Assembly (NCBI GenBank): GCA_034423035.1 | Contig: DAOUJF010000010.1 | Coordinates: forward strand, 20,594-84,593 | From: Dehalococcoidia bacterium | GTDB lineage: Bacteria > Chloroflexota > Dehalococcoidia > Lucifugimonadales > VXLM01 | Direction: 5' to 3' | DNA: 64,000 bases | Shown: piece by piece, positions 1 through 64,000 of the stretch | Layout: every line of letters begins with the position of its first letter | How positions within the stretch are numbered: the first letter of the stretch is position 1 | Position numbers and translations under genes: made by a program | The notes under the pieces: model-generated | Databases searched by the model: none | Told to the model about the DNA's origin: nothing | The model's input: only the letters and a program-made list of their open reading frames with translations

Positions 1-120
1 TACTTATGGCGGTCTTTGTGCTGACAAAGGACTCGTCGGGGAATCGTTCCGACGTTCAGACCGCGCCTGTTGGGAGCGAACCGCCGGACTCACAGGTGTC
101 GTCTCCGGCCTCAGCGCAGG

Positions 121-1023
121 ATGAATGAGCAAGTCGAGCATCTCGTCGAGACCGGCGGCGAGAGGCTCGATGTCTTCCTGGCGGCCCGGCATCCCGACCT
201 CTCTCGCTCTCGCATCCGTAAGCTGATCGATGATGGAAACGTCTCGGTCGACGGGCGCGCCGGCAAGGCGTCCACGCGACTTGCAGCAGGCCAGAACGTC
301 TCGATAGGAATTCCATCTCCTGCTCCGGCTGAGCTAAGGCCCTGGGACGTACCACTCTCCATCGTGTTCGAGGACGAAGCCCTGATCGTCATCGACAAGC
401 CTCCGGGGATGACGGTGCATCCCGTTCCGGGAAACGAAGACAAGACCCTGGCCAATGCCGTCCTCGCTTACGCTCCCGATATCGAGGGAATTGGCGGCGA
501 GCGCCGCCCCGGGATCGTACACCGGCTCGATAAGGACACCTCAGGGCTGATCGTCGTTGCCAAAAGCGAGAGGGCCCACTCCCATCTGGCCGAGCAGTTC
601 AAGAGCAGGGAAGTAGGCAAGGTCTACCTGGCGCTCGTCACCGGACACCCGAGTCCCCAGGAAGCGGACATAGAAGCCCCAATCGGCCGGCACCCGCGCG
701 ACCGCCAGCGAATGGCAATAGTCTCCACGGGACGACCCTCTATCACGCGATACAAAGTCGTGAGCAGGTACAGGAGAGCGTCTCTAGTCGAAGCGCGCCC
801 ACGCACAGGCCGCACCCACCAGATCCGCGTTCACCTGGCGTCCGTCGGGCACCCCGTGGTCGGCGACTCGACCTACGGCCGAGCCGTCGAGGGACTTTCG
901 CGCCAGTTTCTTCACGCCCATCAACTGGCCTTCACGCACCCCGGCAGCGGGGAGCCGATGAGTTTCACGGCAACGTTGCCCGACGACTTGAAAACGTATC
1001 TCGATGGACTGATGCCTGCGTGA
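121..1023 (+). CDS. rluD: rRNA pseudouridine synthase, RluA/RluD family
   Basis: ORF 70-1023 trimmed to ATG 121 (MNEQVEHL). S4-like N-terminus and RluA-family catalytic motif HRLDKDTSGLIVVAK. Confidence 0.85.
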   Translation: MNEQVEHLVETGGERLDVFLAARHPDLSRSRIRKLIDDGNVSVDGRAGKASTRLAAGQNVSIGIPSPAPAELRPWDVPLSIVFEDEALIVIDKPPGMTVHPVPGNEDKTLANAVLAYAPDIEGIGGERRPGIVHRLDKDTSGLIVVAKSERAHSHLAEQFKSREVGKVYLALVTGHPSPQEADIEAPIGRHPRDRQRMAIVSTGRPSITRYKVVSRYRRASLVEARPRTGRTHQIRVHLASVGHPVVGDSTYGRAVEGLSRQFLHAHQLAFTHPGSGEPMSFTATLPDDLKTYLDGLMPA

Positions 1024-1080
1024 CTGTGAGTGGCGCCCTCCGGCAGGGTTTCATGTAACTGCTCAGGACAGGATGAAGAT

Positions 1081-1119
1081 TCTCCGCAGAGGGCGCAGAG
1101 ATCACAGAGGGAAAAGAGG
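1081..1119 (+). repeat. short dispersed repeat, family D (CCGCAGAGGGCGCAGAG..CAGAGGG)
   Basis: tctccgcagagggcgcagagatcacagagggaaaagagg. An inverted near-copy is at 38058-38097. Confidence 0.6.
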
Positions 1120-1162
1120 TCGTGTTCAAGGCAGTTGCTGACACCCCCGCGGCTCCGCTCAG

Positions 1163-1203
1163 CCCCGTATCCAGTACGGGACAGGCTGAGCTTGTCGAAG
1201 GGC
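1163..1203 (+). repeat. REP-like element, family B variant (hairpin CCCGTA..TACGGG plus GGCTGAGCTTGTCGAAGGGC)
   Basis: Shares the GAGC(C/T)TGTCGAAGGG core with copies at 20567, 32131, 33823 and 63328. Confidence 0.65.
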
Positions 1204-1270
1204 GCACGGGGAGACGAGGGTATGCCTCTAAGGACCGGGGTACTTGACCAGGTGGAGAGGCGTGAAGCCG

Positions 1271-2137
1271 CTAGTCGGCGCTCCTCTTCGTCCACTCGCC
1301 CTTGGCTGCGGCGATGCCGAATATCGCCGTCGCGACGAGCGCCATTATAGGGCCCGTGGGCATATTTGCGTGGAATGACAGGTACATCCCGACGATCGCG
1401 GAGAGGACGCCGATGACCGCGCCAACAAACATGACCCCGACGAACCGCCTCGCGAGGAGGAACCCGGTCGCCGCCGGTGTGATGAGCATTGCCATGACGA
1501 GGACGATTCCGGCTGCCTGGATGCTGATGACGATGACCAGCGCGAGGAGGGCGAGCAGGATGTATTCGATGAAGCGAACCTTGATTCCGACAACCTCAGC
1601 GCCCACCGGGTCGAAGGTGGTGTACACGAGGTGACGGTGGAAGATGTAAAGCCCGGCAATCACCAGCACCGCCAGCCCCAGGGACAGGTAGACCTCGCCC
1701 GTACTGACGCCCAGGATCTGCCCTATGAGAAGGTCCTCGATATTCGGGGCCTGGGTGTTGCGAAGTTCGAGGAAAGTGTTGATGTAGAGCGGACTTGAGA
1801 GCATCACGAGGCCGAGCGCGAACATCCCTGCGAATACGATGCCGATGGACGTGTCTTCGCTGCTGCCCGTGCGCCGGCTGATGAAACCCATGAGCAGGGC
1901 GATTGCGACACCCGTAGGCACGGCGGCGATGAGAGCGGTGCCGGTTGCCAGCAGACCGATGCCCATGCCCGGCAGGACGGAGTGGGCGAGGGCGTCGCCC
2001 ATGAACGCGCGACCGCGGGCGACCACATAGGCCCCGATGACGGGGCACATGACGCCGACGAGGATCGACACGATCAGCGCCCGCTGCATGAAGTCGTACC
2101 GCAGCGGCTCGAAGAAAAGCTCAGCGATATCGGGCAT
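1271..2137 (-). CDS. znuB: metal (Zn/Mn) ABC transporter permease, ABC-3 family
   Basis: ORF 1271-2272 trimmed to ATG 2137 (MPDIAELFFEPLRYDF), which overlaps the upstream ATPase stop by 1 nt. Polytopic ZnuB/MntB-like sequence. The Arg-rich 45-aa N-terminal extension of the ORF looks non-coding. Confidence 0.85.
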   Translation of the reverse strand: MPDIAELFFEPLRYDFMQRALIVSILVGVMCPVIGAYVVARGRAFMGDALAHSVLPGMGIGLLATGTALIAAVPTGVAIALLMGFISRRTGSSEDTSIGIVFAGMFALGLVMLSSPLYINTFLELRNTQAPNIEDLLIGQILGVSTGEVYLSLGLAVLVIAGLYIFHRHLVYTTFDPVGAEVVGIKVRFIEYILLALLALVIVISIQAAGIVLVMAMLITPAATGFLLARRFVGVMFVGAVIGVLSAIVGMYLSFHANMPTGPIMALVATAIFGIAAAKGEWTKRSAD

Positions 2138-2916
2138 CAGTGCTCGTGTCCGTCGTGCTCGTCGTTGTCGTGCGGGTCGACGTGATGGTGGGCGAACTCG
2201 AGCCCGTGGGAGCCGTAGAGTTCCTCCAGCACCTCGGGCGTGAACGCCTCCTCTGGCGGGCCGTACGCGCACATGTGGTGGTTGATGCAGAGTATGCGAT
2301 CGAATCGCTCGGCGATGTTCGTCAGATCGTGGGTGGAGATGATTACGATTTTCCCCTCGACGACCGTGAGCGACTGCAGGACCAGCACGATGTCCTCTTG
2401 GGCTGCTACGTCGACGCCGCTAAACGCCTCGTCCATGAGGAGTATGCTGGCCTCCTGGGCAAGCGCGCGGGCTATGAAAACTCGCTGTCGTTGACCGCCC
2501 GACAACCGGTCTACGAGGGCAGTGCGCTCATCCCAGAGATTGACCCGCTCCAGACACTTTCTGACGATTTCCTTGTCCTGTCTGCTGGGTCGTCGGAACC
2601 ATCCGATGTTGTTTCCCCGTCCCATCATCACCACGTCGTGAATGGTGGCGGGGAACCGCCAGTTGATGCTGTCGCGCTGGGGCACGTAGGCCAGGGCGCC
2701 CTTTCTTTCAATGCCCCGCACGGTCAGCGAGCCGTGCGCTACCGGCAGCAGGCCCGCGATGGCCTCGAAAAGCGTGCTCTTGCCCGCGCCGTTTGGGCCT
2801 AGTATGCCCATCAAAGTGCCCGGTCCCACTTCGAAGGTGATCCCCGTCAGGGCTACGTGGCCACCCCGCTCAACGGCCATGTCTTCGACAGTGATGCTCG
2901 GTTCCGAAGCAGTCAT
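2137..2916 (-). CDS. znuC: metal ABC transporter ATP-binding protein with His-rich C-terminal tail
   Basis: Walker A GPNGAGKST, signature LSGGQRQR, Walker B LLMDEAF. Start at ATG 2916 (MTASEP) with AAGGA upstream. Tail is HHHVDPHDNDEHDGHEH. Confidence 0.85.
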   Translation of the reverse strand: MTASEPSITVEDMAVERGGHVALTGITFEVGPGTLMGILGPNGAGKSTLFEAIAGLLPVAHGSLTVRGIERKGALAYVPQRDSINWRFPATIHDVVMMGRGNNIGWFRRPSRQDKEIVRKCLERVNLWDERTALVDRLSGGQRQRVFIARALAQEASILLMDEAFSGVDVAAQEDIVLVLQSLTVVEGKIVIISTHDLTNIAERFDRILCINHHMCAYGPPEEAFTPEVLEELYGSHGLEFAHHHVDPHDNDEHDGHEH

Positions 2917-3011
2917 GACAGTCCTTGTGCAGTTGGGAATCCGGGTGCGGAGAGTCTCCACACCCGGCGCGCCCGGATACTACCACATTGGTTATGCTGG
3001 TGATACGGCGT

Positions 3012-4385
3012 CTACTTTAGGCCCTCGACTATCCGCTCGACGTTCGTGCGAACCATGTCGATGTACGTTTCGGCTCCGCTCCCCTCAGGGCCGAGCGAGC
3101 CGGAGTAGAGCCTGACCAGCTCAGCGCCCGACTCCTTCGCCACCGCGCTGGCCAAGCGTTCGCTGACCGTCGTCTCGCCGAACACCACCGGGACACCCTC
3201 CTCCTTGACTTCTTCGACCAGGTCCGCGAGGTCGCCGGCCGACGGCTCAACGTCCGTGGTGATCGAGAGGACGACGCCCACGATCTCGAATCCGTACAGG
3301 TTGGCAAAGTACCCGAAACTGTCGTGCGAGGTTACGAGCAGCCTGTTTTCCTCCGGTACCGCACTCACCTGCTGTTCCGTCCATGAGTGCAGTTCGTCCA
3401 GCTTCGCGTTGTACGCTTGGGCGTTGGTCCAGAACATATCACCGCGGTCCGGATCGAGTACGGAGAGACGGGCGGCGATGTCGTTGACTACGAGCTTCAC
3501 GCGCACGGGGTCGAACCAGTAGTGGGGGTCTTCCAGACCGTGGCCGTGATCATCGTGCTCGTCTTCACCCTCTTCGGTGAGGCCTTCGATGGCTTCGATC
3601 GCCTCTTCGGCCTTCAGATCACCGGCTTCGACCTGTTCGATTATTTCCATGACCATTGCGGGCAGCTCTTCTTCTCCTTCATGGTGATCTTCTTCTTCCT
3701 CTTCGCCCTCGTGGTCTTCGTCCTTCTCCTCTTCCTCCTCTTCTCCTTCACCCTCGTGGTGCTCGCCCTCTTCTTCGGCTGCTTCGAGAACTTCCTTGAT
3801 CTCGTTCAAGCCCTCCTTCGCGTCGATCTCGCCCTCTTCCACCTCATGGACCACGTGGCTTATATCCTCCAGCAGTTCAACCTCGTCGGCATGGCCCTCG
3901 GCGAACTCTATCGGATCGACGATTTCGCCCGTCTCGACGATGGACTCGGGGTCTGCCGCGGCGTTCTCCAAGAGGTCGTGAAGCCAGCCGCCCTCCATGC
4001 CCAGGCCGATGCTGAGTACGACGTTGGCGTCGGCAATTCTCGCCACGTCTCTCGCGCCGGGTTGGAAGGTGTGCGGGTCGGTGCCTATGGGCAGGAGACT
4101 AAACACCTCAACGCCGTCGCCGCCCACGTTCTGCACCCAGTCGGCAACGATGTTGGACGTCGTTACGACTTCGATTGGCGGCTTGTCCTCCGGCGCCGCG
4201 GGAGGGGCGGCGGGAGGGGCAGGAGGACCGGCCGGGCTAGTCTGCGCCTGAGTGGTCGGCTCCGGTTCGGGATCGGAATCGCTCGAACACGCCGCTATCG
4301 ACAGCATGAGAGCGATTCCTACAACAAACATTCCCATGAACGGGATAGATGGCACGTAATTATTGGAATTCAGTCTCAAATGCAT
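3012..4385 (-). CDS. znuA: metal-binding lipoprotein, ZnuA/TroA (cluster 9) family, with very long acidic/His-rich insert
   Basis: TroA-like sequence on both sides of a Glu/His-rich insert. Lipobox LSIAAC. Start ATG 4385 has GGAG 6 nt upstream; alternative ATG at 4397. Confidence 0.8.
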   Translation of the reverse strand: MHLRLNSNNYVPSIPFMGMFVVGIALMLSIAACSSDSDPEPEPTTQAQTSPAGPPAPPAAPPAAPEDKPPIEVVTTSNIVADWVQNVGGDGVEVFSLLPIGTDPHTFQPGARDVARIADANVVLSIGLGMEGGWLHDLLENAAADPESIVETGEIVDPIEFAEGHADEVELLEDISHVVHEVEEGEIDAKEGLNEIKEVLEAAEEEGEHHEGEGEEEEEEKDEDHEGEEEEEDHHEGEEELPAMVMEIIEQVEAGDLKAEEAIEAIEGLTEEGEDEHDDHGHGLEDPHYWFDPVRVKLVVNDIAARLSVLDPDRGDMFWTNAQAYNAKLDELHSWTEQQVSAVPEENRLLVTSHDSFGYFANLYGFEIVGVVLSITTDVEPSAGDLADLVEEVKEEGVPVVFGETTVSERLASAVAKESGAELVRLYSGSLGPEGSGAETYIDMVRTNVERIVEGLK

Positions 4386-4479
4386 TCTCTTCTCCATGTT
4401 GGATTTTGCAGGGGTGGCAGTTTCAAGGAACGTGTTAAGATGTCCGAGCCCGCGACCGAGAGGTCGAAGTTCCCGCACA

Positions 4480-4508
4480 ATTTAACATACGATGAGATTC
4501 TATATCAA
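4480..4508 (-). promoter_or_regulatory. promoter-like TTGATA-N17-TTAAAT upstream of znuA, inside an AT-rich zur-znuA spacer
   Basis: Minus strand reads ttgata tagaatctcatcgtatg ttaaat. The only AT-rich stretch in the operon. A weak AAATCTTAAT..GATGATT palindrome lies nearby (4518-4541). Confidence 0.3.
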
Positions 4509-4558
4509 GTGCTGCTAAATCTTAATGTATATGGATGATTGAGACAGTTTTGAGGCCT

Positions 4559-4993
4559 CTACGCGCTTTCGCTGGGCAGGCAGCGATCGCAGGTAACGAA
4601 GAACTCCATGCGGTGCCCGACGATCTCGCCGGGGATGTCGCCTCCGATGGCCCGGAGCAGCCGTTCCACCGTCGCCGCTCGGAACTCACCGACATTGCCG
4701 CACTTGATGCAGACGGTGTGGTGGTGATGCTCGATGCGGGAGAGGCTGTACATGGGGGCGCCGTCCATCATTGCCAGCTTGCAGATGACGCCGGCCTTCA
4801 GAAGCAGTTTAATCGTCCTGTACACCGTCGCCCGGCCGACCGTCGGAAGCTCTTCACTGATCTCTTCGGCTGTGAATCCCTCTTGCTTTCGTTCGAGAAG
4901 ATCTACGATCGCCCTTCGCGGTGCTGTAGTTCGGTATCCCTGGTCTTCCAGGACGGCCATGAGGTTGGGACGGGAGTTGAGGGAGACGTTCAT
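4559..4993 (-). CDS. zur: Fur-family metalloregulator (Zur-like)
   Basis: Winged-helix N-terminus (TAPRRAIVDLL), HHHH..CIKC and CDRC metal-site motifs. First gene ahead of znuA-znuC-znuB on the same strand. Confidence 0.8.
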   Translation of the reverse strand: MNVSLNSRPNLMAVLEDQGYRTTAPRRAIVDLLERKQEGFTAEEISEELPTVGRATVYRTIKLLLKAGVICKLAMMDGAPMYSLSRIEHHHHTVCIKCGNVGEFRAATVERLLRAIGGDIPGEIVGHRMEFFVTCDRCLPSESA

Positions 4994-5281
4994 AGACTTG
5001 AGGGCGGCTACCTTCCCAGAATGTTCACAAGTTATTCATGTTTATCGGTTTCAATAGACCTACGGTAACAAACACCTCATGGCGTGTCAATGGCGCCAAT
5101 AGAGGCTCGATGGCCACTCTTGCGGAACGCTTTTAATTACGACGCGCCACTGCGCCGGCCGATGTCGTAACTGGTATTTGGAGCATGCCGCACACCCTCT
5201 GCAGCAATCTTTGCGTGTCGGGTCTAAACGCCTGTTTCAAGTGCAGGACGACCTTGACTGGAGCTCGCAGCATCCCCGATG

Positions 5282-5449
5282 CTAGAGGCCGACGAAGCCG
5301 CCCCACTCCCAGGGATGAAGCCCCTGGTTGCCGCAGACGGGACAGCCCACGGCGCCGTTCCTGATCATGTAGGCAACCATGAAAACGAGGCCGCCAATTG
5401 CGAGCTTGTTTGTTGTGAACCTTGCCAGAAGACCGTATATTTTCTTCAT
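5282..5449 (-). CDS. small (55 aa) membrane protein with CPVC motif, function unknown
   Basis: ATG 5449 is preceded by AGGAGG at 7-nt spacing. One hydrophobic helix (LAIGGLVFMVAYMI), then GCPVCGNQGLHPWEWGG. Confidence 0.45.
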   Translation of the reverse strand: MKKIYGLLARFTTNKLAIGGLVFMVAYMIRNGAVGCPVCGNQGLHPWEWGGFVGL

Positions 5450-5529
5450 AACATTCCTCCTGAGCACGACTCCACTTAAATTCATGCTATTTGAGGACGC
5501 ATGTCGGTGTCAAGGGTGACTCCATTCCA

Positions 5530-5647
5530 GTGAGTGTTCAGAGTTCATGGGGCGGGCATCCCCCACCCCTATGGATACCCGCTTTTGCGGGTATGACGGC
5601 GTCTGTATGCGTTGAGTTCGCTCACGAAGTCTGAACAGTTACCCATT
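5530..5647 (+). repeat. composite palindromic element, family C, copy 1 (about 118 nt)
   Basis: gtgagtgttcagagttcatggg...ccccacccctatggatacccgc tttt gcgggtatgacgg...gaagtctgaaca..acccatt. The ends are mutually complementary. Copies at 5776-5920 and 12394-12541. Confidence 0.7.
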
Positions 5648-5665
5648 CCAAAGTCCACCACCTCC

Positions 5666-5692
5666 GTCATTCCGGTGGAGGCCGAAATCCAT
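5666..5692 (+). repeat. REP-like hairpin, family A
   Basis: gtcattccggtggaggccgaaatccat. Same GTCATTCC..stem-loop..GGAATCCAT design as 10 other copies. Confidence 0.7.
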
Positions 5693-5775
5693 CCTCGGCG
5701 AGGCGTATCGTCATAACATCGGAGGCAGCCCGTCTTGCTGCCTGTCCGAATTAGGTGGGGAATCTAGGCATTGCG

Positions 5776-5920
5776 GTGAGTGTTCAGAGTTCATGGGATG
5801 AACATTCCCCACCCCTATGGATACCCGCCCCGTATCGTGGTACGGGGTGACGTTCTTTCGCGGGTATGACGGTGGCTGCGTGCGTTGAGCGCTCTCCCGA
5901 AGTCTAAACACGAACCCATT
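5776..5920 (+). repeat. composite palindromic element, family C, copy 2 (about 145 nt, with extra inner hairpin)
   Basis: Collinear with 5530-5647 but carries the inserted hairpin ccccgtatcgtggtacgggg inside the GGATACCCGC..GCGGGTATGACGG stem. Confidence 0.7.
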
Positions 5921-6003
5921 GCGGCATGTGCAGTATTTCTTCCCTTTCATGCCAAGGTGAAGGACAATATCCAACGATCAGGGCAAAGGCCACAACATCG
6001 AGG

Positions 6004-6393
6004 ATGCTCATGCCGCTCATTCTAATCGCCGCCCTTGGCGACCTGGCGGTATTTGCTTTGTTCGTCTTTGCCGGCAGGGCGGAACACGGAATAGTCCAGG
6101 ATGCCGCGTTCTGGCGTACGGCATTGCCGTTCGCTGCTGTCTGGTTCGCGTTGTCGCCGTGGCTCAGGGCATTTCGAGCTTCGACTCTGACGAGCGTTAG
6201 GGCGTCGGCTTGGCGCATCCCACTCATCTGGCTCCTGTGCGGTATCATCGCCGTGGTGCTGCGCGTGTGGCTCACAGACCGCACCTTTCAGTTGACCTTC
6301 GCCCTGGTCGCCATCGGCGTTCAGGCCGTCCTGCTTCTTGGATGGCGCGTCACCCTCTCACTGGTGAGCCGAAGGATTTTCGGCACACCGTAG
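6004..6393 (+). CDS. DUF3054-like small polytopic membrane protein
   Basis: ORF 5926-6393 trimmed to ATG 6004. Pattern LGDLAVFALFVFAGRAEHG and four hydrophobic segments resemble the DUF3054 family. Confidence 0.55.
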   Translation: MLMPLILIAALGDLAVFALFVFAGRAEHGIVQDAAFWRTALPFAAVWFALSPWLRAFRASTLTSVRASAWRIPLIWLLCGIIAVVLRVWLTDRTFQLTFALVAIGVQAVLLLGWRVTLSLVSRRIFGTP

Positions 6394-6418
6394 CTATTTT
6401 CTTTTGGAGGAACGGGCC

Positions 6419-7774
6419 ATGCCCGAAGTTCGAACCCGCTTTGCTCCCAGTCCCACCGGCGACCCGCACGTGGGGAATATCCGCACCGCCCTGTTCACGT
6501 GGCTCTTCGCCCGCAGGCATCACGGCAAGTTCATCCTGCGGATCGAGGACACCGACCAGGCCCGCGAGGTGGAGGGATCGGTTGAGGCAATCATGGAGGG
6601 CCTCAGGTGGCTGGGTCTCGACTGGGACGAAGGCCCCGATGTCGGTGGTGAGTTCGGTCCTTACTTCCAGTCGGAGCGGCTCGACCACTACCAATCGGCG
6701 GCCGACCGGCTGATCGAGTCGGGGCACGCATACCGCTTCGAGGACGAGCGCGGTTCAGCCGTGAAATTCGCCATGCCCGACGGGGGGACGACAGTCGTAT
6801 CGGACGTGATCCGCGGTCGGATCGAGTTCGACAACTCACTAATCGATGACTTCGTAATCCTGAAGTCTGACGGATTCCCGACCTACCATCTCGCAAGTGT
6901 CGTGGACGATCAGCTCATGCGAATCTCACACGTCATCCGTGGGGAGGGGTGGCTCTCCAGCGCGCCCCGTCACGTCCTGCTGTACGGTGCTTTCGGCTGG
7001 CACGCCCCGGAATTCGTCCACGTGCCGGACATCCTCGCGAGCGGCGGCGGCAAGCTCAGCAAGCGACACGGGGCCGCATCGGTGAACGAGTACCGACAGA
7101 TGGGGTACCTGCCCCACGCGCTGGTCAACTTCCTCGCACTGCTCGGCTGGTCGTACGACGACAAGACCGAGCTATTCACCGGTGAAGAATTGATCGAAGC
7201 CTTCTCCCTCGAGCGCGTCTCCAGGTCGGGCGCGGTCTTCAATCTCGAAAAGCTCGACTGGATGAACGGTCACTACATCCGCGACGCGGGAGAAGAGCAG
7301 CTAGCCGACGCGCTCCTGGACTACTGGCGCAGGTATCCTGCCGCCGAGCTTCCACCGGACCCGGATAGGGACATCCTGATTCAGATTGTGCCTCTCATTA
7401 AGGAAAGGCTGAAAACGCTGGCCGACGCGGCAGAGCGGATTCCCTTCTTCTTTAGTGAGGAGTTCGATTATGGACCCGGTGAACTCATCCAGCGCAGGAT
7501 GGACGCCGACGGCACCCTCCGGGCACTGCAGGCGGCCTCGGACGCCATCGAGTCAATCGGACCTTTCGACGCCTCGACGCTCGAAGCAAGATTGAGAGCG
7601 CTCGCCGACGAGCTTGAGATCAAGGTGGGCCAGCTCCTGGGAACGCTGCGTGTCGCCACGAGCGGCCTGAAAGTCTCGCCGCCTCTGTTCGAGTCGCTGG
7701 AAATCCTGGGCAAGGAGCGGGTGCTCCGAGACTTAGGTCGGGCCATCAGTAAACTAAATCAAACACCTCATTAG
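6419..7774 (+). CDS. gltX: glutamyl-tRNA synthetase
   Basis: RFAPSPTGDPHVGNIRTALF (HIGH region) and KLSKRHG (KMSKS). GGAGG lies 8 nt upstream of ATG 6419. Confidence 0.95.
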   Translation: MPEVRTRFAPSPTGDPHVGNIRTALFTWLFARRHHGKFILRIEDTDQAREVEGSVEAIMEGLRWLGLDWDEGPDVGGEFGPYFQSERLDHYQSAADRLIESGHAYRFEDERGSAVKFAMPDGGTTVVSDVIRGRIEFDNSLIDDFVILKSDGFPTYHLASVVDDQLMRISHVIRGEGWLSSAPRHVLLYGAFGWHAPEFVHVPDILASGGGKLSKRHGAASVNEYRQMGYLPHALVNFLALLGWSYDDKTELFTGEELIEAFSLERVSRSGAVFNLEKLDWMNGHYIRDAGEEQLADALLDYWRRYPAAELPPDPDRDILIQIVPLIKERLKTLADAAERIPFFFSEEFDYGPGELIQRRMDADGTLRALQAASDAIESIGPFDASTLEARLRALADELEIKVGQLLGTLRVATSGLKVSPPLFESLEILGKERVLRDLGRAISKLNQTPH

Positions 7775-7900
7775 CCGTCAGTTCCGCCAACGCCATGTCC
7801 GGAGAAGTCGGCTTCGAGCAATTTACCTTGACACGTCAGCGGTTCTGGGCGATTCTATCCGCAGAGAGCGGACGTCCAAATCGGAGGGGAGACCGTCCTA

Positions 7901-8353
7901 ATGTCCTTAAGCGACCAGCTAACCGACGACCTCAAGCAGGCGATGCGTTCGCGTGACACGCTCCGGCGAGACGTTATTCGTTTTCTCCTCTCCGCCGTAC
8001 GCAACCTGGAAATCGAGAAACAGGAGCCTGCCGACGACGAGGCCATTACCGGTCTGCTCTGGCGTCAGGCGCGTCAACGCCGCGACAGCATCGAGGCATA
8101 TTCCAAGGGTGGGCGTGACGACCTCGTTAAGAAGGAAGAGGACGAGCTCGCCATCATCATGGAGTACCTGCCCGCGGAACTGACCGACGAGGAGATCTCG
8201 GAGATCGCGGCAAAAGCCGTCGACGAGGTCGGCGCGACCAGCCCCCGCGAAATGGGCAAGGTCATGGGACGTATCATCCCGCAGGTCGAGGGAAGGGCCG
8301 ATCTCAAGAAAGTCAGCCAGACGGTGGCGGCGCTGCTCAGGGAACGCTCGTGA
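7901..8353 (+). CDS. yqeY: GatB/YqeY domain protein
   Basis: [33 protein letters not shown] is typical of the YqeY family; 150 aa. Confidence 0.85.
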
Positions 8354-8420
8354 CCGATACTCAAGATCGCCCTCGCCAACTGAGAAGGTCGGCAGCCTGG
8401 TCGTGACGAACGGCAACGAC

Positions 8421-9113
8421 ATGAGGTTCGGTGTTGTGGTCTTTCCCGGTACGTGGAGCGACACCGACACCCACCACGTGCTTTCCGAGGTATTTCACCA
8501 GCAGGTCGAGTACGTCTGGCACAAGGAGACCGACCTGTCACGCTACGACTGCGTCATCCTGCCGGGTGGGTTCTCCTACGGCGATTACCTCCGATGCGGC
8601 GCGATCGCACGATTCTCCCCCGTCATGGAAGCCGTCACCGACTTCGCCGAAGGAGGCGGACTCGTGGCGGGCATCTGCAACGGGTTCCAGATTCTCTGCG
8701 AGGCGGGACTGCTTCCGGGCGCGCTCATGCGGAACGACGTGCTCCAGTTCCGTTGCATGTGGGTCAACCTCCGCTCGGAGACATCCGACACGCCATTCAG
8801 CGGGAACTATCCGGTCGGTCAGGTGCTGCAGGTGCCCATATCCCACGGCGAGGGGAGGTACTTCGCCGACCCCGACACCCTCCGTGAACTGGAGGAAGAG
8901 GGCAGGGTGGTATTCCGTTACTCGACCCTTGATGGACAGGTGACGTCCGGTGCCAACCCGAACGGTTCGGTCAACAACATCGCGGGCATCGTCAATGCCA
9001 AAGGCAACGTGCTGGGCATGATGCCTCATCCCGAGCGATGCTGCGAAGAGCTGGTCGGAGGCACGGACGGCGCTCTCATCTTCAACTCTATCATCGACCA
9101 TCTGGCCTCGTGA
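8421..9113 (+). CDS. purQ: phosphoribosylformylglycinamidine synthase, glutaminase subunit
   Basis: [11 protein letters not shown].., [18 protein letters not shown] (catalytic Cys), MPHPER. Confidence 0.9.
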
Positions 9114-9171
9114 GCCTGTTCTCCTCGTTACCGATCAGAGCACCCCTTAGTCAGTACGGACGGCTGCGCTC

Positions 9172-9591
9172 GTGCTAGGCATCCTGTTCGCTCTGTGCGC
9201 CGCGGTGGGATTTGGGGCCACGGCCTTCTTTGCCAGGCTCAGCGTCCAGCACATGAGGCCTACGAGCGGCGTCATCGTCTCACTCATCGTTGGCGTGATC
9301 TGCACGGCAGGACTCGTGGTGGTGATGGACGGCGCCGAGGCCCTTTCACTCGACTGGATCCAGTTGGCGCTCCTGTTCCTTGCCGGACTTGCCAGCTTCG
9401 TGGGTGGTCGTCTGCTCAACTTCGTCGCCGTTTCCAAGATCGGCGTCGCCCGGTCGAGTCCGGTTGTGGGAGCGTCACCGCTCTTCGCCGTTGCCCTCGC
9501 CATCCTCTTGTTGGGCGAAACACCGAATTTGACGGTCGCCGTTGGCACGATCGCCATCATCACCGGCGTCGTGGTCGTGTTGAGCAAATGA
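9172..9591 (+). CDS. half-size EamA/DMT transporter subunit (single EamA domain)
   Basis: GTG start; 139 aa. Single EamA-like domain ending TIAIITGVVVVLSK. The stop overlaps the next start (ATGA). Confidence 0.7.
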   Translation: MLGILFALCAAVGFGATAFFARLSVQHMRPTSGVIVSLIVGVICTAGLVVVMDGAEALSLDWIQLALLFLAGLASFVGGRLLNFVAVSKIGVARSSPVVGASPLFAVALAILLLGETPNLTVAVGTIAIITGVVVVLSK

Positions 9592-10058
9592 CGAACCGGA
9601 TTGAGAACGGAGAAGGCCGGCGGACCCTTCAGGGCTATTTGGCCTCGGTTGGCTCCGCGGCAGGTTACGGATTCGGGACGTACTTCGCCTATCTGGTGAT
9701 CCGCGACGGCGTGCCGCCCATGACGGCCACCTTCTTCTCACTCGTCTTCGGCCTCCTGCTCATGGCGGTCCTTTTCCCCCGTCCTGCTCTGGTCGATCTG
9801 AAGCTGGCCTCCCTTCGCGGGTGGATGGTAGTATCAATGTCCGGACTGGCCTCGGCATTTGGCGTCACGTCGTTCTACCTTTCTCTCGATCGGGTTTCGG
9901 TCGTGATTGCCTCCCCGTTGGCAGGGGCCAATCCACTCGTGGCAATACTCATGACGCACATCTTCCTGCAACGTTTGGAAAGGGTCTCCTTCAGGACGGT
10001 CATCGGCGCGATATTGGTCGTGGCGGGTGTGGCGCTCGTCACAATCGGAACGGCGTGA
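9588..10058 (+). CDS. half-size EamA/DMT transporter subunit (single EamA domain)
   Basis: ATG 9588 within ORF 9195-10058. 156 aa with a single EamA-like domain. The upstream part of the ORF overlaps the previous gene in another frame and is Arg-rich nonsense. Confidence 0.7.
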   Translation: MTNRIENGEGRRTLQGYLASVGSAAGYGFGTYFAYLVIRDGVPPMTATFFSLVFGLLLMAVLFPRPALVDLKLASLRGWMVVSMSGLASAFGVTSFYLSLDRVSVVIASPLAGANPLVAILMTHIFLQRLERVSFRTVIGAILVVAGVALVTIGTA

Positions 10059-10082
10059 TTCAATCGAAACGGAACTATCGTA

Positions 10083-12317
<2,235 letters not shown>

Positions 12318-12393
12318 GGGCGTTGTGGAATCCAATTCCTTGCGGATAGCACGCTTATTCCTACATCTCAACGATATCCCCCACGACACACCG

Positions 12394-12541
12394 TAACTGG
12401 TCAGACTGCGTGAGAGCGCCCAATACACACAGCCACCGTCATACCCGCGAAAGAACGTCACCCGGTACCACGATACGGGGCGGGTATCCATTAGGTGTAG
12501 GAGATTGTTCGCATCATCAACTATGAACAACTACGACTCAC
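12394..12541 (-). repeat. composite palindromic element, family C, copy 3 (inverted orientation)
   Basis: gagagcgcccaatacacacagccaccgtcatacccgcgaaagaacgtcacccggtaccacgatacggggcgggtatccat.. is near-identical to the reverse complement of 5776-5920. Confidence 0.7.
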
Positions 12542-12640
12542 CCCCAATTTGACACTCCCGTAGCTGGGGTGCTACGCTGAGTCGAGTGTTAGCAGCCGCC
12601 GGAAAGGGCTGCTAACTTTCCGTGAGTGATGGAGGTGTTC

Positions 12641-12952
12641 ATGCCCAGGTACGACTACCGCTGTTCGGATTGCGGGCATGAGTTCGAAATCAAGCAGAGC
12701 TTTTCCGACGAGCCGGTCGCAGCATGTCCACTGTGCGGCGTCGATTCTCGTCGCGTGATCCACTCCGTCCCCGTCGTCTTCAAGGGCAGCGGGTTCTACG
12801 TGAACGACTACGGCAAGGGCGGCGGCTCCAACGGCAGGTCGAAGCCCGAGTCCGACGAGTCGTCCGACTCAGATTCCAAGTCCGACTCGAAGTCGAAGGA
12901 CTCGAAGAAGTCCGAGTCCGCCAAGGACAAGGAACCGGCCTCCACCACCTAA
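12641..12952 (+). CDS. FmdB-family zinc-ribbon protein with Ser/Asp/Lys-rich tail
   Basis: MPRYDYRCSDCGHEFE...CPLCG (CxxC..CxxC). GGAGG upstream of ATG 12641. Confidence 0.8.
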   Translation: MPRYDYRCSDCGHEFEIKQSFSDEPVAACPLCGVDSRRVIHSVPVVFKGSGFYVNDYGKGGGSNGRSKPESDESSDSDSKSDSKSKDSKKSESAKDKEPASTT

Positions 12953-12970
12953 TTCAGGGGCACCATCCCA

Positions 12971-13435
12971 TTGAAGGCGTTGGTCCAGAGAGTCTCCGAA
13001 GCGTCCGTCACCGTCGATGAGGAGACCGTTGGAAGTATCGGCCCCGGTTTCGTCGTCCTAATTGGCGTCTCGCGTGACGACACCGAGCAGGACGCGGACT
13101 ACATCGTCAACAAGGTCGTCAACCTCCGCGTGTTCGCCGACGAGGACGGCAAGTTCAACCTCTCCGCCATGGACGAGGGGGCCGACCTTCTCCTCATCAG
13201 CCAGTTCACCCTGCACGCCGACACCCGCAAGGGCCGCCGTCCGAGCTTCGTCCAGGCGGCAGGGCCCGACCTTGCCGAGTCGCTGTTCGACCAGACCGTC
13301 GGCAAGTTCCGGGAGACCGGACTGCGAGTCGAAACGGGCGTCTTCCAGGCGTACATGATGGTATCGCTCACCAACGACGGCCCCGTGACCATCATGATCG
13401 ACTCCGCCGACAAGGAACGCCCGCGAAGGAGATAG
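12971..13435 (+). CDS. dtd: D-aminoacyl-tRNA deacylase
   Basis: TTG start; MKALVQRVSEASV..GPGFVVLIGV..SQFTL..GRRPSF; 154 aa. Confidence 0.9.
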   Translation: MKALVQRVSEASVTVDEETVGSIGPGFVVLIGVSRDDTEQDADYIVNKVVNLRVFADEDGKFNLSAMDEGADLLLISQFTLHADTRKGRRPSFVQAAGPDLAESLFDQTVGKFRETGLRVETGVFQAYMMVSLTNDGPVTIMIDSADKERPRRR

Positions 13436-13444
13436 TGTCTTTAC

Positions 13445-14320
13445 CTACCCCATATCCAGCAATTCGAGGCTGATGTCGAGCCCCATGACCGAGTGAGTCA
13501 GCGCCCCGACGGATATCCTGTCCACCCCGGTCGCTGCCACCTCTCGAACGTTGTCCAGCGTGATGCCACCGGACGCCTCAGTGAGCGCCCGCCTGTCGAC
13601 GATCCTGACCGCCTCCGCCATCTCGGAAGGGGTCATGTTGTCCAGCATGACGATGTCAGCCCCCGCCGCGACGGCCTCCTCAACCTGCTCCAGCGTCTCA
13701 ACCTCCACCTCGATTTCCCGAGCGTCCGGTGCAGTATCTCGCATCCTCCGCACGACATCGCCGAGCGACAGCTCGTTCAGCCGCCCTGCCGCGATGTGGT
13801 TGTCCTTGATGAGCACCCCGTCCGACAGGTCGCGCCGGTGGTTCGTGCCGCCGCCCACGGAAACGGCGTACTTCTGCAGGTCTCGCAGGCCAGGAGCGGT
13901 CTTCCTCGTGTCGAGTATGACAGCGTTGTAACCGGCGATCTCCCGAACGTACCGATTGGTCTCCGTTGAGATGCCGCTCAGGTGCTGAAGGAAGTTGAGT
14001 GCTACTCGCTCGCCCTTCAGTATCGACGCCACGCTGCCTGAAAGCTCGGCAATTGTACCGCCGTCTTGAGAGGTGAGGGCAGCTCTCAGTTGCGCCCCAT
14101 CGGTGAGAACGGCCTCAAATTGCAGCGAGCCGTCTACGGCGCGGAAGACCGACTCGGCAACCTCGACCCCGGCCAGTACGCCGTCGGCCTTGGCGATGAT
14201 ACGCGCTGTGCCCTGCAGATCGGAAGGGACGAGCGTCCCGGTGGTGATGTCGTCAGCGGCACGGTCTTCGAGCAGGGCACCACGCACAATGCCATCGATC
14301 TCGGCTGGAGAGATGTCCAT
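13445..14320 (-). CDS. nadC: nicotinate-nucleotide pyrophosphorylase (carboxylating)
   Basis: 291 aa; ..ILDTRKTAPGLR..KYAV..GGG.NHR..L.D..LIKDNH..; downstream of nadA. Confidence 0.9.
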   Translation of the reverse strand: MDISPAEIDGIVRGALLEDRAADDITTGTLVPSDLQGTARIIAKADGVLAGVEVAESVFRAVDGSLQFEAVLTDGAQLRAALTSQDGGTIAELSGSVASILKGERVALNFLQHLSGISTETNRYVREIAGYNAVILDTRKTAPGLRDLQKYAVSVGGGTNHRRDLSDGVLIKDNHIAAGRLNELSLGDVVRRMRDTAPDAREIEVEVETLEQVEEAVAAGADIVMLDNMTPSEMAEAVRIVDRRALTEASGGITLDNVREVAATGVDRISVGALTHSVMGLDISLELLDMG

Positions 14321-14357
14321 CGTGGCAGGCTTTCGGGAGGCTACGTCGCGTGCAGAG

Positions 14358-15569
14358 TCAAACGACCTGCAGCATCCGGTCGAGGGCGACCTTCGCGTCG
14401 CGCTTCGTGTCGTCGTCCACGGTGATCTCGTTCACGACCACGCCCTCGTTCAGCCCGTCCAGGATCCAGCAAAGGTACGCCGGGTGTATCCGGTACATGG
14501 TTGAGCAGGGACACACGACCGAGTCGAGGCAGAAGACCTTTTTGTCCGGGTTCTCCTGCGCGATGCGGTTGACGAGGCTGATCTCCGTCCCAACGGCCCA
14601 CGTCGTGCCGCTCGGAGCCTCCTCGATCGTCTTGATGATCGTCTCGGTCGAGCCGTTGAAGTCCGCAGCCTGGACGACCTCCATGTAGCACTCCGGGTGG
14701 ACGATGACGTTCACGTCGGGGTACTGTCGCCGCGCCTCCTCGATCTGCTTCACGGAGAACCGCGTGTGCACCGAGCAGTGCCCCTGCCACAGGACGACCT
14801 TGGCCTTGTCGATGTCCTCCTCGGAGTTGCCTCCGAGTGGCTTGAAGGGGTTCCAGATGATCATCTCATCGACGCCGATGCCGAAGCGCACCGCCGTGTT
14901 CCTGCCGAGGTGCTGGTCGGGAAGGAACAGTATCTTGTCGCCCCTGCCAAGCGCCCACTCGAATGTCGCCGCCGCGTTCGACGAGGTGCATACTATCCCG
15001 CCCTCGCGACCGCACAGGGCCTTGATGGCCGCAGTGGAGTTCATGTACGTGATGGGCACCGTCGTGCTTTTCGGGAGCGCGTCGCTCAGGTCGTCCCAGC
15101 AGTCCAGCACGTCGTCGATGTGCGCCATGTCCGCCATGGAGCAACCCGCCGTCAGGTTGGGCAGGATGACCCGCTGGTGGTCCTGGCTCAGAATGACCGC
15201 CGTCTCGGCCATGAAGTGAACGCCGCAAAAGATGATGCTCTCCGCTTTCCCCTGACTTGCGGCGAACTGCGAGAGCTTGAACGAGTCGCCACGGAAGTCG
15301 GCGAACGTGATGATCTCGTTGCGCTGGTAGTGGTGCCCGAGGATGACCGCCCGCTCGCCGAGACGCGCGCGCGCCTCCCTGATGCGCGCGTCCAGCTCGT
15401 CGGGCTTGGCCTTGAGGTAGGAGATCGGTATCTTCTGCCACCGGACCCCCGCCTCGAACTCTTCTTCGAGCGACTTGGCCTGTAGCTGGTCGTCCGTCTG
15501 GCAAAAGGCGGACTGTTCGATCTCGGTTATCGGTATTGTCGGTGTCTTGGGAGATTCAGCGATTACCAT
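14358..15569 (-). CDS. nadA: quinolinate synthase
   Basis: ORF trimmed to ATG 15569 (GGAGG upstream). GHHYQ, FCGVHFMAET, CSMA, VCPCSTM motifs of NadA. Confidence 0.9.
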   Translation of the reverse strand: MVIAESPKTPTIPITEIEQSAFCQTDDQLQAKSLEEEFEAGVRWQKIPISYLKAKPDELDARIREARARLGERAVILGHHYQRNEIITFADFRGDSFKLSQFAASQGKAESIIFCGVHFMAETAVILSQDHQRVILPNLTAGCSMADMAHIDDVLDCWDDLSDALPKSTTVPITYMNSTAAIKALCGREGGIVCTSSNAAATFEWALGRGDKILFLPDQHLGRNTAVRFGIGVDEMIIWNPFKPLGGNSEEDIDKAKVVLWQGHCSVHTRFSVKQIEEARRQYPDVNVIVHPECYMEVVQAADFNGSTETIIKTIEEAPSGTTWAVGTEISLVNRIAQENPDKKVFCLDSVVCPCSTMYRIHPAYLCWILDGLNEGVVVNEITVDDDTKRDAKVALDRMLQVV

Positions 15570-15586
15570 GTTGGGCCTCCATTCAC

Positions 15587-16867
15587 CTACGCGGCGAGGG
15601 CGATTCGCCCTCCGAGTGACCATGGCCCGGCGCGCTCGATGCGTACCGGCACCGTGTGGCCAACCGCGTCTTCACCTCCCTCTACGTAAACCAGTTTATC
15701 GCTTCTGCTGCGTCCTTGTACCTGTTCGCGCTTGGTCCCCTCGACCAGCACCTCAATCGTCTGATCCATCAGCTTGGAGTTGATCTCGGCCTGGATGGAC
15801 GCCTGGAGCTCGTCGATTGCGGTCAACCGACGCTTCTTCTCGTCCTGTGGCACGTCGTCCTCGTACTTTCGGGACGCGAAGGTGTTATCTCTCGTGGAAT
15901 ACATCGCGGAGTGCACCTTGTCGAATCGCACGTCGCGCACCAATTCCAAAGTCCTGTTGAACTGCTCGTCCGTCTCGCCGCAGAATCCCACGATAAGGTC
16001 GGTCGACATCGACACGTTCGGTATGCGATCACGAATCTTGTCGACGAGCCTGCGATAGTCGTCGTTCGTGTACTCCCTCTTCATCCTTGAGAGCACCTCG
16101 TCGTCTCCCGCCTGGAAGGGCAGGTTGATGTGCTCGCAGACCTTTGGCAGCTCGGCTACCGTGTCGATGATATGGTCGCTCATGTCGTTCGGATGCGACG
16201 TGAGGAAGCGTATGCGCTCGACTCCGTCGATGGGGTGCACCGCCTTCAGGAGATGACCCAGGTCCACCTCTCCATCGAGATCATGACCATACGAGTCTAC
16301 GTTCTGTCCCAGCAGCGTGACCTCGCGAACGCCCCTCGCTGCAAGCAATTCCACCTCTCGAACGATGTCCGGAATCGTCCTGCTGACCTCTCGTCCCCTT
16401 CGGTACGGAATGATGCAGAACGTGCAAAACTTGTCGCAGCCGTGAATGATCGGCACGTACGCCGTCACGTTCGGCCTCGCGGTGAGAGGCCCGACGCAGC
16501 CCTCCGGGTCGATGCCCATGCGGTCGCCGAGCAGGTCGATCAGCGGCGTGAACTGCTGTGGCCGCATGAATACGTCCACCTGCGGGAAGCGCTGTTCGAG
16601 CGTGTCCGTCTTCGGCCCGACCATGCAGCCCATGAGCGCGACGACCTTCTCTTCGTCCTGCCGCTTCACCGGCTTGAGGTGACCGAGCATCCCGACCACC
16701 TTGTCCTCTGCGCTCTGGCGGACGACGCAGCTATTGAGCACCACCACGTCCGCCTCCTTGGCAGAAGCGGCCTTGCCGAGCCCCATCTGCTCAAGGGCGC
16801 TTTCGAGGCGCTCGGAATCGGCCACGTTCATCTGGCAGCCGATTGTCCATATGTAATAGTCTTCCAT
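15587..16867 (-). CDS. miaB: tRNA-i6A37 methylthiotransferase (MiaB family radical SAM)
   Basis: YIWTIGCQMNVADSE (UPF0004 domain), GCDKFCTFCIIP radical-SAM cysteine triad, C-terminal TRAM. Confidence 0.9.
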   Translation of the reverse strand: MEDYYIWTIGCQMNVADSERLESALEQMGLGKAASAKEADVVVLNSCVVRQSAEDKVVGMLGHLKPVKRQDEEKVVALMGCMVGPKTDTLEQRFPQVDVFMRPQQFTPLIDLLGDRMGIDPEGCVGPLTARPNVTAYVPIIHGCDKFCTFCIIPYRRGREVSRTIPDIVREVELLAARGVREVTLLGQNVDSYGHDLDGEVDLGHLLKAVHPIDGVERIRFLTSHPNDMSDHIIDTVAELPKVCEHINLPFQAGDDEVLSRMKREYTNDDYRRLVDKIRDRIPNVSMSTDLIVGFCGETDEQFNRTLELVRDVRFDKVHSAMYSTRDNTFASRKYEDDVPQDEKKRRLTAIDELQASIQAEINSKLMDQTIEVLVEGTKREQVQGRSRSDKLVYVEGGEDAVGHTVPVRIERAGPWSLGGRIALAA

Positions 16868-16894
16868 GTCCGCGTTTGTGGGGGCTTTAGGAAA

Positions 16895-16986
16895 TGGCGG
16901 AGGGAGTGGGATTCGAACCCACGAGAGGGATTTCTCCCCCTAAGCGCTTAGCAGGCGCCCGCACTAGGCCACTATGCGATCCCTCC
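16895..16986 (-). tRNA. tRNA-Ser (anticodon GCU)
   Basis: Hand-folded cloverleaf: acceptor GGAGGGA/TCCCTCC, anticodon loop CTGCTAA, long variable arm, T-arm GTGGGTTCGAATCCCAC, encoded CCA. Confidence 0.9.
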
Positions 16987-17000
16987 GTCAGTGAACTTCC

Positions 17001-17029
17001 AATATAGCAGAGACGCGTATTCGCGGCAA
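17001..17029 (-). promoter_or_regulatory. promoter TTGCCG-N17-TATATT for tRNA-Ser
   Basis: Minus strand reads ttgccg cgaatacgcgtctctgc tatatt. It ends 14 nt before the mature tRNA 5' end. Confidence 0.45.
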
Positions 17030-17084
17030 TGAGAACCACGGTCGGGTTCCCGTTGCTTGCGGGACTCAGATACCTGACGCAACT

Positions 17085-17615
17085 CTAGCTTTCATCGTTG
17101 AATAATTGGGCTTGCTGCGGATCCCGCTGTCGCTGTCTGCGGCGAGTGGGTCTAATCCCCTTCGCTTTCCAGTAATCTAGGTATTCGTCAAAGTGAGGAC
17201 GAGATGTATCGTGAATAGTCTGTGAGTACTCTTGGGGCGTGTACAACTTACAAGGGTTGCGAATGTCAGATATGACTGCTACGCCATCCCCCTTAGTGAG
17301 AAACGGTTGCCACTCTGGGTAGTGGAATAGAAGTCTGCCCAATGCCTTCATGAGTGGCTGTTCTGGGCCGTTTCGAATCTGAATAACCTTCCCGCCACGC
17401 AGAATCAACTCTGCCGCTACCCTCGCGCCGCTTTGCCCACGCAATAGGTCAAAGGTAAAGAATACCCGCCCCAAATCTCGAGAGTGGATGATGAGCCGAG
17501 AGTCGTCGGCCTCGTCTTCCATTCCTTCCTCAAACGCCGTTCTAACATCCCAGTCCAGCTTTCTAAGCAACTCAACCAGTGGTTGTGGGAATTGCGCATC
17601 GGCCAGGAACTTCAC
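17085..17615 (-). CDS. DUF5615 (PIN-like / Mut7-C-like) putative toxin with C-terminal extension
   Basis: MKFLADAQFPQPLVELLRKLDWDV...RVFFTFDLLRG matches the DUF5615 pattern. GTG start overlaps the antitoxin stop (GTGA). By eye lower GC than the flanks. Confidence 0.65.
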   Translation of the reverse strand: MKFLADAQFPQPLVELLRKLDWDVRTAFEEGMEDEADDSRLIIHSRDLGRVFFTFDLLRGQSGARVAAELILRGGKVIQIRNGPEQPLMKALGRLLFHYPEWQPFLTKGDGVAVISDIRNPCKLYTPQEYSQTIHDTSRPHFDEYLDYWKAKGIRPTRRRQRQRDPQQAQLFNDES

Positions 17616-18322
17616 GCTGCAATGCTCTCGTTGTCCAAGAACTGCTCAAACCTGTTCGCTCCGACAATTTGTGCGCGTGACAGATGCGGATAGTACTCAC
17701 CAATACGTCTATAGGTCCGGCCGGTTTGGTGCAAGCTATAGATAGTTGCCGTCTGGATCGTGGTCTTACGGACCACAGGAAGACCGTTTCTTATCCTTGG
17801 ATCGACCTCGACATGCCGCGCAAATTCGCCAGGCACAAGTAACGCATCGGCCCGTTGCTTAAGTAACGCAAACTCAGGCCCGAGTAATACTTGGGCGACC
17901 TTCTGTCCTTTCCTGTTGGCCGACGTTACTTCCCAAGTATCCTTGTGAGCGACCCAAATGTCGCGGCCATCCGAAAAAATTCTAGCCTCCTCCCAGTTTG
18001 GGCCAGGAGGGCCGAACACGTCTCTCAAATGGTCGACGGCGTGCACGACGGCTCGCATTGGAAAATCCTGTGTTCTCAACAGTCTAACTAGGCGAAGGTA
18101 CACTAAGCCCTCGAAGGAATACCCTTCGACTTCCTTGTCATCTTCATCAATCCATTTGGAAGTTGGGACAACAATTCCTTTCTTACTCCACTGGGACACC
18201 GTAGCCAGTGGCACCCGCGCAAGCCTTGCAGCCTCCCTACGGGAGTAGAATCCCTGTGGCATGTACCATGAGGCTCCTTCCTGCCCCTGCAAAGGCAACT
18301 GGATAACAGTGCTATGAGTCAT
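17612..18322 (-). CDS. DUF433 putative antitoxin with N-terminal MerR/VapB45-like HTH
   Basis: C-terminus VEVDPRIRNGLPVVRKTTIQTATIYSL..YPHLSRAQI is DUF433-like. N-terminus YSRREAARLARVPLATVSQWSKKGIV is HTH-like. Confidence 0.7.
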   Translation of the reverse strand: MTHSTVIQLPLQGQEGASWYMPQGFYSRREAARLARVPLATVSQWSKKGIVVPTSKWIDEDDKEVEGYSFEGLVYLRLVRLLRTQDFPMRAVVHAVDHLRDVFGPPGPNWEEARIFSDGRDIWVAHKDTWEVTSANRKGQKVAQVLLGPEFALLKQRADALLVPGEFARHVEVDPRIRNGLPVVRKTTIQTATIYSLHQTGRTYRRIGEYYPHLSRAQIVGANRFEQFLDNESIAA

Positions 18323-18486
18323 GACACACTAACCTCCACCGTGCCAGAATCAGGTAAACTCAACCTGGAGCTAAACATGAAGGCAGGATCCGCCTTAGGT
18401 AGTGTCAGATGCCCAAAAGGCACCGCGATACTAGCATATTCCATCTACCTAATTCCCGAAAGCAAACGGTAGGTAGTGAGAGTCAC

Positions 18487-18927
18487 CTAAACCCTAGCCC
18501 CCTCCCGCATCGCCACATCCTCCGGGCTCTCCACCCACACCTCGCCGCCTTTGAAATATTCCTTCTTCCAGATCGGCACCACCTGCTTGAGGCGGTCGAC
18601 GGAGTACTGAGCGGCCTCGAACGCGTATCCCCGGTGCTGTGACGAGACGGCCACGACGAGGCTTATGTCCGATATCTCCAGCCGCCCCAGGCGGTGCGAG
18701 ATCGCCACGCCCGTCAGGGGCCACTTCTCCATCATCTCCGCTGCGACTTCCGCCAGCTTCTTCTCGGCCATAGGCTCGTACGCCTCGTATTCGAGATACA
18801 GGACATCACGGTCGGCGGTCGAGTCCCGCGTCGTGCCGAGGAACGTGATCACCGCCCCGGCCGTATTAGAGCGCACCCGGTCGGTGATAGCCTCCGGGTC
18901 GAGAGCGTCATACGTGATCTCAATCAT
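18487..18927 (-). CDS. moaE: molybdopterin synthase catalytic subunit
   Basis: 146 aa; ..GAVITFLGTTRD..YEAY..MA...L..I.., WKKE motif. Overlaps the moaD 3' end by 8 nt. Confidence 0.85.
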   Translation of the reverse strand: MIEITYDALDPEAITDRVRSNTAGAVITFLGTTRDSTADRDVLYLEYEAYEPMAEKKLAEVAAEMMEKWPLTGVAISHRLGRLEISDISLVVAVSSQHRGYAFEAAQYSVDRLKQVVPIWKKEYFKGGEVWVESPEDVAMREGARV

Positions 18928-19195
18928 CGTTGCCTCCGCTGACCGGTGGGATCAGCGCGACCTCATCACCGTCGGCAAGCTCGAAACTGTGGTCCTGGTA
19001 CTCCTCGTTGACGGCGACCACCAGCGCCGACGCGCCTCCCACGATGCCGGGATACCGGTCGACGACCCAGCGGGCCACCGACCCGGCAGTCGCCCCCTCG
19101 GGCATCGTGAGTTCGAGCACGCTCTGCCCGACTCGCTCACGATAGCTGGCAAACAGCCTCAGCGTAATGTTCAGGACAAGACTCCTCGGCGGCAA
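18920..19195 (-). CDS. moaD: molybdopterin synthase sulfur carrier subunit (ThiS/MoaD fold) with 3-residue extension after GG
   Basis: ITLRLFASYRE...GDEVALIPPVSGG followed by NDD-stop. TTG start at 19195 is uncertain. Confidence 0.75.
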   Translation of the reverse strand: MPPRSLVLNITLRLFASYRERVGQSVLELTMPEGATAGSVARWVVDRYPGIVGGASALVVAVNEEYQDHSFELADGDEVALIPPVSGGNDD

Positions 19196-19350
19196 CTGTG
19201 ACCTGAATTATATCAAAGGGGAGTTAGACGCCGCGTGTCAACGAGGACTGTCGCTTCCATAGGTCTCTCTGCTCAATACGAAACCCGCACTTGTCGTTAT
19301 ATTCCCCTATACTGTCCCGCAAACCACCGCCACTCTCTCCAGGACACCCC

Positions 19351-20466
19351 ATGCACCCTCATTGGCCCACAATCGAGTACCGCGACGAGACGATGCGCGA
19401 GGGGATGCAGATCGAGTCCGCCAGCATCTCGGTCGACGACAAGGTGCGTCTGCTGAACTTACTCGGCGAGACCGGACTGCCGCGAATCGTCGTTGGCTCG
19501 TTCGTCAGCCCTCGATATACGCCCCAGATGGCCAAGATCGAGGAGGTCCTGCAACGGTTCACGCCGAACCCCAATGTCATCTACACCGCCCTCCTGGTGA
19601 ACCAAAAGTCCTACGAACGCGCCCGTCAGTTCGTGCCACCCCTGACCATCGAGGACGACCGACCCTTCCTGAACGCCCACCTCTGCGACGTGTTCACGCG
19701 CCGCAACTTCAACCGGTCGCAGGAGGAGGAGTTCGCAAGCTGGCCCGCGATCGTCGAGGGCGCCCGACATCGTGGCGTCACCGAGGCCGAGATTCGAGTC
19801 GCGGCTGCATGGGGCTCCAACTTCGTCGGCGAGTTCTCGCTGGCTCAGCGCATGGACATCCTTGAACGCGCTCACAGCACATGGGGCGAGGCCGGAATCA
19901 CCGTCACGAGCGTTGGCTTTCTCGATCCGATGGCGTGGTGCTTGCCCCATAACGTCGAGGAGCAGATACTGGCCGTCAAGGACCGCTGGCCACGCATTCG
20001 CCGGTTCTACTTCCACCTGCACAACGCGCGCGGAATGGCGCTGGTTTCCGCCTACGCCGCCATGCGAACCCTTGGGCCTGAGGACACACTCGTCCTCGAC
20101 GGCACCATAGGCGGGATAGGCGGATGCCCATACTGCGGCACAGGACGCGCGACCGGAATGATGGCCACCGAGGACCTGTTCCACATGCTGGAGGGCATGG
20201 GCATCGCAACGGGCGTCGATGTGGACAAGCTCATCGACTGCGCGTGGCTGCTGGAGGAGATCATCGGCCGTCCCACTTTCGGCTCAGTTTCCAAGGCAGG
20301 GCCCCGACCGATGTCCCCCGAAACATGGTTCGACCCCGACATGCCGTTCGTCGAGACGCTAGACCAGGCCAGGCACTTCAAGCTGGGTGCCGAGTCCTAC
20401 GAGGGCGGCATCTACCCCTGGCGCGAGCCGATCCGCAGCCCTCAGCGCCCCGACACGATGCGGTAG
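19351..20466 (+). CDS. HMG-CoA lyase-like DRE-TIM metallolyase
   Basis: ATG 19351; IEYRDETMREGMQIES..VGSFVSP, HLHNARGMAL. Longer C-terminus than canonical HMG-CoA lyase. Confidence 0.75.
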   Translation: MHPHWPTIEYRDETMREGMQIESASISVDDKVRLLNLLGETGLPRIVVGSFVSPRYTPQMAKIEEVLQRFTPNPNVIYTALLVNQKSYERARQFVPPLTIEDDRPFLNAHLCDVFTRRNFNRSQEEEFASWPAIVEGARHRGVTEAEIRVAAAWGSNFVGEFSLAQRMDILERAHSTWGEAGITVTSVGFLDPMAWCLPHNVEEQILAVKDRWPRIRRFYFHLHNARGMALVSAYAAMRTLGPEDTLVLDGTIGGIGGCPYCGTGRATGMMATEDLFHMLEGMGIATGVDVDKLIDCAWLLEEIIGRPTFGSVSKAGPRPMSPETWFDPDMPFVETLDQARHFKLGAESYEGGIYPWREPIRSPQRPDTMR

Positions 20467-20566
20467 GGCGATACGCTGGGGTAACTCCGTTCACCCTGAG
20501 CAGCGTTATGCCCCGCGCGGGGCCGTGCAGGGGTGTCAGTAACTGCCGTGCAACCACGAGAAAGTA

Positions 20567-20591
20567 CGTTCGGCCTGAGCCTGTCGAAGGC
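20567..20591 (+). repeat. REP-like element, family B (CGTTCGSCCTGAGCCTGTCGAAGG)
   Basis: cgttcggcctgagcctgtcgaaggc. Confidence 0.7.
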
Positions 20592-20660
20592 TGAAGATGG
20601 CCGTGCATCGTCGATGATATGAAGCAGTTACTTAAAAGCCCGTCGAAGTGTGGGAGCCCC

Positions 20661-20692
20661 CATTCATGGTTCGACAAGCTCACCAGGAACGG
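20661..20692 (-). repeat. REP-like element, family B second unit (CCGTTC.TGGTGAGCTTGTCGAACCATGAATG), inverted
   Basis: cattcatggttcgacaagctcaccaggaacgg is the reverse complement of the unit seen at 44752, 57568 and 57645. Confidence 0.7.
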
Positions 20693-20724
20693 AAAGGACA
20701 ACCGCTAACCGTACCGAGCAGCCC

Positions 20725-22023
20725 CTACTTGATCTTCAGGAACGCCGGGTACACGAACGCGAACACCACCGTGAACACCGCGAGCATGACTCCGCTTGCG
20801 AACAGCGCGTTTGCGCTGCCGATGCGCTCGGCCAGCGCCCCCAACGGCAGGGCGCTCAGGGGCATGGCCCCGAACGTCATCATCACGATGCTCATCATCC
20901 TGCCGCGCATCTCGGCGCTCGTGTAGGTCTGGACGAGGGTCATGATCAGCGACATGAACATCGAGCTCACCAGGCCCATGACGAGCAAGAGTGGCATGAC
21001 CACCGCGTAGGAACCCATCTTCGCGACCGTCGCCAGCAGGATCCCCCAAACGACGCAGCTTCCCAACAGCAGCATCCCACGCCTGTTGAATCGAGGAATG
21101 CTGGCGAGACCAAGCGAACCCATCAGGGCGCCCACACCCATGACGGCGTAGAGGCCGCCGAGGTTGTCGGAACGGACCTGCAATGACTCCCACGCCCACG
21201 CGGGCATGAGAGCGTACAGCGACATGCCGAACAGTATCGGAATGAACGACATGATGATCAGTCCGAACAGGGGCGAAGCGCTTCTCGCGTACGCCAGACC
21301 GGCGATGATGTCCCCGTACATGCTCTTGCCGGAGCGCTCTTTGCCCTCATTTCCAACCTTGATGGGGAGGATCGCCAGGAAGGCGGTCAGGTAGACGGCC
21401 GATATCAGGAAGAAGACCCCCTCGGTACCCACGAAGATAATCAGCACGCCCGCGATGGCGGGTCCAATGATGCGCGTGACATTCATGGCCGAGCTCATGA
21501 GCGACATGCCGTTCATCAGCTTGCTCTGCGGAATGATGTCCGACACCATCGCCTGGCGACTGGGCATGTTGAATGCCATCAGCGAGCCGTTGATCAGCCC
21601 GGAAATAATGACGTGCCACAGCTCGATCACTCCGGCGAAGTCCAATGTGCCGACGATAAGTGTCAGGACGGCGTTGCCCGCCTGGGTGTACAGCATCATT
21701 CGCCTTCTAGAGAAGCGGTCTGCCAGCACTCCCGCGATGGGCGAGAAAACCGTCATCGGGAGCGCGAACGTCACGATTACCGACGCGAGCGCCAGGGGAG
21801 AGGCGTCGGCAAGCTCCAGCACCAGCCAACTCCTCGTGATCCACTGCATGTTCATGCCGAGGTACGAGGTGAGAGCGCCCAGCCACAGCCAGCGAAAGTC
21901 GGGGTAGGCATACGATTCGACTGCCGGGAACCGGTCGGCGACGCGCTGAATCAGTCCGCGCCGGACGGGAACGGGGGGCAGTTCTGCGACCGGCTGAGAT
22001 TCAGGCTCCGTTCGGATGCTCAT
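20725..22023 (-). CDS. MFS transporter
   Basis: 432 aa, about 12 hydrophobic segments. The motif GVLADRFSRRRMM in loop 2-3 is typical of the MFS (EntS-like) family. Confidence 0.85.
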   Translation of the reverse strand: MSIRTEPESQPVAELPPVPVRRGLIQRVADRFPAVESYAYPDFRWLWLGALTSYLGMNMQWITRSWLVLELADASPLALASVIVTFALPMTVFSPIAGVLADRFSRRRMMLYTQAGNAVLTLIVGTLDFAGVIELWHVIISGLINGSLMAFNMPSRQAMVSDIIPQSKLMNGMSLMSSAMNVTRIIGPAIAGVLIIFVGTEGVFFLISAVYLTAFLAILPIKVGNEGKERSGKSMYGDIIAGLAYARSASPLFGLIIMSFIPILFGMSLYALMPAWAWESLQVRSDNLGGLYAVMGVGALMGSLGLASIPRFNRRGMLLLGSCVVWGILLATVAKMGSYAVVMPLLLVMGLVSSMFMSLIMTLVQTYTSAEMRGRMMSIVMMTFGAMPLSALPLGALAERIGSANALFASGVMLAVFTVVFAFVYPAFLKIK

Positions 22024-22133
22024 TAAGTCCCGAGGTGACTGGGGTACCGGACTAGACTACTCCCGCAGCGGGATGCGGTCAATACATAGGTTTCCAATGT
22101 TCTCGCATTCTTGGATTGTGAGACCCCATAACC

Positions 22134-22162
22134 TTGTAACAACGGGCCATCATCGCTACAAT
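22134..22162 (+). promoter_or_regulatory. promoter TTGTAA-N17-TACAAT for tRNA-Pro
   Basis: ttgtaa caacgggccatcatcgc tacaat. The -10 box ends 9 nt before the tRNA 5' end. Confidence 0.5.
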
Positions 22163-22171
22163 CCTCACAGT

Positions 22172-22247
22172 CGGGGTGTGGCGCAGTTGGTAGCGCGCGT
22201 CGTTCGGGACGACGAGGTCGCTGGTTCAAGTCCAGTCACCCCGACCA
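22172..22247 (+). tRNA. tRNA-Pro (anticodon CGG)
   Basis: Hand-folded 76 nt: acceptor CGGGGTG/CACCCCG, D-arm GCGC/GCGC, anticodon loop TTCGGGA, T-arm GCTGGTTCAAGTCCAGT, encoded CCA. Confidence 0.92.
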
Positions 22248-22329
22248 CTCAACCACCCTCCCTCACGTTTCCCTTTGGCCCTCAAGTACGCCCAAAGAAC
22301 TATACAATAGTCTCCGGGAGACCCCGCCG

Positions 22330-22833
22330 ATGCTAGGCGTCGAGTTGTACGTGGTTCGCGGCCAGAGCATGACTCCGACCTTCTCTGAAGGCGACCGGCT
22401 GATCGTAAGTCCTATTGTTGGTCGGTCCTACAGCTTCGTAAGGGGCGACGTGGTCGTGGTTCGTGACCGCTCCGACGGCGACCGTCGCCACATCAAGCGC
22501 CTGATCGGCTTTCCCCGAGAGAGCATCCGCCAGTCGGACGGTGTCCTCCTGTTGAACGACCTTCCCTTAGACGAGGACTACTTGGGCGGCCTCCCCGCCG
22601 TCATCGGACTGGACGACATCGCTTGGGACCTGGGTGACGACGAGTGGTTCCTTCTGGGCGACAACCGCGCGCGCAGCACCGACAGCCGTCAACTGGGTCT
22701 CGTGAAATTGGATGACATCGTTGGCACAGTCCTGTTCCGGTACTGGCCTCTTCACAAGTTGCGCCTCGTAAGCCGTCCAGCCTACAGGTCCCATCCCGCC
22801 ACGAAAGTCGTCGGACTTCGGCCGGAGGACTAA
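22330..22833 (+). CDS. S26-family signal peptidase I-like protease without obvious N-terminal membrane anchor
   Basis: GQSMTPTF (catalytic Ser box), KRLIG (Lys box), [11 protein letters not shown]; 167 aa. Confidence 0.75.
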
Positions 22834-23816
22834 CGCTCTTCAGCCAGCCACTCCGCCACGTCCTTGGCATGATAGCTGATTATCATGTCCGCGCCCGCCC
22901 GCTTGATGCCCGTCAGTATCTCCATGACGATCCGTCGCTCGTCGATCCAGCCGTTGGCCGCAGCGGCCTTCACCATGGAGTATTCGCCGCTGACGTTGTA
23001 CGCGGCCAGCGGCGTGTCGAATCGCTCCTTCGCCCTCGCGATGACATCCAGATAGGCAAGCGCAGGCTTTACCATCACGATGTCCGCGCCCTCGAAGATA
23101 TCCTGCTCGATCTCACGCATCGCCTCGTTCACGTTCGGCGGGTCCATCTGGTAGCCCCTGCGGTCTCCCATCTGAGGCGCTGACTCCGCAGCAGTCCTGA
23201 ACGGCCCGTAGAAAGACGACGCGTACTTGGCCGAGTACGCCATGATCGGCACATTGTCATGGTCGTTGTCGTCAAGCGCGTCGCGGATCGCCCCGACCTG
23301 CCCGTCCATCATGGCCGACGGCGCGACGATGTCCGCCCCTGCTTCCGCCTGCGCGACCGCCGTCTCTACCAGTAGCTCCAGTGTCCGGTCATTGTCCACG
23401 ACGCCGTCTTCCGTCAAGAGTCCGCAATGCCCATGCGATGTGTACTCGCACATGCAAACATCCCCGATCACCGCGAGGTCGGGCTGCGCTTCTTTGACGA
23501 CGCGGATCGCCTCCTGCACGATGCCGTTCGGCGCGTAACCCTGCGACCCCACCTCGTCCTTGCGCGATGGGATACCAAACACCAGCACCGCCGGAATTCC
23601 CAGTTCTGCAACGTTCGTGACTTCCGTATTTAGGCTGTCGAGAGAATGCTGGAACATCCCCGGCATCGGCTCGATCTCGCGGGGTTCTCCAACTTCCTGG
23701 GAGACGAATATGGGATAGATGAAATCGGATACCGAAAGCCGCGTCTCCCGCACGAGTCGGCGCAGCGCCGGTGTCGCCCTCAAGCGCCGCATTCGGTTTT
23801 CGGGAAAGCTGCTCAT
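22830..23816 (-). CDS. hemB: porphobilinogen synthase
   Basis: RMRRLR, full-length ALAD sequence, [10 protein letters not shown] (Schiff-base Lys); 328 aa. Confidence 0.95.
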
Positions 23817-25372
23817 CCGTCTGACCTTTCAGCCATATAGTGTGCAACTATCGAGTTCACGAGTCCACCCGCAGTCGAGTCCTCAGCAACGATGCCAACA
23901 TTCAGTCCCGCCCTGCGCGCAGCCTCCGCCGTTACCGGCCCGATGCACGCGACGTTGGCGCCCCCCAGTCGGGTCGCGTCACCTTCCATGAGACTCATCA
24001 AATTGGTGACCGTCGACGAGCTGGTAAACGTCACGACGTCTACGCCCACTCTAAGCGCTTCGCAGAGACGATCACCCGCATCCGGCGGCAGGACAGTCCT
24101 GTACGTCGTCACCTCCCGGACAACCGCTCCCAACCCTTCGAGTCCGCGCCTGAGACGTTCGGGGCGAACCTCTGCACCGGGAAGCAGGATATTTTGTCCC
24201 GTGACTCCAAGCTTGGCAAGATCTTCAATCAGTGACTGCGACACCGACTCCCGGGAGACGAGGTCGGCAACTATCCCACGTTCACGCAGCGCGGTTGCCG
24301 TGGCCGTTCCAATCGCCGCCACCCGCGACGCATGGAGCCGCCGTGCATCATGTCCCAAAGAGTCGAGCCGACTGAAGAGCTGCTCGACCGTGTTCGTGCT
24401 CGTGAAGACTACCCAATCGTAGTCGGCAAGCCGCGACAGTTCAGCATCGACTTTGCAAAAATCCTCGACCGGCTGGATCTCGATAGTCGGCACCTCCACC
24501 GGCTCAGCTCCCACCCTTTCAAATAGCTCGACCAGATCGGCCGACTGCGTTCGAGACCGGGTCACGAGCACCCTCTTGCCGAACAGGGGCCTGTTGTCGA
24601 ACCAGCGCGATACCTCCCGCAGGTTGACCACCTCGCCCACGACGACGACGACCGGATTGCTTAACCCTGCCTCACGCGCCTTTTCAGCGATACTTCCAAG
24701 CGTCCCGACAACGGTCTTCTGGTTCGACCATGTCCCCCACTGGATGACCGCTGCTGGTGTGTCCTCGCCTCGCCCGCCGTCAATGAGAGCTTTCGCAATC
24801 GACGGCAGGTTCTCCCAGCCCATCAGCAGGCTCAGCGTGCCCTCCGACTTTGCAAGCAGGTCCCAGTCCACCGCCGACTCCGCACTGTCCGGCGATTTGC
24901 TTCCGGTAACGATCGTAGCCGAAGATGACACCCCCCTGTGCGTCAATGGTATGCCGGCGTAGGTGGGAGCCGCAATCGCGGACGATATGCCCGGCACCAC
25001 CTCGAACGGTATGCAGGCCTCCGCAAGGGCCGCGACCTCTTCTCCCCCACGTCCGAATATGAACGGGTCTCCCCCCTTTAGACGCACGACCCTCTTGCCA
25101 TGACGCGCCCGATCTATGAGCAGTTCATTGATCTCCGCCTGCCAGTCTCGTGGTCCCCCAGGCTTCTTGCCCACGTGGACCAGTTCCGCGTCCTTCGGTG
25201 CGTGTCCCAGCAGTCGCCGGTCCACGAGGCGGTCATAGAAGACCACGTCGGCCTCCTCCAGATAACGGCGACCCCTGATCGTCAGCAACTCCGGATCGCC
25301 CGGCCCCGCGCCGACGAGCGCGACTTGCCCAACGGAAGGGTTGGAACTGCCAATATTTTCTTCACTCACCAT
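23813..25372 (-). CDS. cobA/hemD: bifunctional uroporphyrinogen-III C-methyltransferase / uroporphyrinogen-III synthase
   Basis: N-terminus [22 protein letters not shown] (SUMT), C-terminal HemD-like half; 519 aa. 4-nt overlap with hemB. Confidence 0.9.
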
Positions 25373-25467
25373 GCCCTATTCATTACTCCGTACAAATGGC
25401 CACTACCAATTTGTCATAACAGCGCCGTAATCATTGGAATGCACGGCCAGAACAACAACCGCCCACC

Positions 25468-25494
25468 GTCATTCCTGCGTAGGCAGGAATCCAT
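25468..25494 (+). repeat. REP-like hairpin, family A
   Basis: gtcattcctgcgtaggcaggaatccat. Confidence 0.75.
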
Positions 25495-25557
25495 CGGACC
25501 CCCTCAGCGAGAATACGACTTAACCGTCGGCAAGTGGTCCTAATGACCGCCGTCCGT

Positions 25558-26478
25558 TCATGCACCCCGTACGAATTCGGATGCTCCCAAATCCAGTAGC
25601 GTCATGGCCGCGCTCCGTCCCATTTGTTCCGCCTCGTTCACGTCTCCCTCGACCTGCGACCGCACGATCCTATCGCCGTCCGGTGTCGCCGCCACGGAGA
25701 ACACACGCATCCGCTGACCGTCGATTTTCCCATACGCTGCAACCGGCGATGTGCATCCTCCGCCTATGGTATCGAGGAACGCCCGCTCTGCCCTGAACGC
25801 ACACGAAGTCTCTTCCAGAACTATAGACGAGAGCATGTCTTCCATCTCGCCGTCATCCTGTCGAAACTCGGCCACCAGCGTTCCCTGACCAACATCCGGC
25901 GTGACCTGATCAACACCCAGGAACTCCGTCGCCTCCGACAGCCTACCGAGCCGCGCCAGTCCCGCCGCCGCGATCACCACGCCGTCGTAGTCCGGGCCAC
26001 GCGCCTTGTCCAATCGCGTTCCCACATTGCCCCGTATCGGCACTACCTCGATATCGGGCCGCATGGCCACAATCTGCGACTTCCGTCGTGGACTCCCTGT
26101 TCCCAGCCGCGTGCCTGCCGGGAGACCCATGAGCGGCAGCCCTGACTTCGAGACCAGAACGTCCCGCGCGTCCTGACGCTCGCCGACGGGCAATGTCCTC
26201 AACCCTTCCGGAATGTCCGGCCCGACGTCCTTCGCGCTATGAACGGCGAAGTCGATCTCGCCGTCCAGCAGGTCGAGTTCAATGTCTTTGACGAATGCGC
26301 CTCGTCCCAACGAAGTCAGGACGGCATCGGCGTTCCGGTCACCGCGCGTGGAGAGGTGTACAACCTCGAACTCCGCGTCCGGGAATCGCGCTCTGAGCAG
26401 CGAGAGCACCTCTTCGGTCTGTGCCAGCGCAAGAGGACTCGACCGGGAGCCGACGCGGACTGTTCGTGAGGGCTTCAA
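25558..26478 (-). CDS. hemC: hydroxymethylbilane synthase
   Basis: VRVGSRSSPLALAQ..., RGNV.TRL, conserved Cys region GGCTSPVAA. TTG start. Confidence 0.92.
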   Translation of the reverse strand: MKPSRTVRVGSRSSPLALAQTEEVLSLLRARFPDAEFEVVHLSTRGDRNADAVLTSLGRGAFVKDIELDLLDGEIDFAVHSAKDVGPDIPEGLRTLPVGERQDARDVLVSKSGLPLMGLPAGTRLGTGSPRRKSQIVAMRPDIEVVPIRGNVGTRLDKARGPDYDGVVIAAAGLARLGRLSEATEFLGVDQVTPDVGQGTLVAEFRQDDGEMEDMLSSIVLEETSCAFRAERAFLDTIGGGCTSPVAAYGKIDGQRMRVFSVAATPDGDRIVRSQVEGDVNEAEQMGRSAAMTLLDLGASEFVRGA

Positions 26479-26534
26479 GCCCGGACCTCCGGGTCAAGTT
26501 CGTTTGTCAGACAATAGAAGGCAATACCCACATC

Positions 26535-26588
26535 GTCATTCCCGCGAAGGAACGTCACCCCGTACTTCGATACGGGGCGGGAATCCAT
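26535..26588 (+). repeat. REP-like hairpin, family A, long variant with nested hairpin
   Basis: gtcattcccgcgaaggaacgtcaccccgtacttcgatacggggcgggaatccat. Followed by a further hairpin, ctccggcctacgccggag (26602-26626). Confidence 0.75.
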
Positions 26589-26677
26589 CCCCGGCTTCTG
26601 GACTCCGGCCTACGCCGGAGTGACGGTGCAACACCATTTTCATCGTTTGATAGTGTCGGTGGCAACCGATGGTTCTG

Positions 26678-27403
26678 TCACTGGGAAACGGGTGTCGGAA
26701 CCGCCATCTCTTCATACATCTCGCATACGTCATCGGCGCAATCGCACGTCGTCCCCACAAGCAAAGAGTCCATCAGTACCTTCCTCGCGCACTCGATGTC
26801 TCCCGCCTGCACGAGGTCGATCAACTCGTCCGTCAGACATGCCTGCCAGTGGTCGAGATTCAGGCGGATCCCCTTGTCGAGAAGTTGCAGACGAGCCTCC
26901 GACAGCAGGGGAGCGAGATCGGCGAAGTCCATGAGCTCATGCCGCGACTCCAGACGGCACTCTCCGTTCAGTATCTCGCGGAACCTCCGCGCCAGTGCAG
27001 GGCTTGCCCCTCCCGTCGACGTAGCGACGATCACGTCTCCCCGCCGCGCCACGGACGGAGTTATCCACGTGCAAAGATGGGTCACGTCCGCGACGTTCAG
27101 TGGAACATTCCGCTCGCGGGCTTCCTCGGATACCGCATTGTTCACCGCCTCGTCACTCGTGTCGGCCACGATGGCGATGAACGCGCCGTCGAGGTCGCCG
27201 CTCTGGTACGGCCTTCGCACCCACTCGATCTTCCCGCTATCAGCGAGCTCCGACACCTCGTCTTTAACGTCGGGACTCACTACGACCACCTGCGCCTCGT
27301 AGGGCAGCAGTCGCGTGACCTTCTCTTCACCCATATCGCCGCCGCCGATCACGACGACGCGCCGTCCGCGCAGATCGAGAAAAACGGGATAGTATAGCGG
27401 CAT
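26678..27403 (-). CDS. sirC: precorrin-2 dehydrogenase / sirohydrochlorin ferrochelatase (SirC/Met8-like)
   Basis: ORF trimmed to ATG 27403; MPLYYPVFLDLRGRRVVVIGGGDMGEEK Rossmann N-terminus typical of the CysG N-domain. Confidence 0.75.
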   Translation of the reverse strand: MPLYYPVFLDLRGRRVVVIGGGDMGEEKVTRLLPYEAQVVVVSPDVKDEVSELADSGKIEWVRRPYQSGDLDGAFIAIVADTSDEAVNNAVSEEARERNVPLNVADVTHLCTWITPSVARRGDVIVATSTGGASPALARRFREILNGECRLESRHELMDFADLAPLLSEARLQLLDKGIRLNLDHWQACLTDELIDLVQAGDIECARKVLMDSLLVGTTCDCADDVCEMYEEMAVPTPVSQ

Positions 27404-27422
27404 AAGACTTGCTCTCTGCCTA

Positions 27423-28199
27423 CTACCGACCCGACTGGCCCTTCTCGGTCCACTCTTTGCGCTGCCTTTCGAGGTCGCGCGCCCGCGCCTCCTGCAGCTC
27501 TTCGTCAGGCCTCGCCCGTGCAGAGTGGAAGATGGTGCCGAGACCCCACCGGTCGCGGTCGCTCGTGTTCGGCCCGGCCCTGTGGAGCATCTGCCAGTGG
27601 TGAATGACAACATCTCCCGGTTCCGCCGGAATCGGCACTTCTCCGGCGAAATCGGCGTCGCCGTAGTCCGTCACCCCAAGCGAGAAGCCGAAGATCCCGG
27701 ATGGCCCATGCGGACGCACCGGACGTTGATGAGTGCCCGAAATGTAGCGCAGGCAGCCGTTCTCCTCGTCCACCGTGTCGAGGGCCAGCCACATCGTCAG
27801 CGCCTCGTTGGGCGTCAACGGGATGTAGAAGGCGTCCTGGTGCGCGGGTGTCTCCACCCCGACGCGCGCGGGCTTGTTGAATAGCTGGCAGTACTGCGCA
27901 ACCACGTCCCCGCCAAGCAGCAGTTCCGCTAGCGCAGTGAACTTGCCCGTATTGATCAGGTCGCTGAAGTAATCGTCGTACTTCGACATGTGGCCGAGAC
28001 GCTTCAGGGTCTCAGGCTGTCCCTTCACGTCGTACATCACCTCGTATTCGGGGACCGTCGGCGCGACCTCTTCGATGTACCTGCTGATCTCCTTGCGAAG
28101 ACCGGCCACCTCATCGGCGTCCATGAACCCGCGTACGGCCACCCAGCCATTCTCGTCCCAGTGGCTCTTGATGTCCGCTTGATTGTCCTGCCATCCCAT
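27423..28199 (-). CDS. phytanoyl-CoA dioxygenase (PhyH) family Fe(II)/2OG oxygenase
   Basis: HQDAFY (HxD) and distal His in VVIHHWQMLHRAGPN; 258 aa. Confidence 0.8.
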   Translation of the reverse strand: MGWQDNQADIKSHWDENGWVAVRGFMDADEVAGLRKEISRYIEEVAPTVPEYEVMYDVKGQPETLKRLGHMSKYDDYFSDLINTGKFTALAELLLGGDVVAQYCQLFNKPARVGVETPAHQDAFYIPLTPNEALTMWLALDTVDEENGCLRYISGTHQRPVRPHGPSGIFGFSLGVTDYGDADFAGEVPIPAEPGDVVIHHWQMLHRAGPNTSDRDRWGLGTIFHSARARPDEELQEARARDLERQRKEWTEKGQSGR

Positions 28200-28267
28200 G
28201 AGACCGCCTCCGAACGTGAGATGTTACGCGAACATGATACACGAACGTAGTAACCGCCCGTACGTCC

Positions 28268-29065
28268 TCACCTACCCAGCGCCTTCGCCAGCTCCCTGCC
28301 CTGCTCCTGCATGTACTCGTAGATGATGTTCACGTCCGTGCCTATGCAGAAGTCGATGACGCCCATGTCCATGTACGGCTTCGCGTCCTCCCAGTTGCCG
28401 ATCTCGATACGGGGACGGATGCCCTTGGCGATGCACGTCTCGATCGTGTACTTCTGGGCCTCCATGATCTCCGGGTGCGAGTAGTCGCCCGCCCGCCCGA
28501 TGCTCATCGAGTAGTCGCCGGGGCCGAACTGCACCATGTCGATGCCCGGCACGTCGAGAATGGCCTCCAGGTCTTCGACCGCCTCGCGCTTCTCGACCAT
28601 GATCGCGACGACCGCCTCCTCCGCCACCTTCACCCAGTCGGCCAACGACACGCCCGGGAACACGTAGCCCATGTCCCGCGTGCTCGTCGCCCCCGCGATG
28701 CCCCCTGCAGACGGCGTCTCCGGTCGGACGGCCCGCACCGACTCCAGCGCGTCGTCCACCGTGCGGATGTCGGCGAACAGCAGGTTCTGGATGCCCGATC
28801 CCGTCGCCTTCTCGGCCAGATACGTCCGCGGCTCCTGGTCGACCTTTATCATCGATGTCATGTGGTCGAACAGCTCAATTGCTCGCGCAAAGTTGTCCAG
28901 CGAGAACAGGTCATACGGAGCATACTGGCTCGTGAACTCCACGTAGTCGATGGTGCCGGAATACCCAATCACCTCGGCAAATCCCGGCCACACGGTATGC
29001 ACGTGTGTCCCAATGGTCGGCTTGCCCTCATTGATGAGATCGCGCAGAACGTTGTTCTTCTTCAA
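28268..29065 (-). CDS. HpcH/HpaI family aldolase
   Basis: 265 aa; GT.V....P...E..G..G.DYV..T.QY, MVEKREAVE..ILDVPGIDMVQFGPGDY pattern of HpcH/HpaI class II aldolases. Confidence 0.8.
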   Translation of the reverse strand: MKKNNVLRDLINEGKPTIGTHVHTVWPGFAEVIGYSGTIDYVEFTSQYAPYDLFSLDNFARAIELFDHMTSMIKVDQEPRTYLAEKATGSGIQNLLFADIRTVDDALESVRAVRPETPSAGGIAGATSTRDMGYVFPGVSLADWVKVAEEAVVAIMVEKREAVEDLEAILDVPGIDMVQFGPGDYSMSIGRAGDYSHPEIMEAQKYTIETCIAKGIRPRIEIGNWEDAKPYMDMGVIDFCIGTDVNIIYEYMQEQGRELAKALGR

Positions 29066-29162
29066 AGTCGTCTCCTAGGGTGTCATTTGGTGTGAATTAG
29101 GATATGCCGATCTGAGACCGAGAAGAATCTCGGCGGTTGTTTGGAGTGAAACTGATCGGTCG

Positions 29163-29432
29163 TCAGGTATTCTGACGCTTGAATGTCAGATACCATCCAG
29201 TGATGACGAGCGGTCGCGCAATGGCTGCGGCCCCACTGATATTCTTCTGTTCATAGTACCAGTTGGGTTCCATGCTTATGAGTTCCCATCTGTCTTTGGA
29301 CATACGATTCAGATTGTTCTGAAGGCCGTTAGAATCGTACTGACTGGCAACTTCCTTTGGCATGCCAATGCCAAAGGACCTCTCTTCTGAAACTCTAGCG
29401 GTCCTAAAGTACTGATGCTTGTATTCCCACAT
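29163..29432 (-). CDS. small hypothetical protein, DUF4177-like
   Basis: MWEYKH...LNRMSKDRWELISMEP resembles the DUF4177 pattern. Visibly lower GC than neighbours. Confidence 0.4.
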   Translation of the reverse strand: MWEYKHQYFRTARVSEERSFGIGMPKEVASQYDSNGLQNNLNRMSKDRWELISMEPNWYYEQKNISGAAAIARPLVITGWYLTFKRQNT

Positions 29433-29506
29433 ACTGCCTCTTTCTTTTGGAATTTCCCCAAGTGTTTAGAATGCTATCCTTAGTGTGGCTGGAGGGAAAG
29501 TACGTA

Positions 29507-30652
29507 TCATCCCTCAAGCACATTCCGCGAAATAATCATCCTCTGTATTTCTGACGTGCCCTCATATATCTCCGTAATCTTCGCGTCGCGATACAGTCTC
29601 TCCACCGTCGAGGGCGAAAAATACCCGACTCCCCCGTGTATCTGGACGGCCCTGTCCGCCGTCTCGACCGCGACACGCGACGCAAAGAGCTTCGCCATCG
29701 AGGCTTCCTTGACGAACGGCCTCCCCGCGTCTAGGAGCGTCGCCGCCTGCATCACCAGCAGCCGCGCGGCCTCGACCTCCGTTGCCATGTCGGCGATCAT
29801 CCACTGGATCCCCTGCATCTCCGAGATGGTCTTCCCGAACGCCTCGCGTTGCTTCGCGTACTTCACTGCCTCCTCATACGCGGCCTGCGCCACGCCCACC
29901 GCCTGCGCCGCTATCCCGATGCGGCTGGCGTTTAGGACCTCCATAGTGGCCCTGAATCCCTCGTATTCCTCGCCCATCCGGTTGGTCACGGGCACCCGGC
30001 AGTCGTCGAAGAACACCTCGCACGTCGACGATGCCCGTATGCCCATCTTGCCGTGCATGGGAGTGATGGTCATGCCCGGCGTGTCGCCGTCCACGATCAG
30101 CGCAATGAAGCCCCTTGAGCCGAGGCTCGGATCGAGCGATGCAAGCACGGTGAGCACACCGGCCTCAGTTGCATTCGTGATGAAGACCTTCGACCCGTTC
30201 AGCACGTAGTCGTCGCCGTCTCGCTTGGCCGTCGTGCTGATAGAGGCCGCGTCGCTCCCCGCGCCCGGCTCCGTGAGGGCGAACGCTCCAATCGTCCTCC
30301 CCGCCGTCATCCCCGGAAGATATCGGTTCTTGTGCTCCTCCGTTCCGTGCATGTTAATGAACTGGGCCGCAAGAGACTGGTGCGCGACGTACACCGTACT
30401 CGTCCCCGTGCATCCCCGCGCAAGTTCCTCCGCGACAATCGCCCCTTGCCGCGCCGTTCCTCCGCTCCCACCGTACGCTTCATCAACTCCCAGCCCGAAC
30501 AGCCCAAGCTCCGCCAGACCCTCCACGTTATCAGCCGGAAACTCCCCACTCTCGTCATATCCTGCCGCCCTCGGCGCGAGCACGTCGTCCGCAAACTCCC
30601 GCACCGCCGTACGGAGCAGCTGCTCTTCATCTGTCAACAAGAGGTGACTCAT
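29507..30652 (-). CDS. acyl-CoA dehydrogenase
   Basis: 381 aa, full ACAD sequence: FALTEPGAGSD, C-terminus IYEGTSEIQR. Confidence 0.92.
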   Translation of the reverse strand: MSHLLLTDEEQLLRTAVREFADDVLAPRAAGYDESGEFPADNVEGLAELGLFGLGVDEAYGGSGGTARQGAIVAEELARGCTGTSTVYVAHQSLAAQFINMHGTEEHKNRYLPGMTAGRTIGAFALTEPGAGSDAASISTTAKRDGDDYVLNGSKVFITNATEAGVLTVLASLDPSLGSRGFIALIVDGDTPGMTITPMHGKMGIRASSTCEVFFDDCRVPVTNRMGEEYEGFRATMEVLNASRIGIAAQAVGVAQAAYEEAVKYAKQREAFGKTISEMQGIQWMIADMATEVEAARLLVMQAATLLDAGRPFVKEASMAKLFASRVAVETADRAVQIHGGVGYFSPSTVERLYRDAKITEIYEGTSEIQRMIISRNVLEG

Positions 30653-30688
30653 CGCGCCCCTGACAAAAGACCTCTACGCCATAGAATT

Positions 30689-30715
30689 GTCATTCCGGCG
30701 GAGGCCGGAATCCAG
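30689..30715 (+). repeat. REP-like hairpin, family A
   Basis: gtcattccggcggaggccggaatccag. Confidence 0.75.
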
Positions 30716-30780
30716 CACCTGGCACCCAGCACCTAGAACCCGACTGGCAGTATGACGCACCGAAATGACCGATTGCAACC

Positions 30781-30810
30781 TTGACACAGGCTCTCCCGCA
30801 CCTTTACAGT
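30781..30810 (+). promoter_or_regulatory. promoter-like TTGACA-N18-TACAGT upstream of aroG leader
   Basis: ttgaca caggctctcccgcacctt tacagt. The -10 box ends 10 nt before the leader ORF ATG. Confidence 0.35.
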
Positions 30811-30820
30811 AGATTGCGAG

Positions 30821-30907
30821 ATGCGAATATCCGGTCGCTACGCGTACTATTACTTCTACTTTACCGGCCCAACGGCAGCCGGAGGAGGACAGGTGCGCGG
30901 GACGTAG
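30821..30907 (+). CDS. putative Tyr/Phe-rich leader peptide (28 aa) of an aroG attenuator
   Basis: ATG CGA ATA TCC GGT CGC TAC GCG TAC TAT TAC TTC TAC TTT ACC ... TAG translates to MRISGRYAYYYFYFTGPTAAGGGQVRGT. That is 5 Tyr and 2 Phe within 8 consecutive codons. It is not in the ORF track because it is too short. Confidence 0.55.
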   Translation: MRISGRYAYYYFYFTGPTAAGGGQVRGT

Positions 30908-30939
30908 ACCGACAAGCATCCCAAGCGAGAACACCGAGA

Positions 30940-30968
30940 CCTCAACCGGCAGCGGTTGGGGTCTTTTC
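30940..30968 (+). terminator. intrinsic-terminator-like hairpin (attenuator 3:4) in the aroG leader
   Basis: cctcaaccg gcag cggttgggg tcttttc: a 9-bp stem (one G-U), tetraloop and U-rich tail, 20 nt before the aroG ATG. The upstream gene is divergent, so this cannot be its terminator. Confidence 0.6.
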
Positions 30969-30988
30969 ATGCGTGAAGGAGCACTCGA

Positions 30989-32050
30989 ATGCTAGAGACC
31001 AAGACAAGGGACGTTAACGTGCTAAAGACGGAGAAGCTGATTCCTCCGGCGGAACTCATCGAGGACCTGCCGACCACCCCCAACGCGAAGCGGACGGTCG
31101 TCGAAGGACGGCGCGCGATCCAGGCGATTCTGGAAGGCGAGGACTCCCGGTTCCTCGTCATTACGGGTCCGTGCTCGATCCACGACGAGAGCGCCGCTCT
31201 CGAATATGCGCGGCGGCTGTACGACCTGAACCAAAAGTACGCCGACCGAATGCTCGTCGTCATGCGCGCCTACTTCGAGAAGCCGCGCACGACAGTCGGT
31301 TGGAAGGGACTTCTCTACGATCCGCACCTGAACGACACCTTCGACATTACGTCAGGACTCCGCAAGGGAAGAAGGCTCCTGCTGGACGTCGCGGAGATGG
31401 GCCTGCCGTCGGCAACCGAGTTCCTCGATCCCATAGTGCCCCAGTACCTTGCCGATCTCATTAGCTGGGTGGCTATAGGCGCACGCACGACCGAGAGCCA
31501 GACCCACCGCCAGATGGCAAGCGGCCTCAGTATGCCGGTCGGCTTTAAGAACGGCACCGACGGCAATACCAAGATCGCCGTCGACGCCATCGTGTCCGCC
31601 CAGGCGCGACACGGTTTTCTCGGCATCGACCAATCGGGCCGCACCGCCGTCATCCACACGACCGGCAACCCCTACGGACACCTCGTCCTGCGAGGCGCGA
31701 ACGACGGCCCGAACTTCGATCCCGGCTCCGTCGCCTCGGCCAAGCGGCAGCTCGAAAGCGGCGGCGCTGCCCCCCATCTCGTCGTCGACTGCAGCCACGG
31801 CAACTGCAACAAGGACTATACCAAGATGCACGAGGCATTCGAGAGCGTCGTCCAGCAGCGAGTCGACGGAAACGATGGCGTCATCGGCGCCATGCTCGAA
31901 AGCAACCTCAACCCCGGAAGCCAGAAGATCAACGGCGACTTCTCCAAGCTGGAGTACGGAGTCTCCATTACCGACCCCTGCATCGGCTGGCAGGAGACCG
32001 AAACCCTGCTCGGCTGGGCATACGAGCGGCTGGGGAACGACTCTCACTAG
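30989..32050 (+). CDS. aroG: 3-deoxy-7-phosphoheptulonate (DAHP) synthase, class I (AroG/F/H type)
   Basis: LIPPAELIEDLP..GEDSRFLVITGPCSIHDESAALEYARRL is collinear with E. coli AroG. GAAGGA lies 8 nt upstream of the ATG. Confidence 0.92.
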   Translation: MLETKTRDVNVLKTEKLIPPAELIEDLPTTPNAKRTVVEGRRAIQAILEGEDSRFLVITGPCSIHDESAALEYARRLYDLNQKYADRMLVVMRAYFEKPRTTVGWKGLLYDPHLNDTFDITSGLRKGRRLLLDVAEMGLPSATEFLDPIVPQYLADLISWVAIGARTTESQTHRQMASGLSMPVGFKNGTDGNTKIAVDAIVSAQARHGFLGIDQSGRTAVIHTTGNPYGHLVLRGANDGPNFDPGSVASAKRQLESGGAAPHLVVDCSHGNCNKDYTKMHEAFESVVQQRVDGNDGVIGAMLESNLNPGSQKINGDFSKLEYGVSITDPCIGWQETETLLGWAYERLGNDSH

Positions 32051-32130
32051 ATCGTGACGCTCGTCTCGACTACTCAGGAACTATCTCAAAATTCCCATCG
32101 AAGACTACTGAATAGAAAAACGGAAGCGGA

Positions 32131-32170
32131 AAACACGTTCGCCCTGAGCCTGTCGAAGGGCAATTCAACA
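32131..32170 (+). repeat. REP-like element, family B
   Basis: aaacacgttcgccctgagcctgtcgaagggcaattcaaca, near-identical to 33823-33863. Confidence 0.75.
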
Positions 32171-32249
32171 ACAAGCCTGAGAGTCTTGGGATAACCTCTT
32201 GGGATGGGCGGCCACATCAAATTCCTGTGATACACTCCCACAACCTGAA

Positions 32250-32972
32250 ATGACCGACCAAGAACCGCCAACAGAGACCGAGCGAAGCCCCGGACGCATA
32301 AGCGTCCTGTGGGGCATCACCGACGCCTTGATCGGTTTCGCCATCGTCGTCTGCGGCAGCTTGGTCTCCCTGCTTGCGTTGGGACGACTGCTCGGCTCAT
32401 TGGAACGACAGACCGACGGGGTAACCACCGTCGTCCTGTTTCTGCTCCAAGTCCTCATGTTCGCCACAGTCTGGCTCCTAGCAGTCAAGTGGCGGGGCGC
32501 GAGCCTGAGCAGCCTGGGCATGGGAACGAGCGGTCTCCACTGGCCCAAGATCATCGGATGGGCGGTGCTGGCGCTGGGACTGAGCATTGTCGCCGGCGTT
32601 GCCTACCAACTCATCGTGGCAGGCTTGGGCATCGACTCATTGGAGCCTTCCCCAGTACCCGAACGACTGCTGGGGGAGGGAGCCGTTCGAGCATTCACGG
32701 TCGGCATCCTCGTCGTCGTTGGCCCCCTCGCGGAGGAGGTCTTCTTCCGAGGGTTCCTGCTCTCCGCATTTGTGCAGGGCATCGGGATGCTGCCCGGCCT
32801 CATCGTCGCATCAGCGATATTCGCCGTCGCCCACGGTGACCTCGCCGTCCTCCTGCCAACCTTCGCCAGCGGAGCAATTCTCTCCTGGCTGTACCTCCGA
32901 ACACGCTCGCTCTGGCCGGGCTTCCTCGCCCACGCGGGCCAGAATAGCCTCGCAGTGACATTCGCCGCATGA
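32250..32972 (+). CDS. CPBP-family intramembrane glutamic endopeptidase (CAAX protease-like)
   Basis: EEVFFRGFLL and FAVAHG motifs, polytopic. ATG 32250 (alternative TTG 32199). The stop overlaps the trpA start (ATGA). Confidence 0.75.
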   Translation: MTDQEPPTETERSPGRISVLWGITDALIGFAIVVCGSLVSLLALGRLLGSLERQTDGVTTVVLFLLQVLMFATVWLLAVKWRGASLSSLGMGTSGLHWPKIIGWAVLALGLSIVAGVAYQLIVAGLGIDSLEPSPVPERLLGEGAVRAFTVGILVVVGPLAEEVFFRGFLLSAFVQGIGMLPGLIVASAIFAVAHGDLAVLLPTFASGAILSWLYLRTRSLWPGFLAHAGQNSLAVTFAA

Positions 32973-33769
32973 CCGTCTCAAATCGACTCGACCAGACGCT
33001 CAGCAAGGCCCGCGCCGAGGGCAGGAACGTCCTTTCCCCGTACATTACCGTGGGATTCCCGGATGTCCTCACGTCCGTCGATATCGCAGAGGCAATCTTG
33101 AAAAACGGCGGCGACCTGCTGGAAATCGGCGTCCCCTTCAGCGACCCCATGGCCGACGGTCCCACGGTGCAGAAGACGAGCTTCCACGCCCTTCAACACG
33201 ACGTCAGTGTGGGGACGTGCCTTGACGTTGTCCGGCAGCTCCGGTCGAGAGGTATCGAGTCACCGCTCATGCTCATGGGCTACTGCAACCCGTTCCTCAA
33301 GTACGGCCTTAGAGATCTAGTGCGAGATGCGGCGGACGCCGGCGTCGATGGGCTGATTGTCCCCGATCTCCCGCCGGAGGAATCGACGGAACTGGAGGCG
33401 CTCTGCGCTGAGAACAACATCCACCAGATACACTTCGTCGCCCTCACCAGCACCGACGAGCGAATCGAGTACATATCCAGTCACGCGAGCGGCTTCATCT
33501 ACTGCGTTGCGGTACTGGGAGTTACCGGCGCGCGCCAGGATATCCGCTCCGACGTCGCCGAGCTCGTGGGACGAGTGAGGCAGCACACGGACGTGCCTGT
33601 CATCCAGGGATTCGGTGTCTCCAGCAAGGAGCACATCGACGCCATCGCGACCTACGCCGACGGCGCAATCGTCGCCAGTGCCATGTTCGACGCCATAGAA
33701 CACGCTTCTGCCGACCAAAAAGTACAGGCCGCCGTCGACTTCGTCAAAGGACTTAAGGGCCGCCGGTAA
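32969..33769 (+). CDS. trpA: tryptophan synthase alpha chain
   Basis: ITVGFPD....LE.GVPFSDP.ADGPT.Q, GVDGLIVPDLP, GFGVS; 266 aa. No trpB in the window. Confidence 0.92.
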   Translation: MTVSNRLDQTLSKARAEGRNVLSPYITVGFPDVLTSVDIAEAILKNGGDLLEIGVPFSDPMADGPTVQKTSFHALQHDVSVGTCLDVVRQLRSRGIESPLMLMGYCNPFLKYGLRDLVRDAADAGVDGLIVPDLPPEESTELEALCAENNIHQIHFVALTSTDERIEYISSHASGFIYCVAVLGVTGARQDIRSDVAELVGRVRQHTDVPVIQGFGVSSKEHIDAIATYADGAIVASAMFDAIEHASADQKVQAAVDFVKGLKGRR

Positions 33770-33822
33770 ACCCTCTCAAACCGAATCTGAATCACTAAGA
33801 GACCACCAACTCTACACAATGG

Positions 33823-33863
33823 AAACCACGTTCGCCCTGAGCCTGTCGAAGGGCAGTTCAACA
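33823..33863 (+). repeat. REP-like element, family B
   Basis: aaaccacgttcgccctgagcctgtcgaagggcagttcaaca. Confidence 0.75.
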
Positions 33864-33914
33864 CCGATACGAAGAGTTTTGAGATAGTTTCAAAGCACTG
33901 ATTTCTACGAACCA

Positions 33915-34283
33915 ATGGCAAAGATACGAGGCATACGCGGCGCCACAATCGCCGACGACAACACCCAGCAGTCCATCCTCGAAGCGACAGTCGAACTCCT
34001 CACGGTCTTGGTCGAGTCGAATGAGGTCGAGGTGGACGACATCGCGGCGGCCTACTTCACCACGACCCAGGACCTGAATGCCGAGTTCCCCGCCGCAGCC
34101 GCCCGGCAGCTTGGATGGCAGTACGTTGCCCTCCTCTGCGCCCATGAGATGCAGGTGCCCAACGCCATGGATCGAGTGATCCGCGTGATGCTCCTCGTCA
34201 ATACCGACAGAGAAGCCTCGGAAATCGAGTTCCAGTACCTCCGAGGCGCCGACGCCCTCCGCAAGCGCGTCGTAGAAACATAG
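33915..34283 (+). CDS. aroH: chorismate mutase, AroH class
   Basis: MAKIRGIRGATIADDNT....I..AT.ELL; 122 aa, typical monofunctional AroH-type CM. Confidence 0.85.
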   Translation: MAKIRGIRGATIADDNTQQSILEATVELLTVLVESNEVEVDDIAAAYFTTTQDLNAEFPAAAARQLGWQYVALLCAHEMQVPNAMDRVIRVMLLVNTDREASEIEFQYLRGADALRKRVVET

Positions 34284-34322
34284 TCGCCCACCGCACCGAC
34301 TCGCCGACCGGAGAAAAATGCC

Positions 34323-35543
34323 ATGAAAGACTGGGACCTCCAAACCCTCTTCGACCGTGGAATGCTCGAAGACGCCATCGTCCGCGATGAGCTGTTCAAC
34401 GACATCGCCAACGGCAAGCGGCTCACCATCTACCAGGGGTTCGACCCGACCAGCCCAAACATGCACATCGGCCATCTGGTGGGCCTTCGTGTTCTCAGGT
34501 GGTTCCAGCTTCACGGCCATCACCTCATTCTCCTGATCGGCGACTTCACCGGACGCATAGGCGATCCCTCCGACCGCCCGGAGGCCCGCAAGCGCCTCAC
34601 CCACGCCGAAGTCCTCGAAAACGCCGAGACCTACAGCGAACAGTTCTCCAGGATATTCGATCTCGATGGCGAAAACCCCGCGGAGATCCGGTTCAACGGA
34701 CACTGGCTCGACAACATCACTCTATCCCAGTTCGTCGAGATCATGGACAAGTTCACCGTCCAGCAGCTTCTCGAACGCAGCATGTTCCAGGAGCGCCTGA
34801 AGAACCAGGAGGCGCTCTACCTGAACGAGATGATCTATCCCATCCTGCAGGGGTACGACTCCGTGGCGATGGAGGTGGATGCAGAGCTTGGCGGATCGGA
34901 CCAGCTATTCAATATGATGCGGGGCCGCGACCTCGTGGAGTCGTATCTGGGTAAGACCAAGCACGTGCTCACTACGCAGCTTCTGGAAGGCCTCGACGGT
35001 CGCAAGATGAGCAAGACCTACGGCAACACGGTCGACCAGACGGAAGACCCCGTGCCCATGTTCTTCAAGCTCACGCTCGTCCAGGACTCCAAGCTGCCGC
35101 GCTTCATGCAGGTCCTCACCGACCGCACGGACGACGAGATAGCCGCCATCGAGGAGCGCGCCAAGACCGAGCACAACATGATCGACGCCCGGCAGCAGTT
35201 CGCCCACGACATAGTGTCGATGCTCCATTCCGTCGAAGCGGCAGACGAGGCCCAGCGCGAGTTCGAGCGAGTCGTCAACGAGGGCGAGCTGCCCTCCGAC
35301 ATCCCCGACCTTCACGTTTCCCCCGACACCCACCGCGACGATGGCGTCGGAGTCGTCGACCTCCTGGCCCTCAGCGACTTGGTGCAGAGCAAGAGCGACG
35401 CCCGCCGCCTCGTTCAGCAGGGCGGCATCCGCATCAACGGCGAGATGATCGAAGACCCGCGCTCATCCATTTCCGCATCAAGACTGGCCGGAGCGCTCGT
35501 CAAAATCGGAAAACGAGGCTACGTCCGCGTCAGGGTAGGGTAG
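34323..35543 (+). CDS. tyrS: tyrosyl-tRNA synthetase
   Basis: GFDPTSPNMHIGHLV (HIGH), KMSKT (KMSKS), C-terminal S4 domain; 406 aa. Confidence 0.95.
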   Translation: MKDWDLQTLFDRGMLEDAIVRDELFNDIANGKRLTIYQGFDPTSPNMHIGHLVGLRVLRWFQLHGHHLILLIGDFTGRIGDPSDRPEARKRLTHAEVLENAETYSEQFSRIFDLDGENPAEIRFNGHWLDNITLSQFVEIMDKFTVQQLLERSMFQERLKNQEALYLNEMIYPILQGYDSVAMEVDAELGGSDQLFNMMRGRDLVESYLGKTKHVLTTQLLEGLDGRKMSKTYGNTVDQTEDPVPMFFKLTLVQDSKLPRFMQVLTDRTDDEIAAIEERAKTEHNMIDARQQFAHDIVSMLHSVEAADEAQREFERVVNEGELPSDIPDLHVSPDTHRDDGVGVVDLLALSDLVQSKSDARRLVQQGGIRINGEMIEDPRSSISASRLAGALVKIGKRGYVRVRVG

Positions 35544-35636
35544 GGCTGTGAAAATCCCCTCTCCCGTCGTGGGCTGACAGGGGTATGTATTTGACTATCA
35601 GCCACTCTCCATGAACCTGCAAGCAACCCCTTGACT

Positions 35637-35677
35637 GTCATTCTGAGCGCAGCGGAGCGGAGTCGAAGAATCTAAAA
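35637..35677 (+). repeat. REP-like hairpin, family A' (GTCATTC.GA..GAATC type), inside MITE
   Basis: gtcattctgagcgcagcggagcggagtcgaagaatctaaaa. Inverted partner at 35780-35811. Confidence 0.7.
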
Positions 35678-35779
35678 TGTTTGTCACAACGTAAAGCTGA
35701 CACGGCAAATTCTTACCCGGTTTGACTGTCGGTCATGATGAGAATCGTTGCACTGGCTGTCCGGTCTTGCGGTTATGGA

Positions 35780-35811
35780 TTTTAGATTCCTCGCTAGGCT
35801 CGGAATGACAG
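35780..35811 (-). repeat. REP-like hairpin, family A', inverted partner inside MITE
   Basis: ttttagattcctcgctaggctcggaatgacag. Confidence 0.7.
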
Positions 35812-35880
35812 GGTTGCGGTGGTCGGATCATAGCTGCAATCCCATTTTACATACCCCTGTCAGCCCGTCGTGGGAGAGGG

Positions 35881-36249
35881 CTAGGGTGAGGGCGGCTTCT
35901 CCGTAGCACGCTCTTTCTGGACAATGATTTCCAGTTGTTCGATCAAACGAGGCAGGTCGTCGTGAACTATGGTCCAGAGGCGATCAAAGTCAACTGAGTC
36001 ATAGCCGTGTATTAGTCGGTTGCGTAAGTCCGTGATGTCGCGCCATGGTCTCTGTGAGTATCGTGAACGAAAGTCTTCAGGGACTCGTCCAGCCGCCTCA
36101 CCAATGACCTCCAGCAATCTCACTAGGGCAAGATTCAGCATTCGATTGCTGTCGATGTCGGCTCGCGAACGGCCACGGAGCATGTCAACCGCTTCCCGCG
36201 CCCGCTCAAGCATGTGCTGGACTCGAACTAGAGGGTCATCCCTGGGCAT
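35881..36249 (-). CDS. hepT: HepT (DUF86) RNase-type toxin
   Basis: RNRLIHGYDSVDFDRLW (Rx4HxY motif). ATG 36249 (alternative GTG 36267) overlaps the mntA 3' end. Confidence 0.8.
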   Translation of the reverse strand: MPRDDPLVRVQHMLERAREAVDMLRGRSRADIDSNRMLNLALVRLLEVIGEAAGRVPEDFRSRYSQRPWRDITDLRNRLIHGYDSVDFDRLWTIVHDDLPRLIEQLEIIVQKERATEKPPSP

Positions 36250-36538
36250 AGACCACCAGGGATTCACTGAGTACGAGATGCCGGAAGGAAGGGTCTAGAT
36301 CGTTCGCCGTATTCAGGTCCACCTGCCTCCCTATGACCTCGCTAAGCTCTCGTTGCATAGAAAAAAAGGCTAGGCCCGGAGTATGCCCACGCTCGAACTC
36401 CACCAGCACGTCAACATCACTATCAGCCGAGAAGTCGTTTCTCAGCACCGAACCAAACAGTGACAGTTGTCGGATGTGATGCTGCTGGCAGAAGTTCGTA
36501 ATCTCTTCCTGAGGGATGTCGATATTCAGTGTCGTCAT
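36236..36538 (-). CDS. mntA: MntA nucleotidyltransferase antitoxin
   Basis: LSLFGSVLRNDFSADSDVDVLVEF (GS..DxD NTase motif). ORF trimmed to ATG 36538. Confidence 0.8.
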   Translation of the reverse strand: MTTLNIDIPQEEITNFCQQHHIRQLSLFGSVLRNDFSADSDVDVLVEFERGHTPGLAFFSMQRELSEVIGRQVDLNTANDLDPSFRHLVLSESLVVYAQG

Positions 36539-36555
36539 TGTTCTGCCTCCACTCC

Positions 36556-37872
36556 TCACCGAATCCGCAGCATCACCCGCCGTACCGCATCCACTAGAGC
36601 GTCGATCTCCCCCTCCGTCGTCAGCGAGCAAAGAGCCCCTGCCGCCTTCGTCTGCATCAGTATCCCCTCATTGAGCAGACCCGCGAAGAGCTTGCCCTGC
36701 ATCTCGCGATCGGCCCGCAGCACCGAGCGGTAGTCGACGATCCGCTCATCCGTGAAGTGGATGCCGAACAGCGAACCCACACCCGTCACCTGCACTGCTA
36801 TGTCGAGCTCGTCGAACACTGCTCTCAGCTTCGCGCGAAACATATCGCCAAGCGCGTTCATGCGCTCGTACACCTCCGGCGATAGCTGGTCCAGCGTCGC
36901 CAGTCCCGCCACCATCGTCATCGGGTTCGCGTTGAACGTCCCGGCGTGAGAGACCACTGGCGCGTCCGTCGGGTCGTAGAGGTCCATCAGGTCTGCTCGC
37001 CCGCCCCACGCTCCGACCGGCATTCCCCCGCCTATCACCTTCCCGAACGTCGTCATGTCGGGGATGACGCCCATCTGCTCCTGTGCCCCGCCCCGCGATA
37101 GCCGGAAGCTCTGCACCTCGTCGAAGATGAGTATCATCCCCAACTCATTGGTGATGTCTCTCAGAAACGCCAGGTAATCGCCGTCGGCAGCCAGATACCC
37201 GAAGTTCGACAGCACCGGCTCGATGATCACGCAGGACACCTCGTCCTCGTTCTCCCGCAGAATCCGCTCCGTCGACTCGATATCGTTATAGTGCAGCGTG
37301 ACAACGTCCTCGACCACGCTCGGAGGCTGCCCCGGCCACTCGGCAACGCTCGTCGGTTCCACGGGGTCGAGCGTGTCGAGAGGAGTATAGACGCTTACCG
37401 ACACGTACTCGTGGTTCCCGTGGTAGCCGCCCTCGATCTTGGCAATCTTGTGCTTGCCCGTGTACGCGCGGGCAGCGCGGATGGCGTTCAGTGTTCCCTC
37501 GGTGCCCGAGTTCGTGAACCGCACCTTTTCGACCGATGGCACCCGCTCGCACAACTCCTGCGCCAGCCGCACTTGCGATTCGTGCGGCGTGCTGTAGCTC
37601 AGACCGTCTACGGCCTGCTCACGCACCGCATCGACCACCCTGCCATTCGAGTGGCCGAGCACATAGGTCGTCGCGTTCAGCATGAAGTCGAGGTACCGGT
37701 TGCCGTCCACGTCCACGACGTGGTGCCCCTCCGTCCGCTCGACGAAGAACGGATACGGCCCAAAATACGCCGTCCCCCGCGAACTCCCGCCCGGCAGATA
37801 CCGCTCCGCCTCAGCCTGAAGCTCCGCCGACTTCGGCGTCGACGCTACGTAACGATCAACTTCCGAGTCCAT
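36556..37872 (-). CDS. class III aminotransferase, glutamate-1-semialdehyde aminomutase-like
   Basis: ATG 37872; SGTEGT, GGYHG, LIFDEVQSFR, TFGKVIGGG (PLP Lys) pattern of the GSA-AM family. Confidence 0.85.
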   Translation of the reverse strand: MDSEVDRYVASTPKSAELQAEAERYLPGGSSRGTAYFGPYPFFVERTEGHHVVDVDGNRYLDFMLNATTYVLGHSNGRVVDAVREQAVDGLSYSTPHESQVRLAQELCERVPSVEKVRFTNSGTEGTLNAIRAARAYTGKHKIAKIEGGYHGNHEYVSVSVYTPLDTLDPVEPTSVAEWPGQPPSVVEDVVTLHYNDIESTERILRENEDEVSCVIIEPVLSNFGYLAADGDYLAFLRDITNELGMILIFDEVQSFRLSRGGAQEQMGVIPDMTTFGKVIGGGMPVGAWGGRADLMDLYDPTDAPVVSHAGTFNANPMTMVAGLATLDQLSPEVYERMNALGDMFRAKLRAVFDELDIAVQVTGVGSLFGIHFTDERIVDYRSVLRADREMQGKLFAGLLNEGILMQTKAAGALCSLTTEGEIDALVDAVRRVMLRIR

Positions 37873-37956
37873 GCTTTCCCCTTCGTCTACTCTTCCTGAA
37901 ACGTCCCGTCCCCCAACCGTCATTCGTATGAAAGTAACCGACAATCACCCTATACC

Positions 37957-38008
37957 GTCATTCCCGCGAAGAGCCTGTCCCGTACTCCGATACGGGGCGG
38001 GAATCCAT
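37957..38008 (+). repeat. REP-like hairpin, family A, long variant
   Basis: gtcattcccgcgaagagcctgtcccgtactccgatacggggcgggaatccat. Same design as 26535-26588. Confidence 0.75.
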
Positions 38009-38057
38009 CTTTGGGCACTGCCACCAACCGGAGTTACCATGATGAACGCACTCCCTA

Positions 38058-38097
38058 TTTTCTTCCCCTCTGCGCTCTCCGCGCCCTCTGCGGTGAA
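38058..38097 (-). repeat. short dispersed repeat, family D (inverted copy)
   Basis: ttttcttcccctctgcgctctccgcgccctctgcggtgaa, the reverse complement of the type at 1081-1119. Confidence 0.6.
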
Positions 38098-38122
38098 CCC
38101 CCACAATATGCCTATATCACAC

Positions 38123-39001
38123 CTACTCTTCCTGAAACGCCCCATTCGCATCCCGCTTCCTCTGCAACCCCACCAAAACCTCGTTCAAACTCCCCGAACG
38201 AAAACCCTCAAGATCAAGCGTCACATACGAATACCCAATCTCCCGGAACCGCCGAATCACCTTCCGCCGCGTCTCCTCATCCAGCAATACACAAAAATCC
38301 TCGGCGCCAACTTCGATACGCGCGACCGTGTCGTGATGCCGCACCCGAAGCCGCTCGATGCCCAACGACCGAAGATACTCCTCCGCCTCCGCGATCCGCG
38401 CCAGCGCCTCAACCGTTACCGGCGTCCCATACGGGATCCGCGACGACAGGCACGCCTGCGCGGGCTTGTCCCACGTCGGCAGACCCATCACACGAGACCG
38501 CTCGCGTATCTCCGCCTTCGTCAGTCCGACCTCGACCAGTGGACTCCGCACTCCCCGCTTCTTCGCCGAGTTGATGCCCGGCCGAAAGTCCCCCGTGTCG
38601 TCCAGATTGTGCGCGTTGATGATCTGCGAGTACCCCGCTTCCGGCAGGGTAGTGAGGTGCGTGTAAAGCTCTTCCTTGCAGAAGAAGCAGCGATTGGGAT
38701 CGTTGGTGCGGTAGTCGTCCCTCTCCACCTCCGCCGTCTCGATGACGCGATGGTTCAGGCCCAGCAGCGCCGCCACCTGAACCGCCCCCTCGTACTCCGA
38801 CGGAGCGAGACTCGGCGACTTCGCCGTCACCGCCAGCGATGCTTGTCCAAGCACCTCATTCGCCACCGAGGCCAGGAACGTGCTGTCCACACCCCCCGAG
38901 TACGCCACTATCACATGCCCCATCTCGGCTAGAGACGCCTTGAGAGCGGAGAGTTTCTCATCAGTACCTATTTCGGTTGAGGCAACCATGGTATTAACCA
39001 T
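38123..39001 (-). CDS. LarE-like PP-loop ATP pyrophosphatase (TIGR00268-type sulfur transferase family)
   Basis: VIVAYSGGVDSTFLA (PP-loop), NRCFFCK, AQACLSSRIPYG (position of the LarE sacrificial Cys). No larB/larC nearby. 12-nt gap to the upstream gene. Confidence 0.75.
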   Translation of the reverse strand: MVNTMVASTEIGTDEKLSALKASLAEMGHVIVAYSGGVDSTFLASVANEVLGQASLAVTAKSPSLAPSEYEGAVQVAALLGLNHRVIETAEVERDDYRTNDPNRCFFCKEELYTHLTTLPEAGYSQIINAHNLDDTGDFRPGINSAKKRGVRSPLVEVGLTKAEIRERSRVMGLPTWDKPAQACLSSRIPYGTPVTVEALARIAEAEEYLRSLGIERLRVRHHDTVARIEVGAEDFCVLLDEETRRKVIRRFREIGYSYVTLDLEGFRSGSLNEVLVGLQRKRDANGAFQEE

Positions 39002-39013
39002 ACCGCAGTTGCG

Positions 39014-40024
39014 TCACCAACCGTAACGCTCACGGATGTACTCCGCCCAGTCGGACACGGCATCCCCGCACTCGCTTTCAACCGCCTCACGCAGTGTGGT
39101 CGGGGTGACCATCTTGAAAGCGGCGTCGGGGTTCTTCAACGTAGCCCGCATCACTTCATCGACCGTTTTCAAGTCAGGAAACCTCTCGGCCAACGGCGGC
39201 GATGTGATGCGCTCTCTATATGCGGTATTTTCCTCCGGCGCGACGACGACCACTTTCGCGTCCAGGACGCCATGCTCTCGCCCTGCAACCATCTGGTCTC
39301 CCAGGAGGCGGTTGCGCATGAGTTGGTAGAAGGGTTCGTAGAGCAGCTCGTTCATTGGGACTGCGCCATTCTCGGTTCCGAACGATGAGAATATGGTGGA
39401 GTACAAGGGGGAATACCTTGGCCACCGCACTTCTCCTTCACGCCCCCTGCCCATGTAACGACCGCTCCCACCGCTCTCTGTATACTTCCACTCCATGAGG
39501 TAGGCGCGTCGTCCCCTGTCGGTTTCGGCGACCACGAACGAATCGACGCTCGTCTCGAGTTGCCCTCGGCGAGTTCCACCTTCCAGTGACTTGTCGACGC
39601 CAATCCACTCGAAATCGACCGGCGACTGGTTGCCCTTGCCGTCAACAATCTCGATAACGTCCTGCACGTCATTGTCGATTGCGCGAATGACCGCCGTAAG
39701 CGCCCCCTCCACTGAAACCAGCGGAAGCAGGAAGTTCACGCACGCTACTTGTGAACTGACCATATTGCGAGTCGGCACATCGGAGTCGCCGTCAGGCCAC
39801 GTTTTCCCCTTCCACCACGTAATGCCACGGTCTCTAAAAAAATCTAGCGCACCATCCTCACCACGTATATCCGGGTACAGGGTTTCCTCTTGATGACCCG
39901 ATGCCACGAAATAATCGTGTTCGCCTTTGCCGTCGGACAGCTTGCGCCCTTCCGCGCTGATAGTACGCGACGTGCTCCGGAAGTGACTCTGACGTTCCTG
40001 GGCTTCTTCTTTATAGTTCTTCAT
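39014..40024 (-). CDS. hypothetical protein, PD-(D/E)xK nuclease-like (restriction-endonuclease-like fold)
   Basis: 336 aa. Candidate catalytic pattern D-x(n)-E-W-K (DSFVVAETDRGRRAYLMEWKYTE), upstream SSQVACVNFLLPL and downstream YQLMRNRL. Strong SD GGAAGGAG. Fold assignment is by motif only. Confidence 0.45.
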   Translation of the reverse strand: MKNYKEEAQERQSHFRSTSRTISAEGRKLSDGKGEHDYFVASGHQEETLYPDIRGEDGALDFFRDRGITWWKGKTWPDGDSDVPTRNMVSSQVACVNFLLPLVSVEGALTAVIRAIDNDVQDVIEIVDGKGNQSPVDFEWIGVDKSLEGGTRRGQLETSVDSFVVAETDRGRRAYLMEWKYTESGGSGRYMGRGREGEVRWPRYSPLYSTIFSSFGTENGAVPMNELLYEPFYQLMRNRLLGDQMVAGREHGVLDAKVVVVAPEENTAYRERITSPPLAERFPDLKTVDEVMRATLKNPDAAFKMVTPTTLREAVESECGDAVSDWAEYIRERYGW

Positions 40025-40040
40025 CCGCCGCTCCTTCCCC

Positions 40041-40733
40041 TCACCCAGCGTGCGTCAGCATCCTCAGCCTGTCGCCCTCCGTCCAGTACGGCTCCATCTT
40101 GCACAGAAACTCCTGGAACGTCTCTTCCGGCGTCGACTCGGTCGTATCGAGCGTGAACTTGTTGCGTATCGCCGACCGCGCGTACTCCTCATCGAAACGC
40201 TGCAACAAAAGCTCGATGTCCTCATCTCGCACGACCCCGTCCGCGTGCGGCGCGGCCCTCATGCGGCTTCGCACAACGTCCGCCGACGCCCTCATCAGCA
40301 CCAGCACCGTTTCGGGCATGTACTTCACCAGGGCCTGCTCCACGTTCTGCGCCTCCACGCGACGGTCGCCCGGCTCGCCCGGCCTTCCGTACCCGAAATA
40401 CATCGGCGCATAGATCATCTCGTCGATGTGATGGCCGATGTGAAGCCCGCCGAGGGTCATGGAATCCCTGGCCCGGGTCGGAGAGTGATAGTACAGCGTG
40501 TATCGCGTGAACAGCTCCTTCAGCTTCGGCGACATCTCCAAAATCTGTCGCTTCTCCTCCTCGTCGAAGATGATCGAGTCCGGGTCGAGCGGCGGATGCC
40601 CGGAGTTATTCGGCAGCTTGAAATGGTCGTGGAAGATGGTCGTCTGCCCGAAGGCCCCCTTCATCCACTCCTGCAACCCCAGCATCAGCGTGGTGGTCCC
40701 CGTGTACTCGCATCCGATTGCTATGATGTTCAT
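40041..40733 (-). CDS. P-loop kinase/sulfotransferase-like protein with non-canonical loop GCEYTGTTTL (paralog 2)
   Basis: 230 aa; MNIIAIGCEYTGTTTLMLGL. Walker-A-like loop with Thr in place of Lys. Paralogous to 41504-42196 over the full length. Confidence 0.5.
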   Translation of the reverse strand: MNIIAIGCEYTGTTTLMLGLQEWMKGAFGQTTIFHDHFKLPNNSGHPPLDPDSIIFDEEEKRQILEMSPKLKELFTRYTLYYHSPTRARDSMTLGGLHIGHHIDEMIYAPMYFGYGRPGEPGDRRVEAQNVEQALVKYMPETVLVLMRASADVVRSRMRAAPHADGVVRDEDIELLLQRFDEEYARSAIRNKFTLDTTESTPEETFQEFLCKMEPYWTEGDRLRMLTHAG

Positions 40734-40786
40734 CTGCTACCTTTCACTCTCAGAAGACGACTCGTCTTAACTCCACTCGATAACCG

Positions 40787-41497
40787 TCAAAAGGACAAAG
40801 AGGCGACGACACCAAAATGGTCCGACAGCTTCCGTTCTCCGTCATAGTTGCTGATCACCCCAAGGTGCTCGGTTGTCATGTCCTCGCTCACGGCAACATG
40901 GTCAATGCTTCTTCGACCCCGAAAACCTAGCCCTGAAGTTACAATAGTCGCGCGCGAGCCAATGACGGACTGTAGCGCAGCGCTAACGTCGGCTGGCACT
41001 GAACGACCGTGCTGGATTCTCTGGTTGAAGTCTCCAACTACAATGAGACGCTCCAACAGTGTGCATTCAAGCACTTCTGACAGGCCTACCAAATATTGTC
41101 GGTGGTCTTCCCACCTTCCGCGCTTTACTTCGGTTCCGCGCACCCGAGAATTCGCCCACGGGATGCACACTCCCATGACGGTCAACGCTCCCTCCGAAGT
41201 CTGAGTAATGCCCGACACGAATCGTCCGGGCGGCATCATGTCACTCCCCAAGTCATCGACTTGCTCCCACGGCTCTCGTGACCAAAGTAACACTTTCCGG
41301 CGGTCCTCCCTGACTCCATACCCATAGTCAGGATGTGAAAAGATCGCGTGTCCATCCTTTGGCAACAGCCCAATATGCGTCTCGGTAAGGCAGATGATCG
41401 AAGGATTGTGTTGTCTGATGCGGTTCAGGATTTCCGGGCTCCGCTTTGAACGTGGCGTCGCCCATTCAACATTCCAGTTCACCAGTGTCGCTGCCAC
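40787..41497 (-). CDS. endonuclease/exonuclease/phosphatase (EEP) family protein
   Basis: WNVEW (N..E), ICLTE, VVGDFN, SIDH, LSDH: all EEP catalytic motifs are present. GTG start. By eye lower GC than the flanking paralogs. Confidence 0.8.
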   Translation of the reverse strand: MAATLVNWNVEWATPRSKRSPEILNRIRQHNPSIICLTETHIGLLPKDGHAIFSHPDYGYGVREDRRKVLLWSREPWEQVDDLGSDMMPPGRFVSGITQTSEGALTVMGVCIPWANSRVRGTEVKRGRWEDHRQYLVGLSEVLECTLLERLIVVGDFNQRIQHGRSVPADVSAALQSVIGSRATIVTSGLGFRGRRSIDHVAVSEDMTTEHLGVISNYDGERKLSDHFGVVASLSF

Positions 41498-41503
41498 GAT
41501 GCG

Positions 41504-42196
41504 CTAACCGATCGCCCCCTGCACCACCATCCTCCGCCTGTCCTCGATCGTCAGATGCTCCCGGAGCGCTGACTGAAGCTCGTCCACGCTCTCCTCAACC
41601 GTCGCCTCCGACGTGTCGATTTCGATCTTCGTGTGGATGACCGACCGCTCGAACTCCGTCTCGAAGTCCGCCAACACCGGTTCGATATCCTTCTTCTGCA
41701 CGATGGAGAACGGGTGTGGGTTCGCGGCCATTCGCTCCGCTATTACGTCCGGCGAGGCCTTGACGCAGACGAGCACGGTGTCCGGCGCCTGCTCGATGAA
41801 CTCAGTCTCGAGATGCCGGGCGTACTTCGTGCGCAGCCCCCCCTGCGGCTCCTCCTCGTGCCCGTAGCCGAAGAAGGGCGCGGCATACACCGCGTCCTCG
41901 ATGTGGAACCCGACGACGATGTAGTCGTCGGCCATGCGCGAGTTGGGCATGTGGTAGTTCATGCTCTGCCGCTGCGCCATCTCCTTCATCTTGGGCGTCC
42001 ACGCCATGATCTGTCGCAATTCCTCGTCGGTCAGAGGCTCGGCCGGCGGCCCAATGCGGTAGGACGCAATATGGGGAATCTTGAAGTGGTCGTGGATTTC
42101 CTGCGTCCCCCCCAACGTTGTGCGCGCCCACTCCGCTATTCCGTTGGCAAGTGTCGTCGTTCCCGAGTATTCGCATCCGGCTATGATGAGGTTCAT
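41504..42196 (-). CDS. P-loop kinase/sulfotransferase-like protein with non-canonical loop GCEYSGTTTL (paralog 1)
   Basis: 230 aa; MNLIIAGCEYSGTTTLANGI. Shares HDHFK, YFGYG, P.TVLV, AS.DV..RM.A.PH and DR.RM blocks with 40041-40733. The start overlaps the upstream stop by 1 nt. Confidence 0.5.
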   Translation of the reverse strand: MNLIIAGCEYSGTTTLANGIAEWARTTLGGTQEIHDHFKIPHIASYRIGPPAEPLTDEELRQIMAWTPKMKEMAQRQSMNYHMPNSRMADDYIVVGFHIEDAVYAAPFFGYGHEEEPQGGLRTKYARHLETEFIEQAPDTVLVCVKASPDVIAERMAANPHPFSIVQKKDIEPVLADFETEFERSVIHTKIEIDTSEATVEESVDELQSALREHLTIEDRRRMVVQGAIG

Positions 42197-42900
42197 TAGT
42201 CGTCCTGTGTCGTCTTGAAGATTTCCTGGAATTCCAGACCCGTCTGTTTCGTGATGCCGCTGGCGAGGTAGTATAGCGCAAACCCCAAGATAGTTATCGA
42301 CGGCACCGTGATGACCGGAAAGCTCAGCGCCGTCATCCGCCCAAGCTCCTCGTTGAATGCCGTCGTCCCCGGCTCACTCACGACCACAACACGCGCAAGC
42401 ACATAGTTCAGCACCGTCGAGACCAGCAGACCGAACGCGATCATGTACGTGGCCACGTCCACCCGCTGCTCATACGCATCGACGCTCTGCCTCTGGTTGA
42501 GCGCCTCATAGACCCGCTCGACGTTGACGACTTTGTGCATGATCGACTTGACGAGCGGGTAGGGCGTTCGCATCGACACCACCACCGCTACGCAGATGAT
42601 GAACGGGATCGCCGCCTCCTTGATCGCCAGCCACTCCACCGGCAGTTTCAGCAGTCCGATGCCGCCCGTCAGAAGCACGCTCGCGAACCCCAGCATCGAG
42701 TACGGGTTGAACCCCCGCCGCACGATGAAGTCGTACAGCCCATATCCCACCGGAAACGCCAGCGCCAGCAACAGCCCGTTCACCGGCCCCAACTGGTCCT
42801 CACCGCTGAACCGCACCAGGATAATCACCGGTATGACGATGTTCACCGCCAAACTAACCAGCGGATTCTCCCGTCGACTCTTCTTCCCTTCCGTGCTCAT
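42196..42900 (-). CDS. polytopic inner-membrane protein (family uncertain; YciB/VC0807-like by eye)
   Basis: 234 aa. Basic N-terminus, then about 6 hydrophobic segments. GGAGG upstream of ATG 42900. A TACAAT -10-like box lies at 42926-42931 (minus strand). Confidence 0.5.
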   Translation of the reverse strand: MSTEGKKSRRENPLVSLAVNIVIPVIILVRFSGEDQLGPVNGLLLALAFPVGYGLYDFIVRRGFNPYSMLGFASVLLTGGIGLLKLPVEWLAIKEAAIPFIICVAVVVSMRTPYPLVKSIMHKVVNVERVYEALNQRQSVDAYEQRVDVATYMIAFGLLVSTVLNYVLARVVVVSEPGTTAFNEELGRMTALSFPVITVPSITILGFALYYLASGITKQTGLEFQEIFKTTQDD

Positions 42901-43011
42901 CGCTCCTCCAACAAACAGAGTAACGATTGTAGAGCCGCACGACCGATTACGCCACTGGTACCGTCACTCCACTGAGAATAGTCCCCGGCCAACCGATAAC
43001 ATCCCCACACC

Positions 43012-43038
43012 GTCATTCCAGCGGAGGCAGGAATCCAT
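43012..43038 (+). repeat. REP-like hairpin, family A
   Basis: gtcattccagcggaggcaggaatccat. Confidence 0.75.
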
Positions 43039-43183
43039 CTTCGGCGCCTCGCCGTCAGTCTCTCAGGAAACGGAGAGACCAACGCCATTTTCATTCCAAG
43101 TGATGAGAGTGGCGACCCTCATGAAATATCCCGAACGTAGCCCCTCCAGACCCATCATTCCGAACGCGCACTCCACCACATCT

Positions 43184-43222
43184 GTCATTCCGAACGTAGC
43201 AAAGCGAAGTGAGGAATCTTAA
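43184..43222 (+). repeat. REP-like hairpin, family A'
   Basis: gtcattccgaacgtagcaaagcgaagtgaggaatcttaa. Inverted partner at 43284-43314. Confidence 0.7.
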
Positions 43223-43283
43223 ATCCCTGCCGTCCAAGCGGAGTCTCGTAGCTGGAACGGCCTGGATGACGACGGCAGAACAT

Positions 43284-43314
43284 CTTAGATTCCTCGCGGT
43301 GCTCGGAATGACAG
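43284..43314 (-). repeat. REP-like hairpin, family A', inverted partner
   Basis: cttagattcctcgcggtgctcggaatgacag. Confidence 0.7.
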
Positions 43315-43365
43315 AGTGCTTTGCTGTAATGACAGAACGTGGTGCTGCAAAGACGAACGCCCCGC

Positions 43366-44673
43366 CTAGAACACCGACTCCGGCCAGTCGGTCATCTGCA
43401 CAGTAACGACCTCTCCCGCCTCCTTGACCGGATCGTCCTCAGGGCAGATGGCAAGCCCGTTGGCGCGGGACATCGAGGTGAGCACGTTCGAGCCTTGCTT
43501 GCCCGTCAGCTTGGCGTAGTACGTGCCGTTTCGCTTAGTGACGATAGCCCTCGCGTAGACGCGCCGCGAGTCGGGGTTGTGGATCGGCTCCTCCAACACG
43601 GCCTGGACCGTGGGACGCTCGAAATCGTCCCGTCCCATCATCTTGTAGAGAGCCGGCCTACCCAGCTGCTCGAAAGCAACCAACGAACTGACGGGGTTTC
43701 CCGGAAGTCCGAGCAACGGCACCTGCCTCCCGCCGTCGCCTGAGAGCATCCCGAAGGCCAGCGGCTTGGCCGGGCGCATTCGCACCGACCACAGCTCTAT
43801 CTTGCCGTGCTGCGCGAGCACGTCCTTGACGAGGTCGTAATCGCCCTTCGAGACCCCAGCGGTTGAGATGACGACGTCCGCCTCTGCCATGCCTGCTTGG
43901 AGAGCAGCGGAGATCGACTCGACCGTGTCGCGCGCGATGCCGAGCCGCTTGGGAATCCCGCCCGCCGCATGCACGGCAGCCGCCACGCCGTAGCTGTTGG
44001 AGTTGTATATCTTGCCGGGCTGGTACGGCTCCGACGGTTCGATGAGCTCGTTTCCCGTTGCGAGAATCGCCGCGACCGGACGCCTGATGACCTTTACCGA
44101 TCCGAAGCCCAACGATGCGAGAACACCGATCTCGGACGCGCGCAGGACCGTGCCGGCCTCGATGACCGTGGTTCCCGCCGCTATGTCACCACCCGCGGGC
44201 CGGATGTTGCCGCCCGGCGGCACGGGTATTCGCACGGAAATCTCGTCCGGCGTCCTGCCGCCCACGCCACGCTCGTCCTCGTCGGTGTCTTCGAAAGGAA
44301 CCACTGCGTCGGCCCCTTCGGGCACCGGAGCTCCCGTCATTATCCGAATGGCGCCACCCGGCTGAACGCTGGTGGTCGGCACGTCGCCCGCGGCTATCGT
44401 CCCGGTTACCTTCAGCGTCACCGGCGCGTCGGGATGGGCGTCTTCGATGTCCCCCGCTTGGAGGGCGTATCCGTCCATCGCCGAGTTGTCCCAGGGCGGT
44501 ACGTCGAACTTGCCCTCGATGTCCTCGGTCACAGCCTGTCCGAGCGCGTCGGCAATCGGGCGCTCTTCCGTTCCAAGCTGTGAGAAGAAACCGAGAATGC
44601 GCTCCCGCGCATCCTCTACGGAGATCATGTCCGCATGGCGATGTCCGTGCAGATGTTCCCGATGTTTACCCAA
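43366..44673 (-). CDS. moeA: molybdopterin molybdenumtransferase
   Basis: Full MoeA sequence (ISVEDARERIL.., GDYD, PGNPVSS). TTG 44673 has AAGGAG 8 nt upstream and adds MGKHREHLHGHRHAD. Alternative ATG 44628 lacks an SD. Confidence 0.9.
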   Translation of the reverse strand: MGKHREHLHGHRHADMISVEDARERILGFFSQLGTEERPIADALGQAVTEDIEGKFDVPPWDNSAMDGYALQAGDIEDAHPDAPVTLKVTGTIAAGDVPTTSVQPGGAIRIMTGAPVPEGADAVVPFEDTDEDERGVGGRTPDEISVRIPVPPGGNIRPAGGDIAAGTTVIEAGTVLRASEIGVLASLGFGSVKVIRRPVAAILATGNELIEPSEPYQPGKIYNSNSYGVAAAVHAAGGIPKRLGIARDTVESISAALQAGMAEADVVISTAGVSKGDYDLVKDVLAQHGKIELWSVRMRPAKPLAFGMLSGDGGRQVPLLGLPGNPVSSLVAFEQLGRPALYKMMGRDDFERPTVQAVLEEPIHNPDSRRVYARAIVTKRNGTYYAKLTGKQGSNVLTSMSRANGLAICPEDDPVKEAGEVVTVQMTDWPESVF

Positions 44674-44705
44674 CCGTTAGTCTCCTTGCCGTTCTCTTCT
44701 CAGAT

Positions 44706-44753
44706 GGTGTCCCGTTAGACATAGAAACTGGTGTCCCGTTAGAAGTAGAAACC
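44706..44753 (+). repeat. tandem direct repeat, 2 x 24 nt, in the moeA upstream region
   Basis: ggtgtcccgttagacatagaaact / ggtgtcccgttagaagtagaaacc (21 of 24 identical by hand), 33-80 nt upstream of the moeA TTG start. Confidence 0.7.
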
Positions 44754-44812
44754 GTTCGTGGTGAGCTTGTCGAACCATGAACGGCGCGTTGACCCTTCGA
44801 CTGGCTCAGAGC
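44752..44812 (+). repeat. REP-like element, family B (both units)
   Basis: ccgttcgtggtgagcttgtcgaaccatgaacggcgcgttgacccttcgactggctcagagc. Confidence 0.75.
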
Positions 44813-44883
44813 TTGCCCCGCACTTGATACGGGGGCGAACGGACTTCTCTTGAACATCCTCTAAGTCCCTGCCAGTACGGTAC

Positions 44884-47313
44884 TCACTCGCCGCGCAGCG
44901 TCGCGCCCACCTCGCGTTCGAGCTGTCTCATGATGTCGCCGCGCGCCTTGTCCACAAGGTCGCCGGTGAGCGTCGAGCGGTCGGACTGGAATGTCACACG
45001 ATAGGCAACAGACCGTTTGCCCTGAGGAACTCCCTCGCCCGAATACAGGTCGAAAGGGGCGCTCTTCTTCACGAGACGGTGACGGTTAATGATGGTCTGG
45101 ATCCGTGATGACGGAACGTCGACGTCGACGAGAATGGCGATGTCCTGCTCAGCCTCAGGGTACCTGCTGATGGGGGAGTACTGCACAGAAACTCTACCGG
45201 CTGCGGCGTACACCGCACCCAAGTCGATCTCGAACAGCGCCACACTCTCTTCGTCGAGATCGAAGCGCGCGAGGACCCTGGGATGCACCTCGCCAATAGT
45301 GCCTACCGGCTTGTTCCCGCAGAAGACACTCGCAGTCTTGCCTGGAAGCAGGATGGAATCGGTGTCCGCCTCATAGTTCTCCGACACTCCGATCTGAGAG
45401 AAGACCGTCTCCAGGACACCCTTGGCGTCGAAGAAGTCCATGTCGCCCTCAGGCACGAGCCACGAAGCCTCCGAACGCGGACCGGAGAGAACGCCCACGA
45501 GCATTTCCTTCTCGTCCGGCAGGTCGCGCTCCTTTGCCTCCTCCTTGGGCAGATAGACCGCGCCGATCTCGAAGAGGCGCAGTCCCTCTCCGCGTGACAT
45601 CCTTCGGTTGAAGGAGAGCGTCTGCAGCACCCCTGAGCGCAGCGTCGTCCGCATGTGAGAGAGATCGCTGCTCATTGGATTCGACAGTTTCAGCGGAGCT
45701 TCCGGTTCCTCCGTTGGCGTCTCGACCTTCTCAAGCGCCTCAAGGCTGGTGGCCGAATAGGAGATCGTCTCCTGCATTCCCGCCGACACCAATGCGTCCC
45801 GGACACGCTCTCTCACCACTCGCTCGGCATTTGGCTGGTGGTGTGGTATCTCAGTCGACATCAATGTCGCGGGCACGTCGTCATAGCCAACGATTCGCGC
45901 GACCTCTTCGACGAGGTCCTCCGCAATGGTGATGTCCGCCCGCCAGTAGGGGCATTGGACTTCCAGCGAGTCCCCGTCTCGCGTCGTCTCGAATCCCAGC
46001 GATGTCAGCACCCGGTCTATCGTATCGATGGAAATGCCGGTGCCCAGGACTCGCCTGAACTGTTCAGGTCCAATGGTCAGCGTTGGCGGCGTCTTGACCA
46101 CGGGAAATACGTCGATGATCCCCTTTGCCGCGACACCCCCCGCCAGTTCGAGCGTCAAAGCCGTAGCACGCCGCAGCGCGCGTGGGACGAGGTCCTGCCG
46201 GATGCCGCGCTCGAACCGGTAGGACGCCTCCGTCCTCATGCCCAGACCGGTGGCAGTGTTTCGCGTGTTGTTCGCATCGAAGTTCGCCGACTCTATAAGG
46301 ACGTTGGTCGTCGAATCGCCGACCTCGGTGTTCAGACCGCCCATCACGCCCGCCAGTGCTATGGCGTCCTGCGAGTCTGCGATAGTCAGCATCGGAGGTT
46401 CGAGGGTGCGCTGCTCTTCGTCCAGCGTGGTGAACTTCTCACCGGACCGTGCGGCCCTTATGATGACCGTCGAGTCGCCTATGGTGTCGCAGTCAAAGGC
46501 GTGCAGCGGCTGACCGTACTCCATCATGACGAAGTTCGTCACGTCGACGATGTTGTTGATCGGACGCATCCCCACACTGTTGAGGGCATCCTGCAGCCAC
46601 TGCGGCGAAGGGCCAACCGTGACCCCACGGATCAGACTCGCGCCGTATCGAGAGCAAAGATCAGGGTCGGCGATTTCAATCGTTATGTCCCGCTCGATGG
46701 GATCGCCGTCCTCCGGGTACGTCGCGTCGGGTTCGGTGACCGTACCGCCCGTGAGGGCGGCCACCTCGTGCGCAACTCCCAGAATCGAGAGACAGTCGGG
46801 CCGGTTCGGGGTCACGTCGGCGTCCAGAACGGCGTCGCCGAGGTAGTCCACCAACGGCATTCCGACGGGTGCGTCGTCCGGGAGCACCAATATGCCATCG
46901 TGGTCGTCGCCGAGGCCCAACTCGACCTCCGAGCACACCATTCCGGCCGACTCGACGCCCCGTATCTTCGACTTCTTCAGGGCCTGCGTCTTACCCGTCC
47001 TGGTGCTGTGCAGCATGGCTCCGGCGTGGGCGAACGCGATCTTCTGACCGGCGGCAAGGTTCGGCCCGCCGCAGACCACCTGGATAGTCTCGCCGCCGCC
47101 GAGATCAAGGGTCGGCACCGTCAGCCGGTCGGCGTTCGGGTGACGGTCGAGGGCTGTGACGTGGCCCACGACCACCTTGTCGCGTCCCCAGTCGGCCCCG
47201 ACCTCGCGCACCTCGTCGATCTCCAGCCCGGCCATGGTCAGCTTATGCGCCAACTCCTGCGCCGGCATGTCGACCGGCACGTAGCGCTTCAGCCAGGATA
47301 TGGGTATCAGCAT
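44884..47313 (-). CDS. pheT: phenylalanyl-tRNA synthetase beta subunit
   Basis: 809 aa, full PheT architecture (tRNA-binding N-terminus, B3/4, B5, FDX-ACB). Confidence 0.95.
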   Translation of the reverse strand: MLIPISWLKRYVPVDMPAQELAHKLTMAGLEIDEVREVGADWGRDKVVVGHVTALDRHPNADRLTVPTLDLGGGETIQVVCGGPNLAAGQKIAFAHAGAMLHSTRTGKTQALKKSKIRGVESAGMVCSEVELGLGDDHDGILVLPDDAPVGMPLVDYLGDAVLDADVTPNRPDCLSILGVAHEVAALTGGTVTEPDATYPEDGDPIERDITIEIADPDLCSRYGASLIRGVTVGPSPQWLQDALNSVGMRPINNIVDVTNFVMMEYGQPLHAFDCDTIGDSTVIIRAARSGEKFTTLDEEQRTLEPPMLTIADSQDAIALAGVMGGLNTEVGDSTTNVLIESANFDANNTRNTATGLGMRTEASYRFERGIRQDLVPRALRRATALTLELAGGVAAKGIIDVFPVVKTPPTLTIGPEQFRRVLGTGISIDTIDRVLTSLGFETTRDGDSLEVQCPYWRADITIAEDLVEEVARIVGYDDVPATLMSTEIPHHQPNAERVVRERVRDALVSAGMQETISYSATSLEALEKVETPTEEPEAPLKLSNPMSSDLSHMRTTLRSGVLQTLSFNRRMSRGEGLRLFEIGAVYLPKEEAKERDLPDEKEMLVGVLSGPRSEASWLVPEGDMDFFDAKGVLETVFSQIGVSENYEADTDSILLPGKTASVFCGNKPVGTIGEVHPRVLARFDLDEESVALFEIDLGAVYAAAGRVSVQYSPISRYPEAEQDIAILVDVDVPSSRIQTIINRHRLVKKSAPFDLYSGEGVPQGKRSVAYRVTFQSDRSTLTGDLVDKARGDIMRQLEREVGATLRGE

Positions 47314-47334
47314 CTAGGACCTCGGAATATCCCT

Positions 47335-47361
47335 GTCATTCCCGCGTAGGCGGGAATCCAG
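47335..47361 (+). repeat. REP-like hairpin, family A
   Basis: gtcattcccgcgtaggcgggaatccag, within the pheS-pheT spacer. Confidence 0.75.
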
Positions 47362-47401
47362 AGCGGGTGGCGTGTCGGATTGTGAGTAAGGTGAGTAAGA
47401 G

Positions 47402-47429
47402 TGGATTCCCGCGTTCGCGGGAATGACGG
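47402..47429 (-). repeat. REP-like hairpin, family A, inverted copy
   Basis: tggattcccgcgttcgcgggaatgacgg, within the pheS-pheT spacer. Confidence 0.75.
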
Positions 47430-47501
47430 AAGTTGTGCAAGGATCTCAATTCGTAGGAATGACGACGTGAGCCAAAACAACATCGAGGACATCAACATGA
47501 C

Positions 47502-48554
47502 CTACACCTGCTGCAGGAACCGGATGTCGTTCGAGTAGAACAGGCGGATGTCGTCGATGCCGTATTTGAGCATCGCGATGCGCTCGACGCCCATGCCGAA
47601 CGCGAAGCCGGTGTAGACGGAAGGGTCGTACCCGACGCCCTCCAGCACGCTGGGATGAACCATCCCGGCTCCGAGTATCTCGATCCAGTCCTCATCACGG
47701 TTGATGGGACGCTTGCCGGTCTTCGGGTCCTTGAAGTTTGAGATCGACATGTCCACACCCGGCTCGACGAAGGGGAAGAAGTCGCACCGGAACCGTATCT
47801 GACGGTCCTCGCCGAACGTCCTTCGTGCGAATTCGTACAGCGTCCCCTTGAGGTCGGCGAACGTGATCCCCTTGTCCACCGCGAGGCCCTCGACCTGGTG
47901 GAAATGCCACTCGTGGGTCGCGTCCGTCGCCTCGTACCGGTAGCACTTGCCCGGCACGACGACGCGCACGGGCGGGCTGGTCTTCTCCATGATCCGCGCC
48001 TGCATCGGCGAGGTATGCGTACGCAGGAGCATCGGCCTGTTGCCGCGCTCGTCCACGCGGTCGATCCACAGGGTGTCCCACATGTCCCGCGCCGGGTGGT
48101 CATTCGGGATGTTCAGCAGATCGAAGTTGTAGCGGTCGAGCTCGATCTCCGGCCCCTCCTCGACCTGGAACCCCATCGAGGAAAAGACGCTCGTGATCTC
48201 CCTTAGCATCCGAGTCGTTGGGTGGAGACGTCCCTGCGGAACGGGCCATCCCGGCAGCGTAACGTCAATACTCTCCCGCTCGACGACATTTGCCAGGTGT
48301 GCTGTCTTCAGCTCCTGCTCGCGCTCTGCTAGATGCCCTTCGAGGACGGTCTTGGCCTCATTCGCCGCCGCGCCCAGCCGAGGACGCTCCTCCTTGGGGA
48401 CGGAGCCGAGACTGCGGAGTATCTGCGTCAGCGCACCGTTCCTGCCCAGCGTGGACACGCGCCACTCTTCGAGGCCGTCCAGATCGGAAACGGCCTTCAG
48501 CCGTTCAAGGGCCTCGTCGGTAGTCCGTTCGACCACGTCGGTCTGTGGCTGCAT
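47502..48554 (-). CDS. pheS: phenylalanyl-tRNA synthetase alpha subunit
   Basis: 350 aa; class II motifs HPARDMWDT, FRCDFFPFVEPG, GAGMVHP. Confidence 0.95.
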   Translation of the reverse strand: MQPQTDVVERTTDEALERLKAVSDLDGLEEWRVSTLGRNGALTQILRSLGSVPKEERPRLGAAANEAKTVLEGHLAEREQELKTAHLANVVERESIDVTLPGWPVPQGRLHPTTRMLREITSVFSSMGFQVEEGPEIELDRYNFDLLNIPNDHPARDMWDTLWIDRVDERGNRPMLLRTHTSPMQARIMEKTSPPVRVVVPGKCYRYEATDATHEWHFHQVEGLAVDKGITFADLKGTLYEFARRTFGEDRQIRFRCDFFPFVEPGVDMSISNFKDPKTGKRPINRDEDWIEILGAGMVHPSVLEGVGYDPSVYTGFAFGMGVERIAMLKYGIDDIRLFYSNDIRFLQQV

Positions 48555-48595
48555 GGCAGGGGAGTGCGTCCGTAGGGGAGTGTGCGGTTCAGAGC

Positions 48596-48625
48596 ATTAT
48601 AGGTATTGCCCCGAACGACGGTCAA
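48596..48625 (-). promoter_or_regulatory. promoter TTGACC-N18-TATAAT upstream of pheS
   Basis: Minus strand reads ttgacc gtcgttcggggcaatacc tataat, about 42 nt upstream of the pheS ATG. Confidence 0.45.
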
Positions 48626-48650
48626 CAAAACAGGGGTGCTCCATAACCGA

Positions 48651-48680
48651 CCGTCATACCGGCGAAGGCCGGTATGACGG
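48651..48680. repeat. REP-like hairpin, family A variant, perfect palindrome
   Basis: ccgtcataccggcgaaggccggtatgacgg. Confidence 0.75.
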
Positions 48681-48698
48681 GGTGGTCGCAACTCAACT

Positions 48699-48722
48699 CA
48701 TCATGTGAGCTTGCTCACATGA
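48699..48722 (-). terminator. strong hairpin downstream of membrane-protein gene (possible terminator or operator)
   Basis: tcatgtgagc tt gctcacatga, about 9-bp stem. On the minus strand it is followed by tgagttgagttg, only moderately U-rich. Confidence 0.3.
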
Positions 48723-48787
48723 CTTAGCCACTGCAATCCTCTCGTCCCCTGACCTTGGGACGGCGGCCGGCAAGTCCTAGACTCCGT

Positions 48788-49468
48788 CTATTGCCACAGG
48801 TCGGGATCGGGTCGGTTCATCAGTCCGAGGCCCAGATAGCCCCACCAGATAACCAGCAGCACGTAGAAGCTCCGGGCCAAGGAGATAAAGGTGTCGCGGC
48901 CGTCGTTGTTGAATATCGCTATCATGAAGAAGACCATCACGGCCAGACTGACAAGGGCAGCCAGGAGGGAGACTATACGGTTGAAGTCGTCTCTCGTGGA
49001 TAGGCCCAACGCGAAGATGAAGCCGCCAAGCCCCAGCGTAATCCCACCTGCGTAGACGAGAGCGGAACCGGCGTAGTAGACGGGAACGCTTCCCGCGATC
49101 TGTTCACTGGTCTGGGCATCGGCCAGAATGAAGTCCGTCGCGCTGGATAGAATCCAACCGGTCAGTCCAACCAACATCATGAAGAAGCCCATCTGGACCA
49201 GCGCCTTGCCGTTGCCCTGCAGGGTTACGTTTCGCATCAGCGCGTAGAGGCCTGAGAGGATCAGGGCGAGGCCAAGGATTATCCCTATGTTGGTTACATT
49301 GGCCAGCGTGGCGTTGCCACTCTTGGCCATTACGGAGCCAACAGCGTCTGACACCTTGGCGCTGTCTATCAGCAGTCCCCCCGGCTCTATGAGAAAGAAG
49401 ACGAAGGCGATTATCGGACCGAATATGAGAGACAGCCCCGCCAGTCGGTTCACAGCTATTGTGCCCAT
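48788..49468 (-). CDS. hypothetical polytopic membrane protein
   Basis: ORF trimmed to ATG 49468 (MGTIAVNRLAGLSLIFGPII). About 6 hydrophobic segments. No family recognised. Confidence 0.5.
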   Translation of the reverse strand: MGTIAVNRLAGLSLIFGPIIAFVFFLIEPGGLLIDSAKVSDAVGSVMAKSGNATLANVTNIGIILGLALILSGLYALMRNVTLQGNGKALVQMGFFMMLVGLTGWILSSATDFILADAQTSEQIAGSVPVYYAGSALVYAGGITLGLGGFIFALGLSTRDDFNRIVSLLAALVSLAVMVFFMIAIFNNDGRDTFISLARSFYVLLVIWWGYLGLGLMNRPDPDLWQ

Positions 49469-49895
49469 GATTGAACCTCCCTTATGTGATGTCATGTGAA
49501 GGATCCGTTGCGTTCAATCCTTCCTAGCGTGCATTTTGACGACAAAATAGTGGAAATGCAATAGGAAAGCGACGTGCCCCGATAGTCGTACCACGCGCTA
49601 GATTAGTCTCGTGGGGCGTCTGCGCTTACATCGGTCTGTGAAGTATCCAGAAGGTTTAAGCCGGGGAACATGGAACTAGGTGAGAGGCGCGAGATACCTT
49701 ATGACGCCATGTAGAAGACTCCAGTCTGGAATAGACTACCATTCTGGACAAAATCAAGAACCTTCACATCGAGGTTCGTTCTCGACCTATAATGGGGGCA
49801 TTCACTTCGCCCACCAGGCGGACAGTTCGTCAGGAGCGCAATAGGCGTCCCCAGGGGTCACCGGTCAACATTCTTGCCCGGGGAGCGTAGTTGAA

Positions 49896-50921
49896 ATGGC
49901 TTCCAAAAACGAAACCACTCTTAAGAACTCGATAAGTTCACAGTACGGTCTCGAGGTAGATTCCCTTGCAAGAATAAATCAGGGCCTTGGAACGACCAAC
50001 TGGATACTGAGGACTCGTGAAAGTGAATATTTCGTCAAGCAGTTTGACGTTTCTGCGGATCCTGATAGAGAGCGTGATGCTCTCAGGCTGGCCAATCACG
50101 CACGTTCCCGCGGTATCCCATCACCCAGAATAGTAGTGACCAAGACAGGTGACCTCCTAAGCGTGGACTCACAGGCTATGTTGTCTGTCTTCGATTATGT
50201 TCCCGCAACGACATCAGGAGGGAGCCTCACACACAGACTAATGATAGAAGCAGGAGCTACTCTCGGTACCCTTCACCGACTATTTCGATGGCTCCCCGCT
50301 GCATATTCTCCGATTACGAATGAGTGGTTAAGTTTCAATACTAGTGCCAAGAGACTCGAAGTCGACAGACTGATTCGAATCATCGATGCGAAGCTTGTGC
50401 CTGACGAATTCGACAATCTTGCAAAGGATACGCTTTGGAGGAAGAAGGAATTGCTCATGCAAGTCCCAATGATGGCTGATCCACTCAGGGCGTTGAGTAC
50501 GCAGGTGATTCACAACGACTTTAGTAGCCCTAACATCCTGTTCAGAGGGGAGGAGTTGGTAGCAGTAGTTGACTTTCAGCCGTCGGAGCCTTTCCTGGTT
50601 TCGTACGAAATCGGGAGAATGGCTCTCAATGTTGAAAACCTACAATCGTCGGGGTGGTTCGAGAAATCTGTTGCCTTTGTAGACGCCTACTGCAGAGAGA
50701 ATCCAGTGGACGCAGACGACGTCGTCAAGGCACCTCAAGCCTGGCTCGTACAGCTCGTTAGGAGTACTTACGGGATTAAAGACCACTATATGAGGCCTCA
50801 CGAGTTTCAGGAAGAATTGGATCGATTTTCGTTGGATCGAAGCCACGCCTGCGAGATTATATTGAAGAATCTGGCTGAACTGGAGAGCGGCTATAGGGCT
50901 ACTTGGGAGCACGCTCACTGA
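49896..50921 (+). CDS. aminoglycoside/choline/homoserine-kinase-type phosphotransferase (APH family)
   Basis: VIHNDFSSPNILF (HxDxxxxN) and VAVVDFQPS (DFG-like). Visibly lower GC than the window average. Confidence 0.75.
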   Translation: MASKNETTLKNSISSQYGLEVDSLARINQGLGTTNWILRTRESEYFVKQFDVSADPDRERDALRLANHARSRGIPSPRIVVTKTGDLLSVDSQAMLSVFDYVPATTSGGSLTHRLMIEAGATLGTLHRLFRWLPAAYSPITNEWLSFNTSAKRLEVDRLIRIIDAKLVPDEFDNLAKDTLWRKKELLMQVPMMADPLRALSTQVIHNDFSSPNILFRGEELVAVVDFQPSEPFLVSYEIGRMALNVENLQSSGWFEKSVAFVDAYCRENPVDADDVVKAPQAWLVQLVRSTYGIKDHYMRPHEFQEELDRFSLDRSHACEIILKNLAELESGYRATWEHAH

Positions 50922-51102
50922 GTGGAAATGCTGTAACCGCTCAGGCTGATGTCGTCCCCCAACTAGACCCGAACCTGCCACTTTCCACTAGAGTTCCTAG
51001 CCAATCCTCATAGAGAAAGTTCCCTATCCCACCCCCACCATTTGACAAACCGTCCCGATTTCCTCACATTGTGCGGAGACAATCGTCGAGGTGACCAACG
51101 AC

Positions 51103-52176
51103 ATGGCTCAGCAATATCTCGCATATATCGGCACGTACACATCCTTGGGGGCGGAGGGCATCTACTGCTACCGCTTCGATATGGCGACCGGAGGCCTTGA
51201 GTACGTCGGCACGACCGGAGCGATCGACGACCCGTCGTTCCTGGATATTGCTCCGTCCGGCAAGAATCTGTACGCGGTCTGCGCCGACTTCGAGGCTATG
51301 ACGACGGGTATCATACGCGCCTACTCGATAGACGCGGGCACCGGCGAGTTGACCTTCCTGAACGAGCAGTCGTCGGAGGGTGCGGGACCCTGCCACGTCG
51401 AGGTCGACCGGACGAGCAGGGTAGTCCTGCTGGCGAACTACGGGAGCGGCAGCGTGGCGTCCTACCCCGTCGAGGCGGACGGAAGCCTCGGAAAGGCTGC
51501 GGGATTTGTCCAGCACGAGGGATCGAGCATCGACCCCGAACGCCAGGAGGGGCCGCACGGGCACTCGATCAACATCGACCCGACCAACACCTTCGCCTTC
51601 GCCGCCGACCTCGGCATCGACAAGGTGCTGGCGTACAGGATCAACCACGACGACGGGAGCATTAGCCCCGCCGATTCGCCGTACACGCGCACTCCTCCGG
51701 GCGGAGGCCCGCGCCATTTCGCCTTCCATCCCAACGGCAGGCACGCCTACCTCCTCAACGAGATGGGGTCGAGCATCACGTCGATGCACTACGACGACTC
51801 GCGCGGGATGCTCAACGAGATCGAGACACTCACGACCCTCCCGGACGACTTCGACGGAGTCAACCACTGCGCCGACATCCACGTGTCCCCGGACGGCAAG
51901 TTCGTCTACGCCTCCAACAGGGGCCACGACAGCATAGCGGTTTTCAGTATCGATCAGGGCACCGGCGGGCTCTCCTTCGTTGGCCGCGTGTCGAGCGGCG
52001 GCGAGACCCCTCGCAACTTCGCCCTCGACCCGTCGGGCACCTACATGCTGGTGTCCAACCAGGACACGGGCAACATCCTCACCTACCGCATCAATGGCGA
52101 AACCGGGATGCCTGAGCCGACGGGCCACGAGGTCGAAGTCCCCGCTCCCGTCTGCATCAAGCTGTTGCCGGTGTAG
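51103..52176 (+). CDS. 7-bladed beta-propeller lactonase (6-phosphogluconolactonase-like)
   Basis: YLAYIGTYTS..GIYCYRFD, repeated ..P.HF.FHPNG..AY..NE.. blades. ATG 51103 (alternative GTG 51091). Confidence 0.85.
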   Translation: MAQQYLAYIGTYTSLGAEGIYCYRFDMATGGLEYVGTTGAIDDPSFLDIAPSGKNLYAVCADFEAMTTGIIRAYSIDAGTGELTFLNEQSSEGAGPCHVEVDRTSRVVLLANYGSGSVASYPVEADGSLGKAAGFVQHEGSSIDPERQEGPHGHSINIDPTNTFAFAADLGIDKVLAYRINHDDGSISPADSPYTRTPPGGGPRHFAFHPNGRHAYLLNEMGSSITSMHYDDSRGMLNEIETLTTLPDDFDGVNHCADIHVSPDGKFVYASNRGHDSIAVFSIDQGTGGLSFVGRVSSGGETPRNFALDPSGTYMLVSNQDTGNILTYRINGETGMPEPTGHEVEVPAPVCIKLLPV

Positions 52177-52209
52177 GAACCACCACAGAGGATAGACCTC
52201 AAGACAACC

Positions 52210-52236
52210 GTCATACCGGCGAAGGCCGGTATCCAG
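52210..52236 (+). repeat. REP-like hairpin, family A variant
   Basis: gtcataccggcgaaggccggtatccag. Confidence 0.75.
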
Positions 52237-52330
52237 AGGGATGGGGGACAAGGTGTGCATCGGGAATCAAGTCTCCCCGTGCCCGTCGATGGGATAGAAT
52301 AGCCCACGAACACATCCTGGGAGGGCCGTC

Positions 52331-52702
52331 ATGGACGAACGACGTATCGCAACGATGAGCAGGATAACCTTGGTCGTACAGAACATGATGATGGTGACCG
52401 AGTTCTACCGCGACGTGCTGCAGCTCAAGCCGATCTTCGACCTGCATGTGCAGCCCCCGCAGTGGATCGAGTTCAACACCGGAGCGTGCAGGCTCGCCCT
52501 CCAGGTCGCCTCAAGGGTCGACGGCGTGCCCTCCACCTACAGCAAGATCGTCTTCTATGTCGACGACGTCGAGGAGGCCCGCAAGGAGCTGCTGGAGCGC
52601 GGCGCTCCCATGGGAGAGGTCGAAGAAGACGGACGATTCCAATACTGCGAGGGCCAGGACCCTGAGGGCAACAAGTTCCAGGTGTCGAACCGGCCGGCGT
52701 AG
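52331..52702 (+). CDS. VOC (glyoxalase/bleomycin-resistance fold) family protein
   Basis: 123 aa; ITLVVQNMMMVTEFYRDVLQLK...DPEGNKFQV is a typical single VOC module. Confidence 0.75.
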   Translation: MDERRIATMSRITLVVQNMMMVTEFYRDVLQLKPIFDLHVQPPQWIEFNTGACRLALQVASRVDGVPSTYSKIVFYVDDVEEARKELLERGAPMGEVEEDGRFQYCEGQDPEGNKFQVSNRPA

Positions 52703-52815
52703 AAAGAAGAAAGTAGTGAGTATTGCGTAGACCACACATGCAACCCGCGATGGTGCGGAATACCAACCACTAATTTCTACGCAATGCTCTCTTCTTTCTC
52801 TGAACGGAGCCAACC

Positions 52816-53721
52816 ATGCCGCCACTCAAAGTAACGAAGGCCGACCTCGCCGAAGACCTTTCCGGACTTGGCATACCGCACGGCGGACTTCTGTTTGTCC
52901 ACAGCTCGCTGAGCGCCATCGGTGAGGTCGAGGGCGGAGCCGACACGGTCGTCGACGCATTGCTTGAAACTCTCGGACCTGACGGCACGTTGGTCGTTCC
53001 GACCTTCACCTACGCCGACCCGCACGACTACCCCGACTCCATCAACCCCAACTGGATATTCGATCCGGCGAACACCCATTCAGGCATGGGCGCGATAACC
53101 AACGCCGTCCGTATGCGAAAGAATGCCCTGAGGAGCGTCCATCTGTGGCACAGCGTGGCCGCCATCGGCCCGCTCGCGGAGAAGGTCGTCACAGGCAATG
53201 GCAGGACGTGGGCGTCCGCATGGGACGCTAACAGTCCAATGGCCTGGACGTTCGACAACGGCGCGTCCATCCTCATGCTCGGAGTGCCGTACCAGAATCT
53301 CACGGCGATCCACGTCTGGGAAGTCGAGTTCGGTGTCGACTACCGCGAGACGAAATTCGTCACCCGCCGTACGCCCCTGTCCGACGGGACTCTGGCGCCC
53401 CTAGCGAGCCAGGTACACGCCCGCAAGGACTGGCACCCCGGCAGCGACTTCAACCGCTTCGGCGAGCGCATGGAGAAGGTGGGACTCGTCGGTGTCGGGC
53501 ACGTGGGCAACGCCGTAGCGCGCCTCTTCACCGCCGCCGACGCGCATGAGATGGCCCGCACGATGTACCAGGAGGATAACGCCGCGTTCCTCAAGCAGGG
53601 CGAGAGCGTCACGAAACTCTCCTACGCCCACACCATTTCAAACGTGAAGGGTACCCAGTGCGTCGTCGATCCCGCCAAGGCCTTCCCAACGCCCCCGGCA
53701 ACCGAAGAGCACGCGGCATAG
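52816..53721 (+). CDS. AAC(3)-family aminoglycoside N3-acetyltransferase-like protein
   Basis: LFVHSSLSAIGEVEGGADTVVDALLETLGPDGTLVVPTFT, the hallmark N-terminus of the AAC(3) (Antibiotic_NAT) family. Confidence 0.8.
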   Translation: MPPLKVTKADLAEDLSGLGIPHGGLLFVHSSLSAIGEVEGGADTVVDALLETLGPDGTLVVPTFTYADPHDYPDSINPNWIFDPANTHSGMGAITNAVRMRKNALRSVHLWHSVAAIGPLAEKVVTGNGRTWASAWDANSPMAWTFDNGASILMLGVPYQNLTAIHVWEVEFGVDYRETKFVTRRTPLSDGTLAPLASQVHARKDWHPGSDFNRFGERMEKVGLVGVGHVGNAVARLFTAADAHEMARTMYQEDNAAFLKQGESVTKLSYAHTISNVKGTQCVVDPAKAFPTPPATEEHAA

Positions 53722-53781
53722 ACTCATTCGCCTTGACTGCGCCGTAGTCCCTTGGGTTTACTCGCGCCAAAAGACCTCATC

Positions 53782-53808
53782 GTCATTCCCGCGAAAGCGG
53801 GAATCCAT
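53782..53808 (+). repeat. REP-like hairpin, family A
   Basis: gtcattcccgcgaaagcgggaatccat. Confidence 0.75.
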
Positions 53809-53866
53809 CGAGACTAGCCAGCAACAACGTGGCAAAACAACAGCGAATAACCCTGAGGAGTATCTC

Positions 53867-54958
53867 ATGACCCCCCTCCGAGCAGCCCTTGTCGGAGTCG
53901 GACGAATCGCCGACATGCACCACCTGGGATACTCCGCATCGCCCATGGCGGAGGTGGTCGCCATCTGCGACACGGACTCAGGCCTGCTCAAGCGACGCGC
54001 GTCGGAGTGGGGCGTAGAGAAGACCTGCCTCGACTTCGACGATCTGCTCAACGATCCCGAGGTGGACGCCGTGGACATCATCACGCCGCACTATCTTCAT
54101 GCACCCATGACGATCGCCGCGCTGGAATCGGGAAAGCACGTCACGGTGCAGAAGCCGATGGCCCTCTCGATTGCCGAGGCCGACGCTATGATCGAGGCGT
54201 CGGAGCGCACGGGCAAGCTCCTCCGCGTTATTGACAACTACCGCTTTCACCCGCCGTTCGTCCGCGCCAAGCAGATACTCGATTCAGGAGGCATCGGCGA
54301 GCCGATGTCCATACGCATCAAGACCGCGAGCGGCACGGCGCCCGACGGCTGGGAAATACCCCGGTCGTCTCACGTGTGGCGCTCCGACCCGACGCTGTCG
54401 GGAGACGGTTCCGTCCTGTTCGACCACGGCCACCACGTCTGGACGATAGCCCGGTACCTGCTGGGCGATATCGAGCGCGTGTTCGCCTACATCGGCAGCA
54501 CAGAGGTGGTCAAGCACCACGAGATCGTGCCGGGCGGCATCCTCGACAATCCCGGCATGATCGTGTGGAAATACGCCGACCGCGACTTGTACGGCACGTG
54601 CGAGTCCGTCCACTCCGAGGAGCTAATCATTCGCTCCACGCATTACCCCATTGACGCGTCGTTCGAGATCACGGGCACACGCGGAATCCTGTACATCCAG
54701 CAGGGGCCGAACGGACAGTTGGTGAATCGGCCTCCAATTGAGATACTCCGCGACGGCTCCATGACGAGCATCTCCAATATCGAGACCGGCTACGACGCCG
54801 GTTTCCGGCTGGCAATCGAGGACTTCGTTCAGGCCATATCGGACGGTCGCCGGTCCGACCTCACCGGAGAGGAGGCGCGGGAGGTCCTGCGCTTCTCGCT
54901 CGCGATGGTGCGCTCAGGCCGCGAGGGCAGGGAAGTCGTCGTCGCCGACGAACGTTAG
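53867..54958 (+). CDS. Gfo/Idh/MocA family oxidoreductase
   Basis: LRAALVGVGRIA Rossmann N-terminus, EKPMA-like VQKPMALS motif; 363 aa. Confidence 0.85.
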   Translation: MTPLRAALVGVGRIADMHHLGYSASPMAEVVAICDTDSGLLKRRASEWGVEKTCLDFDDLLNDPEVDAVDIITPHYLHAPMTIAALESGKHVTVQKPMALSIAEADAMIEASERTGKLLRVIDNYRFHPPFVRAKQILDSGGIGEPMSIRIKTASGTAPDGWEIPRSSHVWRSDPTLSGDGSVLFDHGHHVWTIARYLLGDIERVFAYIGSTEVVKHHEIVPGGILDNPGMIVWKYADRDLYGTCESVHSEELIIRSTHYPIDASFEITGTRGILYIQQGPNGQLVNRPPIEILRDGSMTSISNIETGYDAGFRLAIEDFVQAISDGRRSDLTGEEAREVLRFSLAMVRSGREGREVVVADER

Positions 54959-54986
54959 TTCCGATGAATTCCAGATGCCGGGCGGC

Positions 54987-55250
54987 CTAGAACCACGAAG
55001 TCCGGTTGACCACGTACATCTCCTGGAACTCCTCATCCGTCTTGGTCAGGTACAAAATCCCCTCGATCAGGCCAATCACCGAGGTGACTATCGAAGCGAT
55101 TCCACACGTTAGAATCGTTGCCAGTAGGAGAACCAAACCGGGACCTGTGTATCCCAAGTAGAACTTGTGAATCCCCAGCCATCCCAGCAGGATTCCGAAC
55201 ACCCCTGCGGCTACCTTGCTCTTCGTTGGCCGTGTTCCTTCTGAAGTCAA
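54987..55250 (-). CDS. TM2 domain membrane protein
   Basis: GVFGILLGWLGIHKFYLG TM2 signature. TTG start with AAGGAGG 6 nt upstream. Confidence 0.8.
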   Translation of the reverse strand: MTSEGTRPTKSKVAAGVFGILLGWLGIHKFYLGYTGPGLVLLLATILTCGIASIVTSVIGLIEGILYLTKTDEEFQEMYVVNRTSWF

Positions 55251-55592
55251 CGTTCGCCTCCTTCAGTCGTGATCGATGTTCCGCCCATACTACCGCGAAT
55301 CTCGATTTGACGCATCTGCCTTCAGTATGAAATTCTTAGGAGTAGTTCGGAATATACGTTCTGTGACCCACAGGGTCAGACGGGAAGGTTCGTCCAGTCA
55401 TGCGCTCCGGAATGAGGCCGACACAACTTTACAATAACGCGCAAAATGCGACAGTTTGCAACACCATGCAACACATTTCGAGAGTTTTCGCTGTCAACAG
55501 GACGCTGTCTTGTCGCGTTGACCGCATCTGCGTTCTCATGCCCCACCTGATACAATGAACGCCGTCATCCCCATTCGTTGAGCGACGGTTAG

Positions 55593-56135
55593 GTGAGCGG
55601 ACTCCTCAAAGGCCTCGCGGTCACACTGAAGACTATGAAGCGGTCTCCGGTGACCGGCCAGTACCCCGATCCCAACAAGCGTTTGCCCGTGCAGGAGCGC
55701 TTCATGGGGTTCCCCGCTCTCCTGTGGGACTACACCGCCGACGAGCCGTACTGCACCGGCTGCATGGTCTGCGTGCGCGAGTGTCCTACCCAGTGCATGA
55801 GCGCCACCATGAAGGACAATCCCCAGCACCCTGAGGGGAAGTCCAAGCGCCGCAAGATCATCGACGAGTTCGAGATCAACCTCAACCGCTGCATCCTGTG
55901 CGGCATCTGCGTCGACGTGTGCAACTTCGACGCCATCGAGATGAGCCACGAGCACGAGCAGAGCCGCTACGTCCGCGACGGCTCACGCGTCGACCTCCCG
56001 GAGCTTCTCGAGATGGGCAAGGTCTACCAGCGCGACACCGGATGGCAGCCCACTCAGGCTAAGAACATAGGCCGTCCCGACGAGACGGCTTCACCCAAGA
56101 AGAATGTCAAGAAGAAAGTGACAGAGGCCGGCTGA
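55593..56135 (+). CDS. nuoI: NuoI/Nqo9-like 2x[4Fe-4S] ferredoxin (orphan, no other nuo genes nearby)
   Basis: N-terminus LKGLAVTLKTMKRSPVTGQYP like Nqo9. CTGCMVCVRECP and CILCGICVDVCN cluster motifs. GTG start. Confidence 0.75.
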   Translation: MSGLLKGLAVTLKTMKRSPVTGQYPDPNKRLPVQERFMGFPALLWDYTADEPYCTGCMVCVRECPTQCMSATMKDNPQHPEGKSKRRKIIDEFEINLNRCILCGICVDVCNFDAIEMSHEHEQSRYVRDGSRVDLPELLEMGKVYQRDTGWQPTQAKNIGRPDETASPKKNVKKKVTEAG

Positions 56136-56575
56136 TGGAGTCCAACCCTATCATCGGAGCTTGGCGGCTCGTCACGTACGAGGCCCACACGGGTGATGAC
56201 GTGCTGTATCCCCTCGGCGAGGACGCATCGGGCTATATCATGTACACGCCCGACGGCTACATGTCCGTCCTGATGATGGCCGCCGGCAGGCCAAACTTCG
56301 AGGCCGGCGACATGCTGGCGGGCACCGACGAGGAGAAGCTGGCCGCGGCGAGCACCTTCGTCGCCTACTGCGGCCGCTACGAATACCAAGGGGACAGGGT
56401 CATTCACAAGATCGAGACGGCCTTCTACCCGAACCGCGTCGGCACCGAGCAGGTGAGGTACGTCCACCTGGACGGCGATGAACTGATCCTAACAACCCCG
56501 CCCATGGTGCTGGCCGGAAAATCGCGGAAGGGGCGAATAGTCTGGCAGAGGGCCGCAACAGGAGGCGAACAGTGA
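56135..56575 (+). CDS. lipocalin-like domain protein
   Basis: IIGAWRLVTYE...GYIMYTPDGYMSV...YCGRYE pattern of the lipocalin-like (Lipocalin_7-type) family. The start overlaps the nuoI stop (TGATG). Confidence 0.6.
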   Translation: MESNPIIGAWRLVTYEAHTGDDVLYPLGEDASGYIMYTPDGYMSVLMMAAGRPNFEAGDMLAGTDEEKLAAASTFVAYCGRYEYQGDRVIHKIETAFYPNRVGTEQVRYVHLDGDELILTTPPMVLAGKSRKGRIVWQRAATGGEQ

Positions 56576-57540
56576 CAATCATCGGCGAAGGCGACTACAC
56601 CTACGAAGTATCGGGCGAAGACTGGGGCGATCTGCCTGAGGGCTGGTCGTACAAAGAGGCAACGTCCGTCGCCGTCGACGCGAACGACAACGTCTACGTC
56701 TTCAACCGCGGCGAGCATCCCGTCATCGTCTTCGACCGCGACGGCGCGGTCATCAACTCGTGGGGCGAGGGCATCTTCACGAGCGCGCACGGAGCCGCCA
56801 TAGGCCCCGACGAATCGCTCTACTGCATCGATGCCGCCGACCACACCGTTCGCAAGTTCACGCTTGACGGCAAGCTCCTGATGACCATCGGGGAGAAGGG
56901 CCGTGGATCGGGCAGGCTCAGCGGCAAGCCGTTCAGCAACCCGACCCACGCCGCCGTAGACCCGAACACCGGAGATATCTACGTCTCCGACGGGTACAGC
57001 AACGCCGTCGTCCACAAGTACACGCCGGACGGCAAGCACCTGCTTTCGTGGGGACGCTCCGGCACCGATCCGGGCGAGTTCAACACCGTCCACAACATCG
57101 CCACCGACGGCAACGGCAACGTCTACGTCGCCGACCGCGAGAACCAGCGAGTCCAGGTCTTCGACTCGTCGGGGAACTTCCAGTCACAGTGGAATGATCT
57201 CGCGATGGCCTCCTGCATCACCGTCGATGTCAAGAATGAGCTCGCCTACGTAGGAGAGTTCTACGCCGGAATCCCCAAGAACCCCTTGGGATGGGGCAAC
57301 TGGACCGGCAAGCGCCTCGGCCCCCGTGTCACCGTGTTCGACCTCGACGGGAACGTGATAGCGCGAGTCGGTGACGAACCCCAGGGAGAGGGACCGGGAC
57401 AGTTCATCACCCCACACGGCATCGCCGTCGACTCCCACGGCGACATCTACGTCGCCGAGGTCTCGTTCGCCGCCTACGGCTCACGCCTCGACCCGCCCCG
57501 CGAGGTCAGGTCGCTGCAAAAACTCGTCCGACAGGGATAG
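56572..57540 (+). CDS. NHL-repeat six-bladed beta-propeller protein (peptidyl-alpha-hydroxyglycine lyase-like)
   Basis: Repeated G.F..PH.IA.D..GN.YV.D motifs. The GTG start overlaps the previous stop (GTGA). Confidence 0.7.
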   Translation: MTIIGEGDYTYEVSGEDWGDLPEGWSYKEATSVAVDANDNVYVFNRGEHPVIVFDRDGAVINSWGEGIFTSAHGAAIGPDESLYCIDAADHTVRKFTLDGKLLMTIGEKGRGSGRLSGKPFSNPTHAAVDPNTGDIYVSDGYSNAVVHKYTPDGKHLLSWGRSGTDPGEFNTVHNIATDGNGNVYVADRENQRVQVFDSSGNFQSQWNDLAMASCITVDVKNELAYVGEFYAGIPKNPLGWGNWTGKRLGPRVTVFDLDGNVIARVGDEPQGEGPGQFITPHGIAVDSHGDIYVAEVSFAAYGSRLDPPREVRSLQKLVRQG

Positions 57541-57567
57541 CGTCGCCTAGGGATGATGGTGGTGCCC

Positions 57568-57630
57568 CCAACCCGTTCGTGGTGAGCTTGTCGGATCATG
57601 AACGGCCCTTCGACAGGCTCAGGGTGAACG
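57568..57630 (+). repeat. REP-like element, family B (both units), tandem copy a
   Basis: ccaacccgttcgtggtgagcttgtcggatcatgaacggcccttcgacaggctcagggtgaacg. Confidence 0.75.
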
Positions 57631-57644
57631 AAGGTCGCGGCACT

Positions 57645-57709
57645 CCAACCCGTTCGTGGTGAGCTTGTCGAACCATGAACGGCGCGTTCACCCTTCAACA
57701 GGCTCGCGG
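57645..57709 (+). repeat. REP-like element, family B (both units), tandem copy b
   Basis: ccaacccgttcgtggtgagcttgtcgaaccatgaacggcgcgttcacccttcaacaggctcgcgg. Confidence 0.75.
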
Positions 57710-57756
57710 ATAAGCCCCTTAGTCCCTCACCGACGGGGGAGAGATACAGAGAGGGG

Positions 57757-59493
57757 CTACGCTTTCGCCTCCACCTCGCTGGTGATCCTGGAAACGATCT
57801 CGTCGACCGGCACCGCGCCGAGGTTCTCGCCTGACCGAAGCCGCATGGCAGCCGCGCCCGCCTCGATCTCGCGGTCGCCGATGACCAGCATGTACGGGAT
57901 CTTCTGAAGCTGTGCGTTGCGGATCTTGGCGTTCATGCGGTCGTTGCCGTCGTCAACGTCGACGCGGACGTCCGCGGCCCCCAACTTAGCCTTGAGTTCC
58001 TGCGCGTACTCCACGTGACGGTCAGCTATCGGAATGACGACGGCCTGCACCGGCGCCAGCCATAGAGGGAACGCCCCGGCGTAGTGTTCGATGAGAACGC
58101 CCATGAACCGCTCCATCGTGCCGAGCAGCGCGCGGTGCACCATGTATGGGCGGTGCTCCTTGCCGTCCTCGCCGATGTACGTCAGGCCGAACCGCTCCGG
58201 CAGGTTGAAGTCGAACTGCACCGTCGTGATCTGCCACTGACGCCCGATGGCGTCGCGGATGTGGATGTCGATCTTGGGGCCGTAGAACGCCCCGCCGCCA
58301 TCGTCGATCTCGTACTCGATGCCCCGCTCGACGAGGGTCGACCGAAGCGATTCCGTGGCGAGGTCCCACTGGTCCTGTTCGCCGACCGCCTTCTCCGGCC
58401 TCGTCGAGAGCATCACGTCGTAGTCGCTGAACCCGAAACTGCTGAGCAGGAAGAACGTCAGGTCGAGGACGCCGTTAACCTCGTCCGCAACCTGGTCGGG
58501 CCTGCAGAAGATGTGTGCGTCGTCCTGCGTCATGCCGCGAACGCGCAGAAGGCCCTGCACTACGCCGCCACGCTCGTACCGGTACACGGCACCGAGCTCT
58601 CCGATGCGCATGGGCAGTTCGCGGTAGCTCCGCAGATCGTTCTGGTAGTACATCACGTGGAACGGGCAGTTCATCGGTTTGAGGTAGTAGTCCTGCCCCT
58701 CCATCTCGATGGCGGCGTACATGTTCTCCTTGTAGAAGTCCAGGTGCCCGCTCGTCTCCCACAGGCTGGCTCGTCCGATGTGCGGGGTGTAGATCAGCTC
58801 GTAGCCGTGCTTCCGGTGCTGCTCCCGCCAGAAGTCCTCGACGATGCCGCGTGTCCTCGAGCCCTTCGGGTGCCAGATGATCAGCCCCGGTCCTGTCTCC
58901 TCTTGGATGGAGAAGAGGTCAAGCTGCCGTCCAAGCAGTCGATGGTCTCGCTTCCTGGCCTCCTCGATCCGGTGGAGGTACTCGTCCAACGCGTCCTTCG
59001 ACTCGAAGGCCGTCCCGTAGATGCGCTGGAGCATCGGGCGGTTCTCGTCACCGCGCCAGTACGCTCCGGCCACGCTCAGCAGCTTGAACGCAGGGATCTT
59101 GCCCGTCGATTCGACGTGCGGCCCCGCGCACAGGTCCTCGAACTTGCCGTGCTTGTACGTCGTGATCTTCTCGTCGTCGGGTATCTCCTCGATGATCTCC
59201 ATCTTGAGCGGCTCAGCGGCGTTCATCCGCTCCACCTCATCACGGGGATATTCGTGGTACTCGAAGGTGTGGTTCTGCTGTACCACCCTCCGCATCCGCT
59301 TCTCGATGCGCGAGAGGTCCTGCTCTGAGAACGGCTCCTCGACCAGGAAGTCGTAGTAGAAACCGTCGTCCGTCGGCGGCCCTATGCCCAGCTTGGCCTC
59401 CGGGAACATCGTCGTCACCACGTCCGCCATGACGTGGGCGGCAGAGTGCCGAATTCGCTGTCGCAGTTCGATTACATCCGTTTCTTGTGACAT
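57757..59493 (-). CDS. thrS: threonyl-tRNA synthetase (short form lacking N-terminal TGS domain)
   Basis: 578 aa. Begins directly at the SAD/editing-region motif RHSAAHVMA, followed by class II catalytic and anticodon-binding domains. Confidence 0.93.
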   Translation of the reverse strand: MSQETDVIELRQRIRHSAAHVMADVVTTMFPEAKLGIGPPTDDGFYYDFLVEEPFSEQDLSRIEKRMRRVVQQNHTFEYHEYPRDEVERMNAAEPLKMEIIEEIPDDEKITTYKHGKFEDLCAGPHVESTGKIPAFKLLSVAGAYWRGDENRPMLQRIYGTAFESKDALDEYLHRIEEARKRDHRLLGRQLDLFSIQEETGPGLIIWHPKGSRTRGIVEDFWREQHRKHGYELIYTPHIGRASLWETSGHLDFYKENMYAAIEMEGQDYYLKPMNCPFHVMYYQNDLRSYRELPMRIGELGAVYRYERGGVVQGLLRVRGMTQDDAHIFCRPDQVADEVNGVLDLTFFLLSSFGFSDYDVMLSTRPEKAVGEQDQWDLATESLRSTLVERGIEYEIDDGGGAFYGPKIDIHIRDAIGRQWQITTVQFDFNLPERFGLTYIGEDGKEHRPYMVHRALLGTMERFMGVLIEHYAGAFPLWLAPVQAVVIPIADRHVEYAQELKAKLGAADVRVDVDDGNDRMNAKIRNAQLQKIPYMLVIGDREIEAGAAAMRLRSGENLGAVPVDEIVSRITSEVEAKA

Positions 59494-59570
59494 CGCTGTC
59501 TATCTCCTGTGGGAAGGCGCGTAGTGACGCGCCGGTTCATAGTATCAATAATGGCGTCCGTCCAGGACAT

Positions 59571-59610
59571 GAGAAAGCCTCCCGCGCAGTCCTAGCCGAC
59601 CACGGGAGGC
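59571..59610 (-). terminator. terminator-like hairpin after hbd, ahead of thrS
   Basis: Minus strand reads GCCTCCCG-(18 nt)-CGGGAGGC followed by TTTCTC. 8-bp GC-rich stem with a large loop. Confidence 0.4.
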
Positions 59611-59715
59611 CTCGTAGTTGTTGAGAAGACTCGGTTGCGACGGGCTATGGGGTTCCCAAGCGTCTCTACCTTTGGGACGAAGTGGATGTATTGTACCCGC
59701 AGGCGCGGAATCCGG

Positions 59716-60651
59716 TCAATCCAATTTGTCGATCTCGACCAGCCCCCTCGCGATACGCCTCCGCAGCTCCTCGGCCTTTTCCGGCGTCCAATCGTAGAAT
59801 CCCTTGCCTGCTTTCAGCCCAATGTCGCCGCGCTCGACCAGGTCGTTCAGCAATGTCGGATCGTCCGTGTTGGAGAGGTGCGGGAACACGTCAGCCGCGA
59901 CTCGCGATATCAGGTCCCACCCCGCGACCTCCAACACCTGCAGCACTCCCGCCGTCGCCCAACGCCGTCCAAGACCTGTGCTGATAGCCAAGTCAACGTC
60001 CTCCGCTGACGCGACCCCGTTTTCGACCAGCCACAGGGCCTCGCGGAGCAGCGCCATCTGGAGACGGCTCGCAACGAAGCCCGGTACCTCGCGCTCCACG
60101 AGTATCGGCTGCTTGCCGAGTGATGCCAGTAGCTCCATCACCGTGGCAGTCGTCTCCTCCGAGGTCTCGTCCGTCGGCACCACCTCGACGAGCGGCACGA
60201 AGAACGGCGGATTCAGAAAGTGCGCGTTGATGACCTTGTCCGGTCGTGTCGTCGCTGCGGCCAGCCTGCTGGGCAGGAAGCTGGACGTATTGCTGGCAAG
60301 AATCGTGTGGTCAGGGCAGAGGTCGTCAAGCTGGGCGAAGACCTTGGTCTTGGCGTCGATATCCTCGTAGATCGACTCGATCACCAGATCGGCGTCTGCA
60401 ACCAGCGCCCCCAAGTCCGTGCTCATCCTGACGCTGTCGGGTATCGACTGGGCCTGCTGTTCGGTGACTTTGCCGAGGTCTTGAAGGCGTTCGAGGCTGC
60501 TCCGGATCATTCCCCTCGACCGTTCGAGGCTATCTTCAGAACGGGAGTGGAGCCGCACGTCGTAGCCCGCCAGGGCAAGCTCGACCGCGATGCCGTGTCC
60601 CATCAGACCGGCTCCGATCACTGCGACCCTGTGAATGTTGGAATCGCTCAC
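59716..60651 (-). CDS. 3-hydroxyacyl-CoA dehydrogenase
   Basis: VAVIGAGLMGHGIA NAD-binding N-terminus, HFLNPP, full 3HCDH N and C domains; 311 aa. Confidence 0.9.
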   Translation of the reverse strand: MSDSNIHRVAVIGAGLMGHGIAVELALAGYDVRLHSRSEDSLERSRGMIRSSLERLQDLGKVTEQQAQSIPDSVRMSTDLGALVADADLVIESIYEDIDAKTKVFAQLDDLCPDHTILASNTSSFLPSRLAAATTRPDKVINAHFLNPPFFVPLVEVVPTDETSEETTATVMELLASLGKQPILVEREVPGFVASRLQMALLREALWLVENGVASAEDVDLAISTGLGRRWATAGVLQVLEVAGWDLISRVAADVFPHLSNTDDPTLLNDLVERGDIGLKAGKGFYDWTPEKAEELRRRIARGLVEIDKLD

Positions 60652-60655
60652 GACG

Positions 60656-61096
60656 TCAACTCGCTTCGATCAACGCCTTCAGGCTGGCGAAGCTCCTGCG
60701 CTGCCTGCTCGTCATCCTAGGCGTCATGAAGAACATGAGGAGATTGATAAAGAAGCCATTCGCCGAGAACTTCGTGCGGTTCGTTATGCGCGTCGACGAA
60801 GGCCCCGTGCTTTCGAGCGTCATCTGGATGTTGCTGGTCATCATGTCGTGGTCGAAGTCGAACGAGAACTCCTTGAGCGGTTCGATGGCCGTCACCGTCT
60901 CGATGAAGGTCATCTCCTGCCCGTTCTCCTCGAAGATCATCTTGTGCTTGCTCCCGACGGTGAGAGGCTCACCCTCGATGAGCTCCATGCTCTTGTAACC
61001 TTCGAGCCACTCGCCCATCCTTGACTCGTCCATCAGAACTTCCCAGGCATCATCGACGGGCTTATCAATGTCGACACTTACGCTGTACTTCGGCAT
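60656..61096 (-). CDS. SRPBCC-superfamily protein, tandem paralog 1 (146 aa)
   Basis: ATG 61096; MPKYSVSVDIDKPVDDAWEVLMDESRMGEWLEGYKS.. is a typical SRPBCC/polyketide-cyclase-like N-terminus. 4-nt gap to hbd. Confidence 0.65.
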   Translation of the reverse strand: MPKYSVSVDIDKPVDDAWEVLMDESRMGEWLEGYKSMELIEGEPLTVGSKHKMIFEENGQEMTFIETVTAIEPLKEFSFDFDHDMMTSNIQMTLESTGPSSTRITNRTKFSANGFFINLLMFFMTPRMTSRQRRSFASLKALIEAS

Positions 61097-61178
61097 ATTC
61101 TTCTCCGGTTTGCCGTTAGGTCTTGATTCGAGATTTCTTCCAAATGCGACGTTGCGAATGTCCCGCGCATTCAATGGG

Positions 61179-61619
61179 TCAGCTTGACTCGATCACGCCT
61201 TTGAGGTTCTCGAAGTTCCGCATCTGCCTTTCCTTCATGTCCGGCTTCATCGCCTCCAACTGCTCTTCGGTGACCATTTCGGAGGGGTTCACTGTCGTCA
61301 AACAGGAGATCAGGGTCCTGTCTTGGCCGATACTCTCAAGAGTGAAGGAAATGGAGCTTCCCATCATTTCATGCTCGAGGTCGAACGAGAACTCGGTGGG
61401 CGCTTCGACTACTCGCACCGTCTCGGTGAACACGACCTCCATCCCACCCTCATCGAAGACGACCCTGTGCTTGCTGCCAACTGTAAGCGGCGCGCCTTCC
61501 AGAGTCTCCGTGCTCTTGTAGCCCTGAAGCCACTCGCCCATCTTCGATTCGTCCACTAGGACTTCCCAGGCCTCTTCGATGGGCCTGTCAACTTCGACAC
61601 TAACGCTGTAATTCGGCAT
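61179..61619 (-). CDS. SRPBCC-superfamily protein, tandem paralog 2 (146 aa)
   Basis: MPNYSVSVEVDRPIEEAWEVLVDESKMGEWLQGYKS.., collinear with the two neighbours. Confidence 0.65.
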   Translation of the reverse strand: MPNYSVSVEVDRPIEEAWEVLVDESKMGEWLQGYKSTETLEGAPLTVGSKHRVVFDEGGMEVVFTETVRVVEAPTEFSFDLEHEMMGSSISFTLESIGQDRTLISCLTTVNPSEMVTEEQLEAMKPDMKERQMRNFENLKGVIESS

Positions 61620-61667
61620 CTATTCCTCCGGCTTGCGCACTAGGTCTTGTCCTGCAAGTCCAATGAT

Positions 61668-62108
61668 TCAACTCGCCTCCATCATGACCTTGAGGTTCTC
61701 GAGCTGTTGGAACTGCCGCTTCTTCATCTGCGGCACCATGAAGGGCATCAGGATCTTCAACAGAAGCTTGGGCGGGCGTCCTTCGGTGTAACAGGAAAGC
61801 CGCGTACTCTCCGCGCCAAGGCTTTCACACGTCATGCTGACCGTGCTTTCCATCACTTCGTGGTCTAAGTCGAACGTGAATTCCCGGGGAGGATCGACAA
61901 CCCTGATCGTCTCAATGAACACGAGCTCCTTGCCGCGCTCCTCGAAGACCATCCTGTTCTTGCTGCCCACGGTCATCGGCTCGCCCTCCATAGTCTCTAC
62001 GCTCTTGAACCCGATAGCCCATTCGGCCATCCTCGACTCGTCCATTAGGATGTCCCAGCAGTGCTGGATCGGCCTGTCCACTTCGACGCTAACGCTGAAC
62101 TTTGCCAT
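61668..62108 (-). CDS. SRPBCC-superfamily protein, tandem paralog 3 (146 aa)
   Basis: MAKFSVSVEVDRPIQHCWDILMDESRMAEWAIGFKS.., collinear with the two neighbours. Confidence 0.65.
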   Translation of the reverse strand: MAKFSVSVEVDRPIQHCWDILMDESRMAEWAIGFKSVETMEGEPMTVGSKNRMVFEERGKELVFIETIRVVDPPREFTFDLDHEVMESTVSMTCESLGAESTRLSCYTEGRPPKLLLKILMPFMVPQMKKRQFQQLENLKVMMEAS

Positions 62109-62124
62109 GGTTTCCTCCGTTTAG

Positions 62125-63264
62125 TTACTGATCTACCACCGAGCCGTCCACATGGAGCCGCGTCTCCACCTCTCGCGGAGTTTCCGGGAAGCGCTCCAGG
62201 GCGTCGTCGGCAAGCTCGATTCCGATGCCGGGGCCGTCCGGGATGAGCAGGAACCCGTCCTCGACTTGCAGCGGAGTCTTGACGATCTCGCTCTTCGGCG
62301 GCTCGTGCTCGCCGAGTGGGTACTCCTGGATGGCGAAGTTAGGAATGCACGCCGCAAGCTGAAGGCAGGCGGCCGTGCTCACGGGACCGAGCGGGTTGTG
62401 TGGTATCACCCCAACGTACTGCGACTCCGCCAGCGCCGCGATCTTCTTGGAGTGCGTGAGTCCGCCCGCCATGCAGACGTCCGGCCGGACGTACTGCACG
62501 GCGTTGCGCTGAAGCAACATCTGGAACTCGTGGATGCTGTGGATGCGCTCACCCGTGGCAATGGGTACCGAGACCTTGCTAGCGATGAAGGCCATGGCGT
62601 CGAGGTTGTCGGGTAGGGTGGGGTCTTCGTAGAACATCGGGTGGTACTGCTCGATGCCTTTGGCCAGGACTATAGCCTCCGCGGGCGTAAGCTGCCGGTG
62701 TATCTCGACGCAAATGTCCACCTTGTGGCCCGCCGCCTCACGGTACTGCCTCACGGCGTCGATGGCGTCCTCCATCTTGTCTACGTGAGTCTTGAAATAG
62801 GGGATTGACCTGTCTTCGTCGAGGAACGGCGTCAGGTGGCCTACCGCAGTGAACCCCTCCTCCCGCGCCGACTTTACGCCCTCCACGAGCTTCTCACGAG
62901 TGTCCCCTAGAACGTGGTAGTACACACGGGCCTTATCGCGGACGGCTCCTCCCATGAGTTGGTAGGCAGGAACGTCGAAGTGCTTGCCGGCAATGTCCCA
63001 TAGGGCGATGTCTAACGCGCTTAGCGCCCCCATGATGGCCGCGCCCCGGAAGTGCGCGAACCGGTACATGTACTGCCAGTGGTGCTCGATCCGCAACGGG
63101 TCCTCACCGACGAGGTAGCGACCGAACTTCTCAATCGCCGCCTTCGAAGCTTCAAGGAAGCCCCACGACCCCGACTCGCCGATGCCGGTTATCCCGGCGT
63201 CGGTGTGTACTTTGACAAACAAGAACCGGTCGACTGACAGCGGTTCGACTTTGGTGATCTTCAT
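62125..63264 (-). CDS. enolase-superfamily dehydratase (galactonate/mannonate dehydratase-like)
   Basis: ATG 63264; MKITKVEPL..VKVHTDAGITGIGE.., ALDIALWDIAGK, metal-ligand pattern of the MR/MLE family. Confidence 0.85.
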   Translation of the reverse strand: MKITKVEPLSVDRFLFVKVHTDAGITGIGESGSWGFLEASKAAIEKFGRYLVGEDPLRIEHHWQYMYRFAHFRGAAIMGALSALDIALWDIAGKHFDVPAYQLMGGAVRDKARVYYHVLGDTREKLVEGVKSAREEGFTAVGHLTPFLDEDRSIPYFKTHVDKMEDAIDAVRQYREAAGHKVDICVEIHRQLTPAEAIVLAKGIEQYHPMFYEDPTLPDNLDAMAFIASKVSVPIATGERIHSIHEFQMLLQRNAVQYVRPDVCMAGGLTHSKKIAALAESQYVGVIPHNPLGPVSTAACLQLAACIPNFAIQEYPLGEHEPPKSEIVKTPLQVEDGFLLIPDGPGIGIELADDALERFPETPREVETRLHVDGSVVDQ

Positions 63265-63327
63265 AATGTTCCTTTCGGCCTTTTTGTCGCATCGTGTTGC
63301 GTTAGCACAGTGGTAGTAGTTCAAAGT

Positions 63328-63372
63328 AACCCCGTTCGCCCTGAGCCTGTCGAAGGGCTCACCACGAACAGG
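63328..63372 (+). repeat. REP-like element, family B
   Basis: aaccccgttcgccctgagcctgtcgaagggctcaccacgaacagg. Confidence 0.75.
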
Positions 63373-63383
63373 TTTGACTCATT

Positions 63384-63929
63384 CTAACCATCGGGTAGAG
63401 GATCGCCAATGCTCTTGTTGGCCTGCGCTTCGACGATGCTCAGGCCACGGCTGGTCTTGCCGCCCCACCATTCCTTGATGTAGGCGATTACCGCGACTAT
63501 CTCTTCGTGGCTCAACTGTGCGCCGAAGGCCGGCATGGCGCTCTTGAAGTTGGGCAGCAGTACGGGGTCCTCCTGGAACTTTCCGCCTTCGCGGACGACT
63601 CGGTACAGGAATCCATCGCCATGGTGCCACGTGTGGCCGTCGCCGTTGAGAGGCGGCGCCGGCAGGGTGCCGTTCTCCAAGGGGATGTGCCAGTTGGGCT
63701 GACCCTGCCCCTGCAGACCGTGGCAGGCCGAGCAGATCGAGGTGAAGACCTCTTGTCCTGACCGGGCGACGGGGATAGCCGTAGCAACAGGCTCGTTTCT
63801 CGGAACAGGGGTGTTTGGCTCAGGGGTTGCTGAACACGCCAACAGGAAGAGTGATAAGAATGAGAAGAGAGCGAGTGCCGCAGAGCCAAGAATGAAGGAG
63901 TGCCCGGAGCGGATGGCTCGAATGTTCAC
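63384..63929 (-). CDS. membrane-anchored c-type cytochrome
   Basis: CSACHG heme-binding motif. N-terminal hydrophobic segment ending LLACS (possible lipobox). GTG 63929 overlaps the stop of an upstream gene (GTGA). Confidence 0.75.
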   Translation of the reverse strand: MNIRAIRSGHSFILGSAALALFSFLSLFLLACSATPEPNTPVPRNEPVATAIPVARSGQEVFTSICSACHGLQGQGQPNWHIPLENGTLPAPPLNGDGHTWHHGDGFLYRVVREGGKFQEDPVLLPNFKSAMPAFGAQLSHEEIVAVIAYIKEWWGGKTSRGLSIVEAQANKSIGDPLPDG

Positions 63930-64000
63930 TGGTCGTCCTCGTCTGGGTAGAGTTCCTCGAATTTTCGGGTGACCTCTTCCTGCCACGCGAGATGCTCGGC
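63926..64000 (-). CDS. 3' end of an unidentified gene running off the window
   Basis: Open frame ..AEHLAWQEEVTRKFEELYPDEDDQ-stop. The stop is translationally coupled to the cytochrome c start. No function assignable from 24 residues. Confidence 0.3.
   Translation of the reverse strand, partial: AEHLAWQEEVTRKFEELYPDEDDQ

Follow-up and report, generated by a model that had tools for sequence, protein, structure and literature searches.

A probable leader-peptide transcription attenuator in front of the DAHP synthase gene aroG of a Dehalococcoidia bacterium

Introduction

The closest described system is that of Corynebacterium glutamicum, where the Phe-Tyr-Phe leader peptide attenuator aroR precedes the DAHP synthase gene aroF (Mentz et al. 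2013, PMC4046766). Attenuation of aroR-aroF was reported by Neshat et al. (2014, J Biotechnol; summaries in PMC11802643 and PMC7356990), and the response shown for aroR is to Phe only (PMC4046766; PMC11802643). In Escherichia coli, control of the DAHP synthase genes aroF, aroG and aroH rests with the TyrR and TrpR repressors and not with attenuation (PMC11802643). Leaderless leaders of Deinococcus deserti, corynebacteria and mycobacteria precede amino-acid biosynthesis or tRNA synthetase genes (PMC4007540; PMC5784534; bioRxiv 10.1101/834739); the Deinococcus leader peptides number 14. Attenuators of DAHP synthase genes go unmentioned in Naville and Gautheret 2010 (PMC2965389) and in Seliverstov 2005 (PMC1262725).

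A preliminary description of the locus studied here knew of no Tyr-rich leader for a DAHP synthase in this kind of genome. For a Chloroflexota version of such a Tyr/Phe leader we likewise found no published description, but the novelty implied was overstated, since aroR-aroF is known in C. glutamicum. SAR202-type Dehalococcoidia are uncultured bacteria, abundant in the deep ocean and in sponges, and to our knowledge nothing is known experimentally about their gene regulation. We analysed the leader in front of aroG in a window (the whole stretch of DNA under analysis, 64,000 nucleotides) from a Dehalococcoidia bacterium, and compared it with related and more distant DAHP synthase loci.

Results

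Promoter, leader ORF and aromatic codon run

The leader locus comprises the following elements:

30781..30810, + strand: sigma-70-like promoter, with -35 TTGACA (30781-86), an 18-nt spacer and -10 TACAGT (30805-10)
30821..30907, + strand: leader ORF MRISGRYAYYYFYFTGPTAAGGGQVRGT, 28 codons plus stop (TAG at 30905)
30839..30862, + strand: regulatory codon run YAYYYFYF (5 Tyr, 2 Phe), from the translation

Both the promoter-like pair TTGACA-N18-TACAGT and the 28-codon ORF with its 5 Tyr and 2 Phe codons had been noted in the preliminary description and were found in the sequence as described. The promoter scored 10/12 in a promoter scan; its -35 TTGACA is unchanged across 13 related loci, and in all 13 a -10-like hexamer ends 7-12 nt 5' of the leader start codon. 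No Shine-Dalgarno precedes the leader ORF, so that its translation would depend on a leaderless start, which the fixed spacing between -10 hexamer and AUG suggests; the ORF is probably read from a leaderless mRNA.

When all six frames of the whole window were read as 127,954 eight-codon windows, those with at least six aromatic codons fell only in the aroG leader, and no other ORF of the window looked convincingly like a leader when such ORFs were sought. A 78-aa ORF in another frame (30781-31017) was rejected, because it starts within the -35 box and runs into the aroG start, and because stops interrupt this frame in relatives. The upstream gene, an acyl-CoA dehydrogenase gene (29507-30652), lies on the minus strand and is thus divergent, as had been stated.

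Alternative RNA pairings

From the regulatory codons onwards, the leader RNA can be divided into segments with mutually exclusive partners:

30841..30868, + strand: segment 1, 5' strand of the 1:2 (anti-antiterminator) hairpin, overlapping the Tyr/Phe codons and ending in CCGGC (30864-68)
30868..30899, + strand: segment 2, with segment 1 or, as antiterminator, 30932-30960 as alternative partners
30936..30968, + strand: segments 3 and 4, intrinsic terminator with stem 30936-48:30953-65, loop GCAG and a U-rich tail ending at 30968

All three pairings of the preliminary description are present, each as part of a larger structure. Its CCGGC (30864-68) / GCCGG (30878-82) helix is the innermost of three in the minimum-energy fold, the others being 30853-57:30883-87 and 30841-48:30892-99; the 1:2 hairpin (-24.7 kcal/mol) therefore extends beyond 5 bp, and the Tyr/Phe codons are themselves base-paired. 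The hairpin first given as 9 bp (30940-48 / 30953-61, loop GCAG, followed by TCTTTTC) has a stem of 13 bp in the minimum-energy fold and reaches -22.5 kcal/mol alone; its U-tract is short (UCUUUUC), and it lies 20 nt 5' of the aroG start. Finally, GCCGGAGGAGG (30878-88) does stand opposite CCTCAACCGGC (30940-50) in the alternative pairing, within a larger antiterminator that, on folding, sets 30868-30896 against 30932-30960 and engages both terminator arms. The segment 2 duplex amounts to -24.6 kcal/mol with segment 3 alone and to -40.4 kcal/mol with both arms. The whole leader fold has a z of -3.46.

A search of 30400-31300 for known leaders (cmscan, 4227 Rfam 15 families, E <= 10) returned no Rfam match, whether to Phe_leader, Trp_leader, His_leader, the Leu/Phe leader or another leader family, to T-box or to a riboswitch, apart from one spurious miRNA match on the opposite strand; at gathering thresholds, the whole window matched two tRNAs and nothing else in Rfam.

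A switch that depends on ribosome position

The constrained folding of the alternative structures that had been proposed was run with a ribosome mask. The fold changes from terminator to antiterminator only when the ribosome stands inside the aromatic run, in line with the proposal that a stalled ribosome would free the antiterminator. In the free RNA of the window leader, the terminator state is favoured (-64.8 vs -54.8 kcal/mol for the antiterminator). Placing the ribosomal A site on Y11 or F12 puts the antiterminator ahead by about 4-5 kcal/mol, and placing it on Y10 gives a lead of about 1 kcal/mol. On Y13 or F14, the last two aromatic codons, the terminator is ahead by 3-6 kcal/mol at equilibrium, so that readthrough from these positions would need to be kinetic. 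Length-by-length folding showed that the antiterminator nucleates before the 3' arm of the terminator is made.

With the ribosome at the stop codon, the terminator is ahead by 4.8 kcal/mol and forms the minimum-energy fold of the full-length transcript. The preliminary description supposed that a ribosome completing the leader would mask the antiterminator; the footprint of a ribosome at the stop codon (about 30890-30917) leaves GCCGGAGGAGG (30878-88) uncovered. In that state the 1:2 core persists for RNA ends 30900-30945, and the 2:3 pairing is a transient equilibrium optimum for RNA ends 30950-30960.

When the sequence upstream of the terminator was shuffled, the switch was reproduced in none of 150 dinucleotide shuffles. 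In an equilibrium mask scan, 8 of 11 homologs likewise switched where their aromatic run ends; L103, L105 and L101, which have very strong terminators, gave no antiterminated minimum-energy fold at any mask position. These model calculations support the view that the element can behave as an attenuator.

aroG and the downstream gene cluster

Behind the terminator, aroG is followed by genes of aromatic metabolism and a protease gene:

30975..30981, + strand: Shine-Dalgarno GAAGGAG of aroG, outside the terminator hairpin (read directly)
30989..32050, + strand: aroG-type DAHP synthase (type I-alpha, AroFGH family), 353 aa, from profile matches
32199-32972, + strand: CPBP/Rce1-like protease, downstream of aroG
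32969-33769, + strand: trpA, downstream of the CPBP gene
33915-34283, + strand: chorismate mutase CM_1, downstream of trpA
34323-35543, + strand: tyrS, the last gene of the listed cluster

The aroG product matches NCBIfam TIGR00034 with 476 bits and PRK12755 with 501 bits; it stays under the AroG and AroH equivalog cut-offs, and its inhibiting amino acid is not assignable by score. GAAGGAG or AAGGAG is kept 5' of the aroG ATG in close relatives, and the same gene order recurs in L081, L082, L084, L087, L103, L108 and L109. Between 31900 and 36600, the sole terminator-like site on the + strand lies inside the CPBP gene (32414-32433), and this number is within shuffle expectation. The genes aroG-cpbp-trpA-chorismate mutase-tyrS are likely co-transcribed.

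Conservation in related loci

The preliminary description had proposed to compare related aroG upstream regions for a conserved Tyr/Phe-rich ORF plus terminator. Among 13 distinct related loci with an AroG identity of 62% or more, 11 carry an aromatic leader in front of the DAHP synthase gene, and ten of these leaders are homologous to that of the window. Homologous leaders were found in L081, L082, L084, L087, L103, L105, L108, L109, L001, L098 and L101; L089 carries an unrelated aromatic leader, MTSASSLWFYGYYYFIDVNKVGRGDAS, with its own terminator, and the element is absent from two related aroG copies (L083 and L088). AroG identities of 62-95% in the relatives with conserved architecture, together with divergent flanks, argue against assembly duplicates of one genome. 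A metagenome scan with the 20-nt terminator core yielded 13 stretches, a set biased to invariant terminators; about half of the terminator-core matches (L090, L094, L095, L097, L100, L102) were rejected as chance or coding matches.

The leader frame is open in all 11 homologous leaders, with ORFs of 25-30 codons, and the alternative 78-aa frame is broken by stops. The homologs retain an aromatic run in which the codons vary in order, some runs contain one Trp, and synonymous swaps occur (TAC/TAT, 19/13, and also TTC/TTT). Towards the N-terminus, leader codons have changed at each of their three positions. In the 3' half, the nucleotides are almost invariant, yet second codon positions change, which suggests that the RNA and not the peptide is under constraint.

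The RNAalifold consensus includes the P1 hairpin and the terminator. In the aligned homologs, 95% of cells are paired in the CCGGC/GCCGG core; the terminator is kept in 12 of 12 aligned leaders with 98% of cells paired, and its U-rich tail is conserved. Antiterminator pairs are formed in 89.9% of cells across 12 sequences, vs 21-49% with the partners slid, and the terminator state reaches 97.2%, slid controls for the two states lying at 21-59%. Changes on both sides affect only 1-2 pairs, a level that shuffled controls reach in 71-115 of 500 trials; with paired positions that hardly vary, covariation is weak, and the helices are backed by kept pairing potential, not by compensatory change. Taken together, the alignments support a leader architecture conserved among related Dehalococcoidia loci.

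Aromatic leaders before other DAHP synthase genes

Relatives of at most 62% identity were taken, among the matches listed, from an AroG-alignment search of genome contigs, which gave a cross-phylum sample; close relatives were fetched singly. Across the 89 DAHP synthase loci listed, upstream ORFs with at least six aromatic codons in eight occur at 10 loci on the forward strand and at none on the reverse. The non-homologous leaders (L089, L002, L003, L034, L048) have only the in-frame aromatic codon run in common with the leader of the window. An equilibrium ribosome-mask scan gave no clean switch for the non-homologous candidates L089, L002, L003, L034, L048, L035 and L058. By eye, candidate segment 2-like complements to terminators can be made out in L048 (CUGCGGC / GCCGCAG) and L034 (UUCUGCCU / AGGCAGAA). 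Aromatic-leader candidates were also seen in other Chloroflexota, in Desulfobacterota and in one gammaproteobacterial MAG.

Discussion

We consider it probable that the aroG leader is a ribosome-mediated (leader-peptide) transcription attenuator that responds to how much charged tRNA-Tyr and tRNA-Phe is available; some relatives may sense tRNA-Trp in addition. From the elements found, their conservation and their energetics, we infer the transcription start, leader translation, stalling and in vivo response as follows. Transcription would start at the leader AUG or a few nucleotides before it. With Tyr and Phe plentiful, the ribosome would pass the aromatic codons, and segment 2 would be covered by the ribosome or retaken by segment 1 through CCGGC:GCCGG and its extensions. 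The 13-bp terminator could then form, and RNA polymerase would halt about 20 nt before aroG. If charged tRNA-Tyr or tRNA-Phe is scarce, the ribosome is predicted to stall in YAYYYFYF and to hide segment 1. The freed segment 2 (30868-30896) would zip through GGUG:CACC, GAGG:CCUC, GCCGG:CCGGC and, last, CCCAAC:GUUGGG on the 3' arm, so that no terminator forms and aroG is transcribed. The regulated target would be the DAHP synthase gene and probably the entire aroG-cpbp-trpA-chorismate mutase-tyrS cluster.

The same terminator might also be governed by an untranslated leader, whose conserved RNA would then be a ligand-, tRNA- or protein-binding attenuator of a riboswitch-, T-box- or TRAP/PyrR-like kind. 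Conservation of the 3' half as RNA and not as peptide would fit such an element, as would the missing Shine-Dalgarno, and any factor sequestering segment 1 could drive the choice between terminator and alternative pairing. This explanation is nevertheless highly improbable in view of the Rfam result, which includes T-box and holds even at E <= 10, of non-homologous leaders that share nothing except an in-frame aromatic run, and of a frame that is open over 25-30 codons in all homologs, where TAC/TAT and TTC/TTT swaps keep the codon meaning. The distance of 7-12 nt between -10 box and start codon is moreover what leaderless translation predicts.

An improbable reading, in our estimate, is that the hairpin serves as a constitutive partial terminator, an insulator or an RNA-stability element, while the ORF aids reinitiation at aroG or encodes a micropeptide. 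Leader genes have been proposed to raise translation of the downstream gene (PMC4833913), the Sinorhizobium leader peptide peTrpL acts in trans, and the C-terminal half of the leader, TGPTAAG.G.V, appears conserved. This conservation, however, lies in the nucleotides, and unpaired positions show non-synonymous changes; 82 nt and a 13-bp hairpin separate the leader stop from the aroG start, and a Shine-Dalgarno of its own precedes aroG. The extensive complementarity of 30868-96 to both arms, and its dependence on ribosome position, exceed chance (none in 150 shuffles). A further alternative is a chance ORF beside an ordinary terminator-like hairpin, devoid of regulatory function. In DNA of 60% GC, short ORFs and hairpins occur often, and a terminator scan yields about 0.7 sites per shuffle of the region. 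The comparative data nevertheless effectively refute this idea, whose probability is close to negligible. No second such aromatic run occurs in the window, the arrangement is kept down to 62% AroG identity, and upstream ORFs rich in aromatic codons are enriched in front of DAHP synthase genes on the sense strand only.

As a leader-peptide attenuator, the element belongs to a type that is already known from aroR-aroF, of which the Chloroflexota instance is a new member, and it leaves the understanding of attenuation itself unchanged. On balance, we lean towards regarding it as the first member of an RNA family not yet described. This would be a leaderless Tyr/Phe (in some cases Trp) attenuator, widespread in marine and sponge Dehalococcoidia (SAR202-like), whose antiterminator takes both terminator arms and which controls a cluster of mixed aromatic functions (DAHP synthase, TrpA, chorismate mutase, TyrRS). 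It would then also exemplify a broader pattern, in which leaders with aromatic codons arose convergently in front of type I-alpha DAHP synthase genes in several phyla. A conserved attenuator suggests that transcription and translation are coupled tightly enough for classical attenuation in SAR202-type Dehalococcoidia, that these bacteria probably translate leaderless mRNAs, and that entry into their shikimate pathway may be regulated by tRNA charging, instead of or besides repressors. With about 160 nt, the element offers a compact, portable test system; it is also a candidate Rfam family and could mark aromatic-pathway operons when metagenomes are annotated.

Comparison with known systems

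The 1:2 / 2:3 / 3:4 logic is that of pheL-pheA and trpL-trp in E. coli and other Gammaproteobacteria (Yanofsky 1981; Zurawski 1978; PMC3082878), and the trp/pheA-type geometry proposed for the DAHP synthase leader is supported by comparison and folding. As in these operons, regulatory codons are clustered over segment 1 and an intrinsic terminator lies just 5' of the structural gene. The window leader differs from those of pheL-pheA and trpL-trp, which are preceded by a Shine-Dalgarno, respond to one amino acid each and regulate terminal-branch genes, and its antiterminator, unlike theirs, pairs with the 3' arm of the terminator too. With the leaderless leaders of Deinococcus deserti, corynebacteria and mycobacteria it shares the lack of a Shine-Dalgarno, the place in front of biosynthetic genes and probably an ORF at or next to the transcript 5' end; there, starts were mapped by RNA-seq, whereas the leaderless start in the window is deduced from promoter geometry at 13 loci.

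The resemblance is closest to aroR-aroF: in both, a leader with Phe/Tyr codons lies directly 5' of a DAHP synthase gene, at the same pathway step; aroR acts through ribosome stalling, which is predicted in the present case. Corynebacterial attenuators are reportedly leaderless transcripts, which would match the promoter geometry deduced for the window. Unlike aroR, which has F-Y-F only, the window leader has 5 Tyr and 2 Phe in 8 codons, and one Trp codon in some relatives; its downstream cluster, unlike that of aroR-aroF, includes trpA, chorismate mutase and tyrS. Since aroR-aroF belongs to the Actinomycetota and the window element to the Chloroflexota, within which non-homologous leaders also occur (L089, L002, L003), the two leaders likely arose independently.

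Promoter, leader ORF and aroG

All elements that the preliminary description had placed upstream of aroG are present, as established by a reading of 30500-31200, the ORF list and a scripted coordinate re-check. The downstream ORF encodes a type I-alpha (AroFGH) DAHP synthase (TIGR00034, about 477 bits), an assignment that stops above the level of the Phe-, Tyr- or Trp-sensitive isozyme.

Features of the leader region (window coordinates)
29507-30652, minus: acyl-CoA dehydrogenase gene, upstream neighbour
30781-30786 and 30805-30810, plus: -35 TTGACA and -10 TACAGT, 18-nt spacer (promoter scan)
30821-30907, plus: leader ORF MRISGRYAYYYFYFTGPTAAGGGQVRGT (sequence)
30839-30862, plus: aromatic run YAYYYFYF within the leader ORF
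30864-30868 and 30878-30882, plus: complementary CCGGC and GCCGG after the run
30878-30888 and 30940-30950, plus: GCCGGAGGAGG opposite CCTCAACCGGC, alternative pairing
30841-30848:30892-30899, 30853-30857:30883-30887 and 30864-30868:30878-30882, plus: 1:2 hairpin (anti-antiterminator), -24.7 kcal/mol alone
30936-30948:30953-30965, plus: 13-bp terminator (3:4), -22.5 kcal/mol, loop GCAG, tail TCTTTTC
30989, plus: ATG of aroG

Since the acyl-CoA dehydrogenase gene runs on the minus strand, the hairpin is not its terminator, as had been argued. A scan of 1.1 kb picked up two promoter-like sites (0.2 in shuffles), one of which is the TTGACA/TACAGT pair. A shared arrangement is seen in 13 loci, among them L089 and L002, whose leaders are not homologous (L-numbers denote DAHP synthase loci or metagenome stretches used for comparison): TTGACA as -35 box, a -10-like hexamer whose 3' end is 7-12 nt ahead of the start codon of the leader, and no Shine-Dalgarno sequence in front of that codon. 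Given this promoter geometry, we infer that the mRNA from which the leader ORF would be translated is probably leaderless or nearly so. Just 5' of the -35 box lies a block, GGCAGTATGACGCACCGAAATGACCGATTGCAACC (30747-30780), which L081, L082 and L108 share, as L084 and L109 do in part. Its minus strand has the sequence TTGCAA-N18-CATACT, probably the divergent acyl-CoA dehydrogenase promoter, back to back with the leader promoter.

A 25-nt palindromic REP-like element, GTCATTCC-NGCG-NAG-GCN-GGAATCC, is dispersed in the window in seven copies, with none expected by chance: 30689-30713, between the acyl-CoA dehydrogenase gene and the leader promoter, 5666-5690, 25468-25492, 43012-43036, 47335-47359, 52210-52234 and, on the minus strand, 26600-26624. 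It also occurs in L087 (2365-2734, four copies) and L081 (1306-1325), and stem changes between copies preserve pairing (CCGGC/GCCGG, CCTGC/GCAGG, CCCGC/GCGGG).

The aromatic run stands out from the whole window: across six frames of the 64 kb, four of 127,954 eight-codon windows hold at least six aromatic codons, all inside the leader, and the runner-up among 921 short ORFs reaches five of eight. For the leader RNA the folding energy is -69.1 kcal/mol, with a z-score of -3.46. An Rfam search of the leader region matched none of the families, even at E <= 10.

Alternative RNA structures

The minimum-energy fold of the putative transcript has two main structures, the terminator and a long 1:2 hairpin whose 5' strand is formed by the Tyr/Phe codons themselves. 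Segment 30868-30896 (CCCAACGGCAGCCGGAGGAGGACAGGUGC) is a near reverse complement of 30932-30960 and could thus pair with the pre-terminator region and both terminator arms. The antiterminator (2:3) comprises GGUG:CACC upstream of the terminator, GAGG:CCUC and GCCGG:CCGGC with the 5' arm, and CCCAAC:GUUGGG with the 3' arm; the duplex is worth -24.6 kcal/mol when only the 5' side takes part and -40.4 kcal/mol when both arms do. The pairing proposed earlier between 30878-30888 and 30940-30950 is retained, its 11-nt extent being replaced by the larger computed span (30868-30896).

Free RNA prefers the terminator state (-64.8 vs -54.8 kcal/mol). With the ribosome modelled as a 28-nt mask moved codon by codon, the antiterminator becomes the optimum when the masked A site lies on codons 10-12 (Y10, Y11, F12), by about 1 kcal/mol for Y10 and by 4-5 kcal/mol for Y11 or F12, in line with the claim that a stall in the run would free it. 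The terminator is the optimum again from codon 13 on, stop codon included. Eight of 11 homologs are likewise antiterminated across the run and terminated just past it. Among 150 dinucleotide shuffles of the upstream part none gave the switch pattern, and three had any antiterminated position.

Folds computed length by length suggest in what order the helices arise. Without a ribosome, 1:2 is present from early lengths on, and the terminator appears at 30965. With a ribosome on F12, pairing starts with GGUG:CACC (30935) and proceeds through GAGG:CCUC (30945) to GCCGG:CCGGC (30950) while the 3' arm of the terminator is still to be made; the helix later grows onto that arm, and the terminator never forms. 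A stalled ribosome would thus let the antiterminator nucleate first and preclude the terminator. The preliminary description had a finished ribosome mask the antiterminator. This account had to be corrected, because the stop-codon footprint (about 30890-30917) leaves GCCGGAGGAGG uncovered and the 1:2 core holds for RNA ends 30900-30945; 2:3 is transiently the equilibrium optimum for ends 30950-30960, and full-length RNA prefers the terminator. With these refinements, the folding models support the proposed mechanism.

Conservation in related loci

We compared the DNA surrounding AroG relatives (62-95% identity) in Dehalococcoidia/SAR202-type MAGs, as the preliminary description had proposed, and sought additional leaders by a metagenome scan with a 20-nt terminator core. 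Thirteen distinct loci have an AroG of 62% identity or more, and in 11 of them an aromatic leader precedes the gene.

Homologous leader peptides
L081: MRVSNRYVYYYFYFTGPTAAGEGQVRGT
L108: as L081, with one substitution
L082: MRISNRYAPYYLYFTGPAAAGGGQVRGT
L084: MQIRNSYAYYWYYFTGPTAAGEVQVRGK
L109: MHTRNSSVYYWYYFTGPTVAGVGLVRGT
L087: MRKSELRAYYYFYFSGPTVAGGGLVRGT
L103: MKSVRPYYWSYYFIGSAGGGLLREQ
L105: MVKLQSAYYNYSYFTGAIAAGEELVRDDN
L001: MMISSHRFYGYYWLFTGSSAAGRGLVPENR
L098: resembles L001
L101: MRSTNLAFSGYYFYRFTIAGVAGRGLVP

An unrelated leader, MTSASSLWFYGYYYFIDVNKVGRGDAS, with its own terminator is present in L089, whose AroG is 67% identical. Inspection of the aroG upstream regions of L083 and L088 (80% and 69% identical, respectively) revealed no leader; transposase genes of IS1595 and IS3 type flank L088, and a phage capsid-like gene comes after L083, which suggests mobile or paralogous copies that escaped attenuator control.

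In seven gap-free homologous leaders, the five N-terminal codons change at all three positions, and the run stays aromatic, with TAC exchanged for TAT (19/13), TTC for TTT, and Tyr, Phe and Trp trading positions. Nucleotides of the 3' half hardly vary, and the changes that do occur are at second codon positions (GGA/GAA/GTA, CAG/CTG) that lie at unpaired sites. This variation points to translation over a purely structural RNA, and the overall pattern is that expected of a translated sensor followed by structural RNA, unlike that of a peptide with a function of its own. The overlapping 78-aa frame was rejected, as stop codons interrupt it in relatives.

RNAalifold on 12 aligned leaders recovered the CCGGC/GCCGG hairpin, GGUG/CACC and the terminator. 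Terminator-state cells are paired at 97.2% (26-59% with slid partners) and antiterminator-state cells at 89.9% (21-49%). Only 1-2 pairs changed on both sides, within the range of shuffled controls, so the helices rest on conserved pairing potential, not compensatory change.

Two metagenome stretches may carry degenerate or redeployed copies of the element: L091 (3257-3425, minus) has the same terminator and promoter geometry with a shorter GTG-start leader of three aromatic codons (..SYDPYFTGAITRR*), and L093 keeps the terminator and a GGTTTGGTGCCCGAA segment without a recognisable aromatic ORF or downstream aroG. Other Dehalococcoidia MAGs (L030, L045, L049, L004, L007) show conserved upstream ORF ends in two groups, ..YFGY(S/T/G)YT(G/D)(G/R)LF(T/M)YG(L/R)SYRS* and ..(N/T)YRW(F/T)YICRRRA*, located about 150-310 nt upstream of aroG in L030, L045 and L049. 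No obvious U-tailed terminator follows these ORFs, which may be more divergent aromatic leaders or another regulatory type.

The downstream gene cluster

Genes after aroG
32199-32972, plus: CPBP/Rce1-like (intramembrane) protease
32969-33769, plus: trpA, without adjacent trpB
33915-34283, plus: type I chorismate mutase
34323-35543, plus: tyrS (tyrosyl-tRNA synthetase)

This order from aroG to tyrS is repeated in seven relatives. Between 31900 and 36600 the plus strand has a single terminator-like site, which is internal to the CPBP gene and no more than shuffles lead one to expect; we infer that the genes are co-transcribed. For a mixed aromatic cluster of this kind, a sensor that responds to Tyr and Phe, and in some cases to Trp, would be a fitting control. 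The cluster (30989-35543) is unusual in make-up, CPBP protease and lone trpA included.

Candidate aromatic leaders in other phyla and comparison with known systems

Among 89 DAHP synthase loci listed from many phyla, 10 have an upstream ORF with at least 6/8 aromatic codons in sense orientation; in antisense orientation no locus has one, 5 being the maximum.

Candidate non-homologous leaders, each with a strong terminator 3' of the ORF
L003, Chloroflexota: MIQNYFTYYYYFKKRRANCRV
L002, Chloroflexi: ..FYFYAY..
L034, Desulfococcaceae MAG: MGHFFAGGYFWFWYYFYTGLLPGVR
L048, Deltaproteobacteria: ..AYRYYYCYYYT..

Further non-homologous aromatic-rich ORFs lie upstream of type I-alpha genes in L035 and L058; together, these six span other Chloroflexota, Desulfobacterota, an unclassified bacterium and a gammaproteobacterial MAG. 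Their distribution suggests candidate convergent attenuators before type I-alpha DAHP synthase genes. A simple equilibrium ribosome-mask scan gave no clean switch for the non-homologous leaders, so L003, L002, L034 and L048 stay candidates.

The finding at the aroG locus is real, with support that is computational and comparative throughout, and makes regulation in an uncultured lineage of ecological importance open to test. Leaderless leader peptides occur in Deinococcus deserti, corynebacteria and mycobacteria (PMC4007540; PMC5784534; bioRxiv 10.1101/834739). By its predicted mechanism the element belongs with the trp and pheA attenuators of the classical leader-peptide type. Control of DAHP synthase through a leader with Phe/Tyr codons has a precedent in Corynebacterium glutamicum aroR-aroF, where aroR, the F-Y-F leader before aroF, attenuates transcription of that gene in response to Phe limitation (PMC4046766; Neshat 2014, as summarised in PMC11802643 and PMC7356990). 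Our literature and Rfam searches brought up no description of such an element for Chloroflexota or SAR202, so the novelty implied earlier holds for phylum and sequence family only, mechanism and target enzyme being known. What sets the aroG element apart is its Tyr-codon-dominated sensor and an antiterminator predicted to capture both terminator arms.

Follow-up and report, generated by a model that had tools for sequence, protein, structure and literature searches.

Natural non-autonomous derivatives of the insertion sequence (IS) IS231A, designated MIC231, have only their ends in common with the parent element, as is also the case for the element described here. REPINs have neither IS-type terminal inverted repeats (TIRs) nor a target duplication and depend on a Y1 (HUH) transposase. 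Miniature elements derived from Tn3 have inverted repeats of ~38 bp starting with GGGG, a 5-bp duplication, and a Tn3-type transposase. Members of the IS3 family have a DDE enzyme, a frameshift, and circle intermediates, and those of the IS110 family have an RNA-guided DEDD enzyme.

The IS4 family is marked by a D(60-110)D(100-150)E catalytic triad together with the signature Y-(2)-R-(3)-E-(6)-K (YREK), and the full YREK goes with target-site duplications (TSDs) of about one helical turn, while it is incomplete in the families with duplications of 4-6 bp (PMC2266710). IS231A shows an 11-bp TSD and the target motif GGGNNNNNCCC (PMC2577343, Table 1). Specific insertion into REP sequences or palindromic units is described for IS1397 and ISKpn1 of the IS3 family and for ISPpu9, ISPpu10, and IS621 of the IS110 family, with experimental demonstration for IS1397, ISKpn1, and IS621 (PMC1525189). 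For ISRm22 of Sinorhizobium meliloti, which belongs to the IS4Sa subgroup, all 10 of 10 copies were located in REP sequences (PMC1525189), and the target arms are conserved (PMC2266710). A non-exhaustive literature search returned no MITE derivative of ISRm22.

IS4-family MITEs and REP-targeting ISs are known already, and the element that we describe here from a Dehalococcoidia genome is a clear but fairly ordinary case. With IS231A and MIC231 (IS4 family, Bacillus cereus group) the element and its partner IS have in common a DDE transposase with YREK, an 11-bp duplication, and a palindromic motif composed of 3 G/C, 5 free, and 3 C/G positions. The motif differs from that of IS231A in its reverse polarity, CCC-N5-GGG, and in reaching ~6 bp deeper into both arms; moreover, the ends begin with CT instead of CAT, the host belongs to the Chloroflexota, and the transposases are not detectably close. 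Like ISRm22, it is an IS4-family element that lands in REPs with conserved arms, but IS4Sa elements have duplications of 8-10 bp and CA ends, compared to 11 bp and CT here, and the REP family and the host phylum also differ. With IS1397, ISKpn1, ISPpu9, ISPpu10, and IS621, only the use of REPs as landing pads is in common; the transposase classes differ, and the duplications of these elements have other lengths or are absent.

Results

A 290-bp element interrupts a REP-like hairpin between tyrS and hepT

The whole 64-kb stretch of DNA that was analyzed is referred to as the window. The element is located between the 3' ends of the convergent genes tyrS and hepT, in the following surroundings:

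34323-35543, plus strand: tyrS, tyrosine--tRNA ligase, 406-aa ORF (Pfam tRNA-synt_1b, E=1e-62, with SYY C-terminal and S4 domains)
35556-35562, no strand: outer part of the hairpin 5' arm, CCCCTCT, unduplicated and complementary to 35875-35880
35875-35892, no strand: rest of the REP-like repeat, made up of the outer portion of the 3' arm, AGAGGG, and the tail CTAGGGTGAGGG, fitting the intact repeat consensus
35881-36267, minus strand: hepT, HepT-like ribonuclease toxin, 128-aa ORF (Pfam PF01934, E=5.9e-25)
36236-36631, minus strand: nucleotidyltransferase, MNT-type antitoxin partner of HepT (Pfam Polbeta and NTP_transf_2)

We use the term REP-like in a descriptive sense only. The left remnant at 35556-35562 fits the left portion of the intact repeat consensus atCCCCTCTCCCGTCGTGGGAGAGGGCTAGGGTGAGGG. 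Although the REP lies between convergent genes, its tail overlaps the end of hepT and contributes, on the minus strand, the final four codons of this gene together with its TAG stop. An exact sequence look-up of HepT found no record. The insertion has no demonstrated effect on either gene.

The element itself comprises the following features:

35563-35573, no strand: left TSD copy CCCGTCGTGGG, 11 bp, perfect direct repeat with 35864-35874
35574-35863, plus strand: MITE proper, 290 bp, non-coding
35574-35589, plus strand: left TIR CTGACAGGGGTATGTA, 16 nt, the same sequence as at the ends of the ISs of 1.32-1.33 kb in L072, L012, and L030
35635-35678, plus strand: left internal repeat unit of family A', inverted repeat with 35779-35814
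35779-35814, minus strand: right internal repeat unit of family A', inverted, 86% identical to 43282-43317
35848-35863, minus strand: right TIR, TACATACCCCTGTCAG on the plus strand, perfect reverse complement of 35574-35589
35864-35874, no strand: right TSD copy CCCGTCGTGGG, 11 bp, 11/11 nt matching the left copy

The left TSD copy consists of the last 3 nt of one hairpin arm, the 5-nt loop, and the first 3 nt of the other arm. The 19-nt inverted repeat GGGCTGACAGGGGTATGTA is perfect at both 35571-35589 (plus strand) and 35848-35866 (minus strand). These were its only two matches in the window, even when 3 mismatches were allowed, while shuffled sequences are expected to give 0. The sole other match of the 16-nt TIR in the window was likewise its partner copy. 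A Logan contig with an identical TyrS stops 7 nt into the 19-nt repeat, as assemblies do at repeats. The outer arms cccctctccc and gggagaggg are complementary; the inverted arms span 33 nt, with mismatches confined to the 5 central bases. Removal of the element together with one copy of the direct repeat resulted in CCCCTCTCCCGTCGTGGGAGAGGGCTAGGGTGAGGG.

The G+C content of the element is 51%, compared to 60% for the window. Tblastn with the transposase of the autonomous partner (see below) found no similarity anywhere in the window, and neither a further copy of the termini nor another target-like site was present there. The original prediction, which was made from the sequence, had described an element without ORF that carries an inverted pair of family A' repeats and sits between convergent genes. 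All three points were confirmed: apart from mechanical ORFs of 40 and 52 aa, no ORF overlaps the element, the repeat pair was found at 35635-35678 and 35779-35814, and tyrS (plus strand) and hepT (minus strand) flank it. Units related to family A' are also present elsewhere in the window, at 43182-43226 and 43282-43317 (within 43180-43320), and the left unit ranks with the most highly conserved parts of the MITE family.

The element thus shows perfect TIRs, a TSD, and a small size without a transposase gene, and it also has multiple copies and an autonomous partner. We are highly confident that 35574-35863 is a 290-bp MITE derived from an IS4-family insertion sequence that is common in Dehalococcoidia.

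Family copies share their termini with an autonomous IS

The further copies that the original prediction had proposed to look for were found: at least 119 stretches from metagenome-assembled genomes (MAGs) of Dehalococcoidia/Chloroflexota contained the 19-mer terminal repeat. Short elements of the family have sizes of ~100-700 bp. Near-full-length homologues of the 290-bp element numbered 18 in the retrieved loci; they are 77-92% identical and are located in other Dehalococcoidia genomes, at unrelated loci with different flanks.

The search for an autonomous partner with the same TIRs was also successful. We found 25 paired elements of ~1.3-1.8 kb, mostly 1.32-1.33 kb, with identical TIRs of 16-17 bp and one ORF. 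This single, unframeshifted ORF encodes 400 or 418 aa (range 400-418) and fills the element. The ISs of 1.32-1.33 kb also produce 11-bp duplications. Three IS copies in one genome were 100% identical but had different duplications; the IS was therefore recently active. An example of the 1.33-kb IS is L030 2611-3940, of which three identical copies exist. The MAG S5_317 contains both the IS, in L012, and members of the 290-bp MITE family, in L011 and L056. In its interior, the MITE is unrelated to the IS. A MITE arising as an internal-deletion derivative of the IS was rejected, with just 16-23 nt per end common to both.

The partner transposase was assigned to the IS4 family. In four proteins with 37-61% identity, the catalytic triad D109, D172, and E275 (D-63-D-103-E) was invariant, and so were Y268, R271, E275, and K282, giving a complete Y(2)R(3)E(6)K. 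The 11-bp duplication falls into the IS4-family span of 7-13 bp, about one helical turn. Pfam DDE_Tnp_1 was matched with 44.1 and 31.5 bits (cut-off 23), whereas the best NCBIfam match, transpos_IS4_2, scored 101 bits and stayed under its cut-off of 152. A sequence search of the PDB with the transposase gave no meaningful match. We compared the features with the descriptions of the subgroups IS231, ISH8, IS4Sa, IS4, IS10, IS50, and ISPepr1 in Table 1 of PMC2266710. The CT ends recall IS10, IS50, and ISPepr1, and the 11-bp duplication recalls IS231 and IS4, but no subgroup in this table combines both.

More than 2,400 relatives of the transposase are present in databases, with clusters of up to 576 members; the family is a large and apparently unnamed IS4-type transposon family of Dehalococcoidia. 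The closest annotated relatives that we found are encoded by Nostoc sp. C057 / CENA543 and by Methylomagnum ishizawai plasmids and are annotated only as 'transposase'. They show 37-39% amino acid identity over 97-98% of the protein and belong to elements of 1.31-1.36 kb. Their ends CTTTCAAGGGTAGGGG and CTTACAAGTGTAGG align with CTGACAGGGGTATGTA, and their duplications also have 11 bp. However, the duplications at three sites (AGGGGGAGCAG, AGGGGCCACCG, and CCATCTAATCC) are not CCC-N5-GGG palindromes. Judged from these three outside sites, the strict preference for the hairpin tip may be specific to the Dehalococcoidia lineage.

The target is the tip of a dispersed stem-loop

The reconstructed target is the palindrome CCCTCT^CCC-N5-GGG^AGAGGG, which the family strongly prefers: almost all of its insertions are in palindromes of this kind. 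The symmetrized profile showed C at the TSD edge with frequencies of.97,.75, and.92 for the three positions, followed outside by T/C, C, T, and C. At least 8 of 10 palindromic pairs were present in 29 of the 38 reconstructed sites, compared to 0.3% of the controls. This motif is the exact tip of a REP-like stem-loop, and therefore the element split such a repeat where the convergent genes tyrS and hepT end.

The empty-site 36-mer exists in intact form as paralogues at other places: 26 copies, 15 of them exact, were found in 967 kb of related DNA, and from this we concluded that the target is a REP-like repeat family. It has a stem of 9-10 bp and a 5-nt loop; 73 palindromes with pyrimidine/purine arms and a 5-nt loop were counted. 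In the window the interrupted copy is the sole copy of the target repeat. Both the insertion into the loop of a REP hairpin and the reconstruction of the empty site by excision, as put forward in the original prediction, were supported by these dispersed intact repeats.

Loops of 3 nt and of 5 nt were both used as targets. At 3-nt loops the cut was shifted by one base, and one edge remained T^CCC. With respect to the asymmetric REP tail, ~8 of 9 insertions had the same orientation, an apparent bias that is not predicted by a purely symmetric target model. In one register, the TIR GACAGGGG and the target arm GAGAGGGG match at 7 of 8 positions, which is too weak to use, and this likeness fails for CCTTCCCCC-type targets.

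These data are consistent with a model of a staggered cut at a palindromic target, comparable to the GGG-N5-CCC of IS231A. The MITE, with an interior arranged around two inverted units of another small repeat, retains just the 16-bp termini CTGACAGGGGTATGTA needed for recognition by the DDE transposase of the IS, and for any movement it would probably depend on the ~400-aa transposase in trans. As in IS10/IS50 and IS231A, transposition would presumably follow a cut-and-paste pathway, and a cut with an 11-bp stagger at integration would lead to the duplication CCCGTCGTGGG. The simplest assumption is that a two-fold symmetric complex of transposase and ends reads the palindrome as duplex DNA, so that target recognition would be based on sequence rather than on structure.

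Alternatively, instead of the duplex palindrome, the transposase of the same element may recognize a structure, either a hairpin or cruciform that is extruded or a hairpin that forms in single-stranded DNA at replication forks. We consider this unlikely. A stem with at least 8 of 10 pairs is possible in the 29 of 38 targets mentioned above, both loop sizes are hit, and the insert with its arms folds far better than shuffled sequences (z = -6.4), all of which would fit recognition of a structure. However, other abundant hairpin families, which these genomes and this window also contain, were never targeted, and the 5'-side arms of the targets are almost all pyrimidine, with position-specific bases. 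The one-base offset of the cut at 3-nt loops points to reading of half-site sequences with a fixed 11-bp stagger, and DDE cut-and-paste elements generally have palindromic target motifs (PMC2577343). The reading of sequence and the reading of hairpin structure cannot be separated from sequence data.

The duplication comprises 11 bp

We analyzed the flanks of 86 paired elements to both sides of the core CTGACAGGGGTATGTA. The triplets adjoining the core co-varied with the far flank. In 20 pairs the core-adjacent triplet was not GGG/CCC but was equal to the distal flank, resulting in perfect 11-bp duplications, as in L016, which has CCC TAGAA GAG on either side of the element. The flank repeat was a perfect 11 bp in 38/86 pairs and matched in at least 10 of 11 positions in 46/86 (controls, 14/194,918); the 38 perfect duplications represent 31 distinct sequences. 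The longest perfect flank repeat was exactly 11 bp in 37 of the 86 pairs and stopped at 5 bp in none. A flank repeat was absent altogether in 30 pairs, which may be decayed, mis-paired, or rearranged copies. The joint variation of triplets and far flank defines the 11-bp sequence CCCGTCGTGGG as the true TSD, with a TIR of 16 bp and an element of 290 bp.

It is very unlikely that the copy at tyrS should instead be read literally, as a 296-bp element with 19-bp TIRs starting with GGG and a 5-bp GTCGT duplication produced by a transposase of IS701, ISH3, IS1634, or Tn3-derived type. This fits the sequence of the single copy equally well because the target is CCC-N5-GGG, and a tabulation of the 19-mer with mismatches allowed gave 43 of 82 apparently perfect 5-bp repeats. 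However, the 19-mer mismatches were clustered in the terminal triplet, which is derived from the target, and neither the 20 pairs with a triplet equal to the distal flank nor the end of the repeats at 11 and never at 5 bp agrees with a shorter duplication. Furthermore, the relatives with 37-39% identity show ends starting with CT and 11-bp duplications, and the transposase bears the full YREK, which is incomplete in families with 4-6 bp duplications (PMC2266710).

The 19-bp TIR with a 5-bp TSD was dropped once the 16-nt core served as anchor. An origin from IS701, ISH3, or IS1634 was rejected in view of the 11-bp duplication, the complete YREK, and the weak score of the IS701 HMM (33 bits, cut-off 170). 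The element was also not accepted as a Tn3-derived miniature element, given TIRs of 16-17 nt starting with CT, an 11-bp duplication, and a DDE_Tnp_1 / IS4-like partner. REPIN/RAYT doublets resemble the interior of the MITE in having an inverted pair of a small repeat, and the target here is REP-like as well, but a REPIN is excluded by the 16-bp IS4-type TIRs, the 11-bp duplication, and the DDE partner. The repeats seen in the original prediction are present, while its 19-bp TIR, 5-bp TSD, and 296-bp element have to be replaced by 16, 11, and 290 bp; the 11-bp TSD that it had named as a mere alternative was correct.

No orthologous empty site was found in 10 related loci

We retrieved 10 loci of relatives encoding a TyrS with 91-97% identity. 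The empty site that the original prediction had proposed to look for in relatives was not found there: none of the 10 loci had an orthologous allele with the REP but without the MITE between tyrS and hepT. An aminotransferase gene follows directly after tyrS in 4 loci, only the MNT gene is present in 2, and a different IS in 1. One locus (L129) ends ~320 bp beyond a truncated tyrS, with no REP or MITE. In the remaining 2, contigs with the same 94%-identical TyrS, the MITE is located in the same repeat but is inverted. Close relatives are without the REP at the tyrS locus, and some are even without hepT. In exact-pattern scans of JGI metagenomes, both the filled and the empty junctions were unmatched, and hence the scans were uninformative on an empty allele.

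These loci also bear on the highly improbable view that the repeat is a conserved structured RNA or a regulatory module between tyrS and hepT. Two internal blocks are near-invariant across 19 copies from several species, and the strand folds stably. On the other hand, the element is absent from the tyrS locus in close relatives, and its copies are found at unrelated loci. Rfam gave no match at gathering or permissive thresholds (E<=1), a scan found no promoter- or terminator-like signals in the element, and covariation was essentially absent (covariation term -0.71, double change in 3 of 63 pairs).

It is extremely unlikely that the hairpin arms are part of the element as a 33-bp imperfect TIR, or that a composite of REP and MITE spreads as a unit, without insertion into a pre-existing hairpin: the inverted repeat does reach 33 nt, several copies have the same TSD (CCCGTCGTGGG or its complement) with similar sequence past the arms, and the MITE occupies the corresponding repeat of this locus in a relative, but the arms vary among copies (CCCTCTCCC, CCTTCCCCC, TCTCTCCCCC, and others), unlike the constant 16-bp core, the intervening 11 bp form a direct and not an inverted repeat with 31 different sequences, the uninterrupted 36-nt repeat is common (26 in 967 kb, 15 exact), and the 1.33-kb IS occupies the same kinds of hairpin. 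A TSD common to several copies results from the consensus loop of the repeat family.

Discussion

The insertion of an IS4-type MITE into a pre-existing REP-like repeat accounts for a repeat that recurs in genomes of sponge-associated and marine Dehalococcoidia, with boundaries given by 16-bp ends and an 11-bp duplication. This repeat breaks short-read assemblies.

A more far-reaching interpretation would be that the element represents an undescribed IS4 subgroup of Dehalococcoidia, with a transposase that recognizes one particular REP stem-loop at its tip, possibly in extruded form, and for which REPs are dedicated, harmless landing pads. We regard this as rather doubtful. If true, REP, IS4-type MITE, and an IS110 located in the MITE would be nested in layers, and a plain DDE enzyme would integrate in an almost site-specific manner.

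For a little-studied phylum, the data provide a clear case of an IS4-family element and its MITEs with an unusually long and strict palindromic target, which is a REP-like repeat. As a simple DDE enzyme whose target comprises ~23 bp, the transposase might, as far as can be judged from sequences, be of some use for integration at preferred sites. The finding backs the view that REPs are safe landing pads for several transposase classes (PMC1525189).

Boundaries of the element between tyrS and hepT

The sequence layout of the original prediction, with a 19-nt inverted repeat, GTCGT flanks and complementary arms, was present in the window, and so were the internal inverted repeat pair and the two neighboring genes.

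Features of the MITE locus (window coordinates)
34323-35543, + strand: tyrS, flanking gene
35563-35573: left copy of the target-site duplication (TSD), CCCGTCGTGGG
35571-35589: originally proposed 19-mer, GGGCTGACAGGGGTATGTA; exact reverse complement at 35848-35866
35574-35863: MITE, 290 bp
35574-35589 and 35848-35863: terminal inverted repeats (TIRs), 16 nt
35635-35678 and 35779-35814: internal inverted pair of a small repeat (A')
35864-35874: right copy of the TSD, CCCGTCGTGGG
35881-36267, - strand: HepT-like toxin gene, flanking gene, followed by its nucleotidyltransferase (MNT) partner

The 19-mer had no matches beyond these two in 64 kb at ≤3 mismatches, and shuffled sequences are expected to give none. 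The G+C content of the element was 51%, compared to 60% for the window. GTCGT was found at both ends, but the direct repeat is in fact 11 nt long, and complementary arms (cccctct... / ...agaggg) lie outside of it.

When flanks were tabulated with the 19-mer as anchor and mismatches allowed, perfect 5-bp repeats were seen in 43/82 cases. This support for a 5-bp TSD was an artefact, since the tolerated mismatches were in the terminal triplet. In a second tabulation, CTGACAGGGGTATGTA, the 16-nt core, served as anchor. For 20 pairs, the adjoining triplet differed from GGG/CCC and was the same as the distal flank; locus L016 from a related genome has CCC TAGAA GAG at each side, and L030 has CTC CCACG GGG. 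The longest perfect flank repeat was exactly 11 nt in 37 of the 86 pairs among the matches listed. Repeats were perfect over 11 nt in 38/86 pairs (31 different sequences) and matched at ≥10/11 positions in 46/86, compared to 14/194,918 control positions. The ends of distant relatives from Nostoc and Methylomagnum, CTTTCAAGGGTAGGGG and CTTACAAGTGTAGG, could be aligned to the 16-nt core, and these elements are likewise flanked by 11-bp duplications. Due to the triplets covarying with the distal flank, the 11-nt repeats and the duplications of the relatives, we concluded that the TSD is 11 bp, the TIRs 16 nt and the MITE 290 bp long. The 5-bp GTCGT duplication was thus not upheld by the core-anchored flank table, which supported the 11-bp reading that the original prediction had given merely as a possibility.

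A family of related elements

Further copies of the terminal repeat were found when species-representative genomes were scanned with the 19-mer (at least 119 stretches). All matches listed were from Dehalococcoidia/Chloroflexota metagenome-assembled genomes (MAGs), many with sponge-style bin names. Similarity extended beyond the termini: the whole element was 77%–92% identical to at least 18 near-full-length copies at unrelated loci. A Logan contig with identical TyrS stops 7 nt inside the 19-nt repeat (4 nt inside the 16-nt TIR), and two contigs of a 94%-identical relative stop about 50 nt inside the element. Repeats are places where assemblies break in such fashion.

The best match of the window element (L115 3859-4148, 92%) and L056 1767-2059 have the left terminus GGAGAG, not CTGACA, as if a repeat arm (GGGAGAGGGG) had taken its place or recombined with it. 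The IS end GACAGGGG and the target arm GAGAGGGG are alike at 7/8 positions. In one copy (L066 3394-3694, alignment columns 75-100) the GAGCGGAGCG motif of the left A' unit has expanded in the manner of a short tandem repeat, and in L031 3608-5378 elements abut each other in tandem. Several ISs in long-read assemblies (group L031, L050, L055, L088, L108) have long homopolymer runs of G or C at their borders; these may be genuine targets or may have arisen during assembly. Two MITE-family copies (L107 4421-5917 and L024 2140-3907) are split by IS110-family elements of ~1.2-1.5 kb (DEDD_Tnp_IS110 and Transposase_20). In L107 the insert is located in an internal A'-type repeat (...GGAATGACAGGG), and three layers are nested: REP, IS4-type MITE and IS110.

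A second inverted A'-type pair, ctgtcattccgaacg...gaggaatcttaaat / atcttagattcctcg...cggaatgacag, is present outside any MITE at window 43180-43320, its two units separated by ~55 nt of unrelated sequence. Such a doublet may have given rise to the MITE interior. The window also harbors three copies of a 286-nt unit (60828-62125, ~500 nt spacing, 70%–74% identity) and separate 65-68 nt repeats in an apparent repeat-containing coding region (56669-57458).

An autonomous IS with the termini of the MITE

An autonomous partner with the TIRs of the MITE, which the original prediction had proposed to search for, was found in related genomes as an IS with a DDE transposase ORF. In 25 pairs among the matches listed the termini were ~1.3-1.8 kb apart, mostly 1.32-1.33 kb. 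The long elements contain one ORF of 400-418 aa with a Pfam DDE_Tnp_1 match above cut-off; the best NCBIfam model was IS4-family, with a score under the cut-off (101 vs 152 bits). For comparison, the closest annotated relatives, found on Nostoc and Methylomagnum plasmids, were aligned with two of the Dehalococcoidia proteins (37%–39% identity). D109, D172 and E275 (spacings 63 and 103) and Y268-(2)-R271-(3)-E275-(6)-K282 were invariant. De Palmenaer et al. (PMC2266710) characterize the IS4 family by a single ORF and the motifs D(60-110)D(100-150)E and Y(2)R(3)E(6)K, exactly what is seen in this transposase. The 11-bp duplication agrees with an IS4-family enzyme bearing YREK; IS701, ISH3 and IS1634, families with 4-6 bp duplications, lack the complete motif (PMC2266710).

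Transposase-coding copies were present at 29 retrieved loci. Three copies of one chromosome (L030, L042, L087) are 100% identical and have different flanking duplications, which argues for recent activity of the IS. In one MAG, S5_317, the IS (L012) and members of the 290-bp MITE family (L011, L056) are both present. IS and MITE have only the terminal 16-23 nt in common, so the MITE did not arise from the IS by simple deletion. In public metagenomes the protein family had 2,405 hits, with the largest clusters comprising up to 576 members.

The target is a palindromic, REP-like repeat

Reconstruction and symmetrization of the 38 sites with perfect duplications resulted in the consensus CCCTCT^CCC-N5-GGG^AGAGGG. 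The C frequencies at the duplication edge were 0.97, 0.75 and 0.92, and the 5' arm outside of the duplication was pyrimidine-only. At least 8/10 complementary pairs around the dyad were present in 29/38 sites, compared to 0.3% of control sites. With 5-nt loops the duplication covers the loop and three bases of each arm; for 3-nt loops, it is shifted by one base and keeps one edge at T^CCC. This shift suggests that a half-site is read at a fixed distance, with a fixed 11-bp stagger.

The insertion into a REP-type hairpin, as originally proposed, was supported by the reconstructed empty site of the window copy, CCCCTCTCCCGTCGTGGGAGAGGGCTAGGGTGAGGG. Related DNA (967 kb), including that of close relatives of the organism, contains 26 uninterrupted copies of this site (15 exact), which shows the hairpin to be a dispersed REP-like repeat that existed before the insertion. 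Several copies have the same duplication because of the consensus loop of this repeat. The 64-kb window contains no other member of the target family. Other abundant hairpin repeats of the related genomes and the window were not used as targets. At least three other small hairpin-repeat families, none with a MITE, are present in the window.

Other hairpin-repeat families in the window (approximate consensus)
5652-53809: GTCATTCCnGCGnAGGCnGGAATCC, 8-9 copies
20560-63390: GTTCGCCCTGAGCCTGTCGAAGGGC, 4 copies
44749-57705: GTTCGTGGTGAGCTTGTCGAACCATGAACGG, 3 copies

Comparison of the flanks of L092, L101, L052, L066, L068, L085, L011 and L125 with the window showed ~8/9 insertions of the 290-bp family, copies that may be non-independent, in the same orientation to the asymmetric repeat tail (ccctcaccctag side), with the window copy as the one in the opposite orientation. 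If the target were purely symmetric, ~50:50 would be expected.

The tyrS-hepT locus in relatives

Ten orthologous loci with TyrS 91%–97% identical were compared.

Arrangement downstream of tyrS
L121 (97%), L124, L127, L130: aminotransferase gene directly after tyrS; no hepT, REP or MITE
L123, L128: nucleotidyltransferase (MNT) gene only
L122: other DDE IS between tyrS and hepT (DDE_Tnp_1, 442 aa, ends ...GCTCCAACTAATT...)
L129: contig stops ~320 bp beyond truncated tyrS; REP or MITE not seen
L125, L126 (94%): repeat arm and CCCGTCGTGGG as in the window, followed by the element in inverted orientation

The empty site suggested for relatives was not found, as none of the ten loci had the repeat in MITE-free form. 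JGI metagenomes, scanned with exact patterns, gave matches to neither the empty nor the filled junction and were uninformative on the allele. Of the element in L125 and L126, 50 nt can be seen, and these are closer to other paralogues than to the window copy. On this basis we favor a separate insertion into the same repeat; an inversion between the TIRs is a possible alternative.

Comparison with L121-L130 shows the region 3' of tyrS (window 35544-35880) to be a mobile-DNA hot spot, and the HepT/MNT pair is missing from the closest relative. The last four codons (PPSP) and the TAG stop of hepT (- strand) are supplied by the REP-like repeat tail ccctcaccctag (window 35881-35895). HepT of the window and of L122 could be aligned as far as residue 115 and diverge over the 13 C-terminal residues.

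Mechanism and significance

The observed basis consists of termini common to IS and MITE, an 11-bp duplication, a target consensus and recent IS copies that are identical. From family membership, the transposase is predicted to bind the 16-17 nt ends, cut the element out by a cut-and-paste reaction of the IS10/IS50 type and transfer its 3' ends to phosphates of the target that are 11 bp apart. Palindromic target motifs reaching past the duplication are a general rule for such enzymes (PMC2577343), and IS231A of the IS4 family has an 11-bp duplication and the motif GGGNNNNNCCC (PMC2577343 Table 1). Recognition of an extruded hairpin by the transposase is possible. Based on this rule and the IS231A precedent, we favor that the target would be read as duplex sequence by a two-fold symmetric complex.

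Nothing indicates a host function of the element: it had no match in Rfam, no promoter or terminator signals were found within it, and its nested inverted repeats showed no covariation.

ISs that target REPs are known from the IS3, IS110, IS4 (ISRm22), IS256 and IS5 families (PMC1525189), and conserved target arms were noted for IS4-family elements (PMC2266710). The IS described here is a further example, in Chloroflexota and with MITE derivatives; its CT ends together with the 11-bp duplication match none of the IS4 subgroups listed in 2008 (PMC2266710). The finding is helpful for annotation, and it neatly illustrates that at a palindromic target it is unsafe to take element boundaries from one copy.
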